Origin: Kineococcus radiotolerans SRS30216 = ATCC BAA-149
Lineage (GTDB): Bacteria > Actinomycetota > Actinomycetes > Actinomycetales > Kineococcaceae
Direction of reading: 5' to 3'
Length of the DNA stretch: 32,000 nt
NCBI RefSeq assembly: GCF_000017305.1
Contig: NC_009664.2
Span: 3,270,001-3,302,000 of the forward strand
Shown: piece by piece, positions 1 to 32,000 of the stretch
How the letters are laid out: every line of letters begins with the position of its first letter
How positions within the stretch are numbered: the first letter of the stretch is position 1
The notes under the pieces: generated by a model
Databases searched by the model: none
Told to the model about the DNA's origin: nothing
Seen by the model: only the letters and a program-made list of their open reading frames with translations
Position numbers and translations under genes: made by a program

Positions 1-339
1 GTCCTCGGCCCCGCACTCCTCAGGGCGCCGAGCTCCGGCTGCGTCCCGTGCTCGGTCCTCGCGACCCTGGCCGGGCCCCTCGTGGTCGTCGAGGTCGGCC
101 ACCGGTGTGCCGACCAGCCGCTGCGCTTCACGGGGCGGGACCTGGTCGTGTTCTTCGTCGGGTACTTCCCCGCCCTCCACGTCGTCGTGCACGTGGCGCC
201 CCGGCGGGGAGACGTCCCCCCCGGGGACCTGCTTCTCACCGAGGCGGGAGCCGCGGTCGCGTCCCTGGTCTCGCGCCGGCAGCCCGTGCGGTCGTTCACC
301 GCGCCCCCCCTCCCCGTGTGGACGCGGGGTGCCGTGTGA
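1..339 (+). CDS. 3' end of an unidentified protein-coding gene (5'-partial at window edge)
   Basis: Frame 1 is open from base 1 to TGA 337-339. Only about 6 of about 112 codons end in A/T. The alternative antisense frame sharing third positions gives an R-rich product with AGG/AGA codons. The stop overlaps GTG 336 of the next gene (GTGTGA). No family recognised. Confidence 0.4.
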   Translation, partial: VLGPALLRAPSSGCVPCSVLATLAGPLVVVEVGHRCADQPLRFTGRDLVVFFVGYFPALHVVVHVAPRRGDVPPGDLLLTEAGAAVASLVSRRQPVRSFTAPPLPVWTRGAV

Positions 340-1499
340 TCGAGCGGGACCCGGTGGGAGCGGTCGGAACCGGCGTGGCCGCCTCGGCGCAGCCAGGTCC
401 TGGCCGGGGACGCGTGGACGGCCTGACGGTGCTGCGCGGAATCGCCATCGCCCTCGTCCTGCTCCGGCACGCCGCCCCGGACGTGTTCGGCGGCGCGGGC
501 GTCGTCGGGGTCACGGTCTTCTTCGCCCTCTCCGGCTGGCTCATCACGGGCGTGCTACTGGCCGATCTGGACCGCTGCGGTCGGGTCTACTACCGCCGCT
601 TCTACTTCCACCGGATCCTCCGCCTGTACCCTGCGCTGCTGCTCCTCGTCGTCGGCCTCGTCCTCGTGGGAACCCTCGCGGACCCGTTGGACGAGGGACC
701 CGCGTGGCGCTGGGCCGTAGCCGTCGCCCTCACGTACACCGCGGACCTGCCGCTCGGACTCCCGGTGAGCACTGCCTCCACCCACCTGTGGACCCTCGCC
801 GTGGAGGAGCAGTTCTACCTGCTGTGGCCGTTCCTGCTGGTGCTCGCCTCCCGCCGCGCCCTGCGCCGGGGTGTCCTGGTCGCGGTGCTGCTGTGCTGGG
901 CGGCGGCGGTGGCGACCGTCGTCGCCGCCGGGGACGTCGTGGTGCGCGCCTACTTCCTGCCGACGTCGTGGTTCGTCGCCCTCGCGGTCGGAGGACTGGC
1001 GCGCACGCTGGACCCGGCTCGGCTGAGCTCGGCGCTGCGGCACCGCACCGTGCTCGGGGCGACGGTGGTGGTTCTCGCGGGCACGTGCCTGGTGCCGGAC
1101 CTCAACGCCAACCGGTTGACCTACCTCCTGGGAGGTCCGGTGATCGCCGTGTGCACCGTGGTCCTCGTCGTAGCAGCTCTGCCCCACCAGCGGGTGCGGA
1201 GCCTCCCGGCCCGGGCGTTGGTGGGACTGGGCACGGTCTCCTACGCCACCTACTTGTGGAACTGGCCGCTGGTGACGTGGGCCGGAGCCCTGCTGCCCGA
1301 TCAGCCGACGGTGTTGGTCGGGGCGGGGGCCGCGGTGGCGTCCGTCGGCGTCGCCACGGTGAGCTGGTACGCCCTCGAGCGGCCGGTGGGTCGGGCCCGT
1401 GCCCGCTGGGGTCGGGGGTCCACGTCGGCTCCCGCCGCGTGCACCCCCGACCTCGGCTCGATCAGTGCTCCGTCGCCTTCTCGGCGCCGGCGCCGGTGA
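336..1499 (+). CDS. Acyltransferase family 3 integral membrane protein
   Basis: Frame of tracked ORF 48..1499. Acyltransferase_3-type N-terminus (LTVLRGIAIALVLLRHAAP) and multiple hydrophobic segments through the C-terminus. The first ~96 tracked codons are R/P-rich and overlap the upstream CDS, so the start was moved to GTG 336 (overlap with the upstream stop). Confidence 0.75.
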   Translation: MIERDPVGAVGTGVAASAQPGPGRGRVDGLTVLRGIAIALVLLRHAAPDVFGGAGVVGVTVFFALSGWLITGVLLADLDRCGRVYYRRFYFHRILRLYPALLLLVVGLVLVGTLADPLDEGPAWRWAVAVALTYTADLPLGLPVSTASTHLWTLAVEEQFYLLWPFLLVLASRRALRRGVLVAVLLCWAAAVATVVAAGDVVVRAYFLPTSWFVALAVGGLARTLDPARLSSALRHRTVLGATVVVLAGTCLVPDLNANRLTYLLGGPVIAVCTVVLVVAALPHQRVRSLPARALVGLGTVSYATYLWNWPLVTWAGALLPDQPTVLVGAGAAVASVGVATVSWYALERPVGRARARWGRGSTSAPAACTPDLGSISAPSPSRRRRR

Positions 1500-3090
1500 G
1501 GCTGCGCACCTCCATCTCCGCCGCCCGCCGCTCGTTGCCGTGCTCGCGCCCGGTCACCGACCCCAGCCAGCCCAGGAGGAAGGCCAGCGGGATCGTCACC
1601 AGGCCGGGGTTCTCCAGGGGGAACCAGGAGAAGTCGACCCCGGTGTCGGTGATCATCGACAGCGACGCGCCGGTGGCGGGATCGGTCTTGCCGGAGACCA
1701 CCGGGGAGAACGCGATCAGCACCAGGCAGGACAGCAGCCCGCCGTACATGCTCCACAGCGCCCCGCGCGTGGTGAAGCGGGACCAGAACAGCGAGTAGAG
1801 GATCGTCGGCAGGTTCGCGCTGGCCGCGACGGCGAAGGCCAGGGCCACGAGGAAGGCGACGTTCTGCCCGTTGGCGAAGATGCCGCCGACGATGGCCACG
1901 GCCCCGATGACGACGATCGTCGTCCGGGCCACCCGGACCTCGGCGGCGGGGGACACCTCGCCCTTCTTGATGACGCTGGCGTAGATGTCGTGGGCGAAGG
2001 ACGCGCTGGCGGTGATGGCCAGGCCGGCCACGACGGCGAGGATCGTCGCGAACGCGACGGCGGCGATGATCCCGAGCAGGATCGTCCCGCCCAGCTCGTA
2101 GGCCAGCAGCGGAGCCGCCGAGTTCGCCTTCCCCGGCGCGGCCTTGATGCGGTCGGCGCCGACGAGGGCGGCGGCGCCGTACCCGATGACCAGGGTGAAC
2201 AGGTAGAACACCCCGATGATCCAGATGGCCCAGACCACGCTGCGGCGGGCCTCCTTCGAGCTGGGCACGGTGTAGAAGCGCATGAGGACGTGCGGCAGGC
2301 CCGCCGTCCCCAGCACCAGGGCCAGGGCCAGGGAGAGGAAGTTCAGCTTGGAGGTCTCGGTGGCGCCGTACTGCGCCCCCGGCCCCAGCATCGCCTCGCC
2401 GGCCGACCCCGGGGCGCTGACCGCCGCGCCCAGCAGGTCGGAGAGGTTGAACCCGTAGCGCGAGAGCACCCACACCGTCATGACGGCCGCCCCGACGACG
2501 AGCAGGCACGCCTTGATGATCTGCACCCAGGTGGTGCCCTTCATCCCGCCGACCAGGACGTAGAGGACCATGAGCGCCCCCACGACGGCGATGACGACGT
2601 TCTGCCCGGCGCGGGAGTCGATGCCCAGCAGCAGGGCGACGAGACCGCCCGCCCCGGCCATCTGCGCGAGCAGGTAGAAGAACGACACCGCCAGCGTCGA
2701 GATCGCCGCCGCCGTCCGGACCGGGCGTTCCTTGAGCCGGAAGCTCAGGACGTCGGCCATCGTGAACCGGCCGGTGTTGCGCAGGAGCTCGGCGACCAGC
2801 AGCAGGGCGACGAGCCAGGCGACGAGGAAGCCGATGGAGTAGAGGAAACCGTCGTAGCCGTAGACGGCGATGGCCCCGGCGATGCCGAGGAAGCTCGCCG
2901 CGGACAGGTAGTCCCCGGCGATCGCGACGCCGTTCTGCGGGCCGGTGAAGGAACGGCCGCCGGCGTAGAAGTCGGCCGCGGTGCGGTTGGTGCGGCTGGC
3001 CCGCAGCACGACCACGAGGGTCACGACCACGAACACCAGGAAGATCGAGATGTTGACGATCGGTTCGCCGACCGTCGTGCCGGGGTTCAC
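1462..3090 (-). CDS. actP: Cation/acetate symporter ActP (sodium:solute symporter family)
   Basis: C-terminal 542 codons of tracked ORF 1462..3927. ActP-like N-terminus (ADFYAGGRSFTGPQNGVAIAGDYLSAASFLGIAG) and an SSF multi-TM architecture. GTG 3090 overlaps the DUF485 stop by 4 nt; the yjcH-actP pairing is classical. Confidence 0.9.
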   Translation of the reverse strand: MNPGTTVGEPIVNISIFLVFVVVTLVVVLRASRTNRTAADFYAGGRSFTGPQNGVAIAGDYLSAASFLGIAGAIAVYGYDGFLYSIGFLVAWLVALLLVAELLRNTGRFTMADVLSFRLKERPVRTAAAISTLAVSFFYLLAQMAGAGGLVALLLGIDSRAGQNVVIAVVGALMVLYVLVGGMKGTTWVQIIKACLLVVGAAVMTVWVLSRYGFNLSDLLGAAVSAPGSAGEAMLGPGAQYGATETSKLNFLSLALALVLGTAGLPHVLMRFYTVPSSKEARRSVVWAIWIIGVFYLFTLVIGYGAAALVGADRIKAAPGKANSAAPLLAYELGGTILLGIIAAVAFATILAVVAGLAITASASFAHDIYASVIKKGEVSPAAEVRVARTTIVVIGAVAIVGGIFANGQNVAFLVALAFAVAASANLPTILYSLFWSRFTTRGALWSMYGGLLSCLVLIAFSPVVSGKTDPATGASLSMITDTGVDFSWFPLENPGLVTIPLAFLLGWLGSVTGREHGNERRAAEMEVRSLTGAGAEKATEH

Positions 3091-3422
3091 CGACGGCTCC
3101 CGGGGGCGTTCTCGACCCGGGCGCGCAGCTCCTCGGCCGCGGGGTCGAAGTGCTTGTTGGCCCACCGGACGTACACCGTCGTGATGACGAACGTGGACAC
3201 GAACTGCCCGAGGCCGAACAGCAGCCCCACGGTGATGTTGGACCCCCCGATCCGGGTGCTCATGAACCCGTGGGCGTAGTCCGCGAGCAGGACGTAGGTG
3301 GCGTACCAGACCAGGAACAGGGCCGAGGCCGGCAGGACGAAGCGGCGGAAGCGCCGCTTGAGGGCCTGGAACTCGGGCGAGGCGCGGACCTCTTCGTAGG
3401 GGTCCTCGTGCGGTGTGCTCAT
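3087..3422 (-). CDS. DUF485 (YjcH-like) small inner-membrane protein
   Basis: 111 aa with two hydrophobic helices. The FQALKRRFRRFVLP motif is typical of DUF485. GAGGAGG lies 6 nt upstream of ATG 3422. Directly precedes and overlaps actP. Confidence 0.85.
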   Translation of the reverse strand: MSTPHEDPYEEVRASPEFQALKRRFRRFVLPASALFLVWYATYVLLADYAHGFMSTRIGGSNITVGLLFGLGQFVSTFVITTVYVRWANKHFDPAAEELRARVENAPGSRR

Positions 3423-3510
3423 GCGTGACCTCCTCGTCGACGGAGCGCCACGCTAACCGCAGCGGGGGACCCGGTGCACGCGACAGGCGGGACGTGGACG
3501 CCCCGCGGTC

Positions 3511-3542
3511 CCGCTCCCGGTTGTCGAGCGTGCCGGGAGCGG
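3511..3542. repeat. Perfect 10-bp inverted repeat (CCGCTCCCGG-N12-CCGGGAGCGG) in a divergent intergenic region
   Basis: Read directly: 3511-3520 is the reverse complement of 3533-3542. Located between the yjcH-actP operon start (3422, -) and the small ORF start (3605, +). Function unknown; candidate operator or 5'-UTR hairpin. Confidence 0.5.
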
Positions 3543-3604
3543 CGATGATCTGGTCCGCGGGACCGACCGGGCCCGCGGACGTCGGACGTGGTGAAGGTGG
3601 AACT

Positions 3605-3940
3605 GTGGCGAAGCGGACGTCGACGACCCGGAACAGCGTGTTCCTGGTGACCGCGGTCCTCGGGGCCGCGGGTGCGGTGTTCGCCGTGCTGCGCGCCCGC
3701 TCGCGGTCGGGCAGCGGCGGCGGGCCCGTGCCGGTCCCGAAGTCCGGCGTCCCGGTGCCGGGCGTCCCGGTCGCGCCGGCGGCCCCGGGCTCCGAGATGC
3801 CGCCCCCCGCGCCGATGCCCACGGCGGCGGACTTCCCGCCGGAGGCGCCCTCGAACGCGGTGGAGAACTTCGAGGAGGCCACGGCGCCCCTGGAGGGTGA
3901 GGGGCCCGGCGACGAGGACGGCCCCACGCCGACGCGCTGA
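3605..3940 (+). CDS. Small N-terminally membrane-anchored, proline-rich hypothetical protein
   Basis: Frame of tracked ORF 3413..3940. GAAGGTGG RBS about 5 nt upstream of GTG 3605. One TM helix ([18 protein letters not shown]) followed by a P/G/A-rich acidic tail. High codon-3 G/C. No family recognised. Confidence 0.5.
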
Positions 3941-3944
3941 CCGC

Positions 3945-5207
3945 GTGAGCCCCTACGACCCCGCGCGCCCCGCGGGTCCCGCCCGCGACGTGGCCGTCGT
4001 CGGGGGCACCCTCGTCGAGCTCACCCCGGACTGGCGCGGGCAGCGCCGGCCCGGCACGGTCCTCGTGCGCGACGGGCGGATCGCGGCCGTCGGGCCGGGC
4101 GTCCCCGTGCCCGCGGGCGTCCCGGTCCTCGACGCGACGGGCCGGCTGGTCCTGCCGGGGTTCGTCGACGCCCACACCCACCTCGGCGTCCACGCCGAGG
4201 GGGAGGGCTGGCACGGCGCCGACGTCAACGAGAAGGGCGAGCCCCGGGGGGCCCGGCTGCGCTCCTGGGACGGGGTGGACCCCGCCGACCGCGGCTTCCT
4301 CGACGCGCTGAGCGCCGGGGTCACCACCGTCGCCGTCCTGCCCGGGTCCGCCAACGTCGTCGGGGGCCAGACGGCCGCGCTGAGGACCTGGGGCACCACC
4401 GTCGAGCAGATGCTGCTGCGGGCCCCGATCGGGGTGAAGAGCGCCCTGGGGGAGAACCCCCGCAAGAACGGGCAGTCCTCCGGCGGGCCCACGACGCGGA
4501 TGGGGATCGCCGCCTCGCTGCGCGACTCCTTCGCCGCGGCGCAGCGCTTCACCGCCCGGCGCGAGCGCGCCCGGGCCGGGGGCGAGCCCCTGGACCCGCC
4601 CACCGACCGCGAGCGCGACGCCGAGGTCCTGGCCCGGGTCCTCGCCGGGGAGATCGTCTGGCAGCAGCACGCCCACCGCGCCGACGACATCGCCACCGCG
4701 GTCCGCCTCGCCGACGAGTTCGGCTACCGGCTGGTGCTCAACCACGTCACCGAGGGCCACCGGGTGCTGGACCTCCTCGTGGAGCGCGGGCTGCCGGCCG
4801 TCGTGGGGCCGCTGCTGACCTCCCGGTCCAAGCCCGAGCTGCGCCACCGCTCGATGGCGGTGCCCGGGCTGCTGGCCGCGGCCGGGCTGCGGGTCGCGCT
4901 GACGACCGACCACCCCGTCGTCCCGATCCAGCTGCTGCCGGTCTCGGCGGCGCTGGCCGTCAAGGAGGGGCTCGACCCCGACGAGGCCCTGCGGGCGCTG
5001 ACGCTGAACCCGGCCGTGATCCTCGGGATCGACGACCGGGTCGGTTCGCTGGCTCCGGGTCTGGACGGCGACGTCGTCGTGTGGTCCGGCGACCCGCTGG
5101 AGGTCGCCTCCCGCGCGCTGCACGTGGTCAGCGGCGGGCGCGCGGTCTACCGCTGGGACGGCGCGGGGGAGGTGCTCGCCCCCGACGGGACGTGGCGGGC
5201 GCTGTGA
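3945..5207 (+). CDS. Metal-dependent amidohydrolase family protein
   Basis: Tracked ORF 3672..5207. Amidohydrolase signature [12 protein letters not shown] (HxH metal site) and the typical N-terminal beta-sandwich lead-in ([10 protein letters not shown]...[12 protein letters not shown]). Start set at GTG 3945, 4 nt after the preceding stop; upstream tracked codons are R/P-rich. Confidence 0.8.
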
Positions 5208-5255
5208 ACCCCGGGGCGCCCGGCACCCGCCGGGGGCCGGGCGCGTTGAGCGGGC

Positions 5256-6155
5256 GTGAGCGAGAACGAGTACCTGGCCGTCGTCAACGCGGGCGCGGGG
5301 TCGGCACGGGCCGGGGCCGTCGACGCCGTCGTGCGGGAGCTGGGCCGGGCCGGTGCGGTGGAGCTGCGGCGCACCCGCAGCCTGGCGGACCTGGCGACGG
5401 CGCTGCTGAGCGCGGACGGGCGGCGGGTCGTGCTGCTGGGCGGGGACGGGTCGCTGCACGCCGCGCTGCAACTGCTCTGGAACGCCGGCGCCACCCGCGA
5501 GGTCGGCCCCCTGGGCGTCGTCCCCCTCGGCACCGGCAACGACCTCGCCCGCTCGCTGCGCCTGCCCCTGGACCCGGTGGCCGCGGCCCGCGTCGTCACC
5601 CGGGGGCGGCCGCGGGGGCTGGAGCTGCTCGTGGACTCCCGCGACCGCATCACCGTGAACACCGTCCACGCCGGCATCGGGGCCTCGGCCACGGCGAAGG
5701 CGCAGCGGCTGAAGAAGGTCCTCAAGGCCGGGGCCTACCCGGTGGGGGCGGCCTGGGCGGGCGTCAGCGCCGGGCGGGGGTTCCGGTTGCAGGTCCGGGT
5801 CGACGGGCGGGTCGTGTCGCCGGGGGGCCGTCCCGTGCTCATGGTCGGCATCGGGATCGGCGGCACCATCGGGGGCGGCACCCCGCTGGTCCCCGGTGCC
5901 GACCCCCACGACGGGGTGGCCGACGTCGTCGTCTCGGAGTCGACCGGGCCGCTGGCCCGCCTGGGGTTCGCGGCCGGTCTGCGCAGCGGGGTGCACGTCT
6001 CGCGCCAGGACGTCACGACCGCCACCGGCACGGTCGTCGAGATCACCGCCGTCTCCGGCACGTTCCGCCTCAACTCCGACGGCGAGGTCACCGACCACCA
6101 GGAGCACGAGCGCTTCGAGATGCACACCGACGTCTACGAGGTGCTCTGCCCCTGA
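5256..6155 (+). CDS. Diacylglycerol kinase catalytic-domain family lipid kinase (YegS/DagK-like)
   Basis: 299 aa. Motifs LLGGDGSLH and PLGTGNDLARSL are typical of the DAGK_cat family. Confidence 0.8.
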   Translation: MSENEYLAVVNAGAGSARAGAVDAVVRELGRAGAVELRRTRSLADLATALLSADGRRVVLLGGDGSLHAALQLLWNAGATREVGPLGVVPLGTGNDLARSLRLPLDPVAAARVVTRGRPRGLELLVDSRDRITVNTVHAGIGASATAKAQRLKKVLKAGAYPVGAAWAGVSAGRGFRLQVRVDGRVVSPGGRPVLMVGIGIGGTIGGGTPLVPGADPHDGVADVVVSESTGPLARLGFAAGLRSGVHVSRQDVTTATGTVVEITAVSGTFRLNSDGEVTDHQEHERFEMHTDVYEVLCP

Positions 6156-6170
6156 CCCGCGCGGGACCCC

Positions 6171-7160
6171 TCAGGCCCGGTGCGGGTCGACCCCGAAGGC
6201 GGCGGCTAGGTCGTCGAGGATCAGGTGGGCGCCCTGCACGCCGACGGAGGTGTACCAGCGCTCGTCGGAGACCTCCGTGGTGGCGGGCAGCGCGCGCCAC
6301 AGGCCGTTGCCGGTGAAGCGGCCGGCCGCGGCCGGGTCGTCGACGTCGTAGCGGGAGTAGAACACCCGGTCGCCGGCGGCCGCGTCGATCTGCTCGGGGG
6401 AGACCTCGACGGCGAACTCGTCGACGTCCTGGCGGGCCGGGCGCGCCAGCCCGGCGTCCCGGAGCACGATGCCGGGGAAGGACGCCCTCGCGTACAGGCG
6501 CGCGGGGTCCTCGGCGGACAGGAAGCGCACCAGGGAGATCGTCGGCCGTCCGGCGGCGGCGTTGATGTCCGCGCCGACCGCGGCGGCGCGCTCCTCGTAG
6601 TCCGCGAGCTGCTGCTCGCCCGCCTCCTCACGGCCCAGGGCCCGCGCGACCAGGCGCACGTTGTCCTTCCACGCGGGTCCGGTGGTGGCGGTGAAGACGG
6701 TGGGGGCGATGGCGGACAGCTCGTCGTACAGCTCCTCGTGGCGCACGCTGGCGGAGACGATGAGGTCCGGCTGCAGGGCGGCGATGGCCTCCAGGTTCGG
6801 CTCGGCGAGCGTGCCGACGTGGGTGGAGCCCTCCGTCCGCGGCAGCCGGAACACCTCCGGCAGGCCCGCGGGCTCACCGGTGTGCCCGACGACCTGGACG
6901 TCCAGCCCGGCCACGGCCCCGACGAGGCTGTCGTCGAGGGCGACCACGCGCTCGGGGACCGCCGGGACGGTGGTGGAGCCGCGGTCGTGCTCGACCGTGC
7001 GGGGGAAGGTGCCCGCCGCGTCGCGTGCCGTCTCCCCGGGGGCGGTGCTCCCCGCCGCGCCGGCGGTCCCTCCGGTGGTCCGTGCGTCGCCGGTGCTGCT
7101 GCACCCGGCGAGCAGGACCCCGGCGACCAGACCCGCTGCGACACCCCTGCGCACGTGCAC
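6171..7160 (-). CDS. Fe(3+)-siderophore ABC transporter substrate-binding lipoprotein
   Basis: 329 aa. Signal peptide with lipobox LLAGC. Periplasmic-binding-protein type 2 features (LQPDLIVSASV..., YDELSAIAPTV). GGAGGAG RBS 5 nt upstream of GTG 7160. Iron box upstream. Confidence 0.8.
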   Translation of the reverse strand: MHVRRGVAAGLVAGVLLAGCSSTGDARTTGGTAGAAGSTAPGETARDAAGTFPRTVEHDRGSTTVPAVPERVVALDDSLVGAVAGLDVQVVGHTGEPAGLPEVFRLPRTEGSTHVGTLAEPNLEAIAALQPDLIVSASVRHEELYDELSAIAPTVFTATTGPAWKDNVRLVARALGREEAGEQQLADYEERAAAVGADINAAAGRPTISLVRFLSAEDPARLYARASFPGIVLRDAGLARPARQDVDEFAVEVSPEQIDAAAGDRVFYSRYDVDDPAAAGRFTGNGLWRALPATTEVSDERWYTSVGVQGAHLILDDLAAAFGVDPHRA

Positions 7161-7190
7161 GACGTCTCCTCCCGGTGATCGAGCTGTGGA

Positions 7191-7209
7191 GTAGGTGAGG
7201 CTACACTAA
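7191..7209. promoter_or_regulatory. IdeR/DtxR-type iron box
   Basis: GTAGGTGAGGCTACACTAA matches 15 of 19 positions of the remembered consensus TTAGGTTAGGCTAACCTAA. Lies about 30 nt upstream of the siderophore-binding protein start and overlaps a minus-strand TAGTGT -10-like hexamer. Locally A/T-rich in a high-G+C background. Confidence 0.65.
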
Positions 7210-7258
7210 GTACGTGGAGTGGGTGGCCGGTCGCCGCCACGCGCGGGGCGGGACGCAC

Positions 7259-7299
7259 GAGGGCGGGCCCCCGGGAAGCGCTCCCGGGAACCCGCCCTC
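7259..7299 (-). terminator. GC-rich hairpin downstream of metI (putative intrinsic terminator without U-tract)
   Basis: GAGGGCGGG (7259-7267) pairs with CCCGCCCTC (7291-7299), with an inner CCCGGGA/TCCCGGG stem. Sits about 50 nt after the metI stop. Confidence 0.45.
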
Positions 7300-7346
7300 G
7301 TCCACCCCGCGCCCGCCGCGCGGCCGGGGGTCCCTCCTCGGAGCGG

Positions 7347-8012
7347 TCAGCGCCGCATGACGCCGCGCGCCAGCCGGTTCCCGAGGACCTGCCCCACCTG
7401 GACGATGATGATGATCGCGGCGACGGCCACGTAGATGATCCCGTAGTCGTAGCGCTGCTTGCCGTAGGTGATGGCGTAGTCGCCCAGGCCCCCGCCGCCG
7501 ACGAGACCCGCCTGGGCGGTCATGTCGACGATGCCGACGAAGATGAACGTGTACCCCAGGATGAGCGGCCCCAGGCCCTCGGGAATGACGACGCCCAGGA
7601 GGATCGACAACCGCGACGCCCCCACCGCGCGCGCGGCCTCGACGACCCCGGGGTCCACGCCGACGAGGCTCTGCTCGACGATGCGCGCCACCGCGAACGC
7701 CGCGGCGAGCGAGATCGCGAACGTCACCGCCTCCGTCCCGATGGTCGTCCCCACCGCCGCGATCTGCAGCGGCGTGATCGCGGCCAGGAAGATGACGAAC
7801 GGGATGGGGCGCACCAGGTTCACGACGAAACCGATGAGCACGAACACGAACCGGTTGCCGAACAGGTTCCCCGGTCGCGTCGCGTACAGCGCGGTGCCCA
7901 GGACCAGGCCCAGGACGCCGGCGGCGACGAGGGAGACGATCGACATGAGCAGCGTCTGCCAGATCGCGTCCTTGAACACGTCGAGCGTGTCGAGGAATCC
8001 GCTGAAGTCCAC
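7347..8012 (-). CDS. metI: Methionine ABC transporter permease
   Basis: 221 aa, 5 TM segments. EAA-loop EAARAVGASRLSILLGVVIPE. GTG start 1 nt after the metN stop. Confidence 0.9.
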   Translation of the reverse strand: MDFSGFLDTLDVFKDAIWQTLLMSIVSLVAAGVLGLVLGTALYATRPGNLFGNRFVFVLIGFVVNLVRPIPFVIFLAAITPLQIAAVGTTIGTEAVTFAISLAAAFAVARIVEQSLVGVDPGVVEAARAVGASRLSILLGVVIPEGLGPLILGYTFIFVGIVDMTAQAGLVGGGGLGDYAITYGKQRYDYGIIYVAVAAIIIIVQVGQVLGNRLARGVMRR

Positions 8013-8013
8013 G

Positions 8014-9033
8014 TCAGGCCTCCTCGTCCACGTCGATCCCGGCCGCGCGCAACGCGTCCAGGGCGGCGTCGGCGTCGCCGCCGAGCTCGTAGGTCAGCGA
8101 CCCGGCCCGCCGCTCGCGGATCTCCGAGACCCCGCCGTAGACGAGTTCCGCGCTCGTCCCGGTCTCCCGGAACGCGGCGTCGATCCGCTGCTGCAGACCG
8201 GGTTCGTCGGTGATGCGGACGGTGACCAGGCGGCCGGGGTGGTGGGTGCGCAGCCGCGCCAGGGTTTCCGCGGAGGGGCGGTCGTGGGTGGCGCTGCGCA
8301 CGAAGCGCTGCGCCGCCGCCGTCCGCGGGCGGGAGAACACGTCGTAGACGTCGCCCACCTCGACGACGCGGCCGTCCTCCATCACCGCGACCCGGTCGGC
8401 GATCTGCCGCACGGCCTCCATCTCGTGGGTGATGACGACGATGGTCACGCCGAGTTCGGTGTTGACCCGGCGCAGCAGCGCGAGCACCTCGGAGGTCGTC
8501 TCGGGGTCCAGGGCGCTGGTCGCCTCGTCGCACAGCAGCAGCGGGGGGTTCGTCGCCAGGGCGCGGGCGATGCCGACGCGCTGCTTCTGCCCGCCGGAGA
8601 GCTGCTCGGGGTAGGCGTGGGCCCGGTCCAGCAGGCCCACGAAGTCCAGGAGTTCCGCGGTGCGGCGGTCGCGCTCGGCCGGGGCGACCCCGGCGACCTT
8701 GAGGGGGTAGGCGACGTTGCCGGCGACGGTCCGGGACCGGAACAGGTTGAACTGCTGGAAGATCATGCCGATCCGGGAGCGCGCCTTGCGCAGCTCGCCC
8801 TCGGACAGCTTCGTCAGGTCCTGGCCGGCGACGTGGACGCTGCCCGAGGTGGGCTTCTCCAGGGCGTTGATCAACCGCACGAGGGTGGACTTGCCGGCCC
8901 CGGAGTAGCCGATGACCGCGAGGACCTCGCCCTCGGCGACGTCGAGGGAAACGGCGTCGACCGCCGTGACGGTCTTGCCGTCACGGCGGTCGAAGCTCTT
9001 GCTGACCTCGGTCAGCGAGATGAGCGTGCTCAC
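8014..9033 (-). CDS. metN: Methionine ABC transporter ATP-binding protein
   Basis: 339 aa. Walker A GYSGAGKST, signature LSGGQKQRVGIARAL, Walker B LLLCDEATSALD. C-terminal NIL-type regulatory domain region. Start overlaps the metQ stop by 4 nt. Confidence 0.92.
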   Translation of the reverse strand: MSTLISLTEVSKSFDRRDGKTVTAVDAVSLDVAEGEVLAVIGYSGAGKSTLVRLINALEKPTSGSVHVAGQDLTKLSEGELRKARSRIGMIFQQFNLFRSRTVAGNVAYPLKVAGVAPAERDRRTAELLDFVGLLDRAHAYPEQLSGGQKQRVGIARALATNPPLLLCDEATSALDPETTSEVLALLRRVNTELGVTIVVITHEMEAVRQIADRVAVMEDGRVVEVGDVYDVFSRPRTAAAQRFVRSATHDRPSAETLARLRTHHPGRLVTVRITDEPGLQQRIDAAFRETGTSAELVYGGVSEIRERRAGSLTYELGGDADAALDALRAAGIDVDEEA

Positions 9034-9980
9034 TTGCCCTGGGCGGCCTTCGCGTCAGACTCGACCTTGGTCAGCTCGGCCTGCAGGTCGGCCGCGGGGG
9101 TGTCCTGGACGATGGCGCTGGGGTTGTCCTGCAGGAACACCTCCTGCACGGCCGGGTCGTGCCAGAGGGCGGCGAGCTCCAGGTACGTCTCGTTCGCCGC
9201 GTCCTCCTTGCGGGCGGTGAAGATGTTCACGTACGGGGCGGCCGCGGCGGAGGTCGGGTCGTCCTGGACGATGACGGAGTCGGCGGGCAGCTTCGCCGCG
9301 GTGGCGTAGTTGTTGTTGACGATGGCCGCGGCCACCGAACCGCTCTGCAGCGCGCTGGCCGTCTGGTCGGCGGCCACCGGGGTGACCTCGACCTTGGCGG
9401 ACTCGATGTCGTTGGTGGTGGAGAACGCGGTCCCGCCGTCCTTCAGGGTGACCAGGCCGGCCTCCTGCAGCACCAGCAGGCCGCGAGCCTCGTTGATCGC
9501 GTCGTTGGGGATGGCGACCTTGGCGTCGGCGGGCAGCTCCGCCGCCGACTTCGCGGTGAGGGAGTACAGCGGCAGCGGGTACACGGCGGTGGCCCCGATG
9601 GGCTGCAGGTCGTCGCCGGCCTCGACGTTGTAGTTCGCCAGGTACTGGATGTGCTGGAACTGGTTGAGGTCGAGCTCCCCCTGCTTCAGCGCCGGGTTCG
9701 GCAGCGTGTAGTCGGAGAAGTTCACCAGCTCGACGGTGACGCCCAGCTGCGACTGCGCGAGCTCGGTGTAGGTGTTCCAGTACGGCAGCGACTTGTCGGC
9801 GACGCCGATCGTGACCGTCTCGCCGGAACCGGAACCGGCGGCCGCCGTGCTGGTGGTGTCGTCGCGGGTGCCGAGGACGACGGCGACGATCACGGCGATC
9901 ACGGCCAGGGCGGCGACGATCCCGATGAGGAGACCGCGACGCTTGGGCTTGTCGGGCAGAGCGGGGGCGGGGCTGGACAC
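9030..9980 (-). CDS. metQ: Methionine ABC transporter substrate-binding protein (NlpA/MetQ family)
   Basis: MetQ-like body (TVTIGVAD...GVTVELVNFSDYTLPNPALKQGELDLNQFQHIQYL). Start moved from tracked ATG 10151, which lies inside the riboswitch, to GTG 9980. That GTG is preceded by GGAGAG and followed by an N-terminal TM/signal anchor. Confidence 0.85.
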   Translation of the reverse strand: MSSPAPALPDKPKRRGLLIGIVAALAVIAVIVAVVLGTRDDTTSTAAAGSGSGETVTIGVADKSLPYWNTYTELAQSQLGVTVELVNFSDYTLPNPALKQGELDLNQFQHIQYLANYNVEAGDDLQPIGATAVYPLPLYSLTAKSAAELPADAKVAIPNDAINEARGLLVLQEAGLVTLKDGGTAFSTTNDIESAKVEVTPVAADQTASALQSGSVAAAIVNNNYATAAKLPADSVIVQDDPTSAAAAPYVNIFTARKEDAANETYLELAALWHDPAVQEVFLQDNPSAIVQDTPAADLQAELTKVESDAKAAQGK

Positions 9981-10048
9981 GGTGGGCTCTCCGGGGGTCG
10001 AACGGCGGTCGCGCGGCTCGCAGCACCCCGTGGTCGACGGCGTCCGTT

Positions 10049-10160
10049 GATCCGCGCTTGCCGGACGTTTTCGTCCGGCCGGGTCTTCACCTGGGGCACC
10101 CCGCCGCGGAGGAGGGTTGCCGGACAGCGAGCCAGGGCTTGTCGCTGTCACTCATGACCT
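10049..10160 (-). promoter_or_regulatory. SAM-IV riboswitch (S-adenosylmethionine sensing) in the metQNI leader
   Basis: The minus-strand RNA is AGGUCAUGAGUGACAGCGACAAGCCCUGGCUCGCUGUCCGGCAACCCUCCUCCGCGGCGGGGUGCCCCAGGUGAAGACCCGGCCGGACGAAAACGUCCGGCAAGCGCGGAUC. It matches, block by block, my recollection of the actinobacterial SAM-IV motif (GGUCAUGAGUG.CAGCG.CAAGCCC.GGCU.GCUG.CCGGCAACCCUCC...GCGG.GGGGUGCCCC.GGUGA.GACC...GGCAAGCGCGG.UC). Its position upstream of a methionine importer fits. Confidence 0.8.
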
Positions 10161-10166
10161 GGGAGG

Positions 10167-10196
10167 ACCGTAGGTTCCCGCTGTCCGGGCCGTCAA
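10167..10196 (-). promoter_or_regulatory. Putative promoter of the riboswitch-metQNI transcript
   Basis: Minus strand: TTGACG (10196-10191), 18-nt spacer, TACGGT (10172-10167; TANNNT type). The riboswitch P1 begins about 7-12 nt downstream. Confidence 0.5.
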
Positions 10197-10241
10197 ATCG
10201 CCGGCGGGAGGGCCGCCGGCCGGCCCCGCCCGCGGGGCGGG

Positions 10242-10433
10242 TCAGCCCTGGACGTGCGGCAGCACGACGGCCTGCGCCGCGATGGTGCGCCCCCCGGTGC
10301 TCGTCACCGACGGGCTGCCGTGGAGGACGTAGCCGTCGGCCAGCGCGGCGGAGACCTTCTCGCAGAAGGAGCGGTCGTCGGGACCGGTCAGCAGCCGGTA
10401 CGCCAGCTTCTCGGGTTCGCTCGCGGTGCTCAC
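10242..10433 (-). CDS. DUF1737 domain-containing small protein
   Basis: 63 aa. YRLLTGPDDRSFCEKVSAALADGYVLHGSPSVT matches my recollection of the DUF1737 family. GTG start overlaps the upstream gene's stop by 4 nt. Confidence 0.7.
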   Translation of the reverse strand: MSTASEPEKLAYRLLTGPDDRSFCEKVSAALADGYVLHGSPSVTSTGGRTIAAQAVVLPHVQG

Positions 10434-11044
10434 CCGCCGAGGCTATCCCTGGCCGCGCGCAGGTCCACGTAGCCCAGCGCCGCGTCGCACAGCGCGTCCC
10501 CGCGCTTCTTCGGCGACCCCGGGGACCACCGCTTCTCGTCGTAGGCCCGCGTCGTCCGGGCCAGGGCGGCCAGGCTCGCCGCGAGGTCGCGGTCGAGGCG
10601 CTCGCGCAGCTCCCCGGGCGCGGGCGCCTCCGGGCGCAGCGCCTCCCCGTCGCCGCTGCGCAGCTGGAGGAGCACCTCGTGGTCGAGGCCGTCGGCGTGG
10701 CTCCAGAACCGCACGGGGCGCTCGACGACGTGGTTCCACACCGGCGCCCGCCCGGAGCGGAACAGCAGGCGCACCGGCAGCTTCGCCAGCCCCGCCGCGT
10801 TCAGCCAGTGCTCGCCCGCCGGCGGCCGGGTGAAGAGGGCGCAGTCGCTCTCCGGCAGGTCCACCGCGAGGGCCACGCCCACCCCGGTGAGGTCGTCGAC
10901 CTGCTCCCGGCGGGGGCCCAGCAGGCTCCCGAAGACCCAGGCCTCCTCGGCCTGGAAGCCGACCAGCCCCGCGGGCAGGGTGCGCGCGTGCTCGCACCCC
11001 GCGGCGACCTCGGCGAGCTTGCTGACGGCAGTGGTCCACTTCAC
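10430..11044 (-). CDS. Hypothetical protein (204 aa), translationally coupled to the DUF1737 gene
   Basis: C-terminal part of tracked ORF 10430..11413. Start set at GTG 11044 (VKWTTAVSKLAEV...) where R/G-rich junk ends. High codon-3 G/C. Weak GS-x9-DD pattern reminiscent of, but not diagnostic for, minimal nucleotidyltransferases. Confidence 0.55.
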   Translation of the reverse strand: MKWTTAVSKLAEVAAGCEHARTLPAGLVGFQAEEAWVFGSLLGPRREQVDDLTGVGVALAVDLPESDCALFTRPPAGEHWLNAAGLAKLPVRLLFRSGRAPVWNHVVERPVRFWSHADGLDHEVLLQLRSGDGEALRPEAPAPGELRERLDRDLAASLAALARTTRAYDEKRWSPGSPKKRGDALCDAALGYVDLRAARDSLGG

Positions 11045-11064
11045 GGGCCCGAGTGTCCAGCAGG

Positions 11065-11095
11065 TTGCGGGGCGCGCCGCCGCGGGGCCTAAGCT
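11065..11095 (+). promoter_or_regulatory. Putative promoter giving a leaderless osmC transcript
   Basis: TAAGCT (11090-11095, TANNNT) lies 6 nt upstream of GTG 11102, with no RBS. TTGCGG (11065-11070) sits 19 nt upstream. Confidence 0.4.
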
Positions 11096-11101
11096 CGCCC
11101 G

Positions 11102-11605
11102 GTGGATTCGACCGAACTGAGGGCCCTGCAGAAGCCGCTGAAGGACGCCTACCGCGAGGACCCGGCCAGCGCGCTGGTCCCCGCGCGGGCCGTGGCGGTG
11201 CTGGACGGCCAGTCCATCGGCGTCTCCGTCGACGGCTTCGCCGGCACCACCCGGGCCGGGCTGCACCCGGCCGCCGGGGGCGACGGGACCGAGGCGTGCT
11301 CGGCGGACATGCTCTGCGAGGCCGTCGCGGCCTGCGCGGGGGTGACGCTGCGCAGCGTCGCCACCGCCATGGGCGTGGAGCTGCGCAACGCGTCGGTCAC
11401 CGCCGAGGCGCACTGGGACGCCCGCGGCACCCTGGGGGTCTCGCGCGAGGTCCCCGTCGGGATCACCGACGTGACCCTGACCTTCACGTTCACCTCCGAC
11501 GCCGACGAGGCCACCGAGGCGAAGATGGTCTCCCTGGCCGAGCGCTACTGCGTCATCGCCCAGACGCTGCAGAACCCGCCCACGGTCAGCGTCCGGCGCG
11601 GCTGA
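11102..11605 (+). CDS. OsmC/Ohr family peroxiredoxin-like protein
   Basis: 167 aa. OsmC-fold pattern with the two conserved Cys regions (CSADMLCEAVAAC and AERYCVIAQTL). Confidence 0.8.
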   Translation: MDSTELRALQKPLKDAYREDPASALVPARAVAVLDGQSIGVSVDGFAGTTRAGLHPAAGGDGTEACSADMLCEAVAACAGVTLRSVATAMGVELRNASVTAEAHWDARGTLGVSREVPVGITDVTLTFTFTSDADEATEAKMVSLAERYCVIAQTLQNPPTVSVRRG

Positions 11606-11662
11606 CCCCGTGCGGACGCGCCGCCGCCCCGACCCCGTGGGGGGGGCGGGGCGGGCGCCGTC

Positions 11663-13120
11663 CTACGCGCGGGCCTCCTGGCGCCGGACCGCGGAGCGGC
11701 CCAGCAGCGCGACGACGACGACGCCGACCGCGAACGCGAGCAGGACCCCGAGGTTCGCGTAGGCCCAGGTGCCCTCCCGGCCGCCGATCGGGCCGAGCAG
11801 GTAGCCCTGCCAGGTCAGCCAGCCGGCGCCGGAGTTCGTCACCAGGCCCCACCCGAGGAACGTGGCGACGAGCATCGTCCCCACCGCGAGGGGACGCACC
11901 GAGCCGTAGCGCCCGCGGGGGTCCAGCAGCTCGGCCTCGGCGTAGTCGCCCCGGCGCATCGCCAGGTCGGCCAGGAAGATCCCCGCCCAGGCGGCGATCG
12001 GCACGCCCAGGGTGATGAGGAACCCCTGGAACGGGACCAGGAAGTCCTGCGAGAAGAACGCGATGTAGACCGCGCCGGCCACCATGAGGGCGCCGTCGAC
12101 GAGGACGGCCACCGGCCGCGGCACCCGCAGGCCGACGTTCAGCAGCGCCAGGCCGGAGGAGTAGATGTCCATGACCGCGCCGCCGACGAGACCGAGGACG
12201 GCGACGACGACGAACGGGACGAGGAACCACGTCGGCAGGATGCCGGTGAGCGCCCCCACCGGGTCCTGCGCCACCCGCGCGCCCAGGTCGGGGGAGGACC
12301 CCACCAGGAGCGCGCCGAAGACCAGCAGGACGGCCGGGCCGATGGAGCACCCCAGCGTCGTCCAGAGCACGACCCCGCGGCTGGAGGCGTCGCGCGGGAG
12401 GTAGCGGGAGTAGTCGGCGGCCGCGTTGGCCCAGCCGAGGCCGAAACCCGTCATCACCATGGTGAACGCCCCCACGACCGCCGCCGTGCTCCCGGCGGGG
12501 ATCGCCGTGACGGCGTCGAGGTCGATGCTGCCGGCGGCGAAGACGATGTAGAGGACCGTCAGCACCGCGGTGACGACGGTGATCCAGCGCTGCATCCGCA
12601 TGATGACCCTGAACCCGAGGGTCCCGCCGAGCACGATCAGCCCCACGACGACGACGAGGGCGACGAGCTTCGTGCCGGTGCCGCCGCCCGCCCCGAGCCG
12701 GTCCAGCACGGTGGCGGTGGCCAGGACGGCCACCGCGGCCAGCGACGTCTCCCAGCCCAGCGTCAGCAGCCAGGAGACCAGCGACGGCAGCCGGTTCCCG
12801 TCGACCCCGAAGGCCGCGCGGGACAACGTCATCGTCGGCGCCGAGCCGCGCTTGCCGGCGATGGCGACCAGGCCCACGAGGACGTAGGACAGCAGCACCC
12901 CGCCGACGGAGACGAACGTCGCCTGCCAGAACGAGATCCCGAACCCCAGGACGAACGAGCCGTAGCTGACGGCGAGGACGGAGACGTTCGCGGCGAACCA
13001 CGGCCAGAACAGGTCGCGCGGGCGGCCGTGCCGCTCGGCCGCGGCGACGGCGTTGACGCCGTTCAGCTCGACGCCGACACCGCCGACCTTCGCCTCCGGG
13101 ACGACGGGGATCTCGCTCAC
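11663..13120 (-). CDS. NCS1 family permease (cytosine/purine/uracil/thiamine/allantoin/hydantoin-type)
   Basis: C-terminal 485 codons of tracked ORF 11663..14434. 12-TM architecture and an NCS1-like N-terminus (ERHGRPRDLFWPWFAANVSVLAVSYG). GTG 13120 overlaps the LLM gene's stop by 4 nt. Confidence 0.85.
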   Translation of the reverse strand: MSEIPVVPEAKVGGVGVELNGVNAVAAAERHGRPRDLFWPWFAANVSVLAVSYGSFVLGFGISFWQATFVSVGGVLLSYVLVGLVAIAGKRGSAPTMTLSRAAFGVDGNRLPSLVSWLLTLGWETSLAAVAVLATATVLDRLGAGGGTGTKLVALVVVVGLIVLGGTLGFRVIMRMQRWITVVTAVLTVLYIVFAAGSIDLDAVTAIPAGSTAAVVGAFTMVMTGFGLGWANAAADYSRYLPRDASSRGVVLWTTLGCSIGPAVLLVFGALLVGSSPDLGARVAQDPVGALTGILPTWFLVPFVVVAVLGLVGGAVMDIYSSGLALLNVGLRVPRPVAVLVDGALMVAGAVYIAFFSQDFLVPFQGFLITLGVPIAAWAGIFLADLAMRRGDYAEAELLDPRGRYGSVRPLAVGTMLVATFLGWGLVTNSGAGWLTWQGYLLGPIGGREGTWAYANLGVLLAFAVGVVVVALLGRSAVRRQEARA

Positions 13121-14508
13121 GGGGTCTCCTCGGGGACGGGGTGGCGGTACCGGGCCGCCGGGTGGTCGGGGGGCAGCCGGCGGCGGCCCGCACCGAAGAT
13201 CGCTTCTCGCAGCGTACGTCCTGGGGCGTCCCCGCCGGGGGCCGGCGCCACCAGCCCGCGCCGGCGCAGTTCCGGCACCACCTGCTCGCAGAACTCCCGG
13301 TAGGAACCCGGCACCACGAAGGGGGTGAGGTTGAAGCCGTCGACGCCGCTCTCCTCGACGAGGCGCTCCATCGCGTCCACGACCGCGGTCGCCGTCCCGG
13401 TGAACACGAACTCGCGCATCCCGAACCGGAGGAAGTCCGCCCTCGCGCGGGCCACCGTCTCGCCCCGGTACCGCTCGACCTGGGTCCGCCCGCCCTCCGT
13501 CCGCACGTCGGAGAAGTCGCCCCGGGGGTCCAGCGCGGACAGGTCGACGCCGGTCATCGAGGCGTAGTACGCGCGGGCCGCCTCCTGGTCCACCCAGGAC
13601 AGGTACTCCTCCAGCCGGGAGCGGGCGTGGTCCTCGTCGCGGCCGAGGACCACGCTCAGCCCCACCAGGGTGCGCAGCGCGTCCGGGCCGCGTCCGCGCC
13701 GGGCGGCCCGGGCGCGCAGGTCCTGCACCTGCGCGCGCAGGGTCGCGGCGTCGCGGCCCTGCAGGAACACGACCTCGGCGTGGGTGGCGGCGAACTCCCG
13801 GCCGCGTTCGCTGGCCCCGGCCTGGAACACGACCGGGGTGCGCTGCGGTGAGGGCTCGACCTTGAAGTACCCGTCGCAGCGGAAGTACCGGCCGTGGTGG
13901 TGCACCTCGTGGACCCGGCGCGGGTCGGCGTAGCGGCGGGCCTGCCCGTCGTGCAGGACGGCCGCGTCCTCCCAGCTGCCCTCGAACAGCCGGTAGCTGA
14001 GCTCGAGGTGCTCGTCGGCCATGTCGTAGCGCTCGTCGTGCGGGGCCAGCGGGGCCCGCCCGTGCAGGTCGCTGACGACCGGCGAGGACGTGGTCACCAC
14101 GTTCCAGCCGATCCGGCCCCGGGTGAGGTGGTCCAGCGTCGCGAACCGGCGGGCGTTGGGGTAGGGCCCCTCCAGGCTCGTGGAGGACGTCACGGCGAAC
14201 CCCAGCCGGCGCGTCACCGCCGCCATCGCCGGGACGAGCAGCAGCGGGTCGTTGGTGGGCATCTCGACGCCCTGCTCGAAGGTGACGTCGGGGGTGGTGC
14301 CCCCCAGCACGGGGTAGCCGGGGGAGTCGGCGAGGAACAGCAGGTCGAAGCCGCCGTCCTCCAGCAGCCGCGCCAGCGACGTCCAGTGCTCGAGGTCCAG
14401 GTAGCGGTCGGTGTGCTGCTCCGGGTGGGCCCACAGGCCCTGGCTGGTGAGGTTCGGGGCGTTGATCTCGAAGGCGCTGAGCAGCAGCGGGGGCCGCACG
14501 GGGTTCAC
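13117..14508 (-). CDS. LLM-class FMN-dependent monooxygenase, NtaA/DszA/SnaA subfamily
   Basis: C-terminal 463 codons of tracked ORF 13117..15591. N-terminus LLLSAFEINAPNLTSQGLWAHPE..., length and internal blocks (GRIGWNVVTS, VVFQAGASERGREFAA) are typical of the approximately 450-aa NtaA/DszA group. GTG 14508 overlaps the deaminase stop by 4 nt. Confidence 0.85.
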   Translation of the reverse strand: MNPVRPPLLLSAFEINAPNLTSQGLWAHPEQHTDRYLDLEHWTSLARLLEDGGFDLLFLADSPGYPVLGGTTPDVTFEQGVEMPTNDPLLLVPAMAAVTRRLGFAVTSSTSLEGPYPNARRFATLDHLTRGRIGWNVVTTSSPVVSDLHGRAPLAPHDERYDMADEHLELSYRLFEGSWEDAAVLHDGQARRYADPRRVHEVHHHGRYFRCDGYFKVEPSPQRTPVVFQAGASERGREFAATHAEVVFLQGRDAATLRAQVQDLRARAARRGRGPDALRTLVGLSVVLGRDEDHARSRLEEYLSWVDQEAARAYYASMTGVDLSALDPRGDFSDVRTEGGRTQVERYRGETVARARADFLRFGMREFVFTGTATAVVDAMERLVEESGVDGFNLTPFVVPGSYREFCEQVVPELRRRGLVAPAPGGDAPGRTLREAIFGAGRRRLPPDHPAARYRHPVPEETP

Positions 14509-15515
14509 CCGGCGCGGCCCAGCCAGGCGAGCAGGCCCGCGCCGAGGCGGTGGCGGGTCGCGGGGCTCATGCCCTCGATCCGCAGGCCGTGCCCGGCGAG
14601 CGCCGCGAGGTCCTCGTCGGCCAGTCCCCAGACCTCGCGCGCGACGGCGTACTGGTCGCTGACGCCGCGGCCGAACCACAGCTGGTCGTCGGCGTTGAGG
14701 GTGATCCCGACGCCCGCGGCGTGCAGGGCGGGAGCGGGGTGGGAGGCGAGGTCGGGGACGATCCCCAGCGCCACGTTGGACACGGGGGCGACGTCGCAGA
14801 CGACGCCCTCCTCGACCAGGCGCCGCACGAACGCGGGGTTCTCCACCGAGCGGACGCCGTGGGAGATGCGGGTGGCGCCCAGCACGTCGAGGGCCTCGGC
14901 GACGCACTCCCAGCCCCCGGTCTGCCCGGCGTGGGCGACGACGGGCAGGCCGGCGGCCCGGGCCGCGGCGGCCGCGGCGGCGAACCGGTGCAGGCCGGAG
15001 GGCTCCTCGAAGCCGGCCGTCCCGAAGGCGGTGACCCCGCGGCCGGCGAACTCGACGGCGACCGCGGCGAGCTCCGCGGCGATCGGCTCGTCCTGGTCGG
15101 TGTTGACCGTGAGCAGCGCCCCGACCTCCACGCCGAGCCGGGTGCCGGCCTCGCCGAGGGCGTCCACGACGACGCGGGTGACCTCGCGCAGGCTGCCCAG
15201 CCGCGGGGCGTAGAGCTGGGGTTCGATGGCGGGTTCGAGGTAGACGACGCCCTCGGCCGCCTCCTGGGCGACCAGGGCCCGGCACAGCTCCGCGAGGTCG
15301 TCGAGGTCGGCCACGAGCGCCGGGACGCGACCGTAGGCCTCGAAGAACCGCCAGACGTCGGGCCACCCCTCGCCGGTGGCGGCCGGGCCGCCGCGCACGG
15401 GCAGGTCGACCGGGGCGCCGCGCCGGCGGGCGAGCTCCAGCACGGCCTCCCGCGGGTAGGACCCGTCGAGGTGCGCGTGCACGTGCACCTTGGGCAGGGC
15501 GGTCAGGGAACGCAC
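14505..15515 (-). CDS. Adenosine/AMP-deaminase-fold amidohydrolase with atypical HAGQ motif
   Basis: C-terminal 336 codons of tracked ORF 14505..16388. ADA-family metal-site blocks are present: PKVHVHAHLDGS (HxH), VAHAGQ, ISHG, LNADDQ. Start GTG 15515 puts HxH at residues 13/15, as in known ADAs. A minus-strand TACGTT lies 7 nt upstream, suggesting a leaderless mRNA. Confidence 0.8.
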   Translation of the reverse strand: MRSLTALPKVHVHAHLDGSYPREAVLELARRRGAPVDLPVRGGPAATGEGWPDVWRFFEAYGRVPALVADLDDLAELCRALVAQEAAEGVVYLEPAIEPQLYAPRLGSLREVTRVVVDALGEAGTRLGVEVGALLTVNTDQDEPIAAELAAVAVEFAGRGVTAFGTAGFEEPSGLHRFAAAAAAARAAGLPVVAHAGQTGGWECVAEALDVLGATRISHGVRSVENPAFVRRLVEEGVVCDVAPVSNVALGIVPDLASHPAPALHAAGVGITLNADDQLWFGRGVSDQYAVAREVWGLADEDLAALAGHGLRIEGMSPATRHRLGAGLLAWLGRAG

Positions 15516-15570
15516 CCTCCACAACGTAGGGGCGCGGGCGCCGCGTGTCGCAGGAGCGCTCGTTCTGGGA

Positions 15571-15589
15571 GCATCCATCCCGTGGATGC
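15571..15589. promoter_or_regulatory. LysR-type T-N11-A box with dyad symmetry (GCATCCA-N5-TGGATGC)
   Basis: Perfect 7-bp inverted repeat read directly. The inner TCCATCCCGTGGA satisfies T-N11-A. It is centred about 65 nt upstream of the predicted leaderless start of the deaminase operon, in the divergent lysR spacer; this is the classical LTTR recognition-site position. Confidence 0.6.
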
Positions 15590-15632
15590 ACGCGGGGGTG
15601 AGCGCGGTGGTGAGCGCGGGGGCGAGCTGGAC

Positions 15633-16505
15633 GTGCGGTCCCTGCGCTACCTGGTGGCGGTCGCCCGGGAGCGCAGCTTCACCGCGGCCGCCGCGTCGCT
15701 GCAGGTCTCGCAGCCGGCGCTGAGCCAGTCCATCGCGCGGACGGAGCAGCTCGTGGGGGGCCGGCTCGTCGTCCGCGACGCGCGCGGGGTGGCCCGGGAG
15801 GGCTCCGCGCTGACCCCGGCGGGCCAGGCGCTGGTGGCGGACGCGGCGCGCGTCGTCGAGCTGCTCGACCGGGCCCTGGTCCGGGCCCGCCGCACCGCGG
15901 CGGAGGGGGAGCGGGAACGCCTCGCCGTGGGCATCGGGACCTCCACCCCGCGCTGGGTGTCGACCCGGCTGGTGCAGGCCTCCCAGGAGAGCCCTGACCT
16001 CGACGTGGTGCTGCGGCACGTGCCGTGGGGGCAGGAGGTCGCCGGTCTGGTCGACGGCCGGGTCGACGTCGTCTTCGTGCACGCGGCGCCCGGTGAGGTG
16101 CTCGACGAGCGGGTGCGGGCGGTCCACGTCGCCGACACCCGGCGGATCGCGGTGTTCGCCGCCGGTCACCCGCTGGCCGGGCGGGCCTCCCTCGACATCG
16201 CCGACCTCGACGACGAGCCCATCGTCGACGCCGCCTCCGGCCGCGAGACGTGGCTCGTCGAGCCGCGGCCCTCCGGGGCGGTGCCGCGCGTGGTGGGCCC
16301 GCCCGCCTCGACCGCCGAGGAGATGCTCGCCCTCGTCGCCTCCGGCGCGGGCATGGCCATCACGGCCGAGGCGGTCGCCGCCGCCCACCGCTCCGACGAC
16401 CTCGCCTACGTGCCGCTGCGGGGGCTGGAGCCGCTGCGGCTGCTGCTGCTGGCCCTGGCCGACGACGGGCGGCCGGCGGTGGAGGACCTGCTCGCCTCGT
16501 TCTGA
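15633..16505 (+). CDS. LysR family transcriptional regulator
   Basis: C-terminal 290 codons of tracked ORF 14550..16505. N-terminal wHTH LRYLVAVARERSFTAAAASLQVSQPALSQSIARTE. Divergent from the deaminase operon. Start GTG 15633 was chosen from the family N-terminus; the exact start is uncertain. Confidence 0.85.
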   Translation: MRSLRYLVAVARERSFTAAAASLQVSQPALSQSIARTEQLVGGRLVVRDARGVAREGSALTPAGQALVADAARVVELLDRALVRARRTAAEGERERLAVGIGTSTPRWVSTRLVQASQESPDLDVVLRHVPWGQEVAGLVDGRVDVVFVHAAPGEVLDERVRAVHVADTRRIAVFAAGHPLAGRASLDIADLDDEPIVDAASGRETWLVEPRPSGAVPRVVGPPASTAEEMLALVASGAGMAITAEAVAAAHRSDDLAYVPLRGLEPLRLLLLALADDGRPAVEDLLASF

Positions 16506-16682
16506 GGGGCCGGGGGAGCGCGCCGCCCCGCCGTCAGCGCCCGAGCAGGTTCACCGCGACCGTCGCGGCCAGGGCCACCGCGGACACCGGCGCCCGGACG
16601 GCGCGGGCGACGCTGGCGTGGGCCGAGGAGGCCCTTGCCGAGCTGGACCCCCCGGCCCGGGCGGGCACGTAGGATCGCGCCG

Positions 16683-17402
16683 GTGAGCTCCCGCGTCGCG
16701 CTGCCGGCCGCCCCGGCGCGGGAATCGCTCGCCGATTCCGTGCACGCCTCGCTGCTGACCTGGCTGATGGACGGCGGCGCGGCCCCCGGCTCGCCGCTCA
16801 GCATCGACGGCCTCGCCCGCGACCTGGGGGTCTCCCCGACGCCGGTGCGCGAGGCCCTGGTGCGCATGGAGTCCACCGGTCTGGTGGAGCGGGCCGCGAT
16901 GCGCGGGTACCGCGTCGCGGGGATGCTCTCGCGCGAGGAGATCGACCAGCTGATGGACGCGCGGCTGCTGCTGGAGTGCCACAACGTCGCCCTGGCGGCG
17001 CAGCGGGTCGAGGAGGACCTGCTGGTGCGGTTGTCCGCGACCGTGGAGCGCATGGCGGTGGCCCCCCGGGGGCCCTCGTTCGCCGACTACCGCGACTACC
17101 ACCAGGCCGACAACGAGTTCCACCGCCTCCTCAACCGCGCCGGTGGCAACGGCTTCCTCGCCGACGCCTTCGAGGGGCTCAACGGGCAGCTGCAGCGGTT
17201 CCGGCTGCGGGCGCTGGGGCAGGGGGTCACCGACGCCGACCTCGCCGTCGCCGAGCACGTCGCGGTGGTCGACGCCCTGCGCGTCCGCGACGGCGACGCC
17301 GCCGCGGCGCGGATGCGCGAGCACCTCGAGGCGGTGCGCTCGCGCGCCCTCGACGACCGCGCGGCGGCGGGGCTCGACGCGGCCCCGGAGCCCGCCCCCT
17401 GA
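16683..17402 (+). CDS. GntR family transcriptional regulator, FadR subfamily (FCD domain)
   Basis: wHTH LSIDGLARDLGVSPTPVREALVRMESTGLVE plus a C-terminal FCD-type helical domain. TAGGAT (16670-16675) lies 7 nt upstream of GTG 16683, suggesting a leaderless start. The tracked TTG 16635 start was not preferred. Confidence 0.8.
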   Translation: MSSRVALPAAPARESLADSVHASLLTWLMDGGAAPGSPLSIDGLARDLGVSPTPVREALVRMESTGLVERAAMRGYRVAGMLSREEIDQLMDARLLLECHNVALAAQRVEEDLLVRLSATVERMAVAPRGPSFADYRDYHQADNEFHRLLNRAGGNGFLADAFEGLNGQLQRFRLRALGQGVTDADLAVAEHVAVVDALRVRDGDAAAARMREHLEAVRSRALDDRAAAGLDAAPEPAP

Positions 17403-17429
17403 GGACCGCCGCCCGGCGGCGCGGTTCGT

Positions 17430-17454
17430 TTGACACCCACATCCTATTGGATGT
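17430..17454. promoter_or_regulatory. Putative promoter -35 (TTGACA) and palindromic operator ACATCC-TATT-GGATGT upstream of the MFS gene
   Basis: TTGACA at 17430-17435. Perfect 6-bp inverted repeat at 17439-17454. This is the most A/T-rich patch in the area, lying between the GntR stop (17402) and the MFS start (17499). Confidence 0.5.
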
Positions 17455-17498
17455 TGTATCGGCGCGCCGTCGACGTCGCCGACCCAGGAGTGAGCGCA

Positions 17499-18836
17499 GT
17501 GACCCCGCCGTCCCCCTCGGAGCAGACCGCCCTGGTCGACTCCGCCGTCCGCCGCTCGGTCAAGCGGCTCATCCCCTTCCTCCTCCTCATGTACGTCATC
17601 GCGTTCCTCGACCGCAGCAACGTCGGGTTCGCCAAGGAGGAGCTCGAGGTCAGCATCGGCCTCTCGGCCGCCGCGTACGCCTTCGGCGCGGGGCTGTTCT
17701 TCGTGGGCTACGCCGTCTTCGAGGTGCCCAGCAACCTGATCATGCACCGGGTCGGGGCCCGCTGGTGGATGGCCCGGATCATGGTCACCTGGGGCGTCGT
17801 CGCCACCGCCTTCATGTTCGTCCAGGGCGAGACGATGTTCTACGTCCTGCGGTTCCTCCTCGGCGTCTGCGAGGCCGGGTTCTTCCCCGGCGTCCTGCTC
17901 TACCTCACCTACTGGTTCCCCGAGAGCCGCCGCGCGTTCGCGACCGGGCTGTTCCAGATGGGCCTGCCGCTGGCCAACATCGTCGGCGGGCCGCTGTCCG
18001 GCGGGCTGCTGGAGCTGGACGGGTTCGGCGGGCTGGCCGGGTACCAGTGGCTGTTCATGGTCGAGGGGCTCGTCGCCGTCGTCGTCGGCGTCATCGCGCT
18101 GTTCGTCCTCACCGACCGCCCCGAGACCGCCCGGTGGATGCCGGCCGAGGAGAAGGCGGCCCTGGCCGCCCGCCTCGCCGAGGACGACGCCGCCCGCGGC
18201 GAGACGGGCGGCCACCTCGGGTGGGGCAAGGCCCTGCTGAACCCGCGTGTCCTCTACTTCGCCCTCGTCTGCCTCTGCATCCAGGCCGCGGTGTACGGGC
18301 TCACCTTCTTCCTGCCCACCCAGGTCTCGGCCATCACCGGGCGCGAGGTCGGGTTCCAGGTGGGTCTGCTCACCTCGATCCCGTGGGTGTGCGCCCTGGT
18401 CACGATCGCGGTCGTGCCGCGCTTCGCCGACCGCCACCGGCGCCACCGCGAGGTCGGCGCCGCCCTGCTCGTCCTGTCCGGGGCCGGCATCGCCGTCTCC
18501 GCGGTGGCGCAGAACGCCCTGGTCGCCATGCTGGCCCTGTGCGTCGCCGCCGTCGGGTTCGTCACCTGCCAGCCGCTGTTCTGGACCCTGCCCACCCGCT
18601 ACCTCAGCGGCGCGGCCCTGGCCGCCGGGTTCGGGCTCATCAACGGCCTCGGCAACCTCGGTGGTTTCGTCGCCCCCAACATCCGCGTCTGGGCGGAGGA
18701 GACGTTCGACTCGACCACCGCGGGCCTGTTCGTCCTGGGCGGGATCGCCGTGCTCGGGGCCGTGCTCCTGCTCGCGACCAAGCTGATGGCCACCGCCCCG
18801 CAGGACGAGGCGGCTCCCGTCGCCGCCACCCGCTGA
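17499..18836 (+). CDS. MFS transporter, anion:cation symporter (ACS) family, TtuB/DgoT-like organic-acid permease
   Basis: Tracked ORF 17430..18836. ACS-type motif AFLDRSNVGFAKEEL, and 12 TM segments with a central loop DRPETARWMPAEEK. Start moved to GTG 17499 (AGGAG 8 nt upstream); the upstream tracked codons are A/T-ending and cover the operator. Confidence 0.85.
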   Translation: MTPPSPSEQTALVDSAVRRSVKRLIPFLLLMYVIAFLDRSNVGFAKEELEVSIGLSAAAYAFGAGLFFVGYAVFEVPSNLIMHRVGARWWMARIMVTWGVVATAFMFVQGETMFYVLRFLLGVCEAGFFPGVLLYLTYWFPESRRAFATGLFQMGLPLANIVGGPLSGGLLELDGFGGLAGYQWLFMVEGLVAVVVGVIALFVLTDRPETARWMPAEEKAALAARLAEDDAARGETGGHLGWGKALLNPRVLYFALVCLCIQAAVYGLTFFLPTQVSAITGREVGFQVGLLTSIPWVCALVTIAVVPRFADRHRRHREVGAALLVLSGAGIAVSAVAQNALVAMLALCVAAVGFVTCQPLFWTLPTRYLSGAALAAGFGLINGLGNLGGFVAPNIRVWAEETFDSTTAGLFVLGGIAVLGAVLLLATKLMATAPQDEAAPVAATR

Positions 18837-18873
18837 CCACCGGAACACCCGCCCGACACCTCAGGAGACCACC

Positions 18874-19635
18874 ATGGAGTTCCCCACCCGCCGCACCGCC
18901 GTCGTCACCGGCGTCGGCGCCCCCCGCGGCATCGGCCGGGTCGTCGCCCGCCGGCTGGCCGCGGACGGCTGGAGCCTGGGCCTCGTCGACATCTCCGGCG
19001 ACGGCGTCGTGGAGATCACCGAGGAGCTGCGCGCGGCCGGGGCCGACGTGCACGGCGTGGCCACCGACATCTCCGCGCCGGACTCCGTGAGCGCGGCCTT
19101 CGCCGAGTTCGACGCCGCGCTGCCTCCGGTCGTCGGGCTGGTGAACCTGGCCGGCATCGCCAACCCGACGCCGATCCTCGAGATCACCCTCGCCGAGTGG
19201 GACCGGACGATGGCCGTCAACGCCACCGGGTCGCTGCTGATGATCCAGGCCGCCGCCCGGCGCATGGTCGAGGTCGGGGTGGGGCGGATCGTCAACACCT
19301 CGTCCATCACCGCCGTGGACGGGGGCGGGACGTTCTCCAAGACCGCCTACGCCGCCGCCAAGGCCGCCGTCCTGGGCCTGACCCGCGGTGCGGCGCGCGA
19401 GCTCGGCCCGCACGGCATCACCGCCAACGCGATCCTGCCCGGCCCGATCGACACCGACATCATGGGCGGGAGGCTGACCGACGAGCGCAAGGCCGCGATG
19501 TCCGCGGGCATCCCGGTGGGGCGCGTCGGCACCCCGGGCGACATCGCGGCGATGGTGGCGTTCCTGCTCTCCGCGGAGGCCGGGTTCGTCAACGGCGTCA
19601 GCTACCAGGTCGACGGCGGCAAGCACATCAACTGA
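18874..19635 (+). CDS. SDR family oxidoreductase (FabG-like)
   Basis: 253 aa. Rossmann TGVGAPRGIGRVVA, catalytic YAAAKAAV (YxxxK), NAILPGPIDT. AGGAGA RBS before ATG 18874. Confidence 0.88.
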   Translation: MEFPTRRTAVVTGVGAPRGIGRVVARRLAADGWSLGLVDISGDGVVEITEELRAAGADVHGVATDISAPDSVSAAFAEFDAALPPVVGLVNLAGIANPTPILEITLAEWDRTMAVNATGSLLMIQAAARRMVEVGVGRIVNTSSITAVDGGGTFSKTAYAAAKAAVLGLTRGAARELGPHGITANAILPGPIDTDIMGGRLTDERKAAMSAGIPVGRVGTPGDIAAMVAFLLSAEAGFVNGVSYQVDGGKHIN

Positions 19636-19653
19636 GCCTCCCGCCGGCCGGAG

Positions 19654-19683
19654 CGCCCGCGTCCCCGCACGGGGGCGCGGGCG
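19654..19683. terminator. Hairpin between convergent SDR and galM genes (putative bidirectional terminator)
   Basis: CGCCCGCGTCCCC (19654-19666), GCAC loop, GGGGGCGCGGGCG (19671-19683). 13-bp stem with one G-U/mismatch. Confidence 0.45.
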
Positions 19684-19701
19684 TTCCGCGTCCGCGGGGG
19701 T

Positions 19702-20772
19702 TCAGGCGGAGAACACGTACTCCGTCGTGGAGCGGAACTCCTCGCCGGGACGCAGGACGGAGTCCCCGAGCCCGGCGAACGCCGGCTGGTTCACCGCGTC
19801 GGGCAGCAGCTGCGTCTCCAGGCACAGCGCGTCGCCCTGGCGCACCGGCCGGCCCTCGAGCGTGCGCCAGGACCCGTCGAGGAAGTTGCCGGTGTAGAAC
19901 TGCAGACCCGGCAGGTCGGTGCGCACCGTGACGGTCCGCCCGCTGCGCGGGCCGGTCACCGAGCCGACCTCGCGCAGGGACCCGGGGGAGTCCAGGACCA
20001 GGCAGTGGTCGTAACCGCCCGCGGTGAGCAGCTGCGCGTCGGCGTCGCGCAGCCGGTCCCCGACGCGGGTGGGAGTGGTGAAGTCGAACGGCGTGCCCGC
20101 GACGGGGGCGAGCTCGCCGGTGGGGACCAGGTCCGCGTCCACCGGCAGGTAGCGCGAGGCGGAGAACCGCGCGACGTGGTCCTCCACCGACCCCGACCCG
20201 TCGAGGGCGAAGTAGGCGTGGTTGGTGAGGTTCACCGGGGTGGGGGCGTCGGTCGTGGCCGAGTAGTCCAGCCGCAGGACGACCCGGCCGTCCTCCTCGC
20301 GCAGCGAGTACGTCACCGCCGCGTCCAGGGAACCCGGGAAGCCCATGTCGCCGTCGGCGCTGCGCAGGGACAGCCGCACGCCCGGGGTCCCGTCGACGTC
20401 GACCTCCTCCGCCCGCCAGAGCCGCTGGTCGAAGCCCTCCGCCCCGCCGTGCAGCGCGTTGGGCCCGTCGTTGAGGGGGACCCGGGACTCCCGGCCCTCC
20501 AGGGTGAAGCGGCCCCGGGCGAGGCGGTTGGCCACCCGTCCGACGACCGCGCCGGGGTAGCCCTCGGCGGCCTCGTAGTCCGCGACCCCCGGCAGGGCGA
20601 CGACGACGTCGCCGAGGGCGCCGGCCGCGTCGGGGACGCGGACCCGGTGGAGGGTGGCGCCGCGGGTCAGGACCGCGGCGCTCGCGCCGGAGGGCAGGCG
20701 CAGTTCCCAGCGCTCGACGGGTTCACCGCGGCGGGTCCGCCCGAAGGGTTCGCCGTGCAACGTTGCAGTCAT
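19702..20772 (-). CDS. galM: Aldose 1-epimerase (galactose mutarotase)
   Basis: 356 aa. Family blocks GRVANRLARGRFTLEG, PNALHGG, GFPGSL, VNLTNHAYF, GYDHC. Confidence 0.88.
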   Translation of the reverse strand: MTATLHGEPFGRTRRGEPVERWELRLPSGASAAVLTRGATLHRVRVPDAAGALGDVVVALPGVADYEAAEGYPGAVVGRVANRLARGRFTLEGRESRVPLNDGPNALHGGAEGFDQRLWRAEEVDVDGTPGVRLSLRSADGDMGFPGSLDAAVTYSLREEDGRVVLRLDYSATTDAPTPVNLTNHAYFALDGSGSVEDHVARFSASRYLPVDADLVPTGELAPVAGTPFDFTTPTRVGDRLRDADAQLLTAGGYDHCLVLDSPGSLREVGSVTGPRSGRTVTVRTDLPGLQFYTGNFLDGSWRTLEGRPVRQGDALCLETQLLPDAVNQPAFAGLGDSVLRPGEEFRSTTEYVFSA

Positions 20773-20823
20773 GCCCCGGATCCTGCCCCACGCCCACCGG
20801 GCCGGACCGGTCGGGGAGGTCGC

Positions 20824-21546
20824 TCAGGTCAGGCGCCAGTCGATCCCGTCCCCACCCTCCTCGCGCAGCAGCGCGTCGACCCGGCTGAAGGGCCGGGACC
20901 CGAAGAACCCCCGCGAGGCCGACAGCGGGCTCGGGTGCACCCCGGCGACGACGGGGACCCCCTCCAGCAGGGGCGTCACCGTCTGCGCGTCCTTGCCCCA
21001 CAGCAGGGCCACGAGCGGGCCGCCGCGCGCGGCCAGCGCGCTCACCGCCGCGTCGGTCACGGCCTGCCAGCCCAGCTTGCGGTGGGAGCCGGAGTCGCCG
21101 GCGCGCACGGTCATGACCCGGTTGAGCAGCAGGACCCCGGCCTCGGACCACGCCGTGAGGTCCCCGTGCGGCGGGGGCTGCACGCCGGTGTCGGCGGCGA
21201 GCTCCTTGTAGACGTTGACCAGGCTGCGCGGCAGGGGCCGCACGTGCGGCTCGACGGCGAAGCTCAGCCCGATCGGGTGCCCGGGCGTGGGGTAGGGGTC
21301 CTGCCCCACCAGCAGCACCCGCACCGCGTCGAAGGGCTGGCGGAACGCGCGCAGCACGTGCCCCGGGGCGGGCAGCCACCGCTCCGGTTCCGCGGCCAGC
21401 CGCTGCGACAGCTCCCCCAGCCGGGGGCGCACGCCGGCCAGCGCCCGGGCCCAGCCCGGGTCGAGGTCGTCGAGGCCCAGACCGGCCGGGTCCTCCGCGG
21501 TGGGGGGGAAGGACGGGACGGGTGGGGACGCTGCGGCGGGAGTCAC
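20824..21546 (-). CDS. ung: Uracil-DNA glycosylase (family 1)
   Basis: C-terminal 240 codons of tracked ORF 20824..22323. Motifs [31 protein letters not shown] minus-strand TAGCGT lies 7 nt upstream of GTG 21546 (leaderless pattern). Confidence 0.88.
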
Positions 21547-21666
21547 GCGGGGGACGCTACCCAGGTGCGGACACGCCCGCCGGGGGGAAGGGCGGTGTCG
21601 GTGCCCCCTCCTAGACTCGGGCTCGCGGTCACCACCACGGGGACCGTGCTGAGAGGGGTTGGGGAC

Positions 21667-22032
21667 GTGGAGCGGTCGGACGCGGCGGCACGCATCGAGC
21701 GGGACGACCTGCACCGGGACGACCTGGGCCGGGCCGACCTGGGCGGGAGGCTCCGGGACGCGCAGGAGGCCCCGCTGCCGGAGGGCCTGAGCCCCCGCGA
21801 CGCCGAGATCCTCGCCTTCGAGCGGCAGTGGTGGAAGTACGCCGGGGCCAAGGAGCAGGCGGTGCGCGAGCTGTTCGACCTCTCGCCCACCCGCTACTAC
21901 CAGCTGCTCAACGCCCTCATCGACTCCCCGGCCGCCCTCGCCCACGACCCGATGCTGGTCAAGCGGCTGCGCCGGATGCGCTCCAGCCGGCAGCGGGCGC
22001 GCTCGGCCCGGCGCCTGGGCGTCCAGCCCTGA
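21667..22032 (+). CDS. DUF3263 domain-containing protein
   Basis: C-terminal 121 codons of tracked ORF 20005..22032. [63 protein letters not shown] is the characteristic DUF3263 core. The start GTG 21667 is approximate. Confidence 0.8.
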
Positions 22033-22049
22033 GCGCGACCCGCGGGCCC

Positions 22050-22223
22050 GTGCCCCGGCTGGCGGCCCGCCGCGGTGCGCACCGCACCCGCCGGGGGCCG
22101 CTGGGGGTGCTCGTCCTGGTCCTGCTGTGGACGCTGGTGGCGGCGGCCGCGGGGGCGGGGCTCGTGCTCGCCGTCCGCTCGGTGCTCGGCCCGCTGCTCG
22201 ACGTGGCCGGCGGGGTGCTCTGA
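22050..22223 (+). CDS. Possible small single-pass membrane protein (57 aa)
   Basis: Frame of tracked ORF 21828..22223. GTG 22050 lies 18 nt after the DUF3263 stop. Arg-rich N-terminus followed by a TM helix ([25 protein letters not shown]). Could be a remnant of a longer gene. Confidence 0.3.
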
Positions 22224-22493
22224 GGGAGGCCGCGCCGGGGCGCGGCGGGGGGCGTGGTGGCGGGGGCGCGGCGATCGTTCCGCGGCGACGATCCTGCGCC
22301 GACCTCGTCGAACCTTGTCCCACCAGCCCCTCCCCGCACTAACCTGGGACCGGTCGATCAGTTCGGCGAACACGTCCTCTCGGGGGAGCGCGCGTCGGGC
22401 GTCGCCCACGGCCTCAGCGCCGCGGGCCGCGTGAGACCCGCCGCCGGTGCGCGCCGGGGGCGCCTTCCGTTCGCTGCACCACAGGAGAACGCA

Positions 22494-22697
22494 ATGGCAC
22501 AGGGCACCGTGAAGTGGTTCAACTCCGAGAAGGGCTACGGCTTCATCACCGTCGACGACGGCGGGGCCGACGTCTTCGTCCACTACTCCGCGATCACGGC
22601 CGACGGCTACCGCTCCCTCGAGGAGGGCCAGCGGGTCGAGTTCGAGGTCGGGCAGGGTCAGAAGGGCCCCCAGGCCGAGAGCGTCCGCGCCCTCTGA
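22494..22697 (+). CDS. cspA: Cold-shock protein (CspA family)
   Basis: 67 aa. [18 protein letters not shown] (RNP1) and DVFVHYS (RNP2). AGGAGA RBS 6 nt upstream of ATG 22494. Confidence 0.95.
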
Positions 22698-22705
22698 GGA
22701 CGGCT

Positions 22706-22747
22706 GACCGCGCCCGATCGGCTCGACGGGGCCGGTCGGGCGCGGTC
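22706..22747 (+). terminator. Hairpin after cspA (putative intrinsic terminator)
   Basis: GACCGCGCCCGA (22706-22717) is the exact reverse complement of TCGGGCGCGGTC (22736-22747). Starts 9 nt after the cspA stop. No U-tract. Confidence 0.5.
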
Positions 22748-22940
22748 ACGCCCCCGGGGCGGGGCGCCCCTCGGGCCGGAGCGGGCGTGGCGGAGACCTC
22801 GAACCCCGGGCGGGTGGTGCGAAGGGATCCTCGGCCGTCCCGCGTGCTCGAGGTCGAAGGTGATCGGACGGGCACCACCGGGCCGGCTCCCCCGGGTTCC
22901 CGCGTCCGGCCCACCGCCCGCCGTGCCCGGGGCCCGGGGG

Positions 22941-22967
22941 TTTGCACTCGACGGGGGAGAGTGCCAA
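22941..22967. promoter_or_regulatory. CIRCE element 1 (HrcA operator)
   Basis: TTTGCACTC-N9-GAGTGCCAA, compared with consensus TTAGCACTC-N9-GAGTGCTAA. Upstream of groEL. Confidence 0.85.
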
Positions 22968-22975
22968 CATTGGCG

Positions 22976-23002
22976 TTGGCACTCTCGAGTCGAGAGTGAC
23001 AA
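22976..23002. promoter_or_regulatory. CIRCE element 2 (HrcA operator)
   Basis: TTGGCACTC-N9-GAGTGACAA, 8 nt after element 1 and about 145 nt upstream of the groEL ATG. Confidence 0.8.
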
Positions 23003-23046
23003 CAGCACCTCGACCCGGGAGCGAAGCTCCCTGGTCGGACCGGTGA

Positions 23047-24777
<1,731 letters not shown>

Positions 24778-24806
24778 GTCCGGCCACCCCGTAGCACCAG
24801 CACCAC

Positions 24807-24846
24807 CCGCGAGGGCGGTCCTCCCCCCGGAGGGCCGCCCTCGCGG
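24807..24846 (+). terminator. Strong hairpin after groEL (intrinsic terminator)
   Basis: CCGCGAGGGCGG (24807-24818) is the exact reverse complement of CCGCCCTCGCGG (24835-24846), with an inner CCTCC/GGAGG extension. Followed by CGTTCTCC. Confidence 0.65.
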
Positions 24847-24929
24847 CGTTCTCCCCGCCGGGGGCGATGACTTCCGGCGCCGCGTGCGGTCGGATGGGTA
24901 CGACCCGCCCCCGGCGACAGGAGACCACC

Positions 24930-25493
24930 GTGCGCACCCTCATCGTCACCGCCTTCACCTCCCTCGACGGCGTCGTGGAGGCACCGGGCGGCGAACCCGG
25001 CTACCGCAACGCCGGCTGGACGTTCCGGACCGTCGAGTTCGACGAGGCCGTCTACGAGATCAAGGGCCGCGAGCAGGAGGAGACCACCGCCCTGCTGCTG
25101 GGCCGCACCAGCTACCAGGCCTTCGCCCCGGTCTGGCCGACCATGGACGACTTCGCCGGGTACAACGCCATGCCCCGCTACGTGGTGTCCACCACCCTCG
25201 AGCAGGACGACGAGCGCTGGCCCGCGACGATCCTGCGCTCCCTCGACGACGTCGCCGCGCTCAAGCGGACCGACGGCGGCCCGATCGCGGTGCACGGCAG
25301 CGCGACCCTGGCCCGCTCGCTGGCGGACGCGGGTCTGGTGGACCGCTACCACCTGCTGGTCTTCCCCGTCCTGCTCGGGGCCGGGAAGCGGCTGTTCAGC
25401 GACACCGACAAGGACGAGCAGCGGCTGGCGGTCCTGGAGGCCCAGACCTACGGCAACGGGGTCACCAAGCTGGTCTACGACGTCGTCCGGTGA
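24930..25493 (+). CDS. Dihydrofolate reductase family protein (RibD C-terminal-domain-like reductase)
   Basis: 187 aa from GTG 24930 (AGGAGA 5 nt upstream). Pattern VRTLIVTAFTSLDGVVEAPGG..., LLGRTSYQAF, PIAVHGSATLARSL, DRYHLLVFPVLLGAGKRLF is typical of the RibD_C/DHFR-like family. Confidence 0.8.
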   Translation: MRTLIVTAFTSLDGVVEAPGGEPGYRNAGWTFRTVEFDEAVYEIKGREQEETTALLLGRTSYQAFAPVWPTMDDFAGYNAMPRYVVSTTLEQDDERWPATILRSLDDVAALKRTDGGPIAVHGSATLARSLADAGLVDRYHLLVFPVLLGAGKRLFSDTDKDEQRLAVLEAQTYGNGVTKLVYDVVR

Positions 25494-25531
25494 GCCCCGG
25501 GGGACGGCCTCGCGTCGATTACCGTCTCCCC

Positions 25532-26824
25532 GTGAGCACCTCGACGACGTCGTCCACCGGCACCACCACCACCGCCCCCGGCGTGAACTGGGCCCGCAAC
25601 TACGCCTTCAGCGCCGGCACCCTGCACCGGCCCACGACCCTGGACGGGCTGCGGGCCGTCGTCGGGTCCACGGCGCGAGTGCGGGCGGTGGGAACGCGCC
25701 ACTGCTTCAACGACATCGCCGACTCCCCGGGCGACATGGTGACCCTGGAGGCGCTGCCGGTCGAGGTGGAGGCCGACTCCGCCGCCGGGGCGGTGCGGGT
25801 GAGCTCGGCGACCAGCTACGGCGTCCTGGCCCAGCGGTTGCAGGACGCCGGCCTGGCGCTGGCCACGATGGCCTCGCTGCCCCACATCAGCGTCGGCGGC
25901 GCGGTCGCGACCGCGACCCACGGGTCGGGGGACCGGACGCAGAACCTCGCCGCGGCCGTCCGCGCGGTGGAGCTCGTCACCGCCGACGGCGACGTGCGGC
26001 GCGTGCAGCGCGGGGACGGGGAGTTCGCCGGCAGCGTCGTCGCCCTGGGGTCCCTGGGCGTCGTGACCCACCTGGAGCTGGACGTGCTGCCGACCTACGA
26101 CGTGCGCCAGGACGTCTACTCCGGGTTGTCGTTCGAGGCGTTCACCGAGAACTTCGACGCCGTCACCTCCGCGGCCTACAGCGTCAGCGTCTACACGAAC
26201 TGGATCGGGACCGACACCACCCAGGTGTGGCTGAAGACCCGCACGAGCGACGCCGCCGAGGCCCCCGCCGAGCTGTTCGGCGCCGTCCGCGCGGGCGAAC
26301 CCCTGCACCCGCTGCCCGAGGTCGACGTCCGCAACGCCACCGAGCAGCTCGGCGTCCCCGGGCCCTGGCACGAGCGGCTGCCGCACTTCCGGTTCAGCTT
26401 CGCCCCCAGCAACGGCGAGGAGCTCCAGGTCGAGTACCTCGTCGCCCGCGAGAACGCCCTCGCCGTCGTCGCCGCGCTGCGCGAGCTCGGCCCCTCGATC
26501 GCGCCGCTGCTGCACATGTGCGAGATCCGCACCGTTGCCGCCGACGACCTGTGGCTCTCCAACTCCCACCAGCGCGACAGCGTCGCCTTCCACTTCACCT
26601 ACAAGCAGCGCCAGGCCGAGGTCATCGCCGCCATCGCCGAGGTCGAGGCGGCGCTGTCCGGGCTGGACGTGCGCCCGCACTGGGGCAAGCTGTTCGCCGC
26701 CGACGCGCAGCGGATCGCGGGCCTCTACCCGCGCTTCGACGACGCGCGGGCGCTGGTCGCCCGCCACGACCCCCGCCGGAAGTTCGCCAACGCCTACACC
26801 GACCGGGTCGGGCTGACCGCCTGA
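25532..26824 (+). CDS. FAD-binding oxidase of the D-arabinono-1,4-lactone oxidase / alditol (xylitol) oxidase family
   Basis: C-terminal 430 codons of tracked ORF 24743..26824. FAD_binding_4-like N-half (VRAVGTRHCFNDIA, HISVGGAVATATHGSG) and an ALO-type C-half ending RPHWGKLF. TACCGT lies 6 nt upstream of GTG 25532 (leaderless pattern). Confidence 0.8.
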   Translation: MSTSTTSSTGTTTTAPGVNWARNYAFSAGTLHRPTTLDGLRAVVGSTARVRAVGTRHCFNDIADSPGDMVTLEALPVEVEADSAAGAVRVSSATSYGVLAQRLQDAGLALATMASLPHISVGGAVATATHGSGDRTQNLAAAVRAVELVTADGDVRRVQRGDGEFAGSVVALGSLGVVTHLELDVLPTYDVRQDVYSGLSFEAFTENFDAVTSAAYSVSVYTNWIGTDTTQVWLKTRTSDAAEAPAELFGAVRAGEPLHPLPEVDVRNATEQLGVPGPWHERLPHFRFSFAPSNGEELQVEYLVARENALAVVAALRELGPSIAPLLHMCEIRTVAADDLWLSNSHQRDSVAFHFTYKQRQAEVIAAIAEVEAALSGLDVRPHWGKLFAADAQRIAGLYPRFDDARALVARHDPRRKFANAYTDRVGLTA

Positions 26825-26864
26825 GCGTCCGCGAGGGGCCGGACCCCCGTGCGCCCGGCGTCCT

Positions 26865-26888
26865 CCCCGGGCCGTCCCCGGCCCGGGG
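26865..26888. terminator. Hairpin between convergent oxidase and SUFU-like genes
   Basis: CCCCGGGCCG (26865-26874), TCCC loop, CGGCCCGGGG (26879-26888). Exact 10-bp stem. Confidence 0.45.
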
Positions 26889-27500
26889 TCAGAGCGGCAG
26901 GGGGTCGCGTCCCACGTCGTGGAACTCGACCTCGGCCTCGGCCAGGCGCGTCTCCAGCGCGTCGAGGCCGCGGTCGAGGAGGAACCGGCGCTCCCCCTCG
27001 TGCAGGGGCACCGCCTGCAGCCAGCGCACCTCGGTGCCGCCCTGGAACTCGTCGGCCTCCAGCCGGTAGCGCGCCAGCCGCGGGAAGGTGCCCGGGGCGG
27101 TGAGCAGCAGGTGCTCGGTGCGCCCGCCCAGCAGGTCGGCGACGACGCCGGGGAACACCGTCCCGGGACGCAGCGGCCACGCCTCGCCGACGGCCGCGAA
27201 CGCCGACGCCACCAGCAGCCCCGTCGCCAGCCGGGGTTCCACCCCGCCCAGGACGGTCACCAGCTCGACCCGGACGTCGCTGCCGTCCACCCGGTTCGGC
27301 GCGCGGTGCAGCGTCAGCGTCGAGACGGAGGTGAACCCCGCCGCCGGGGCGTCGCGGGCCGTCAGGACGTCCAGGGACCGCGTCCCGTCCCGGTTGAGGT
27401 GCTCCTCGATCTCCGGGCGCCCGTCGGGGACGAGCTGCTCCCCGACGAACCGGGCCATCCGGACCTCGGCGTCGGTGGGCGGGGGCGCCTCGGAGCTCAC
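26889..27500 (-). CDS. Suppressor-of-fused (SUFU-like) domain protein
   Basis: C-terminal 203 codons of tracked ORF 26889..28622. Overall pattern ([22 protein letters not shown]..., VELVTVL..., [12 protein letters not shown]..., [16 protein letters not shown]) resembles bacterial SUFU-domain proteins as I remember them. GTG 27500 overlaps the cofG stop by 4 nt. Confidence 0.6.
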
Positions 27501-28789
27501 GCGACCACCCGGCCGACGGGCCGCGCCGACTCCTCGGCCAGACCCGTCACCGGGTCCGCGAGCGCCGCGAGGGCGGGGTGGAGGGCGGCGTCGATCCAGC
27601 GCGTGGACCCGGCGAGGGCGTCGAGCACGAACCGCGGGTGGGCGGTGAGGCGCTCGGCGAGGCGGAACCCCGCCGCCCGGGTCGTGCGGGCCAGGTCGTC
27701 CAGCTGCGGCCAGGGGCGCTCGGGGTTCACGTGGTCGGGGGTCAGCGGGGACACCCCGCCCCAGTCGTCGACGCCGGCGGCGAGCAGCTGCTCGCGCTGA
27801 CCGGGGTCGGACAGGTTCGGCGGGGCCTGCAGGGAGACCCCCGGCCCCAGCAGCAGGCGGGCGACGGCGATCGTGGCGAGGTACTCGGAGTGGTCGAGGT
27901 CGTCCTCGCCGCGCATGGCGGTGTCGTCCTTGGCGCGGAAGTTCTGGACGATGACCTCCTGCACCCCGTCGAACTCCGCGACGACGTCGCGGATCGCGAG
28001 GATCGAGTCCACGCGCTCGGCGGGGGTCTCCCCGATGCCCACGAGGATCCCGGTGGTGAAGGGGACCCCGGCGCGCCCGGCGTCGCGCAGCACCCGCAGC
28101 CGCAGGGCGGGGTCCTTGTCGGGGGAGCCGTAGTGGACCTGGCCGGGTTCGGTCCACAGCCGGGTGGAGGTGGTCTCCAGCATCATCCCCATCGAGGGGG
28201 CCAGCGGCCGCGAGGCCAGCAGGTCCGCGTGGGTCATGACCCCGGGGTTGAGGTGCGGCAGCAGCCCGGTCTCGTCCAGGACGCGGCGCGCCAGGTGCTG
28301 CACGTACTCCAGGGTGGAGGCGAAGCCCCGCGCCGTCAGCCACGCCCGGGCCGCGGGCCAGCGGTCCTCGGGGGCGTCGCCGAGGGTGAACAGCGCCTCC
28401 TTGCAGCCCATCGCCGCGCCCTCGCGGGCGATGGCCAGGACGTCGTCCTCGGACAGGTACAGCACGGGCAGCCGGCCGGGGACGGTCGCGAAGGTGCAGT
28501 AGTGGCAGCGGTCCCGGCACAACCGGGTGACGGGGACGAAGACCTTGCGGGAGTAGGTGACGACCCCGGGCCGGCCCGCGGCGGCCATGGCCGCGTCGCG
28601 CACCGGCGCGGCCAGCGCGCACAGCGCGCCCAGGTCCTCGCCGCGCGCGTGCAGGAGGACCTCGGCGGTGGCGGCGTCGAGGTCGCCGCCCGCCGCGGCA
28701 CGCAGGGCGGCGGCGAGGTCGCCGGGCGGGGGGACGGCGGCCGCCGGGGCCGCGTGCCGGCGCCGGGGGGAGGGGAGGGAGTCGCTCAT
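27497..28789 (-). CDS. cofG: FO synthase subunit CofG (stand-alone homologue of the FbiC N-terminal half; radical SAM)
   Basis: C-terminal 430 codons of tracked ORF 27497..29470. Intact radical-SAM motif [14 protein letters not shown]. Long colinear similarity to the remembered M. tuberculosis FbiC N-half ([104 protein letters not shown]). GGAAGG RBS before ATG 28789. Confidence 0.88.
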
Positions 28790-28806
28790 GGTGCCTTCCG
28801 GTCCGG

Positions 28807-29433
28807 TCAGGTCAGCGGGATCGCCGCGGCGGCGAGGGCCTCGCGGGTGCGGGGGCCCACCCCCAGGGCGAGGGCCTCGGCCAGGTCCTCGACGGTGTCG
28901 ACGTCGCGGCGCAGCGAGGGCAGGGCCGCGCTCAGCGGGCGCGCCCCGGCGTCGAGGTGGGCCCGGGCCGAGCCCGGCCCGAAGCGGTGCGGGGGAGCGC
29001 CGTCGCGGTCGGCGAGCAGCACGCTGCCCCGGCCGTCGGCGTCGGTCACCAGCGCCGGTCCCGGCCGGGCCAGGGCGTCGGCGAGCGCCGCCCCCAGGTC
29101 CTCCGCGCGCAGCGCCGGCAGGTCGCCGAGCAGGACGGCCGTCGGACCGCGCTCCAGGCACGTCACCCCGGCCTCCACGGCCGCCGCGAGACCGGGCCGG
29201 CCCGCGGAGACGGTGACGGCTCCCGCGGAGCGCGCGGCGGCGGTGACCTCGGGGTCGTCGCTGACGCAGACGACGAGCCCCACCCCGGGGGTGCGCAGGC
29301 ACACCGCGAGGCAGTCCAGCGCCATGGCCAGCGCCAGGGACCGGCGGGCGGGACCGGGCAGGGCCAGCCGGGACTTCGCCCCGTCCCCGCCCTTGACGGG
29401 GACGACGACCCGCCAGCCGCTCACGTGCGTCAC
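28807..29433 (-). CDS. fbiD: 2-phospho-L-lactate / phosphoenolpyruvate guanylyltransferase (CofC/FbiD)
   Basis: C-terminal 208 codons of tracked ORF 28807..30294. N-terminus [17 protein letters not shown] and LLGDLPAL are typical of CofC/FbiD. GGGGGAG lies upstream of GTG 29433. 17 nt upstream of cofG. Confidence 0.8.
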
Positions 29434-29463
29434 CGGGGGAGTCTCCCCCACGGCCCCGGGGCG

Positions 29464-29490
29464 GCGACACCTGCCCCGGGTCCCTACCCT
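29464..29490 (+). promoter_or_regulatory. Putative promoter for a leaderless moaE-cofH-like-BVMO transcript
   Basis: TACCCT (29485-29490, TANNNT) lies 6 nt upstream of GTG 29497, with no RBS. A weak -35-like GCGACA (29464-29469) has a short 15-nt spacer. Confidence 0.35.
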
Positions 29491-29496
29491 CGGTCC

Positions 29497-29949
29497 GTGA
29501 GCACCCCTCCGCGGTTGACCGTCCCCGCCCGCCGGGTCGTGCGGACCGCCGTCGGCCCCGCGCCCCTCGACGTCGACGAGCACGCCCGCCTGGTCGGTGA
29601 CCGCGCGGCCGGGGCGGTCGTGACCTTCGCCGGGGTCGTCCGCGACCACGATCACGGCCGCTCGGTGCGGGAGCTGGAGTACGTGGGCCACCCCACCGCC
29701 GACGCCGTGCTGGCCGCCGTCGTCGCCGAGGTCGTCGCCGACAGCCCCGTGGACGCCGTCGCGGTCAGCCACCGGCTCGGGCACCTGGCCGTGGGTGACG
29801 TGGCGCTGGCCGTCGCCGTCTCCGCCGCGCACCGGGGGGAGGCGTTCGCGGTGTGCGCCCGGCTGGTCGACGAGGTCAAGGACCGGCTGCCGGTGTGGAA
29901 GCACCAGCACTTCGACGACGGCACCTCGGAGTGGGTGGCCTGCCCGTGA
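29497..29949 (+). CDS. moaE: Molybdopterin synthase catalytic (large) subunit MoaE
   Basis: C-terminal 150 codons of tracked ORF 28957..29949. [66 protein letters not shown] parallels E. coli MoaE (GAVVTFTGKVRNH..., HRIGEL, SAHRSSAFEA..., APFWKRE). Confidence 0.85.
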
Positions 29950-30965
29950 GCGCGGTGAGGGCCGCGCTGGCCGCGGCCGCCCGCGACCACCGCGCGCTCG
30001 GCGACGCCGAGGCGGTCGCGCTGCTGGGCGCCGACGGGGCGGAGCTGGAGGAGCTGGCCGGGCTCGCGGACGCGGTGCGCCGGGCCCGGGTGGGCGAGGA
30101 CCTGACGTTCGTGGTGAACCGCAACCTCGACGGCACCCGCGTGGGCGACCCGGCCGCGCGCGGCCTCCTGCACGACCTCGTGCAGGAGGCCGCCGCGCTC
30201 GGGGCGACCGAGGTCTGCGTGCAGGGGCCGGTGCCGGCCTCCGCGGGGCCGGAGGGCTACCTGGAGCTGGTCGAGGCCGTCGCGCGGGCGGCACCGGGGA
30301 TCCACCTGCACGCCTTCCGGCCCCCGGAGCTGCTGGAGGCCGCGCACCGCCGCGGGTCGAGCCTGCGCGCGTTCCTCGTCGCGGCCGCGGGGGCGGGGCT
30401 GGGGTCGGTGCCCGGCACGGCCGCGAAGGTCCTCGACGACGACGTCCGGACCGCGCTGAACGGCGGGGTGCCCGACCTGCCGGTGGCGCGCTGGGTGGAG
30501 ACGGTCGTCACCGCGCACGAGGTGGGGCTGACCTCCACGAGCACCCTGGTCCACGGCGGTCCGGAGACCCCGGCGCAGCAGGTCGCGCACCTGCGGCTGC
30601 TGGCCGGCGTGGCCGCGCGGACGGGGGGCTTCACCGAGTTCATCGCCATGCCGTCCCCCGCCGGCCCCGGCCCGTCGCCGCGCGCCACGCGGGCGCTGCA
30701 CGCCGTGGCGCGGCTGCTGCTGGACGGGTACGTCGACCACGTCCAGGCGGCCTGGCCCAAGCACGGCCCGGACCTGACCGAGCAGCTGCTGCGCGGCGGG
30801 GCCGACGACCTCGGCGGGTTGCTGCTCGACGGTTCGCTGGACCCCGCGGCCGGCCAGGAGGCGGGCACCACCCTGAGCCGCGAGGGGGCCGCGGCGCTCG
30901 CGGACCGGCTGGGCCGGCCGCTGCGCCAGCGCACGACCCGCTACGGCGAGCCCGCGGTCCCGTGA
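29946..30965 (+). CDS. CofH-like protein (homologue of the FbiC C-terminal half) lacking the radical-SAM CxxxCxxC cluster motif
   Basis: C-terminal 339 codons of tracked ORF 29853..30965. Colinear with the remembered FbiC C-half (LTFVVNRN, GATEVCVQG, HLHAF, PGTAAKVLDDDVR, TAHEVGL.S.ST, RTGGFTEF, ADDLGG, GRPLRQRTTRY). The segment that should carry NINFTN.C...C..C is replaced by LDGTRVGDPAARGLLHDLVQEA, about 18 residues shorter. The protein has only one Cys. GTG 29946 overlaps the moaE stop. Confidence 0.8.
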   Translation: MSAVRAALAAAARDHRALGDAEAVALLGADGAELEELAGLADAVRRARVGEDLTFVVNRNLDGTRVGDPAARGLLHDLVQEAAALGATEVCVQGPVPASAGPEGYLELVEAVARAAPGIHLHAFRPPELLEAAHRRGSSLRAFLVAAAGAGLGSVPGTAAKVLDDDVRTALNGGVPDLPVARWVETVVTAHEVGLTSTSTLVHGGPETPAQQVAHLRLLAGVAARTGGFTEFIAMPSPAGPGPSPRATRALHAVARLLLDGYVDHVQAAWPKHGPDLTEQLLRGGADDLGGLLLDGSLDPAAGQEAGTTLSREGAAALADRLGRPLRQRTTRYGEPAVP

Positions 30966-32000
30966 CCGGCGCCTCGGCCGGTCCCGCGACCGAGGTCGAC
31001 GTCGCGGTCGTCGGTGCGGGGTTCGCGGGGATCGGCGCGGCTCTGCGGCTGGCCCGCCGCGGCCGGGAGAGCTTCGTCGTCCTCGAGCGCGGGGACGACG
31101 TGGGCGGCACCTGGCGGGACAACACCTACCCCGGGGTCGCCTGCGACGTGCCCTCGCACCTGTACTCGTTCTCCTTCGCCCCCAAGCCGGACTGGTCGCG
31201 GGTGTTCGCGCCGGGGGCGGAGATCCAGGAGTACCTGCGGGCCTGCGCCCGGGAGGTCGCGGGGAACCTCCGGCTGCGGACCGAGGTGCTGCGGGCGCGG
31301 TGGGAGGGTTCCCGCTGGGTCCTGACCACCTCGACGGGGCCGGTGCGGGCGCGCGTCCTGGTCCTGGCGGCGGGGCGCCTCACCGAACCCCGCACCCCCG
31401 CGCTGCCCGGTCTGGACGGGTTCGACGGGCCGGTGTTCCACACCGCGCGCTGGGACCACGCCGTCGACCTCGCCGGGGCCCGGGTCGGGGTCGTCGGGAC
31501 GGGGGCCTCCGCGGTGCAGGTCGTGCCCCGGATCGCGGGGACCGCGGCCCACCTGACCGTCTTCCAGCGCAGCGCGCCCTACGTCGTCCCGCGCGGGGAC
31601 CGGGAGTTCAGCGCGGAGGAGCTGGCGGGGTTCGTCGCCGACCCCGCCCTGCCGGCGGCGCTGCGGGAGGAGACGTTCACCGAGATGGAACGGGGCCTGG
31701 CCGCGCGCCGCCTCGTGGCGCAGGCCCTGGACCCGTTGCGCCGCAGGGCGCTGGACCACCTCGCGGCGCAGGTCCCGGACCCGGTCCTGCGGGCCGCGCT
31801 GACCCCGGACTACGAGGTCGGGTGCAAGCGCGTCCTGCTCTCCGACGACTTCTACCCGGCGCTGGGCCGCGACGACGTGACGCTGGTCGCCTCGGCGCTG
31901 CGCGGGTTCGAGGGCCGGACGGCGCGCGCCGCCGACGGTTCCCGCCACCCCCTCGACGTGCTCGTGCTGGCGACGGGCTTCCACGCCGCCCGCCAGCCCT
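30962..32000 (+). CDS. Type I Baeyer-Villiger / flavin-containing monooxygenase (EthA-like), 3'-partial
   Basis: Not in the ORF track because it runs off the window; I translated it by hand with no stop from GTG 30962 to 32000. FAD site VAVVGAGFAGIG, DVGGTWRDNTYPG, BVMO fingerprint FDGPVFHTARWD (FxGxxxHxxxW[P/D]), NADPH site VGVVGTGASAVQ. The start overlaps the cofH-like stop by 4 nt. Confidence 0.85.
   Translation, partial: MTGASAGPATEVDVAVVGAGFAGIGAALRLARRGRESFVVLERGDDVGGTWRDNTYPGVACDVPSHLYSFSFAPKPDWSRVFAPGAEIQEYLRACAREVAGNLRLRTEVLRARWEGSRWVLTTSTGPVRARVLVLAAGRLTEPRTPALPGLDGFDGPVFHTARWDHAVDLAGARVGVVGTGASAVQVVPRIAGTAAHLTVFQRSAPYVVPRGDREFSAEELAGFVADPALPAALREETFTEMERGLAARRLVAQALDPLRRRALDHLAAQVPDPVLRAALTPDYEVGCKRVLLSDDFYPALGRDDVTLVASALRGFEGRTARAADGSRHPLDVLVLATGFHAARQP

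Follow-up and report, generated by a model that had tools for sequence, protein, structure and literature searches.

Three minus-strand genes of Kineococcus radiotolerans, in the order ADA-fold gene, luciferase-like monooxygenase (LLM) gene and NCS1 permease gene, overlap each with the next in the sequence GTGA. Which compound would call for an importer, a hydrolase with the fold of adenosine deaminase (ADA) and a flavin-dependent oxygenase in one such set? We have analysed the whole 32,000-nucleotide stretch of DNA that contains these genes (the window) together with related loci of other genomes.

Operon layout and control region

The features are collected in Table 1. Both GTGA stop/start overlaps proposed in the preliminary description, 14505–14508 (ADA/LLM) and 13117–13120 (LLM/permease), can be read in the sequence, and its gene classes, including the divergent LysR gene, are borne out by the family matches. 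The GTG start of the permease overlaps the LLM stop, with a GAGGAG Shine-Dalgarno-like motif just 5' of it. A second in-frame GTG at 14499 is an alternative start for the LLM and would leave a small gap instead of the overlap; the 4-bp ADA/LLM overlap is also present in the gene calls of Kineococcus, Curtobacterium and a JGI contig. Start candidates of the ADA gene are GTG 15515, TTG 15524 and ATG 15578. One of the first two is most likely, giving a product of 336–339 aa; homologues are about 320–350 aa long with alignments beginning around residue 22, and ATG 15578 lies within the palindrome. The three genes are probably co-transcribed. No match to a sigma-70 promoter or an intrinsic terminator was found between 11300 and 16700 in a consensus search, which says little at 75% GC. 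A MetNIQ transporter is located 1.5 kb from the operon in the window, an adjacency not kept in the Kineococcus locus L001.

Table 1. Coordinates of the operon, its control region and the divergent regulator within the window
Feature	Coordinates	Strand	Evidence or location
NCS1-family permease, 485 aa, third operon gene	11663–13120	−	PF02133, E 3.7e-40
FMN-dependent luciferase-like monooxygenase (LLM), 463 aa, NtaA/DmoA family, LadA/RcaE/DmoA subgroup	13117–14508	−	PF00296; TIGR03860
ADA-fold metal hydrolase, 336 aa from GTG 15515, first operon gene	14505–15515	−	PF00962, E 7.8e-62
Palindrome GCATCCA-N5-TGGATGC with T-N11-A motif, candidate LysR operator	15571–15589		divergent promoter region
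Three tandem 12-bp repeats CGCGG(G/T)GG(T/C)GAGC, between palindrome and LysR start	15591–15627		repeat finding
LysR-type regulator, 290 aa, divergent	15633–16505	+	PF00126 (HTH_1) + PF03466 (LysR_substrate)

The T-N11-A box noted earlier lies inside a perfect palindrome that occurs once in the window and was matched in 0 of 100 shuffles. Two Kineococcus loci, L001 and L007, contain a related palindrome, CATCCAC-N3-GTGGATG, and a third, L020, has it with a single mismatch. In most orthologous loci a divergent LysR homologue (43–83% identity) adjoins the ADA gene. The regulator scores 38.6 bits against the CysB model and is not CysB-, Cbl- or MetR-like.

The two enzymes

The LLM reaches 455 bits with the NtaA/DmoA model TIGR03860 (cutoff 279.7) and 52.9 bits with the RutA model TIGR03612 (cutoff 498). 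Its top solved relative is LadA (3b9n, E 7e-124, 417 bits), followed by the riboflavin lyase RcaE (5w48, E 7e-111, 374 bits) and DmoA (6ak1, E 7e-104, 351 bits). Scores are lower for HcbA1 (282 bits), DszA (223), NtaA (176), EmoA (141) and SsuD (57), and RutA matches with E 1e-8 and 37 bits. By these scores the LLM is nearest to LadA, RcaE and DmoA, not to RutA. The LadA/RcaE/DmoA group carries out C–H hydroxylation or heteroatom dealkylation. In RcaE, NtaA, EmoA, DmoA and SsuD a carbon beside N or S is hydroxylated and a carbonyl product is freed. The grouping suggests that the LLM dealkylates oxidatively and yields an aldehyde, and does not open a ring in the Rut manner, although the closest solved relative, LadA, hydroxylates alkanes, which counts against dealkylation.

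The ADA-fold protein lies just above the cutoff of TIGR01430 (227 against 216.55 bits) but far below those of all specific adenosine-deaminase equivalog models (at most 220 bits, cutoffs 412–549). Its motifs are HVHAHLDGS, GTAGFEE, AHAGQTGG, ISHGVR and LNADDQ. AHAGQTGG has Gln at the position of the catalytic Glu of ADA (Glu217 equivalent), and HAGQ replaces the canonical HAGE in 32 of 32 LLM-linked ADA-like homologues. Among the cluster representatives compared, the Gln variant is confined to proteins that share about 50% identity or more with the ADA-fold protein; neighbouring ADA-like clades retain HAGE, bar a few non-Gln variants. The plain name 'adenosine deaminase' given by databases is therefore unsafe. 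Deamination-type hydrolysis, as first described, is not secure with this clade-wide substitution, and the protein could be no deaminase at all. The Asp-Asp pair and the Gly of the TAG motif are invariant in the LLM-linked clade; in ADA the second Asp of the pair touches N7. The closest PDB entries are 3rys (E 5.5e-36) and 3ou8 (E 3.8e-32), which we take to be cog1816 adenine deaminases. The nearest Glu-type relative is grouped with MTA-phosphorylase-type, MtnA-like and RuBisCO-like genes.

Conservation, importers and accessory genes

The synteny extends well beyond one genome, and the ADA–LLM linkage crosses phyla. In 28 of the 29 distinct genome-scan loci whose LLM is at least 58% identical, an ADA-like gene lies immediately 5' of the LLM; these loci cover Actinomycetota, one Acidobacteria MAG and Alphaproteobacteria, and the only exception is a Kribbella locus (L023) without an ADA-like gene. 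Where LLM identity is at most 50%, close ADA relatives are missing from all genome-scan loci; L071 has only a different ADA-like paralogue. Look-up loci L084–L086 show the same pairing, and an NtaA-type LLM comes after even the most divergent Gln-type ADA member, P0243 (50% identity). No characterised orthologous operon with a known substrate and no paper describing the cluster was found.

Import by an NCS1 permease, as suggested initially, fits this genome but not all lineages. The permease scores 86.6 bits with TIGR00800 (cutoff 353) and 51 bits with CytX TIGR02358, and has no PDB relative at E ≤ 0.01. In 18 of 28 ADA–LLM loci the gene after the LLM encodes an orthologue of the NCS1 permease (61–88% identity). 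In other lineages its place is taken by one of two ABC importers: one that has an NMT1-type binding protein, or a PotABCD-like system, the alphaproteobacterial variant (ThiP match at most 43 bits). The importer is interchangeable, and an NCS1 permease need not be part of the set. The usual ligands of the three families are nucleobases, organosulfur or pyrimidine compounds, and polyamines. An AzgA-like purine permease occurs in locus L018, and ureide-pathway genes adjoin the Celeribacter locus.

The operon had been described as minimal and lacking a flavin reductase. This is correct for the present genome, but orthologous loci often add two reductases: a PF01613 flavin reductase directly 3' of the LLM in about one third of loci, and a YghZ-type aldo-keto reductase after the LLM (NF007388, 483–508 bits, cutoff 448). 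Neither is encoded in the window or in most loci, and they may therefore be accessory or have no connection with the pathway. As stated from the outset, the composition is unlike that of Rut: no RutB–E homologues are present with this operon, and no RutB-, RutC- or RutD-type hydrolase is found in any locus examined.

Proposed pathway and comparison with known systems

We see an even chance that the operon is induced by its substrate, an imported substituted amino-N-heterocycle, and serves the catabolism or salvage of this compound, which would most likely be a purine-type base with an N- or S-linked alkyl group. The LysR protein, bound at the palindrome, would switch the operon on in the presence of the substrate or a product. 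After uptake by the NCS1 permease, or elsewhere by one of the two ABC importers, the ADA-fold metal enzyme would hydrolyse an exocyclic C–N bond, yielding the oxo (lactam) form and ammonia or an amine. With Gln in place of the general-acid Glu, protonation of the ring nitrogen beside the reacting carbon is presumably unnecessary, e.g. when this nitrogen already carries an alkyl group or a positive charge. This enzyme may instead perform chemistry other than classical deamination. The LLM with FMNH2 and O2 would then hydroxylate a carbon adjacent to a heteroatom, and the substituent would be lost as an aldehyde in an oxidative dealkylation of the kind seen in RcaE, NtaA and DmoA; we infer this order of the two reactions. 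FMNH2 would be supplied by a flavin reductase and the aldehyde reduced by a YghZ-type enzyme; both are encoded in cis at many orthologous loci and would have to come in trans here. A purine is favoured by the nearness of 3rys and 3ou8, the invariant Asp-Asp pair and TAG Gly, the AzgA-like permease and the ureide genes (one locus each), and the MTA-type cluster of the Glu-type relative; taken singly, each of these hints is weak. The very different typical ligands of the three importer families do not single out a purine.

The same genes can be read in other ways. It is unlikely, in our opinion, that the ADA-like enzyme makes a lactam whose ring the LLM opens at the amide via a flavin-N5-peroxide, like RutA on uracil, with the aldo-keto reductase reducing a semialdehyde fragment in the role of RutE/YdfG. 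Such a route would follow the logic of cytosine to uracil to Rut and would use the LLM, flavin reductase, aldehyde-reducing enzyme and nucleobase importer alike. HcbA1 and DszA, reported N5-peroxide users, are significant relatives of the LLM. Against it stand the great distance to RutA, the absence of Rut-type hydrolases from the examined loci, and the C–H hydroxylation or dealkylation carried out by the nearest relatives. Organosulfur scavenging appears quite improbable. The substrate would be an amino-heterocycle that contains sulfur, e.g. a methylthio-purine or a compound derived from methylthioadenosine (MTA); the LLM would split its C–S bond in the manner of DmoA, DszA and SsuD, giving a thiol and an aldehyde, and the ADA-like enzyme would handle the adenine part. 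The DmoA match, the ssuEADCB architecture of loci that combine an NMT1/SsuA-like ABC importer, flavin reductase and LLM, the MTA-salvage-type surroundings of the Glu-type relative and the nearby MetNIQ transporter speak for this. However, the proteins are not economical with sulfur (Cys + Met 1.2–2.1%, like their neighbours), the LysR protein is not of a CysB, Cbl or MetR kind, the MetNIQ adjacency is not kept in L001, and sulfite- or thiol-handling genes are not present in the loci.

We regard thiamine-pyrimidine salvage as very improbable. Here a CytX/ThiY/ThiB-like importer would serve an ADA-fold enzyme hydrolysing formylaminopyrimidine (FAMP) or a related amide; the LLM would oxidise the aminomethyl carbon to 5-formylpyrimidine, and the aldo-keto reductase would form hydroxymethylpyrimidine (HMP). 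Every conserved component would be used, a dispensable general-acid Glu would be explained, and thiamine/HMP-specific members occur in two of the three importer families (NCS1/CytX and NMT1/THI5-like PF09084). Yet no TPP riboswitch was found in 10 loci, control is by LysR instead, thiD, thiE and tenA are not among the neighbours, and the alphaproteobacterial importer is PotABCD-like, not ThiBPQ-like. The invariant Asp-Asp and TAG features also appear purine-type, and the route would consume O2 and NADH in place of simple TenA hydrolysis. Ordinary purine salvage is likewise very improbable; the deaminase, acting on adenosine or adenine, and the importer, for purines or cytosine, would then both be normal and the LLM a mere passenger. 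The narrow TIGR01430 match and the database name agree with it, but the equivalog scores, the clade-specific Gln and the strict cross-phylum linkage to one LLM orthologue group with overlapping stop/start codons argue against it.

Like the E. coli Rut system (RutA–G), the proposed dealkylation pathway would scavenge nitrogen from a heterocycle; both combine an LLM and a separate flavin reductase with a nucleobase importer and aldehyde reduction. It differs in its LLM, which is not a RutA, in its NCS1 or ABC importer in place of RutG, in the obligatory coupling of an ADA-fold enzyme, and in regulation by LysR instead of the TetR-type RutR. RcaE of Microbacterium maritypicum, a riboflavin monooxygenase, belongs to the same LLM subgroup; the rca cluster encodes riboflavin kinase, FMN hydrolase and ribokinase and is not known to include an ADA-fold enzyme. 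Substrate-side residues of RcaE differ from those of the LLM in the alignment, and riboflavin has no hydrolysable amidine amino group. RcaE removes the N-linked side chain of an N-heterocycle oxidatively as an aldose or aldehyde (PMC12746152). The long-chain alkane monooxygenase LadA (Geobacillus) is likewise a two-component FMNH2 enzyme, but it hydroxylates terminal alkane carbons and has no link to deaminase-fold or nucleobase-transport genes; its His17 corresponds to Leu20 and its His20 to the invariant Gln23 of the LLM.

NtaA/NtaB, EmoA/EmoB and ssuEADCB also combine an LLM with a small flavin reductase and cleave C–N or C–S bonds oxidatively to an aldehyde, and some of our loci share the NMT1/SsuA-type binding protein with ssuEADCB-type systems. 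However, their LLMs are far less similar, and they act on aminocarboxylates or sulfonates without an amidohydrolase partner. The cog1816 adenine deaminases (PA0148, 3ou8; AAur1117, 3rys) and Add have the same fold as the ADA-like protein, which keeps their metal ligands (HxH, His, Asp) along with the equivalent of His238 and the Asp-Asp pair. Its first motif, HxHLDG(S), is that of adenosine deaminases and not the HLH(L/I)EG of adenine deaminases, and its third motif is GTAGFEE instead of DLAGDE or GLDSAE. Unlike these HAGE enzymes, the HAGQ clade is always coupled to an LLM.

Operon layout and control region

The three minus-strand genes, coding for an adenosine-deaminase-fold (ADA-like) protein, an FMN-dependent luciferase-like monooxygenase (LLM) and an NCS1 permease, are chained through overlapping stop and start codons (GTGA), whose positions agree exactly with those of the preliminary description. 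Its gene identities were confirmed by profile searches (PF00962 for the ADA-like protein, PF00296 and TIGR03860 for the LLM, PF02133 for the permease, HTH_1 and LysR_substrate for the regulator). The divergent LysR gene and the T-N11-A dyad that it had reported are both present as well, the dyad within an intergenic palindrome that is a candidate operator. The regulator matches PF00126 (2.1e-18) and PF03466 (1e-21). The palindrome occurs only once in the 32 kb and found matches in 0 of 100 shuffles. A similar dyad, CATCCAC-N3-GTGGATG, is found at the same location in three Kineococcus relatives, in one of them with a single mismatch. Because ATG 15578 falls within the palindrome, while the ADA-like homologues are 320-350 aa long and the alignment begins at about residue 22, the ADA-like gene probably starts at GTG 15515 or TTG 15524. 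A consensus scan for promoters and terminators in the operon region gave no match, as expected given the high GC content of this actinomycete DNA (70-79%). Were GTG 15582 the LysR start, the tandem repeats next to the palindrome would encode GGERGGERGGE.

Features of the operon region and other genes of the window
Feature	Window position	Strand	Remarks
Sodium:solute symporter ORF	1462-3927		~821 aa; SSF domain covers residues 320-730 only
MetNIQ-type methionine ABC transporter	7347-9980		permease, ATPase with NIL domain, NlpA lipoprotein
NCS1 permease ORF	11663-13120	-	485 aa
LLM ORF	13117-14508	-	463 aa
ADA-like ORF	14505-15515, or as far as 15578	-	
Perfect palindrome GCATCCA-N5-TGGATGC	15571-15589		between divergent genes; includes T-N11-A motif
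Three tandem 12-bp repeats CGCGG(G/T)GG(T/C)GAGC	15591-15627		between palindrome and LysR start
LysR-type regulator	15633-16505	+	HTH_1 and LysR_substrate domains
GntR(FCD)-MFS-SDR block and adjacent aldose 1-epimerase gene	16635-20772		next to LysR gene; L001:755-4883 in Kineococcus sp. DK003
RibD_C-domain reductase, then FAD_binding_4/ALO-type oxidase	24867-26821		stop/start overlapping
Radical SAM gene	27500-28789	-	
CofC-like guanylyltransferase	28810-29910	-	
ORF with faint CofH_C match	29931-30962	+	

Regarding the other genes, the GntR(FCD)-MFS-SDR block is common to the window and Kineococcus sp. DK003 without being shared by other genera, and probably forms a sugar-acid unit of its own. 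The MetNIQ genes lie about 1.5 kb past the permease gene, with DUF7711 and OsmC genes between, and this adjacency is not kept in Kineococcus sp. DK003. The symporter ORF has either a long N-terminal extension or an over-called start. Positions 27500-30965 look like part of an F420/FO biosynthesis region.

Pairing of the ADA-like and LLM genes across genomes

LLM homologues number in thousands. With 26 aligned LLM homologues as the query, a scan in which each species was represented by one genome returned 78 loci, and relatives of all four window proteins were located in these and in five look-up loci. Among the 29 distinct loci whose LLM is 58% or more identical, 28 have an ADA-like gene (56-85% identity) immediately upstream of the LLM gene, and a Kribbella locus (L023) is the exception. 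At 55% LLM identity the ADA-like gene of L035 is downstream of the LLM gene and slightly further off. In two loci with LLM identity of 53-55%, the second Kribbella locus (L032) and L034, no ADA-like gene adjoins the LLM gene; for L034 there is a copy some 6 kb off, on the contig that also carries L019. Where LLM identity is 50% or less (approximately 45 loci), no close ADA relative was found, and L071 has a different ADA-like paralogue (34% identity). Carriers in Actinomycetota are Kineococcus, Blastococcus, Cryptosporangium, Amycolatopsis, Mycolicibacterium, several Microbacteriaceae, Nocardioides and one member of Propionibacteriaceae. In Alphaproteobacteria they are Shinella, Kaistia, Elstera, a Rhodospirillales MAG and Rhodobacteraceae including Celeribacter, and there is also one Acidobacteria MAG. 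Independent Pfam-labelled gene calls have the divergent LysR gene and the ADA-LLM pair in Kineococcus, Curtobacterium, two Rhodobacteraceae contigs, Subtercola and a JGI contig, and three of these loci repeat the 4-bp ADA/LLM overlap. The preliminary description had made its reading depend on synteny beyond one genome; since the pairing recurs in the scan loci and in independent gene calls, the synteny is not private to K. radiotolerans.

Kineococcus vitellinus has a paralogous system at a second locus (L071:2640-10955), which encodes an ABC importer with an NMT1-type binding protein, an LLM (48% identity), the ADA-like paralogue, a further LLM (40%) and a protein judged FAH-like by eye. The paralogue has the first motif HLHLHLEAA and a canonical HAGE motif. 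Pairing of an ADA-fold protein with an LLM therefore recurs in a second lineage, of the Glu-type (HAGE) as opposed to the Gln-type (HAGQ). The Paenibacillus LLM paralogues (47% identity) were rejected as a related system, as they have no ADA-like gene and an unrelated context (an M20 amidohydrolase, a Dpp-type ABC transporter and an ACAD-like gene, by eye from translations).

The NCS1 permease gene follows the LLM gene in 18 of the 28 ADA-LLM loci, and ABC importers of two kinds are found elsewhere. One has an NMT1/THI5-like binding protein (PF09084); the other, in Rhodobacteraceae, is PotABCD-like with every score under the equivalog cutoffs, and a ThiBPQ-type importer in Alphaproteobacteria was rejected on these scores. 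The window permease matches PF02133 (Transp_cyt_pur; E 3.7e-40, positions 2-416 of 440). It stays far below the specificity models TIGR00800 (86.6 bits vs 353) and CytX TIGR02358 (51.4 vs 310), and it has no PDB match at E<=0.01, Mhp1 and CodB included. A PF01613 flavin reductase gene comes directly after the LLM gene in at least eight ADA-LLM loci, and in about ten loci a YghZ-type aldo-keto reductase gene is placed directly after the LLM gene (NF007388, 483-508 bits vs cutoff 448). Neither was found anywhere in the 32-kb window. The operon had been called minimal and free of a flavin reductase, which holds for K. radiotolerans; because both genes are common in orthologous loci, it describes one genome and not the system. 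In two Mycolicibacterium loci (L015:9647-11179, L017:9917 onward) a flavin-containing amine oxidase gene (PF01593) is directly 3' of the NCS1 gene, which hints at a released amine. The JGI locus L086 has a RibD_C gene just after the NCS1 and amidase genes, and the occurrence of RibD_C both there and in the window may be coincidence.

Catalytic motif of the ADA-like protein and placement of the monooxygenase

The ADA-like protein matches the (beta/alpha)8 ADA-family profile PF00962 with E 7.8e-62 over profile positions 1-313 of 330. Its closest solved relatives are 3rys (E 5.5e-36) and 3ou8 (E 3.8e-32), which we take to be AAur1117 and PA0148, two adenine deaminases of cog1816. PA0148, AAur1117 and Patl2390 are summarised in PMC13296781. 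The four metal ligands (H-A-H of HVHAHLDG, the His of AHAGQ and the Asp of LNADD) align with those of 3rys, 3ou8, 6n9m and 6n91 and are kept in 32 of 32 homologues; the His238 equivalent (ISHG) and the Asp-Asp pair (LNADD) are likewise present in all proteins compared. The catalytic acid is different. More specifically, the Glu of the HAGE motif (HxxE; Glu217 in mouse ADA), found in all four best PDB matches, is Gln in the window protein and in all 32 LLM-linked homologues. Searching 1.8 billion cluster representatives with HMMER gave 6697 relatives, and the residue was inspected in the best 150. Of these, only the few clusters that share about 50% or more identity with the query have Gln; the next ones, at 46% or less, have HAGE, with Leu or Phe in rare cases. 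An NtaA-type LLM again follows P0243, the Gln-type member of greatest divergence. P0247 (42% identity), the nearest Glu-type relative examined, lies at the end of a gene cluster on an ENA metagenome contig (L087:940-7002). Its neighbours, a PNP_UDP_1 phosphorylase, an IF-2B/MtnA-like protein, a RuBisCO-like protein and split transketolase-like genes, are typical of methylthioadenosine or 5'-deoxyadenosine salvage.

In the ADA-like protein the cutoff of the adenosine deaminase model TIGR01430 is barely exceeded (227 bits vs 216.55), and all NF0068xx adenosine-deaminase equivalogs are far under their cutoffs (220 bits or less vs 412-549). The first motif, HAHLDGS, follows the HxHLDG of adenosine deaminases and not the HLH(L/I)EG of the two adenine deaminases, and the third, GTAGFEE, matches neither type (GLDSAE in 3ou8 and 3rys). 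Judged by sequence, the protein has the fold and the metal site, lacks the catalytic Glu and fits neither deaminase motif set. In mouse ADA Glu217 protonates purine N1, and its mutation lowers kcat by about three orders of magnitude. With Gln fixed in the clade, the Gln-type proteins therefore probably act on a substrate with no need of ring-N protonation or perform chemistry other than classical deamination; in the former case, the ring N would probably be already alkylated, cationic or in lactam form. Deamination-type hydrolysis, as proposed in the preliminary description, is made insecure by the replaced Glu.

The LLM, which also matches PF00296, scores 455 bits with TIGR03860 (NtaA/DmoA; cutoff 279.7), its residues 10-435 covering profile positions 1-421 of 422. 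Its solved relatives rank as LadA (417 bits), RcaE riboflavin lyase (374), DmoA (351), HcbA1 (282), DszA (223), YtnJ/MoxC (202), NtaA (176), EmoA (141), SsuD (57) and RutA (37 bits, PDB E 1e-8). RutA was ruled out, as TIGR03612 gives 52.9 bits against a cutoff of 498.3; this score and the ranking place the LLM, at the level of sequence, with C-H-hydroxylating enzymes. In RcaE, DmoA, NtaA, EmoA and SsuD the hydroxylated carbon adjoins N or S, and the substituent leaves as an aldehyde or aldose. RcaE has been described (PMC12746152), and a link to riboflavin catabolism was rejected, as this 2025 pathway paper mentions no ADA-fold enzyme. Two apparent gene fusions were of no use as Rosetta-stone evidence, since P0036 proved to be an LLM with an internal duplication and P0241 a frameshifted read-through.

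Possible route, alternatives and known systems

There is about an even chance, in our view, that the operon serves import, exocyclic C-N hydrolysis and oxidative substituent removal by the LLM. LysR would sense the compound and activate the operon from the palindrome, and the importer would take up a base-sized amino-heterocycle. The Gln-type ADA-fold enzyme would hydrolyse the exocyclic C-N bond and the LLM would remove an N- or S-linked substituent as an aldehyde, using FMNH2 from a reductase encoded elsewhere in the K. radiotolerans genome. Such a product fits the frequently co-encoded aldo-keto reductase, which would detoxify it. A purine scaffold is suggestive only. It is hinted at by the closest PDB relatives and by two invariant features, the Asp-Asp pair and the TAG Gly, and from context by an apparent AzgA-like purine permease in one locus (the Rhodospirillales MAG, which also has a second LLM), ureide-pathway genes adjoining another (Celeribacter) and the neighbours of the nearest Glu-type relative.

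A bolder and rather unlikely version is an unrecognised bacterial route in which the Gln-type enzyme and the LadA/RcaE-like LLM degrade alkylated purine bases. Candidate substrates would include cytokinins (N6-alkyladenines), adenines methylated at N1 or N6 that arise in RNA turnover, and methylthio-adenines. The route would depend on flavin and do without cytokinin oxidase/dehydrogenase (CKX) and Rieske oxygenases. In it the LLM would release the alkyl group in aldehyde form, and the substrate of the modified deaminase would have no need of ring-N protonation. For the breakdown of alkylated adenines, cytokinins among them, most bacterial enzymes are still unknown (PMC8234997, PMC11925245): one bacterial CKX alone has been characterised (PMC8234997), and in mycobacteria an aldehyde-forming activity is still without an assigned enzyme (PMC11925245). 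If true, the route would be a candidate for bacterial cytokinin or modified-base breakdown activity.

Other readings have to be weighed against the general scheme. Rut-like ring opening following deamination agrees with the pathway logic, but with RutA very distant and no RutB-D-type hydrolases we find it quite unlikely. The DmoA similarity of the LLM and the ssu-like architecture of some loci would suit organosulfur scavenging through C-S cleavage. However, a sulfur-economy signature was looked for and not found, the regulator is not CysB-like and conserved sulfur genes are lacking, leaving this very improbable. Thiamine-pyrimidine salvage would employ all components, yet there are no thi genes and no TPP riboswitch (a search at the Rfam gathering threshold in 10 orthologous loci gave one tRNA and nothing else), and the ABC system of Alphaproteobacteria resembles Pot and not Thi; the chance of this reading is extremely slim. 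Ordinary purine salvage with the LLM as a passenger is contradicted by the Gln substitution and the strict ADA-LLM linkage, and we give it hardly any credence.

Two-component LLM operons and ADA-fold deaminases are each familiar, but no description of the strictly coupled pair, or of the trio with a permease, was found in a full-text literature search. The pair is spread over soil, plant-associated, freshwater and marine bacteria from three phyla or more. A compact and readily recognised subfamily is set apart by the Glu-to-Gln replacement; it carries the database label 'adenosine deaminase' and probably does something else. Identification of the substrate would correct a systematic mis-annotation and add a new reaction to the LadA/RcaE/DmoA flavoenzyme group, and it might possibly show bacterial recycling of modified or alkylated nucleobases or of a related vitamin or hormone fragment.

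The operon is a well-delimited target for enzyme-function studies and not a categorically new kind of system. It works like the two-component LLM catabolic systems Rut, Rca, Nta, Emo and Ssu and belongs to none of them; its LLM falls short of the RutA model and passes the broad TIGR03860 alone.

Follow-up and report, generated by a model that had tools for sequence, protein, structure and literature searches.

The locus occupies positions 26889-32000 of the window, that is the 32,000-nucleotide stretch of the Kineococcus radiotolerans SRS30216 genome that was analysed, and it contains six genes and no more, as backed by a GC3 frame plot (Table 1). The first-pass annotation had placed fbiD, cofG and a SUFU-like gene on the minus strand and moaE, a cofH-like gene and a Baeyer-Villiger monooxygenase (BVMO) gene on the plus strand; this map and its junctions were found to be correct, and the coordinates confirm that cofG and the cluster-less cofH-like gene are separate genes on opposite strands. 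GTGA overlaps are present at 27497-27500, where the SUFU-like gene overlaps the cofG stop by 4 nt, at 29946-29949 between moaE and the cofH-like gene, and at 30962-30965 between the cofH-like stop and the BVMO start. The gap between fbiD and cofG is 17 nt (28790-28806). The cofG start is an ATG at 28789 with GGAAGG ahead of it, and that of fbiD is ambiguous, with GTG candidates at 29424, 29433 and 29451. The divergent region between fbiD and moaE presumably contains promoters for both directions. The full length of the BVMO gene was read from the locus L001.

Table 1. Features of the Kineococcus locus (positions counted from the first nucleotide of the window).
Feature	Position	Strand	Remarks
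SUFU-domain protein	26889-27500	-	203 aa; Pfam SUFU (PF05076) 73.2 bits vs gathering threshold 25
cofG, stand-alone radical-SAM half of FO synthase	27497-28789	-	430 aa; TIGR03550 439.8 bits
fbiD/cofC, F420-pathway guanylyltransferase	28807-~29433	-	TIGR03552 115.4 bits vs cut-off 105
Intergenic region between fbiD and moaE, divergent	29434-29496		63 nt; bounds are start codons
moaE, molybdopterin synthase large subunit	29497-29949	+	Pfam MoaE (PF02391) 116.4 bits vs gathering threshold 23.4
cofH-like gene	29946-30965	+	339 aa; CofH-derived, without CxxxCxxC
Type I BVMO-like flavoprotein gene	30962-32000, continues past window end	+	First 346 of 487 codons inside window

Profile searches with NCBIfam/TIGRFAM models bore out the assignments of CofG and FbiD/CofC, both products scoring above their family cut-offs (213.35 bits for TIGR03550), and placed the cofH-like product below those of CofH (TIGR03551, 248.3 vs 374.1 bits; NF005609, 218.5 vs 426). 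Pfam matches to Radical_SAM and CofC were obtained for the cofG and fbiD products, respectively. The cluster motif of CofG, CRDRCHYC at residue 91, is intact and identical in all Kineococcus orthologues, and the protein shares 72-73% identity with the N-terminal halves of the fused FbiC proteins found in Oryzihumus and Pedococcus. On the fused-FbiC model NF006687 (849 positions), CofG matches positions 23-418 with 650 bits and the cofH-like product positions 477-837 with about 310-311 bits; the break between the two genes therefore falls at the inter-domain linker of FbiC, as originally proposed. NF006687 describes a single polypeptide scoring at least 1018 bits, and at the Kineococcus locus there are two genes on opposite strands. 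No fused FbiC of Kineococcus was found among the top matches of Kineococcus CofG. Among the related loci compared, fbiD adjoins cofG only in Kineococcus.

The cofH-like product contains a single Cys in total, lacks CxxxCxxC and gave no Radical_SAM match in a Pfam profile search. In alignment to canonical CofH domains, the cluster loop reads 'VVNRNLD...' instead of 'NRNINFTNVCxxxCxFCAF', some 18 residues being deleted relative to the canonical NRNINFTNVCYTGCRFCAF. The same loss was observed in 120 of the 120 best homologues, and relatives of the protein occur in at least 193 GTDB species genomes (a scan in which the K. radiotolerans genome itself was absent), Kineococcus, Gordonia, Actinomycetospora, Nocardia, Actinoplanes and Nocardioides being among the members. 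At least 12 of the best 35 cluster representatives at 50% identity are Cys-less, fused forms included. Other signature changes recur across the family, namely QGG to QGP, HAFSP to HAFRP and AAEIL to AA(K/R)IL. The AF2 model of the cofH-like protein is of high confidence (pLDDT 93.3, pTM 0.92) and Foldseek matched it to MqnE 6XIG (TM 0.83, E = 6e-20), in line with a radical-SAM-type (beta/alpha) barrel. In a 77-sequence alignment, 77 invariant positions are distributed over the whole barrel, and the ORF is unbroken in all of 80 or more species. Omega was 0.28-0.51 in the cofH-like gene, compared with 0.17-0.40 in cofG and 0.32-0.50 in the BVMO gene, values that are comparative only because the extreme bias in GC3 compresses dS; mean pairwise distances were 0.37, 0.32 and 0.36 in the same order. 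The cofH-like protein changes at about the slow pace of CofG. The missing cluster is a family trait rather than a sign of decay, and SAM cleavage by such a protein is implausible because the cluster is absent.

The BVMO translation contains the motifs GAGFAG, GGTWRDNTYPGVACD, FDGPVFHTARWD, GTGASA and GCKR, among which FDGPVFHTARWD corresponds to the FxGxxxHxxxWD fingerprint and is flanked by the Rossmann motifs GAGFAG and GTGASA. The contexts of the catalytic Asp and Arg are retained. Sequence matches in the PDB were steroid monooxygenase 4ap3 (6.2e-66), phenylacetone monooxygenase 1w4x (2.3e-60) and cyclohexanone monooxygenases (about 1e-56), and the substrates of the nearest solved relatives are benzyl/aryl ketones and steroids. 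The best NCBIfam match, PtlE, was far under its cut-off (214 vs 1100 bits). The Kineococcus protein is thus a predicted type I Baeyer-Villiger monooxygenase.

The invariant feature of the locus, overlooked in the first-pass annotation, is that the BVMO gene always follows the cofH-like gene. It lies directly 3' of it in 79 of 79 loci from more than 10 genera, so that the BVMO, already listed as a partner foreign to the canonical F420 pathway, proves to be a genuine one. Among the 75 loci that allowed the BVMO start to be placed, a stop/start overlap of 4 or 8 nt is possible in 67, which suggests that the two genes are usually translationally coupled. Pairwise distances of the two proteins are correlated (r = 0.90; 0.78 between genera). 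The coupling to the BVMO is conserved across genera, and that to moaE is confined to Kineococcus.

Even there, moaE is not immediately 5' of the cofH-like gene in K. rubinsiae L028 and K. siccus L020. In the loci L001 and L002, moaD and moaA are found just 3' of the BVMO gene, and moaE belongs to this nearby moaA/moaD cluster. Its product scored 79.3 on the E. coli-type equivalog NF007959, under the cut-off of 175. In the same way, tblastn against related loci found the SUFU-like gene beside cofG only in Kineococcus. MoaE and the SUFU-like protein, once considered as partners in the system, are therefore neighbours that stand outside the cofH-like/BVMO/CofG system.

CofG is adjacent to the cofH-like/BVMO pair in 57 of 80 loci, and no CofG was found within 10 kb in the remaining 23 (Actinoplanes, Nocardia, Pseudonocardia, Saccharopolyspora). 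Gene orders vary, the cluster-less gene and its BVMO being preceded by CofG, followed by it, divergent from it or, as a CofG-CofH fusion, joined to it. The fusion is seen in Nocardioides, where one ORF of 797-800 aa encodes CofG fused to cluster-less CofH, followed by the BVMO gene; the fused protein scored 979.5 on NF006687, under the cut-off of 1018. Genes for FbiA (359 bits) and FbiB (618 bits) adjoin the module in several MAG loci. These adjacencies, together with fbiD in Kineococcus, link the module to FO/F420 synthesis. In Gordonia, the order is TypA, SBP, MshB, cofH-like, BVMO, CofG, ferredoxin and aminotransferase, and in a Mycobacterium MAG the fused FbiC comes after the same TypA-SBP-PIG-L run; the Gordonia trio hence occupies the fbiC position of Mycobacterium. 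All CofG entries of Gordonia, about 95 in number, are stand-alone proteins of 408-437 aa, and no fused FbiC of Gordonia isolates was present among the listed CofG matches, which did include Rhodococcus and Mycobacterium FbiCs (67-70% identity). Several Nocardia and Rhodococcus have a stand-alone CofG alone at the fbiC locus and therefore need the CofH function from elsewhere. Given the collinear or fused versions in other genera, the split of fbiC is not the accident of an inversion in Kineococcus, where the divergent layout came about when an older module was rearranged locally.

CofH carries out a SAM-dependent cleavage of tyrosine and transfers the 4-hydroxybenzyl group to a diaminouracil. 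Phenylacetone monooxygenase yields benzyl acetate, the same reaction type as the BVMO step proposed here. We infer, with about even confidence, that this locus specifies an FO synthase variant of three components, with the radical-SAM step of CofH taken over by the cluster-less CofH together with the BVMO. CofG would retain its radical-SAM chemistry and carry out ring closure, and the CofH half would persist as a cluster-less TIM-barrel protein unable to cleave SAM. With NADPH and O2, the BVMO would convert a tyrosine-derived 4-hydroxyphenyl carbonyl compound, for which 4-hydroxyphenylpyruvate, 4-hydroxyphenylacetaldehyde or a related ketone may be guessed, into a 4-hydroxybenzyl ester, a latent p-quinone methide. 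With the substrate barrel of CofH retained, the cluster-less protein would then join this ester to C5 of 5-amino-6-ribitylaminouracil, giving the normal CofH product that CofG would cyclise to FO. It is a more tentative proposal, held at somewhat below even confidence, that aerobic Actinomycetota genera including Gordonia, Kineococcus and Actinomycetospora make FO, as F420 precursor or photolyase chromophore, by this radical-SAM-CofH-free route, with a BVMO-made 4-hydroxybenzyl donor coupled to the diaminouracil by the cluster-less barrel. Oxygen tolerance does not fully explain why CofH alone would be replaced, because CofG remains an O2-sensitive radical-SAM enzyme. K. radiotolerans encodes F420-dependent FDR-A reductases (PMC3288000). 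No documentation of FO/F420 production by Kineococcus or Gordonia was found in the searchable literature.

A different route or product, the third option of the first-pass annotation, may also apply at the Kineococcus locus. The pair could be an accessory or tailoring system that binds a CofH-type ligand (the diaminouracil, the CofH product or FO) and makes, modifies, salvages or degrades another deazaflavin- or pterin-like metabolite, with a canonical CofH or FbiC encoded elsewhere in the genome; in Kineococcus and Gordonia, this may be a stand-alone CofH. Tailoring is a typical role of BVMOs, and Actinoplanes, Nocardia, Pseudonocardia and Saccharopolyspora, where the pair has no CofG nearby, are generally held to be ordinary F420 producers and expected to have an ordinary FbiC. 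Nocardia is regarded as such in a review (PMC8498797). The cofH-like start in Actinoplanes is overlapped by the gene of a MarR-family regulator, which suggests conditional expression. In loci of this kind, the pair could be redundant or otherwise employed. Nevertheless, an accessory role is unlikely for the module as a whole, since in Gordonia it sits exactly at the fbiC position with fused FbiC undetected across the entries examined, since Nocardioides has the cluster-less domain and CofG in one protein, since the module lies beside fbiA-fbiB in MAG loci, and since several Nocardia and Rhodococcus have only the stand-alone CofG at the fbiC locus.

Less probable still is that the cluster-less CofH is a dead scaffold or a regulator of CofG and the BVMO-fold protein a dedicated NADPH:FAD reductase for the CofG cluster, the CofH reaction being performed by another enzyme. 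Radical-SAM enzymes do require a reductant, the BVMO carries FAD and NADPH motifs, the three proteins are co-inherited, and the cofH-like protein has lost the cluster and several SAM-motif positions while keeping the fold. However, the barrel-wide invariant positions and a rate equal to that of true enzymes speak for a role in ligand binding or catalysis, the full Baeyer-Villiger fingerprint with its Asp and Arg contexts would be superfluous in a plain reductase, and the pair is also found far from any CofG. As for a decaying F420 locus, in which a Kineococcus inversion cut an ancestral fbiC and the CofH half is degenerating, the opposite strands, the break at the linker and the score under the CofH family cut-off would suit it. 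Yet the ORF is unbroken in every one of the 80 or more species, several orders have the same Cys-less features in common, omega is well under 1 and comparable to that of the neighbours, the structural model is confident and other genera have collinear and fused versions. Decay was therefore rejected as extremely improbable, and the "degenerate" label first given to the gene was dropped in favour of a conserved Cys-less family.

No description of a cluster-less CofH + BVMO system was found in the searchable literature, and judged from the genomes the system probably represents a widespread, previously undescribed form of the FO-making enzyme system. To our knowledge, the reviews of the field hold two radical-SAM domains to be universally required for FO synthesis, with Actinobacteria using the fused FbiC. 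In entire genera, the fbiC position is here taken by a system of which one domain is incapable of binding its cluster and is tied to an oxygenase. If the three-component reading is true, the first half of deazaflavin biosynthesis would have a radical-independent route that was not known before, and the enzymology would be new, with a repurposed radical-SAM scaffold serving a benzylation driven by a BVMO. The calling of F420 producers would also change, since HMM-based cofH/fbiC calls would fail or mislead in these taxa, and heterologous FO/F420 production, at present limited by FbiC/CofH, may gain a route that is less sensitive to oxygen and spares SAM. Should the pair have another product, a hitherto unknown metabolite derived from a deazaflavin or uracil would be indicated.

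Among known systems, the closest is the FO synthase itself, whether FbiC or CofG+CofH. Kineococcus CofG is a bona fide member, and the C-terminal domain of FbiC is the clear source of the cofH-like protein, which retains the N-terminal helical region, the barrel and the motifs GATEVC.QG, HLHAF, GLGS.PGTAA, TAH..GL and TGGFTEF; the cluster-less system also stands in an F420 biosynthesis gene context. It differs by the deleted CxxxCxxC loop, the altered SAM-motif positions, the sub-cut-off score, the obligatorily attached BVMO gene and the variable gene order. The BVMO resembles type I enzymes (1W4X, 4AP3, cyclohexanone monooxygenase) in its FAD/NADPH Rossmann motifs, FxGxxxHxxxWD and GGxWxxxxYPGxxxD, and matches solved BVMOs at E-values between 1e-55 and 1e-66, but the Kineococcus protein is shorter (487 vs about 540-550 aa) and always comes after a CofH-derived protein. 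MqnE/MqnC of the aminofutalosine synthase family (nearest solved 6XI9/6XIG) have the same radical-SAM TIM-barrel fold and sequence similarity across cofH-like residues 87-332; MqnE, however, has a cluster and uses SAM, whereas the cofH-like protein is devoid of these cysteines and of the GG of the SAM-amino motif. Finally, O2-dependent and radical-SAM enzymes are alternatives for one step in the pairs HemF/HemN and AcsF/BchE. By analogy, if the three-component model is right, an O2/NADPH flavoenzyme route would substitute for a radical-SAM step in aerobic bacteria, with the difference that here the old scaffold would stay as a cluster-less partner and one of two radical steps would be replaced.

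A widespread module made of CofG, a CofH-derived protein devoid of the CxxxCxxC motif and a flavin monooxygenase of the Baeyer-Villiger type (BVMO) appears to stand in for FbiC, the fused CofG+CofH synthase of the F420 head-group FO. This module is the object of interest, not the rearrangement seen in Kineococcus nor its moaE and SUFU neighbours. At a G+C content of about 75%, most listed ORFs of the window are shadows and genes were therefore called with a codon-position GC (GC3) frame plot, which supports exactly six genes between 26889 and 32000. These are the same six as in the first-pass annotation, and chance ORFs are thereby ruled out. The products of cofG and of the cofH-like gene match K. 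radiotolerans database entries with 100% identity. GTGA overlaps are found at three junctions (27497-27500, 29946-29949 and 30962-30965) and a 17-nt gap separates fbiD from cofG. This layout had already been proposed and was borne out by the frame plot, the HMMs and the junction sequences. Among the curated models, those of cofG and fbiD gave scores above their cut-offs, and the cofH-like protein remained below that of TIGR03551. CofG aligns to positions 23-418 of NF006687, the fused FbiC model, and the cofH-like protein to 477-837, so that the gene break coincides with the FbiC inter-domain linker, as had also been suspected. Elsewhere in the window, the genes located at 11663-16505, unrelated to the module, resemble a unit for the catabolism of nucleobases or amines.

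Table. Genes in the window (plain coordinates) and at homologous loci (L numbers)
Feature	Position	Strand	Model and score (bits)
Cytosine/purine-type permease	11663-~13174	-	
NtaA/DmoA-family FMN monooxygenase	13117-~14583	-	TIGR03860 455
Adenosine-deaminase-family gene	14505-~15620	-	
LysR regulator, divergent	~15600-16505	+	
RibD_C-domain (dihydrofolate-reductase-like) and FAD_binding_4/ALO sugar-lactone-oxidase-like genes	24795-26824		
SUFU-domain gene	26889-27500	-	Pfam SUFU 73 (cut-off 25)
cofG	27497-28789	-	TIGR03550 439.8 (cut-off 213)
fbiD/cofC	28807-~29433	-	TIGR03552 115.4 (cut-off 105)
moaE	29497-29949	+	Pfam MoaE 116 (cut-off 23.4)
cofH-like gene	29946-30965	+	TIGR03551 248.3 (cut-off 374.1)
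BVMO gene	30962 to window end at 32000 and beyond	+	
MauE/DoxX-like membrane protein, 145 aa	L001:3519-3956, just past window end		
MarR-family regulator, 151 aa (Actinoplanes)	L014:9537-9992; L010:9540-9995		HpaR-like, 41 (under cut-off)
Second BVMO-like gene (Actinomycetospora)	e.g. L031:~16298-17455		
CofG-CofH-like fusion (Nocardioides bruguierae)	L067:8669-11062		
CofG-CofH-like fusion (Nocardioides sp. GY 10127)	L084:8648-11050		
Stand-alone CofG (Nocardia sp. RB20)	L089:8001-9341		
Stand-alone CofG (Rhodococcus sp. HNM0569)	L090:8001-9365		
Stand-alone CofG	L093:6001-7380		
Stand-alone CofG	L094-L097		

The cofH-like protein had no Radical_SAM match in the HMM search and contains a single cysteine. 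CxxxCxxC is missing in all of its 120 best database homologues (56-100% identity), which originate from Kineococcus, Actinoplanes, Actinomycetospora, Nocardia, Trebonia and many metagenomes. The family is characterized by an invariant motif of its own, VVNRNL, after which about 18 residues including the cluster loop are deleted, and by further changes at radical-SAM motif positions (QGG to QGP, HAFSP to HAFRP and PGTAAEIL to PGTAA(K/R)IL); the remainder of the CofH sequence is retained. Its invariant residues include R125, K272 and the K/R that takes the place of the canonical Glu. When 1.8 billion cluster representatives were searched exhaustively with a profile, at least 12 of the 35 best 50%-identity clusters proved to be Cys-less; they cover more divergent lineages as well as fused forms, and all have the same signature. 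On sequence grounds, the cluster-less CofH is firmly predicted to be incapable of radical-SAM chemistry. Public annotations call these proteins "FO synthase" or "FO synthase subunit 2", names that mask their difference from the canonical enzyme.

The monooxygenase is the constant partner of this protein. Scanning 185,579 species genomes revealed at least 193 relatives of the cofH-like gene, a minimum because two family-specific peptide patterns were used, and the best 80 loci were examined. The best match of the scan was Kineococcus sp. SYSU DK003 (80% identical), K. radiotolerans itself not being among the matches. A homologue of the window monooxygenase comes next on the same strand at every locus where the contig continues (79/79). 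Of the 75 loci with a placeable start, 67 offer a start codon that overlaps the cofH-like stop by 4 or 8 nt. The two proteins show correlated pairwise distances (r = 0.90, and 0.78 between genera). The cofH-like protein and the monooxygenase are inherited as a unit. The sequence of the latter contains GAGFAG, GGTWRDNTYPGVACD, the fingerprint FDGPVFHTARWD, GTGASA and GCKR, and is similar to those of steroid, phenylacetone and cyclohexanone monooxygenases, with E values from 1e-55 to 1e-66; it thus identifies the enzyme as a predicted type I Baeyer-Villiger monooxygenase. In nearly all Actinomycetospora loci, the module is followed at a distance of about 5 kb by a second BVMO-like gene with 27-29% identity to the window BVMO, close to alpha/beta-hydrolase-like and AMP-ligase-like ORFs. 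In Actinoplanes, a MarR-family gene with a weak HpaR-like match overlaps the cofH-like start by 4 nt, so that the pair may be expressed there in response to a ligand.

A CofG gene adjoins the pair in 57 of the 80 loci. The order is CofG, cofH-like, BVMO in Actinomycetospora, Nocardioides, Trebonia and many MAGs, and cofH-like, BVMO, CofG in all 12 Gordonia and one MAG; Kineococcus displays a divergent or convergent arrangement, and in one Solirubrobacteraceae MAG the CofG gene, of archaeal type, is located 5 kb downstream. Two Nocardioides species have CofG joined to the cluster-less domain in one 797-800-aa ORF, which contains a single CRDRCHYC motif, scores 979.5 bits on NF006687, slightly under the cut-off of 1018, and is followed by the BVMO gene. 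Together with the homologue P0362, these are the genuine fused Cys-less forms, the long CofG matches P0147, P0148, P0196 and P0234 being frameshifted or partial. In a group of MAGs, the module adjoins fbiB (618 bits) and fbiA (359 bits); cluster 2 of the neighbour analysis was discarded as antisense shadow ORFs. Kineococcus CofG shares 72-73% identity with the N-terminal halves of FbiC from other orders, and no fused FbiC from Kineococcus was found among its best matches. One homologue with 75% identity to the window CofG (P0140, 674 aa) is an apparent FbiD/CofC-CofG fusion, with Pfam CofC and NTP_transf_3 followed by Radical_SAM and CRDRCHYC at residue 331.

In Gordonia, the module is preceded by typA (888 bits), an LpqW-like binding protein and mshB (341 bits), and followed by a ferredoxin and then an aminotransferase. 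The same layout is present in G. bronchialis, whose cofH-like protein has the sequence FVVNRNFDTAAVA and lacks the cluster motif. A Mycobacterium MAG carries a fused fbiC behind the same TypA-SBP-PIG-L run, which places the Gordonia trio at the position of fbiC. This layout presumably corresponds to Rv1165, Rv1166, Rv1170 and Rv1173 of M. tuberculosis. Rhodococcus qingshengii FbiC, which has a different neighbourhood, was dropped as a synteny control in favour of the Mycobacterium MAG. A search with Gordonia CofG returned about 95 Gordonia entries that are stand-alone (408-437 aa), including G. bronchialis, G. terrae and G. polyisoprenivorans. The lone fused Gordonia-labelled protein was one partial MAG entry, and fused FbiCs of Rhodococcus and Mycobacterium (67-70% identity) were present in the same list. 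In some Nocardia, RB20 and BDCC01 among them, and one Rhodococcus, an fbiC-type locus contains only a stand-alone CofG (446-459 aa) in the order PIG-L/MshB ... two bPH_2, CofG, ferredoxin, aminotransferase, and no CofH domain, cofH-like gene or BVMO was found near CofG at these loci (L089, L090 and L093-L097). Other Nocardia carry the pair elsewhere, and the accessions of the two sets do not overlap.

By tblastn, MoaE, SUFU, RibD_C, the ALO-like oxidase and FbiD adjoin the module in Kineococcus only, and not in every species; the arrangement differs in K. rubinsiae (L028) and K. siccus (L020). This restricted and patchy adjacency rules out MoaE, SUFU, ALO and RibD_C as functional partners. Since moaD and moaA lie just past the monooxygenase gene, moaE belongs to an ordinary molybdopterin cluster, and its proposed coupling, like that of SUFU, to cofG/cofH did not hold. 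The MauE/DoxX-like gene sits between the BVMO gene and moaD-moaA on the opposite strand. The RibD_C and ALO genes, overlapping by 19 nt, lie directly upstream of the SUFU gene; an ALO-like gene is near the module in several Kineococcus species and in no other genus. A Kineococcus-like module (64-88% identity) in a MoaE/MoaD/MoaA context was also found in a MAG labelled Janthinobacterium lividum (L022, P0025/P0130), a betaproteobacterium bin whose contig is almost certainly a mis-binned actinobacterial one.

The first-pass annotation called cofH degenerate and considered a decaying locus. Within Kineococcus, omega was 0.28-0.51 for the cofH-like gene, 0.17-0.40 for CofG, 0.32-0.50 for the monooxygenase and 0.31-0.61 for FbiD, values that are meaningful only in comparison since dS is compressed by GC3 bias. 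Mean pairwise distances over 56 loci were 0.37, 0.36 and 0.32 for the cofH-like protein, the monooxygenase and CofG. An AlphaFold2 model from a 77-sequence alignment reached pLDDT 93.3 and pTM 0.92. It could be superimposed on MqnE, in the radical-SAM barrel, with a TM of 0.83, and HydE, BioB, ThiH and HydG matched as well. The scaffold is intact and constrained, the loss being confined to the cluster/SAM apparatus. The Cys-less state conserved in 120/120 homologues, omega below 1 and the confident fold rule out a pseudogene, and decay of the locus, being refuted, retains next to no probability. The observation of a split fbiC was thus confirmed and its interpretation partly supported, leaving aside decay and the moaE/SUFU partners.

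The proposed replacement of FbiC by the module has its own weak points, namely that CofG stays oxygen-sensitive, that 23 loci have no CofG nearby and that any of these genomes may encode a canonical cofH elsewhere. Loci with no CofG nearby would suit accessory or tailoring enzymes that use a CofH-type ligand, the canonical CofH being encoded at another site; set beside the Gordonia trio at the fbiC position, this role for the pair is unlikely, if still worth keeping in mind. It is rather improbable that the cluster-less CofH is a dead scaffold and the monooxygenase a dedicated reductase for CofG, a reading that agrees with the missing cluster and sits poorly with the constraint on the remaining sequence.

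Canonical CofH takes a 4-hydroxybenzyl unit from tyrosine and attaches it to C5 of 5-amino-6-ribitylaminouracil (PMC8498797). Gordonia and Kineococcus are not mentioned in that F420 review, and full-text literature searches, whose coverage is incomplete, turned up nothing on a CofH without the cluster or on a link between CofH and a BVMO. For the proposed replacement of FbiC, we infer that the pair supplies the CofH product, 5-amino-5-(4-hydroxybenzyl)-6-ribitylimino-dihydrouracil, through an O2/NADPH route. Phenylacetone monooxygenase makes benzyl acetate and, in the same way, the BVMO could convert a 4-hydroxyphenyl carbonyl compound into a 4-hydroxybenzyl ester. Such esters would readily give p-quinone methides, electrophiles that may be fit for attack by the uracil enamine carbon. 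The CofH-derived barrel would bind the uracil and steer the coupling, and CofG would then cyclise the coupled product as in the usual pathway.

What the first reader, a model, noticed from the sequence alone, without database searches (positions are those of the whole stretch)
30126..30200. CofH-like protein has lost the radical-SAM [4Fe-4S] cysteine triad by an in-frame replacement
Directly after the conserved FVVNRN block, FbiC/CofH proteins carry INFTN.C...C..C (the CxxxCxxC SAM-cluster ligands) and then about 25 more residues before GATEVC.QG. This ORF instead reads LDGTRVGDPAARGLLHDLVQEAAAL (25 residues, against about 43 in my recollection of M. tuberculosis FbiC). It has no cysteine there, and the whole 339-aa protein has a single Cys.

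Downstream blocks remain well conserved and the reading frame is intact with high codon-3 G/C. So this is not a fresh pseudogene. It looks like a maintained pseudo-enzyme, possibly a substrate-binding or scaffold partner for CofG or for the coupled MoaE/BVMO.
Basis: partly seen in the sequence, partly recalled or inferred. Interest (0 to 1): 0.7.

Follow-up and report, generated by a model that had tools for sequence, protein, structure and literature searches.

The report
Cluster-less CofH paired with a BVMO
This Kineococcus gene is a well-conserved relative of the F420-precursor enzyme CofH that has lost its iron-sulfur/SAM site. In dozens of actinobacterial genomes it sits directly next to a Baeyer-Villiger flavin monooxygenase, which suggests an undescribed oxygen-dependent way to do one of the two "radical SAM" steps of deazaflavin (FO/F420) synthesis.

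Summary
ORF 29946-30965 (+), 339 aa, is 100% identical to a Kineococcus radiotolerans protein annotated "FO synthase". It is a clear CofH/FbiC-C-terminal homologue, but the 43-residue block carrying CxxxCxxC is replaced by 25 Cys-free residues (30126-30200). The protein has one Cys in total.

This is not an artefact or a pseudogene:
- All 120 nearest database homologues lack the motif.
- 53 cluster-less domain sequences (the window's plus 52 from related loci) form one clade, separate from the 29 canonical FbiC domains.
- dN/dS is 0.16-0.28, the same range as the neighbouring CofG and monooxygenase genes.
- AlphaFold gives a confident MqnE-like barrel (pLDDT 94).

The new result is the gene context. 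Every cluster-less locus with enough downstream DNA carries a type I Baeyer-Villiger monooxygenase (BVMO) just downstream. No canonical locus does. The reverse also holds: only BVMOs at least ~50% identical to the partner have the cluster-less gene upstream.

CofG, which keeps its own cluster motif, is adjacent in most loci, or fused to the cluster-less domain in 10 loci. MoaE is a neighbour only in Kineococcus.

Best reading (inferred, ~0.55): CofH' plus the BVMO replace the radical-SAM CofH half-reaction of FO synthesis. I found no description of this in the literature held here.

The parts
29946..30965 (+). CofH' gene: a CofH/FbiC-C-terminal homologue of 339 aa with no [4Fe-4S]/SAM motif and a single Cys (C91).
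   Evidence: Translation. NCBIfam CofGH 2e-92 and TIGR03551 248 bits, both below cut-off. No Pfam Radical_SAM hit. 100% identical to K. radiotolerans 'FO synthase' P0001. AF2 pLDDT 94. Best fold match is MqnE, TM 0.84.
30108..30125 (+). FVVNRN, strand beta1, conserved in both canonical and cluster-less forms.
30126..30200 (+). The reported segment: 25 Cys-free residues (L61-L85). They replace the canonical 43-residue INFTNxCYxGCRFCAF... cluster loop plus helix alpha1.
   Evidence: In the model this segment is the end of beta1, a short turn, and helix 69-84.
30201..30230 (+). GATEVCVQGP: strand beta2, ending in QGP where canonical CofH has QGG (the position of the radical-SAM 'GGE' motif).
   Evidence: Group consensus comparison. 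Strand 89-93 in the model. The role of the motif rests on general radical-SAM knowledge, so this is inference.
30318..30320 (+). R125. AFRPxE replaces canonical AFSPME. R is invariant in the cluster-less clade and S is invariant in canonical sequences.
   Evidence: It lies just after strand beta3, residues 120-122.
30426..30428 (+). K161. PGTAA[K/R]ILDD replaces canonical PGTAAEILDD, a reversal of charge after strand beta4.
   Evidence: (pattern used in the scan).
30564..30566 (+). E207. E replaces the canonical invariant D, after strand beta5.
30828..30845 (+). D295-G296...P300. GGLLLDGxLxPxAG replaces canonical GGTLMEETISRMAGS, directly after the last barrel strand.
30962..32000 (+). Type I Baeyer-Villiger monooxygenase, translationally coupled to CofH' (GTGA overlap). 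It is cut by the window end; the full length is 487 aa in the same organism.
   Evidence: Pfam FMO-like/Pyr_redox_3. Best solved relative is phenylacetone monooxygenase, 1.6e-64. BVMO motifs GGTWRDNTYPGVACD and FDGPVFHTARWD. Full gene seen in L164/L165.
27497..28789 (-). Stand-alone CofG (430 aa) that keeps its CxxxCxxC motif (CRDRCHYC).
   Evidence: TIGR03550 440 bits, above the 213 cut-off. Pfam Radical_SAM. P0121 is 100% identical.
28807..29433 (-). CofC/FbiD-like guanylyltransferase, an F420 biosynthesis gene, upstream of CofG in the same operon.
   Evidence: Pfam CofC 3.9e-9. Gene call of 208 aa in L165.
29497..29949 (+). MoaE, first gene of the MoaE-CofH'-BVMO string. This adjacency is specific to Kineococcus and is probably incidental.
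   Evidence: Pfam MoaE 1e-33. Adjacent only in the Kineococcus loci. MoaD and MoaA lie beyond the BVMO.

Best explanation
The ORF encodes CofH', a descendant of the radical-SAM enzyme CofH (the C-terminal half of FbiC). CofH' keeps the full barrel fold but has lost the [4Fe-4S] cluster loop and has changed several conserved residues on the barrel's catalytic face.

CofH' works as an obligate pair with the type I Baeyer-Villiger monooxygenase (FAD, NADPH, O2) encoded immediately downstream. Together they supply CofG with the 4-hydroxybenzylated 5-amino-6-ribitylaminouracil intermediate. Canonical CofH makes that intermediate from tyrosine by radical chemistry. FO, and from it F420, would then need only one radical-SAM step, the one done by CofG.

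**Shown here**
- The loss of the motif.
- Conservation of the clade and purifying selection on it.
- The intact fold.
- The exclusive, two-way gene pairing with the BVMO.
- Frequent adjacency or fusion to CofG and other F420 genes.

**Inferred**
- That the pair performs the CofH half-reaction.

**Speculative chemistry**
- The BVMO oxidises a 4-hydroxyphenyl-CH2-C(=O)-R compound, such as 4-hydroxyphenylpyruvate or 4-hydroxyphenylacetaldehyde, to a 4-hydroxybenzyl ester. This would parallel phenylacetone to benzyl acetate in PAMO.
- CofH' binds that tyrosine-shaped ester in the ancestral tyrosine pocket and expels the carboxylate to give a p-quinone methide.
- C5 of the diaminouracil attacks the quinone methide. 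The result is the same product as canonical CofH, with no SAM used.
For: **Homology and fold**
- CofGH model 2e-92.
- AF2 pLDDT 94, pTM 0.92.
- Foldseek top hits are MqnE (TM 0.84), then HydE, BioB, ThiH and HydG.

**Loss of the radical-SAM apparatus across a whole clade**
- 120 of 120 nearest homologues lack CxxxCxxC.
- C91 is the only invariant Cys.
- Canonical QGG becomes QGP, AFSPME becomes AFRPxE, and TAAE becomes TAA[K/R].

**Maintained function**
- 72 invariant columns in 91 sequences.
- dN/dS is 0.16-0.28, against 0.10-0.22 for CofG and 0.07-0.28 for the BVMO in the same genome pairs.
- Group-specific residues are at least 90% conserved and lie after strands beta2-beta6 and the last strand.
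- The clade is monophyletic: 53 cluster-less against 29 canonical sequences.

**Pairing with the BVMO**
- In the 80 genome loci, every cluster-less locus with downstream DNA has the BVMO. The gap is about -6 to +110 bp in most, up to ~480 bp in three, and 850-1400 bp in four loci; two of these four were inspected and carry an alpha/beta-hydrolase gene in the gap. None of the 29 canonical loci has a BVMO.
- Reverse scan: BVMOs at least ~50% identical to the partner have CofH' directly upstream in 12 of 13 contigs with room, and the 13th keeps a CofH' C-terminal remnant. None of 66 BVMOs at or below 50% identity does.
- Pairwise distances of CofH' and the BVMO correlate at r = 0.87, against 0.64 for CofH' with CofG.

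**The BVMO looks catalytically competent**
- The motifs GGxWxxxxYPGxxxD and FxGxxxHxxxW are present.
- The Arg and Asp that align with PAMO's catalytic pair are present.
- The best solved relative is PAMO, 1.6e-64.

**Link to FO/F420**
- CofG is adjacent in about 40 of 50 loci.
- In 10 loci CofG and CofH' are one ORF with a single CxxxCxxC, located in the CofG half.
- CofC is adjacent in Kineococcus.
- FbiA and FbiB are adjacent in L016.
- K. radiotolerans encodes homologues of the FDR-A family of F420H2-dependent reductases (PMC3288000).

**Modular replacement is plausible**
- The CofH product reaches the CofG domain by diffusion, not channelling (review PMC8498797).

**No second FO synthase seen in Kineococcus**
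- No fused Kineococcus FbiC appears among the top 120 CofG homologues, and no canonical Kineococcus CofH among the top 120 CofH homologues.
Against: - There is no biochemical or genetic evidence. The function is inferred from context.
- I could not scan whole genomes. A canonical FbiC or CofH elsewhere in K. radiotolerans, or in the other hosts, is not excluded. The database searches are not exhaustive: K. xinjiangensis FbiC itself was not returned when used as the query.
- In Actinoplanes and Nocardia the pair is not within 10 kb of CofG. That also fits a supplementary role or a different role.
- CofG remains a radical-SAM enzyme, so oxygen tolerance alone does not explain the swap.
- BVMO activity on 4-hydroxyphenylpyruvate or 4-hydroxyphenylacetaldehyde, and a quinone-methide transferase activity in a radical-SAM-type barrel, have no precedent that I could verify.
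- PAMO being the top PDB hit says little about substrate. Steroid and cyclohexanone monooxygenases score almost as well.
Confidence: 0.55

Rival explanations
1. CofH' is a catalytically dead pseudo-enzyme. It acts only as a structural or substrate-delivering partner of CofG. The real CofH chemistry is provided by a canonical FbiC/CofH elsewhere in the genome, and the BVMO is only a neighbour.
For: The cluster and probable SAM contacts are lost. CofH' is fused or adjacent to CofG in most loci. Whole genomes could not be checked for a canonical copy.
Against: The residues that differ from canonical CofH are polar, at least 90% conserved, and lie on the catalytic face. The BVMO pairing is exclusive in both directions and the two genes co-vary at r = 0.87. 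In 10 lineages the FbiC-type fusion itself carries the cluster-less domain. Kineococcus shows only stand-alone CofG and no canonical CofH among the top hits.
Confidence: 0.12
2. CofH' and the BVMO make or degrade something other than the FO intermediate, for example a modified deazaflavin, another 4-hydroxybenzylated pyrimidine, or an aromatic catabolite. The association with CofG would then reflect shared substrates or regulation.
For: The pair is separate from CofG in Actinoplanes (where a HAD hydrolase follows the BVMO) and in Nocardia. BVMOs are typical of catabolism and secondary metabolism. An alpha/beta-hydrolase lies between the genes in some Microbacteriaceae.
Against: About 40 of 50 loci have CofG adjacent or fused. 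F420 genes cofC, fbiA and fbiB are neighbours in several lineages. No other gene is conserved around the pair. Much of canonical CofH's conserved sequence outside the cluster region is kept.
Confidence: 0.2
3. CofH' is still a radical-SAM-type enzyme that obtains a cluster from non-canonical ligands or from a partner protein in trans.
For: Non-canonical cluster sites are known in some SAM radical enzymes such as ThiC and Dph2 (my own knowledge). The barrel is intact.
Against: The K. radiotolerans protein has one Cys in total, and the family has only one invariant Cys. Three motifs on strands beta2, beta3 and beta4 are changed, including a Glu-to-Lys/Arg charge reversal. Pfam Radical_SAM gives no hit on the window protein.
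Confidence: 0.05
4. The feature is a sequencing or assembly indel, or a recently inactivated pseudogene.
For: None beyond the missing motif.
Against: The same architecture is found in more than 50 independent genomes and many metagenomes. The identical protein was called on 16 contigs, including two separate sequencing-run assemblies. GC3 is 0.99. dN/dS is well below 1.
Confidence: 0.01

Closest known systems
CofH / C-terminal domain of FbiC (5-amino-6-(D-ribitylamino)uracil--L-tyrosine 4-hydroxyphenyl transferase, EC 2.5.1.147; TIGR03551)
   Same: Clear homologue over the full length, at 41-47% identity to canonical actinobacterial FbiC domains. It has the same barrel fold class and shares many conserved blocks: VVNRN, LGATE.C.QG, H.HAF, PGTAA.ILDD, TAH..G, TGGF.E, GRp.RQRTT.YG. 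It shows the same genomic partnership with CofG and, in 10 lineages, the same FbiC-type fusion.
   Different: It has no CxxxCxxC, with about 18 residues deleted around the cluster loop. QGG is replaced by QGP, S by R125, E by K/R161, D by E207, and EETISR by DGxLxP. It scores below the TIGR03551 cut-off. It is always paired with a BVMO, which canonical CofH never is.
MqnE / MqnC (aminofutalosine synthase and cyclic dehypoxanthinyl futalosine synthase; PDB 6xi9/6xig)
   Same: MqnE is the closest solved structure: TM 0.84, with 21-23% identity in the structural alignment. Sequence search gives E = 8e-13.
   Different: MqnE is a bona fide radical-SAM enzyme with a cluster, working in menaquinone biosynthesis. 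There is no menaquinone context here.
Phenylacetone monooxygenase (PAMO, PDB 1w4x) and other type I BVMOs, compared with the partner gene
   Same: E = 1.6e-64. Both Rossmann motifs and both BVMO fingerprints are present, as are the Arg and Asp that align with PAMO's catalytic pair. PAMO turns a benzyl ketone into a benzyl ester, which is the type of reaction proposed here.
   Different: The partner is about 50 residues shorter (485-500 aa against about 540). It forms its own subfamily, at least ~50% identical internally, and is tied to CofH'. Its substrate is unknown. The last fingerprint residue varies (D/N/R/H/E).
Oxygen-independent radical-SAM / oxygen-dependent enzyme pairs for one biosynthetic step, such as HemN/HemF or BchE/AcsF (from my own knowledge)
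   Same: The logic would be the same: aerobes replace a radical-SAM step with an O2-using enzyme.
   Different: In those pairs the two enzymes are unrelated. Here the old radical-SAM barrel is retained, stripped of its cluster, and combined with a flavoenzyme. Only one of the two radical-SAM steps is replaced.

Membership tests
Radical SAM superfamily | A CxxxCxxC (or variant) triad after strand beta1 that binds the [4Fe-4S] cluster. | tested here: not met
   There is no such motif. The protein has one Cys in total, and only one Cys is invariant in 91 family members.
Radical SAM superfamily | A match to Pfam PF04055 Radical_SAM at the gathering score. | tested here: not met
   No hit at E <= 0.01 for the window protein. 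Some relatives carry only 'weak' precomputed hits.
Radical SAM superfamily | SAM-binding motifs: the GGE-type motif at the end of beta2, and acidic or polar ribose contacts after beta4. | tested here: inconclusive
   QGG is replaced by QGP and TAAE by TAA[K/R] at those positions. Their roles are assigned from general radical-SAM knowledge, not from a CofH structure.
Radical SAM superfamily | A (beta/alpha) partial or full TIM-barrel fold of the MqnE/HydE/BioB type. | tested here: met
   AF2 pLDDT 94. Foldseek hits MqnE at TM 0.84, then HydE, BioB, ThiH and HydG.
CofH (TIGR03551, EC 2.5.1.147) | HMM score at or above the curated cut-off of 374.1 bits. | tested here: not met
   248.3 bits.
CofH (TIGR03551, EC 2.5.1.147) | Nearest family by sequence, with genomic association to CofG and F420 genes. 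| tested here: met
   The best NCBIfam hits are CofGH and CofH. CofG is adjacent or fused in about 40 of 50 loci, and cofC, fbiA and fbiB are neighbours in several.
CofH (TIGR03551, EC 2.5.1.147) | SAM-dependent radical cleavage of tyrosine and 4-hydroxybenzyl transfer to 5-amino-6-ribitylaminouracil. | not testable with these tools
   This needs an enzyme assay. The radical route is implausible without a cluster, but the net transfer may be retained by another mechanism (inference).
Type I Baeyer-Villiger monooxygenase (partner gene 30962->) | Two GxGxxG Rossmann motifs and the fingerprints [A/G]GxWxxxx[F/Y]P[G/M]xxxD and FxGxxxHxxxW[P/D]. | tested here: met
   The window protein has GAGFAG, GTGASA, GGTWRDNTYPGVACD and FDGPVFHTARWD. 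These are conserved across partners, with variation only in the last fingerprint residue. PAMO is the best PDB match.
Type I Baeyer-Villiger monooxygenase (partner gene 30962->) | Baeyer-Villiger activity on a defined ketone or aldehyde. | not testable with these tools
   The substrate is unknown. The proposal of a 4-hydroxyphenyl-CH2-carbonyl compound is inference.

The most novel reading that the evidence does not exclude
Many aerobic Actinobacteria make the F420 headgroup FO with only one radical-SAM step. The CofH step is done instead by a cluster-free descendant of CofH working with a dedicated Baeyer-Villiger monooxygenase that uses O2 and NADPH. The likely route is a 4-hydroxybenzyl ester or quinone-methide donor, not a tyrosine-derived radical. 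This would be the first case of a radical-SAM barrel repurposed as a non-radical transferase inside its original pathway. It would also contradict the statement that FO synthesis universally needs two radical-SAM domains.
Probability: 0.45. Interest if true: 0.9.

Novelty: new variant of a known kind. Interest (0 to 1): 0.8.

Why it matters
[quoted passage not shown] If CofH' plus the BVMO do the CofH step, several things follow.

1. F420 biosynthesis has an unrecognised oxygen-dependent branch, present in common soil and clinical genera such as Gordonia, Nocardia, Actinoplanes and Microbacteriaceae.
2. Genome surveys that score F420 capacity with CofH or radical-SAM models will misjudge these organisms. 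Current "FO synthase" annotations imply a cofactor that cannot be bound.
3. Heterologous FO/F420 production, held back partly by oxygen-sensitive and SAM-consuming FbiC, would gain a simpler module.
4. It would show how a radical-SAM active site can be rebuilt for polar chemistry while keeping its substrates.

Even if the function turns out to be different, an exclusive CofH'-BVMO gene pair conserved across at least seven actinobacterial lineages is a well-defined target for experiment.

Tried and rejected
- **Assembly error or pseudogene.** Rejected on comparative and selection data.
- **MoaE as a functional partner.** Rejected. MoaE is adjacent only in Kineococcus. Two other loci have MoaE about 7 kb away. 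The K. radiotolerans pair sits between moaE and moaD/moaA.
- **Other conserved neighbours.** Clustering of all ORFs within about 7-8 kb in 53 loci found nothing shared by more than 12 loci apart from CofH'/CofG and the BVMO.
- **A canonical CofH in Kineococcus.**
  - A search with the canonical CofH domain of K. xinjiangensis (L053) returned no Kineococcus protein in the top 120.
  - A search with the window's CofG returned only stand-alone Kineococcus CofGs.
  - Both searches are non-exhaustive, so this is weak evidence.
- **Literature.** Eight full-text searches found nothing describing a cluster-less CofH or a BVMO in FO synthesis.
  - Ney et al. 2017 (ISME J) could not be opened.
  - No MqnE structure paper was held, so SAM-contact residues could not be checked against a publication.
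- **Look-up failure.** The look-up of P0105 (Nocardia) failed because the protein is not on record.
- **Rfam.** The scan found no riboswitch near the locus.
Full report
**1. What is in the window**

The window is high-GC (75%) actinobacterial DNA. The target protein is 100% identical to a Kineococcus radiotolerans protein annotated "FO synthase" (P0001).

The gene runs 29946-30965 on the + strand. Its GTG start overlaps the stop of moaE (GTGA). Its stop overlaps the GTG start of the next gene (GTGA), so the three genes are translationally coupled.

It lies between FVVNRN (residues 55-60) and GATEVC (residues 86-91). The protein has a single Cys (C91). GC3 is 0.99.

**2. Homology and fold**

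- NCBIfam places the protein nearest the CofH half of bifunctional CofGH (2e-92) and CofH TIGR03551, but below both curated cut-offs.
- Pfam finds no Radical_SAM domain.
- An AlphaFold2 model built on a 91-sequence family alignment is confident: pLDDT 94, pTM 0.92.
- Its best structural neighbours are MqnE (TM 0.84), then HydE, BioB, ThiH and HydG.
- The barrel is therefore intact. What is missing is the loop after strand beta1 that carries the cluster ligands.

**3. It is a family, not an accident**

- All 120 best database homologues lack CxxxCxxC and have a linker of 21-27 residues. They come from Kineococcus, Actinoplanes, Actinomycetospora, Nocardia, Trebonia and many soil metagenomes.
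- At 50% clustering, at least 16 of the best 150 representatives are cluster-less.
- A scan of one genome per species returned 80 loci. About 50 are cluster-less and 29 are canonical fused FbiC.
- In a neighbour-joining tree the 53 cluster-less sequences form one clade, separate from the 29 canonical ones.
- Pairwise dN/dS is 0.16-0.28 among closer orthologues. That is the same range as the adjacent CofG (0.10-0.22) and monooxygenase (0.07-0.28) genes in the same genome pairs.
- The identical protein was called on 16 contigs of the assembly collection, including two separate sequencing-run assemblies.
- An assembly indel and a plain pseudogene are both excluded.

**4. The active-site face is remodelled, not decayed**

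I compared consensus sequences of the two groups.

| Canonical CofH | Cluster-less clade | Window residue |
|---|---|---|
| cluster loop after beta1 | deleted | 61-85 |
| QGG | QGP | 93-95 |
| AFSPME | AFRPxE | R125 |
| PGTAAEILDD | PGTAA[K/R]ILDD | K161 |
| GHVD | GHvE | E207 |
| GGTLMEETISRMAGS | GGlLLDGxLxPxAG | D295, G296, P300 |

Each replacement is at least 90% conserved within the cluster-less clade. In the model these positions follow strands beta2, beta3, beta4, beta5, beta6 and the last strand. That is the C-terminal face where barrel enzymes bind their substrates.

From general radical-SAM knowledge, the ends of beta2 and beta4 contact the methionine and ribose parts of SAM. I therefore read these changes as loss of SAM binding. 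This is inference.

Many other CofH blocks are retained. That fits continued binding of CofH-like substrates.

**5. The decisive context: an exclusive partner**

- Every cluster-less locus with enough downstream sequence has a gene of about 485-500 aa just downstream.
- The gap is about -6 to +110 bp in most loci and up to ~480 bp in three.
- In four loci the gap is 850-1400 bp. The two I inspected carry an alpha/beta-hydrolase gene there.
- None of the 29 canonical loci has this gene.

The partner is a type I Baeyer-Villiger monooxygenase.
- Its best solved relative is phenylacetone monooxygenase (1.6e-64).
- It has two Rossmann motifs.
- It has the BVMO motif GGTWRDNxYPGxxCD and the fingerprint FxGxxxHxxxW.
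- The Arg and Asp that align with PAMO's catalytic pair are present.

The reverse test used the partner alignment on metagenome contigs.
- BVMOs at least ~50% identical to the partner have a cluster-less CofH' directly upstream in 12 of 13 contigs with room.
- The 13th keeps only the last ~20 codons of CofH'.
- None of 66 more distant BVMOs (50% identity or less) has CofH' upstream.

Pairwise distances of CofH' and the BVMO correlate at r = 0.87, against 0.64 for CofH' with CofG. No other gene is conserved around the pair.

**6. Link to FO/F420**

CofG, with its own CxxxCxxC intact, is arranged in several ways.

| Lineage | Position of CofG |
|---|---|
| Actinomycetospora | upstream in the same operon |
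| Gordonia | after the BVMO |
| Kineococcus (including this window) | divergent, transcribed with cofC |
| Microbacteriaceae, Arthrobacter, Nocardioides bruguierae (10 loci) | fused to CofH' in one FbiC-like ORF with a single cluster motif |

- One MAG has fbiB and fbiA next door.
- K. radiotolerans encodes homologues of the FDR-A family of F420H2-dependent reductases (PMC3288000).
- Kineococcus xinjiangensis has a canonical fused FbiC and no BVMO (L053). This fits the two arrangements being alternatives.
- The F420 review states that FO synthesis uses two radical-SAM domains in all studied producers. It also states that the CofH product reaches CofG by diffusion (PMC8498797). That makes a modular swap of the CofH step feasible.

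**7. Most likely mechanism**

The shown facts are the cluster loss, the conservation, the intact fold, and the pairing with the BVMO and CofG.

My inference (about 0.55) is that CofH' plus the BVMO deliver the 4-hydroxybenzylated diaminouracil to CofG.

The chemistry is speculative. A BVMO can convert an aryl-CH2-carbonyl compound to a benzyl ester, as PAMO does with phenylacetone. 4-Hydroxybenzyl oxalate, derived from 4-hydroxyphenylpyruvate, is nearly the same shape as tyrosine and could occupy the old tyrosine site. Loss of the carboxylate would give a p-quinone methide. The nucleophilic C5 of 5-amino-6-ribitylaminouracil could attack it and yield the canonical CofH product without SAM. The accessory esterase-type genes in some lineages are weakly consistent with an ester intermediate.

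**8. Rivals**

- Inert scaffold for CofG, 0.12.
- A different product or pathway, 0.20. This is favoured by Actinoplanes and Nocardia, where CofG is not nearby.
- Cryptic cluster or a cluster in trans, 0.05.
- Artefact or pseudogene, 0.01.

The main gap is that I could not scan whole genomes for a canonical CofH. The two indirect searches found none in Kineococcus but are not exhaustive.

**9. Novelty and verdict**

Eight full-text searches found no description of a cluster-less CofH or of a BVMO in FO synthesis. No curated NCBIfam model reaches its cut-off.

I class this as a new variant of a known kind (FO synthase). Interest is 0.8.

Noticed in passing
window 10049-10159 (-), with genes 9030-9980 (-), 8014-9033 (-), 7347-8012 (-): A SAM-IV riboswitch (RF00634, 115.6 bits) lies upstream of an NlpA/MetQ-type lipoprotein, an ABC ATPase with a NIL domain, and a permease. 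This is a metNIQ-like methionine importer under SAM control.
   Followed up: partly
window 24930-25493 (+) and 25490-26824 (+): A RibD_C-type reductase and an ALO/FAD_binding_4 (VAO-type) flavoprotein oxidase lie just beyond the SUFU-CofG-CofC operon. A RibD-like reductase near FO genes could relate to supply of the diaminouracil substrate. I did not test whether this is more than local synteny.
   Followed up: no
window 26889-27500 (-): A SUFU-domain protein (203 aa) has its start overlapping the CofG stop by 4 nt, so it is probably co-translated with CofC-CofG. Its function in this context is unknown.
   Followed up: no
L164 3519-5355 / L165 8516-9860 (K. radiotolerans DNA beyond the window end): Downstream of the BVMO, on the opposite strand, lie a MauE-like gene, a ThiS/MoaD-like gene and MoaA. 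The CofH'-BVMO pair therefore sits inside a molybdopterin gene neighbourhood, which explains the MoaE adjacency.
   Followed up: yes
L052 5791-6570 and L061 11122-11952; L002 12490-13086: In some Microbacteriaceae an alpha/beta-hydrolase gene lies between the fused CofG-CofH' gene and the BVMO. In Actinoplanes a HAD hydrolase follows the BVMO. These may be accessory ester- or phosphate-processing steps.
   Followed up: partly
L091 483-1886 and 1928-3328: On this metagenome contig a partner-type BVMO (58% identity) is preceded only by the last ~20 codons of CofH' (LGRTPRQRTTTY), joined to a glycosyltransferase-like ORF. It is either a decayed locus or a chimeric assembly.
   Followed up: partly
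L050 (Arthrobacter sp. 21a14 plasmid CP192488.1, 215 kb): A fused CofG-CofH' gene and the BVMO are carried on a plasmid. This suggests the module can move horizontally.
   Followed up: no
P0140 (674 aa): This protein combines Radical_SAM (CofG, 75% identical to the window's CofG) with CofC/NTP_transf_3 domains. It appears to be a CofG-CofC fusion.
   Followed up: no
window protein residues 204-206 and 236-240, against the family alignment A1: The K. radiotolerans subclade differs further from the rest of the cluster-less family. It has GGPE instead of GHVE after strand beta5, and a deletion of about 13 residues after FIAMP.
   Followed up: no
L088, L089, L092, L097 and P0371, P0376, P0404, P0427: Some cluster-less members keep a linker of near-canonical length (for example NRNLTSSGLR...TFTLDDVGAIA.DA..LGATE) that resembles the canonical alpha1 helix but has no cysteines. 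These may be evolutionary intermediates between canonical CofH and the short-linker form.
   Followed up: no
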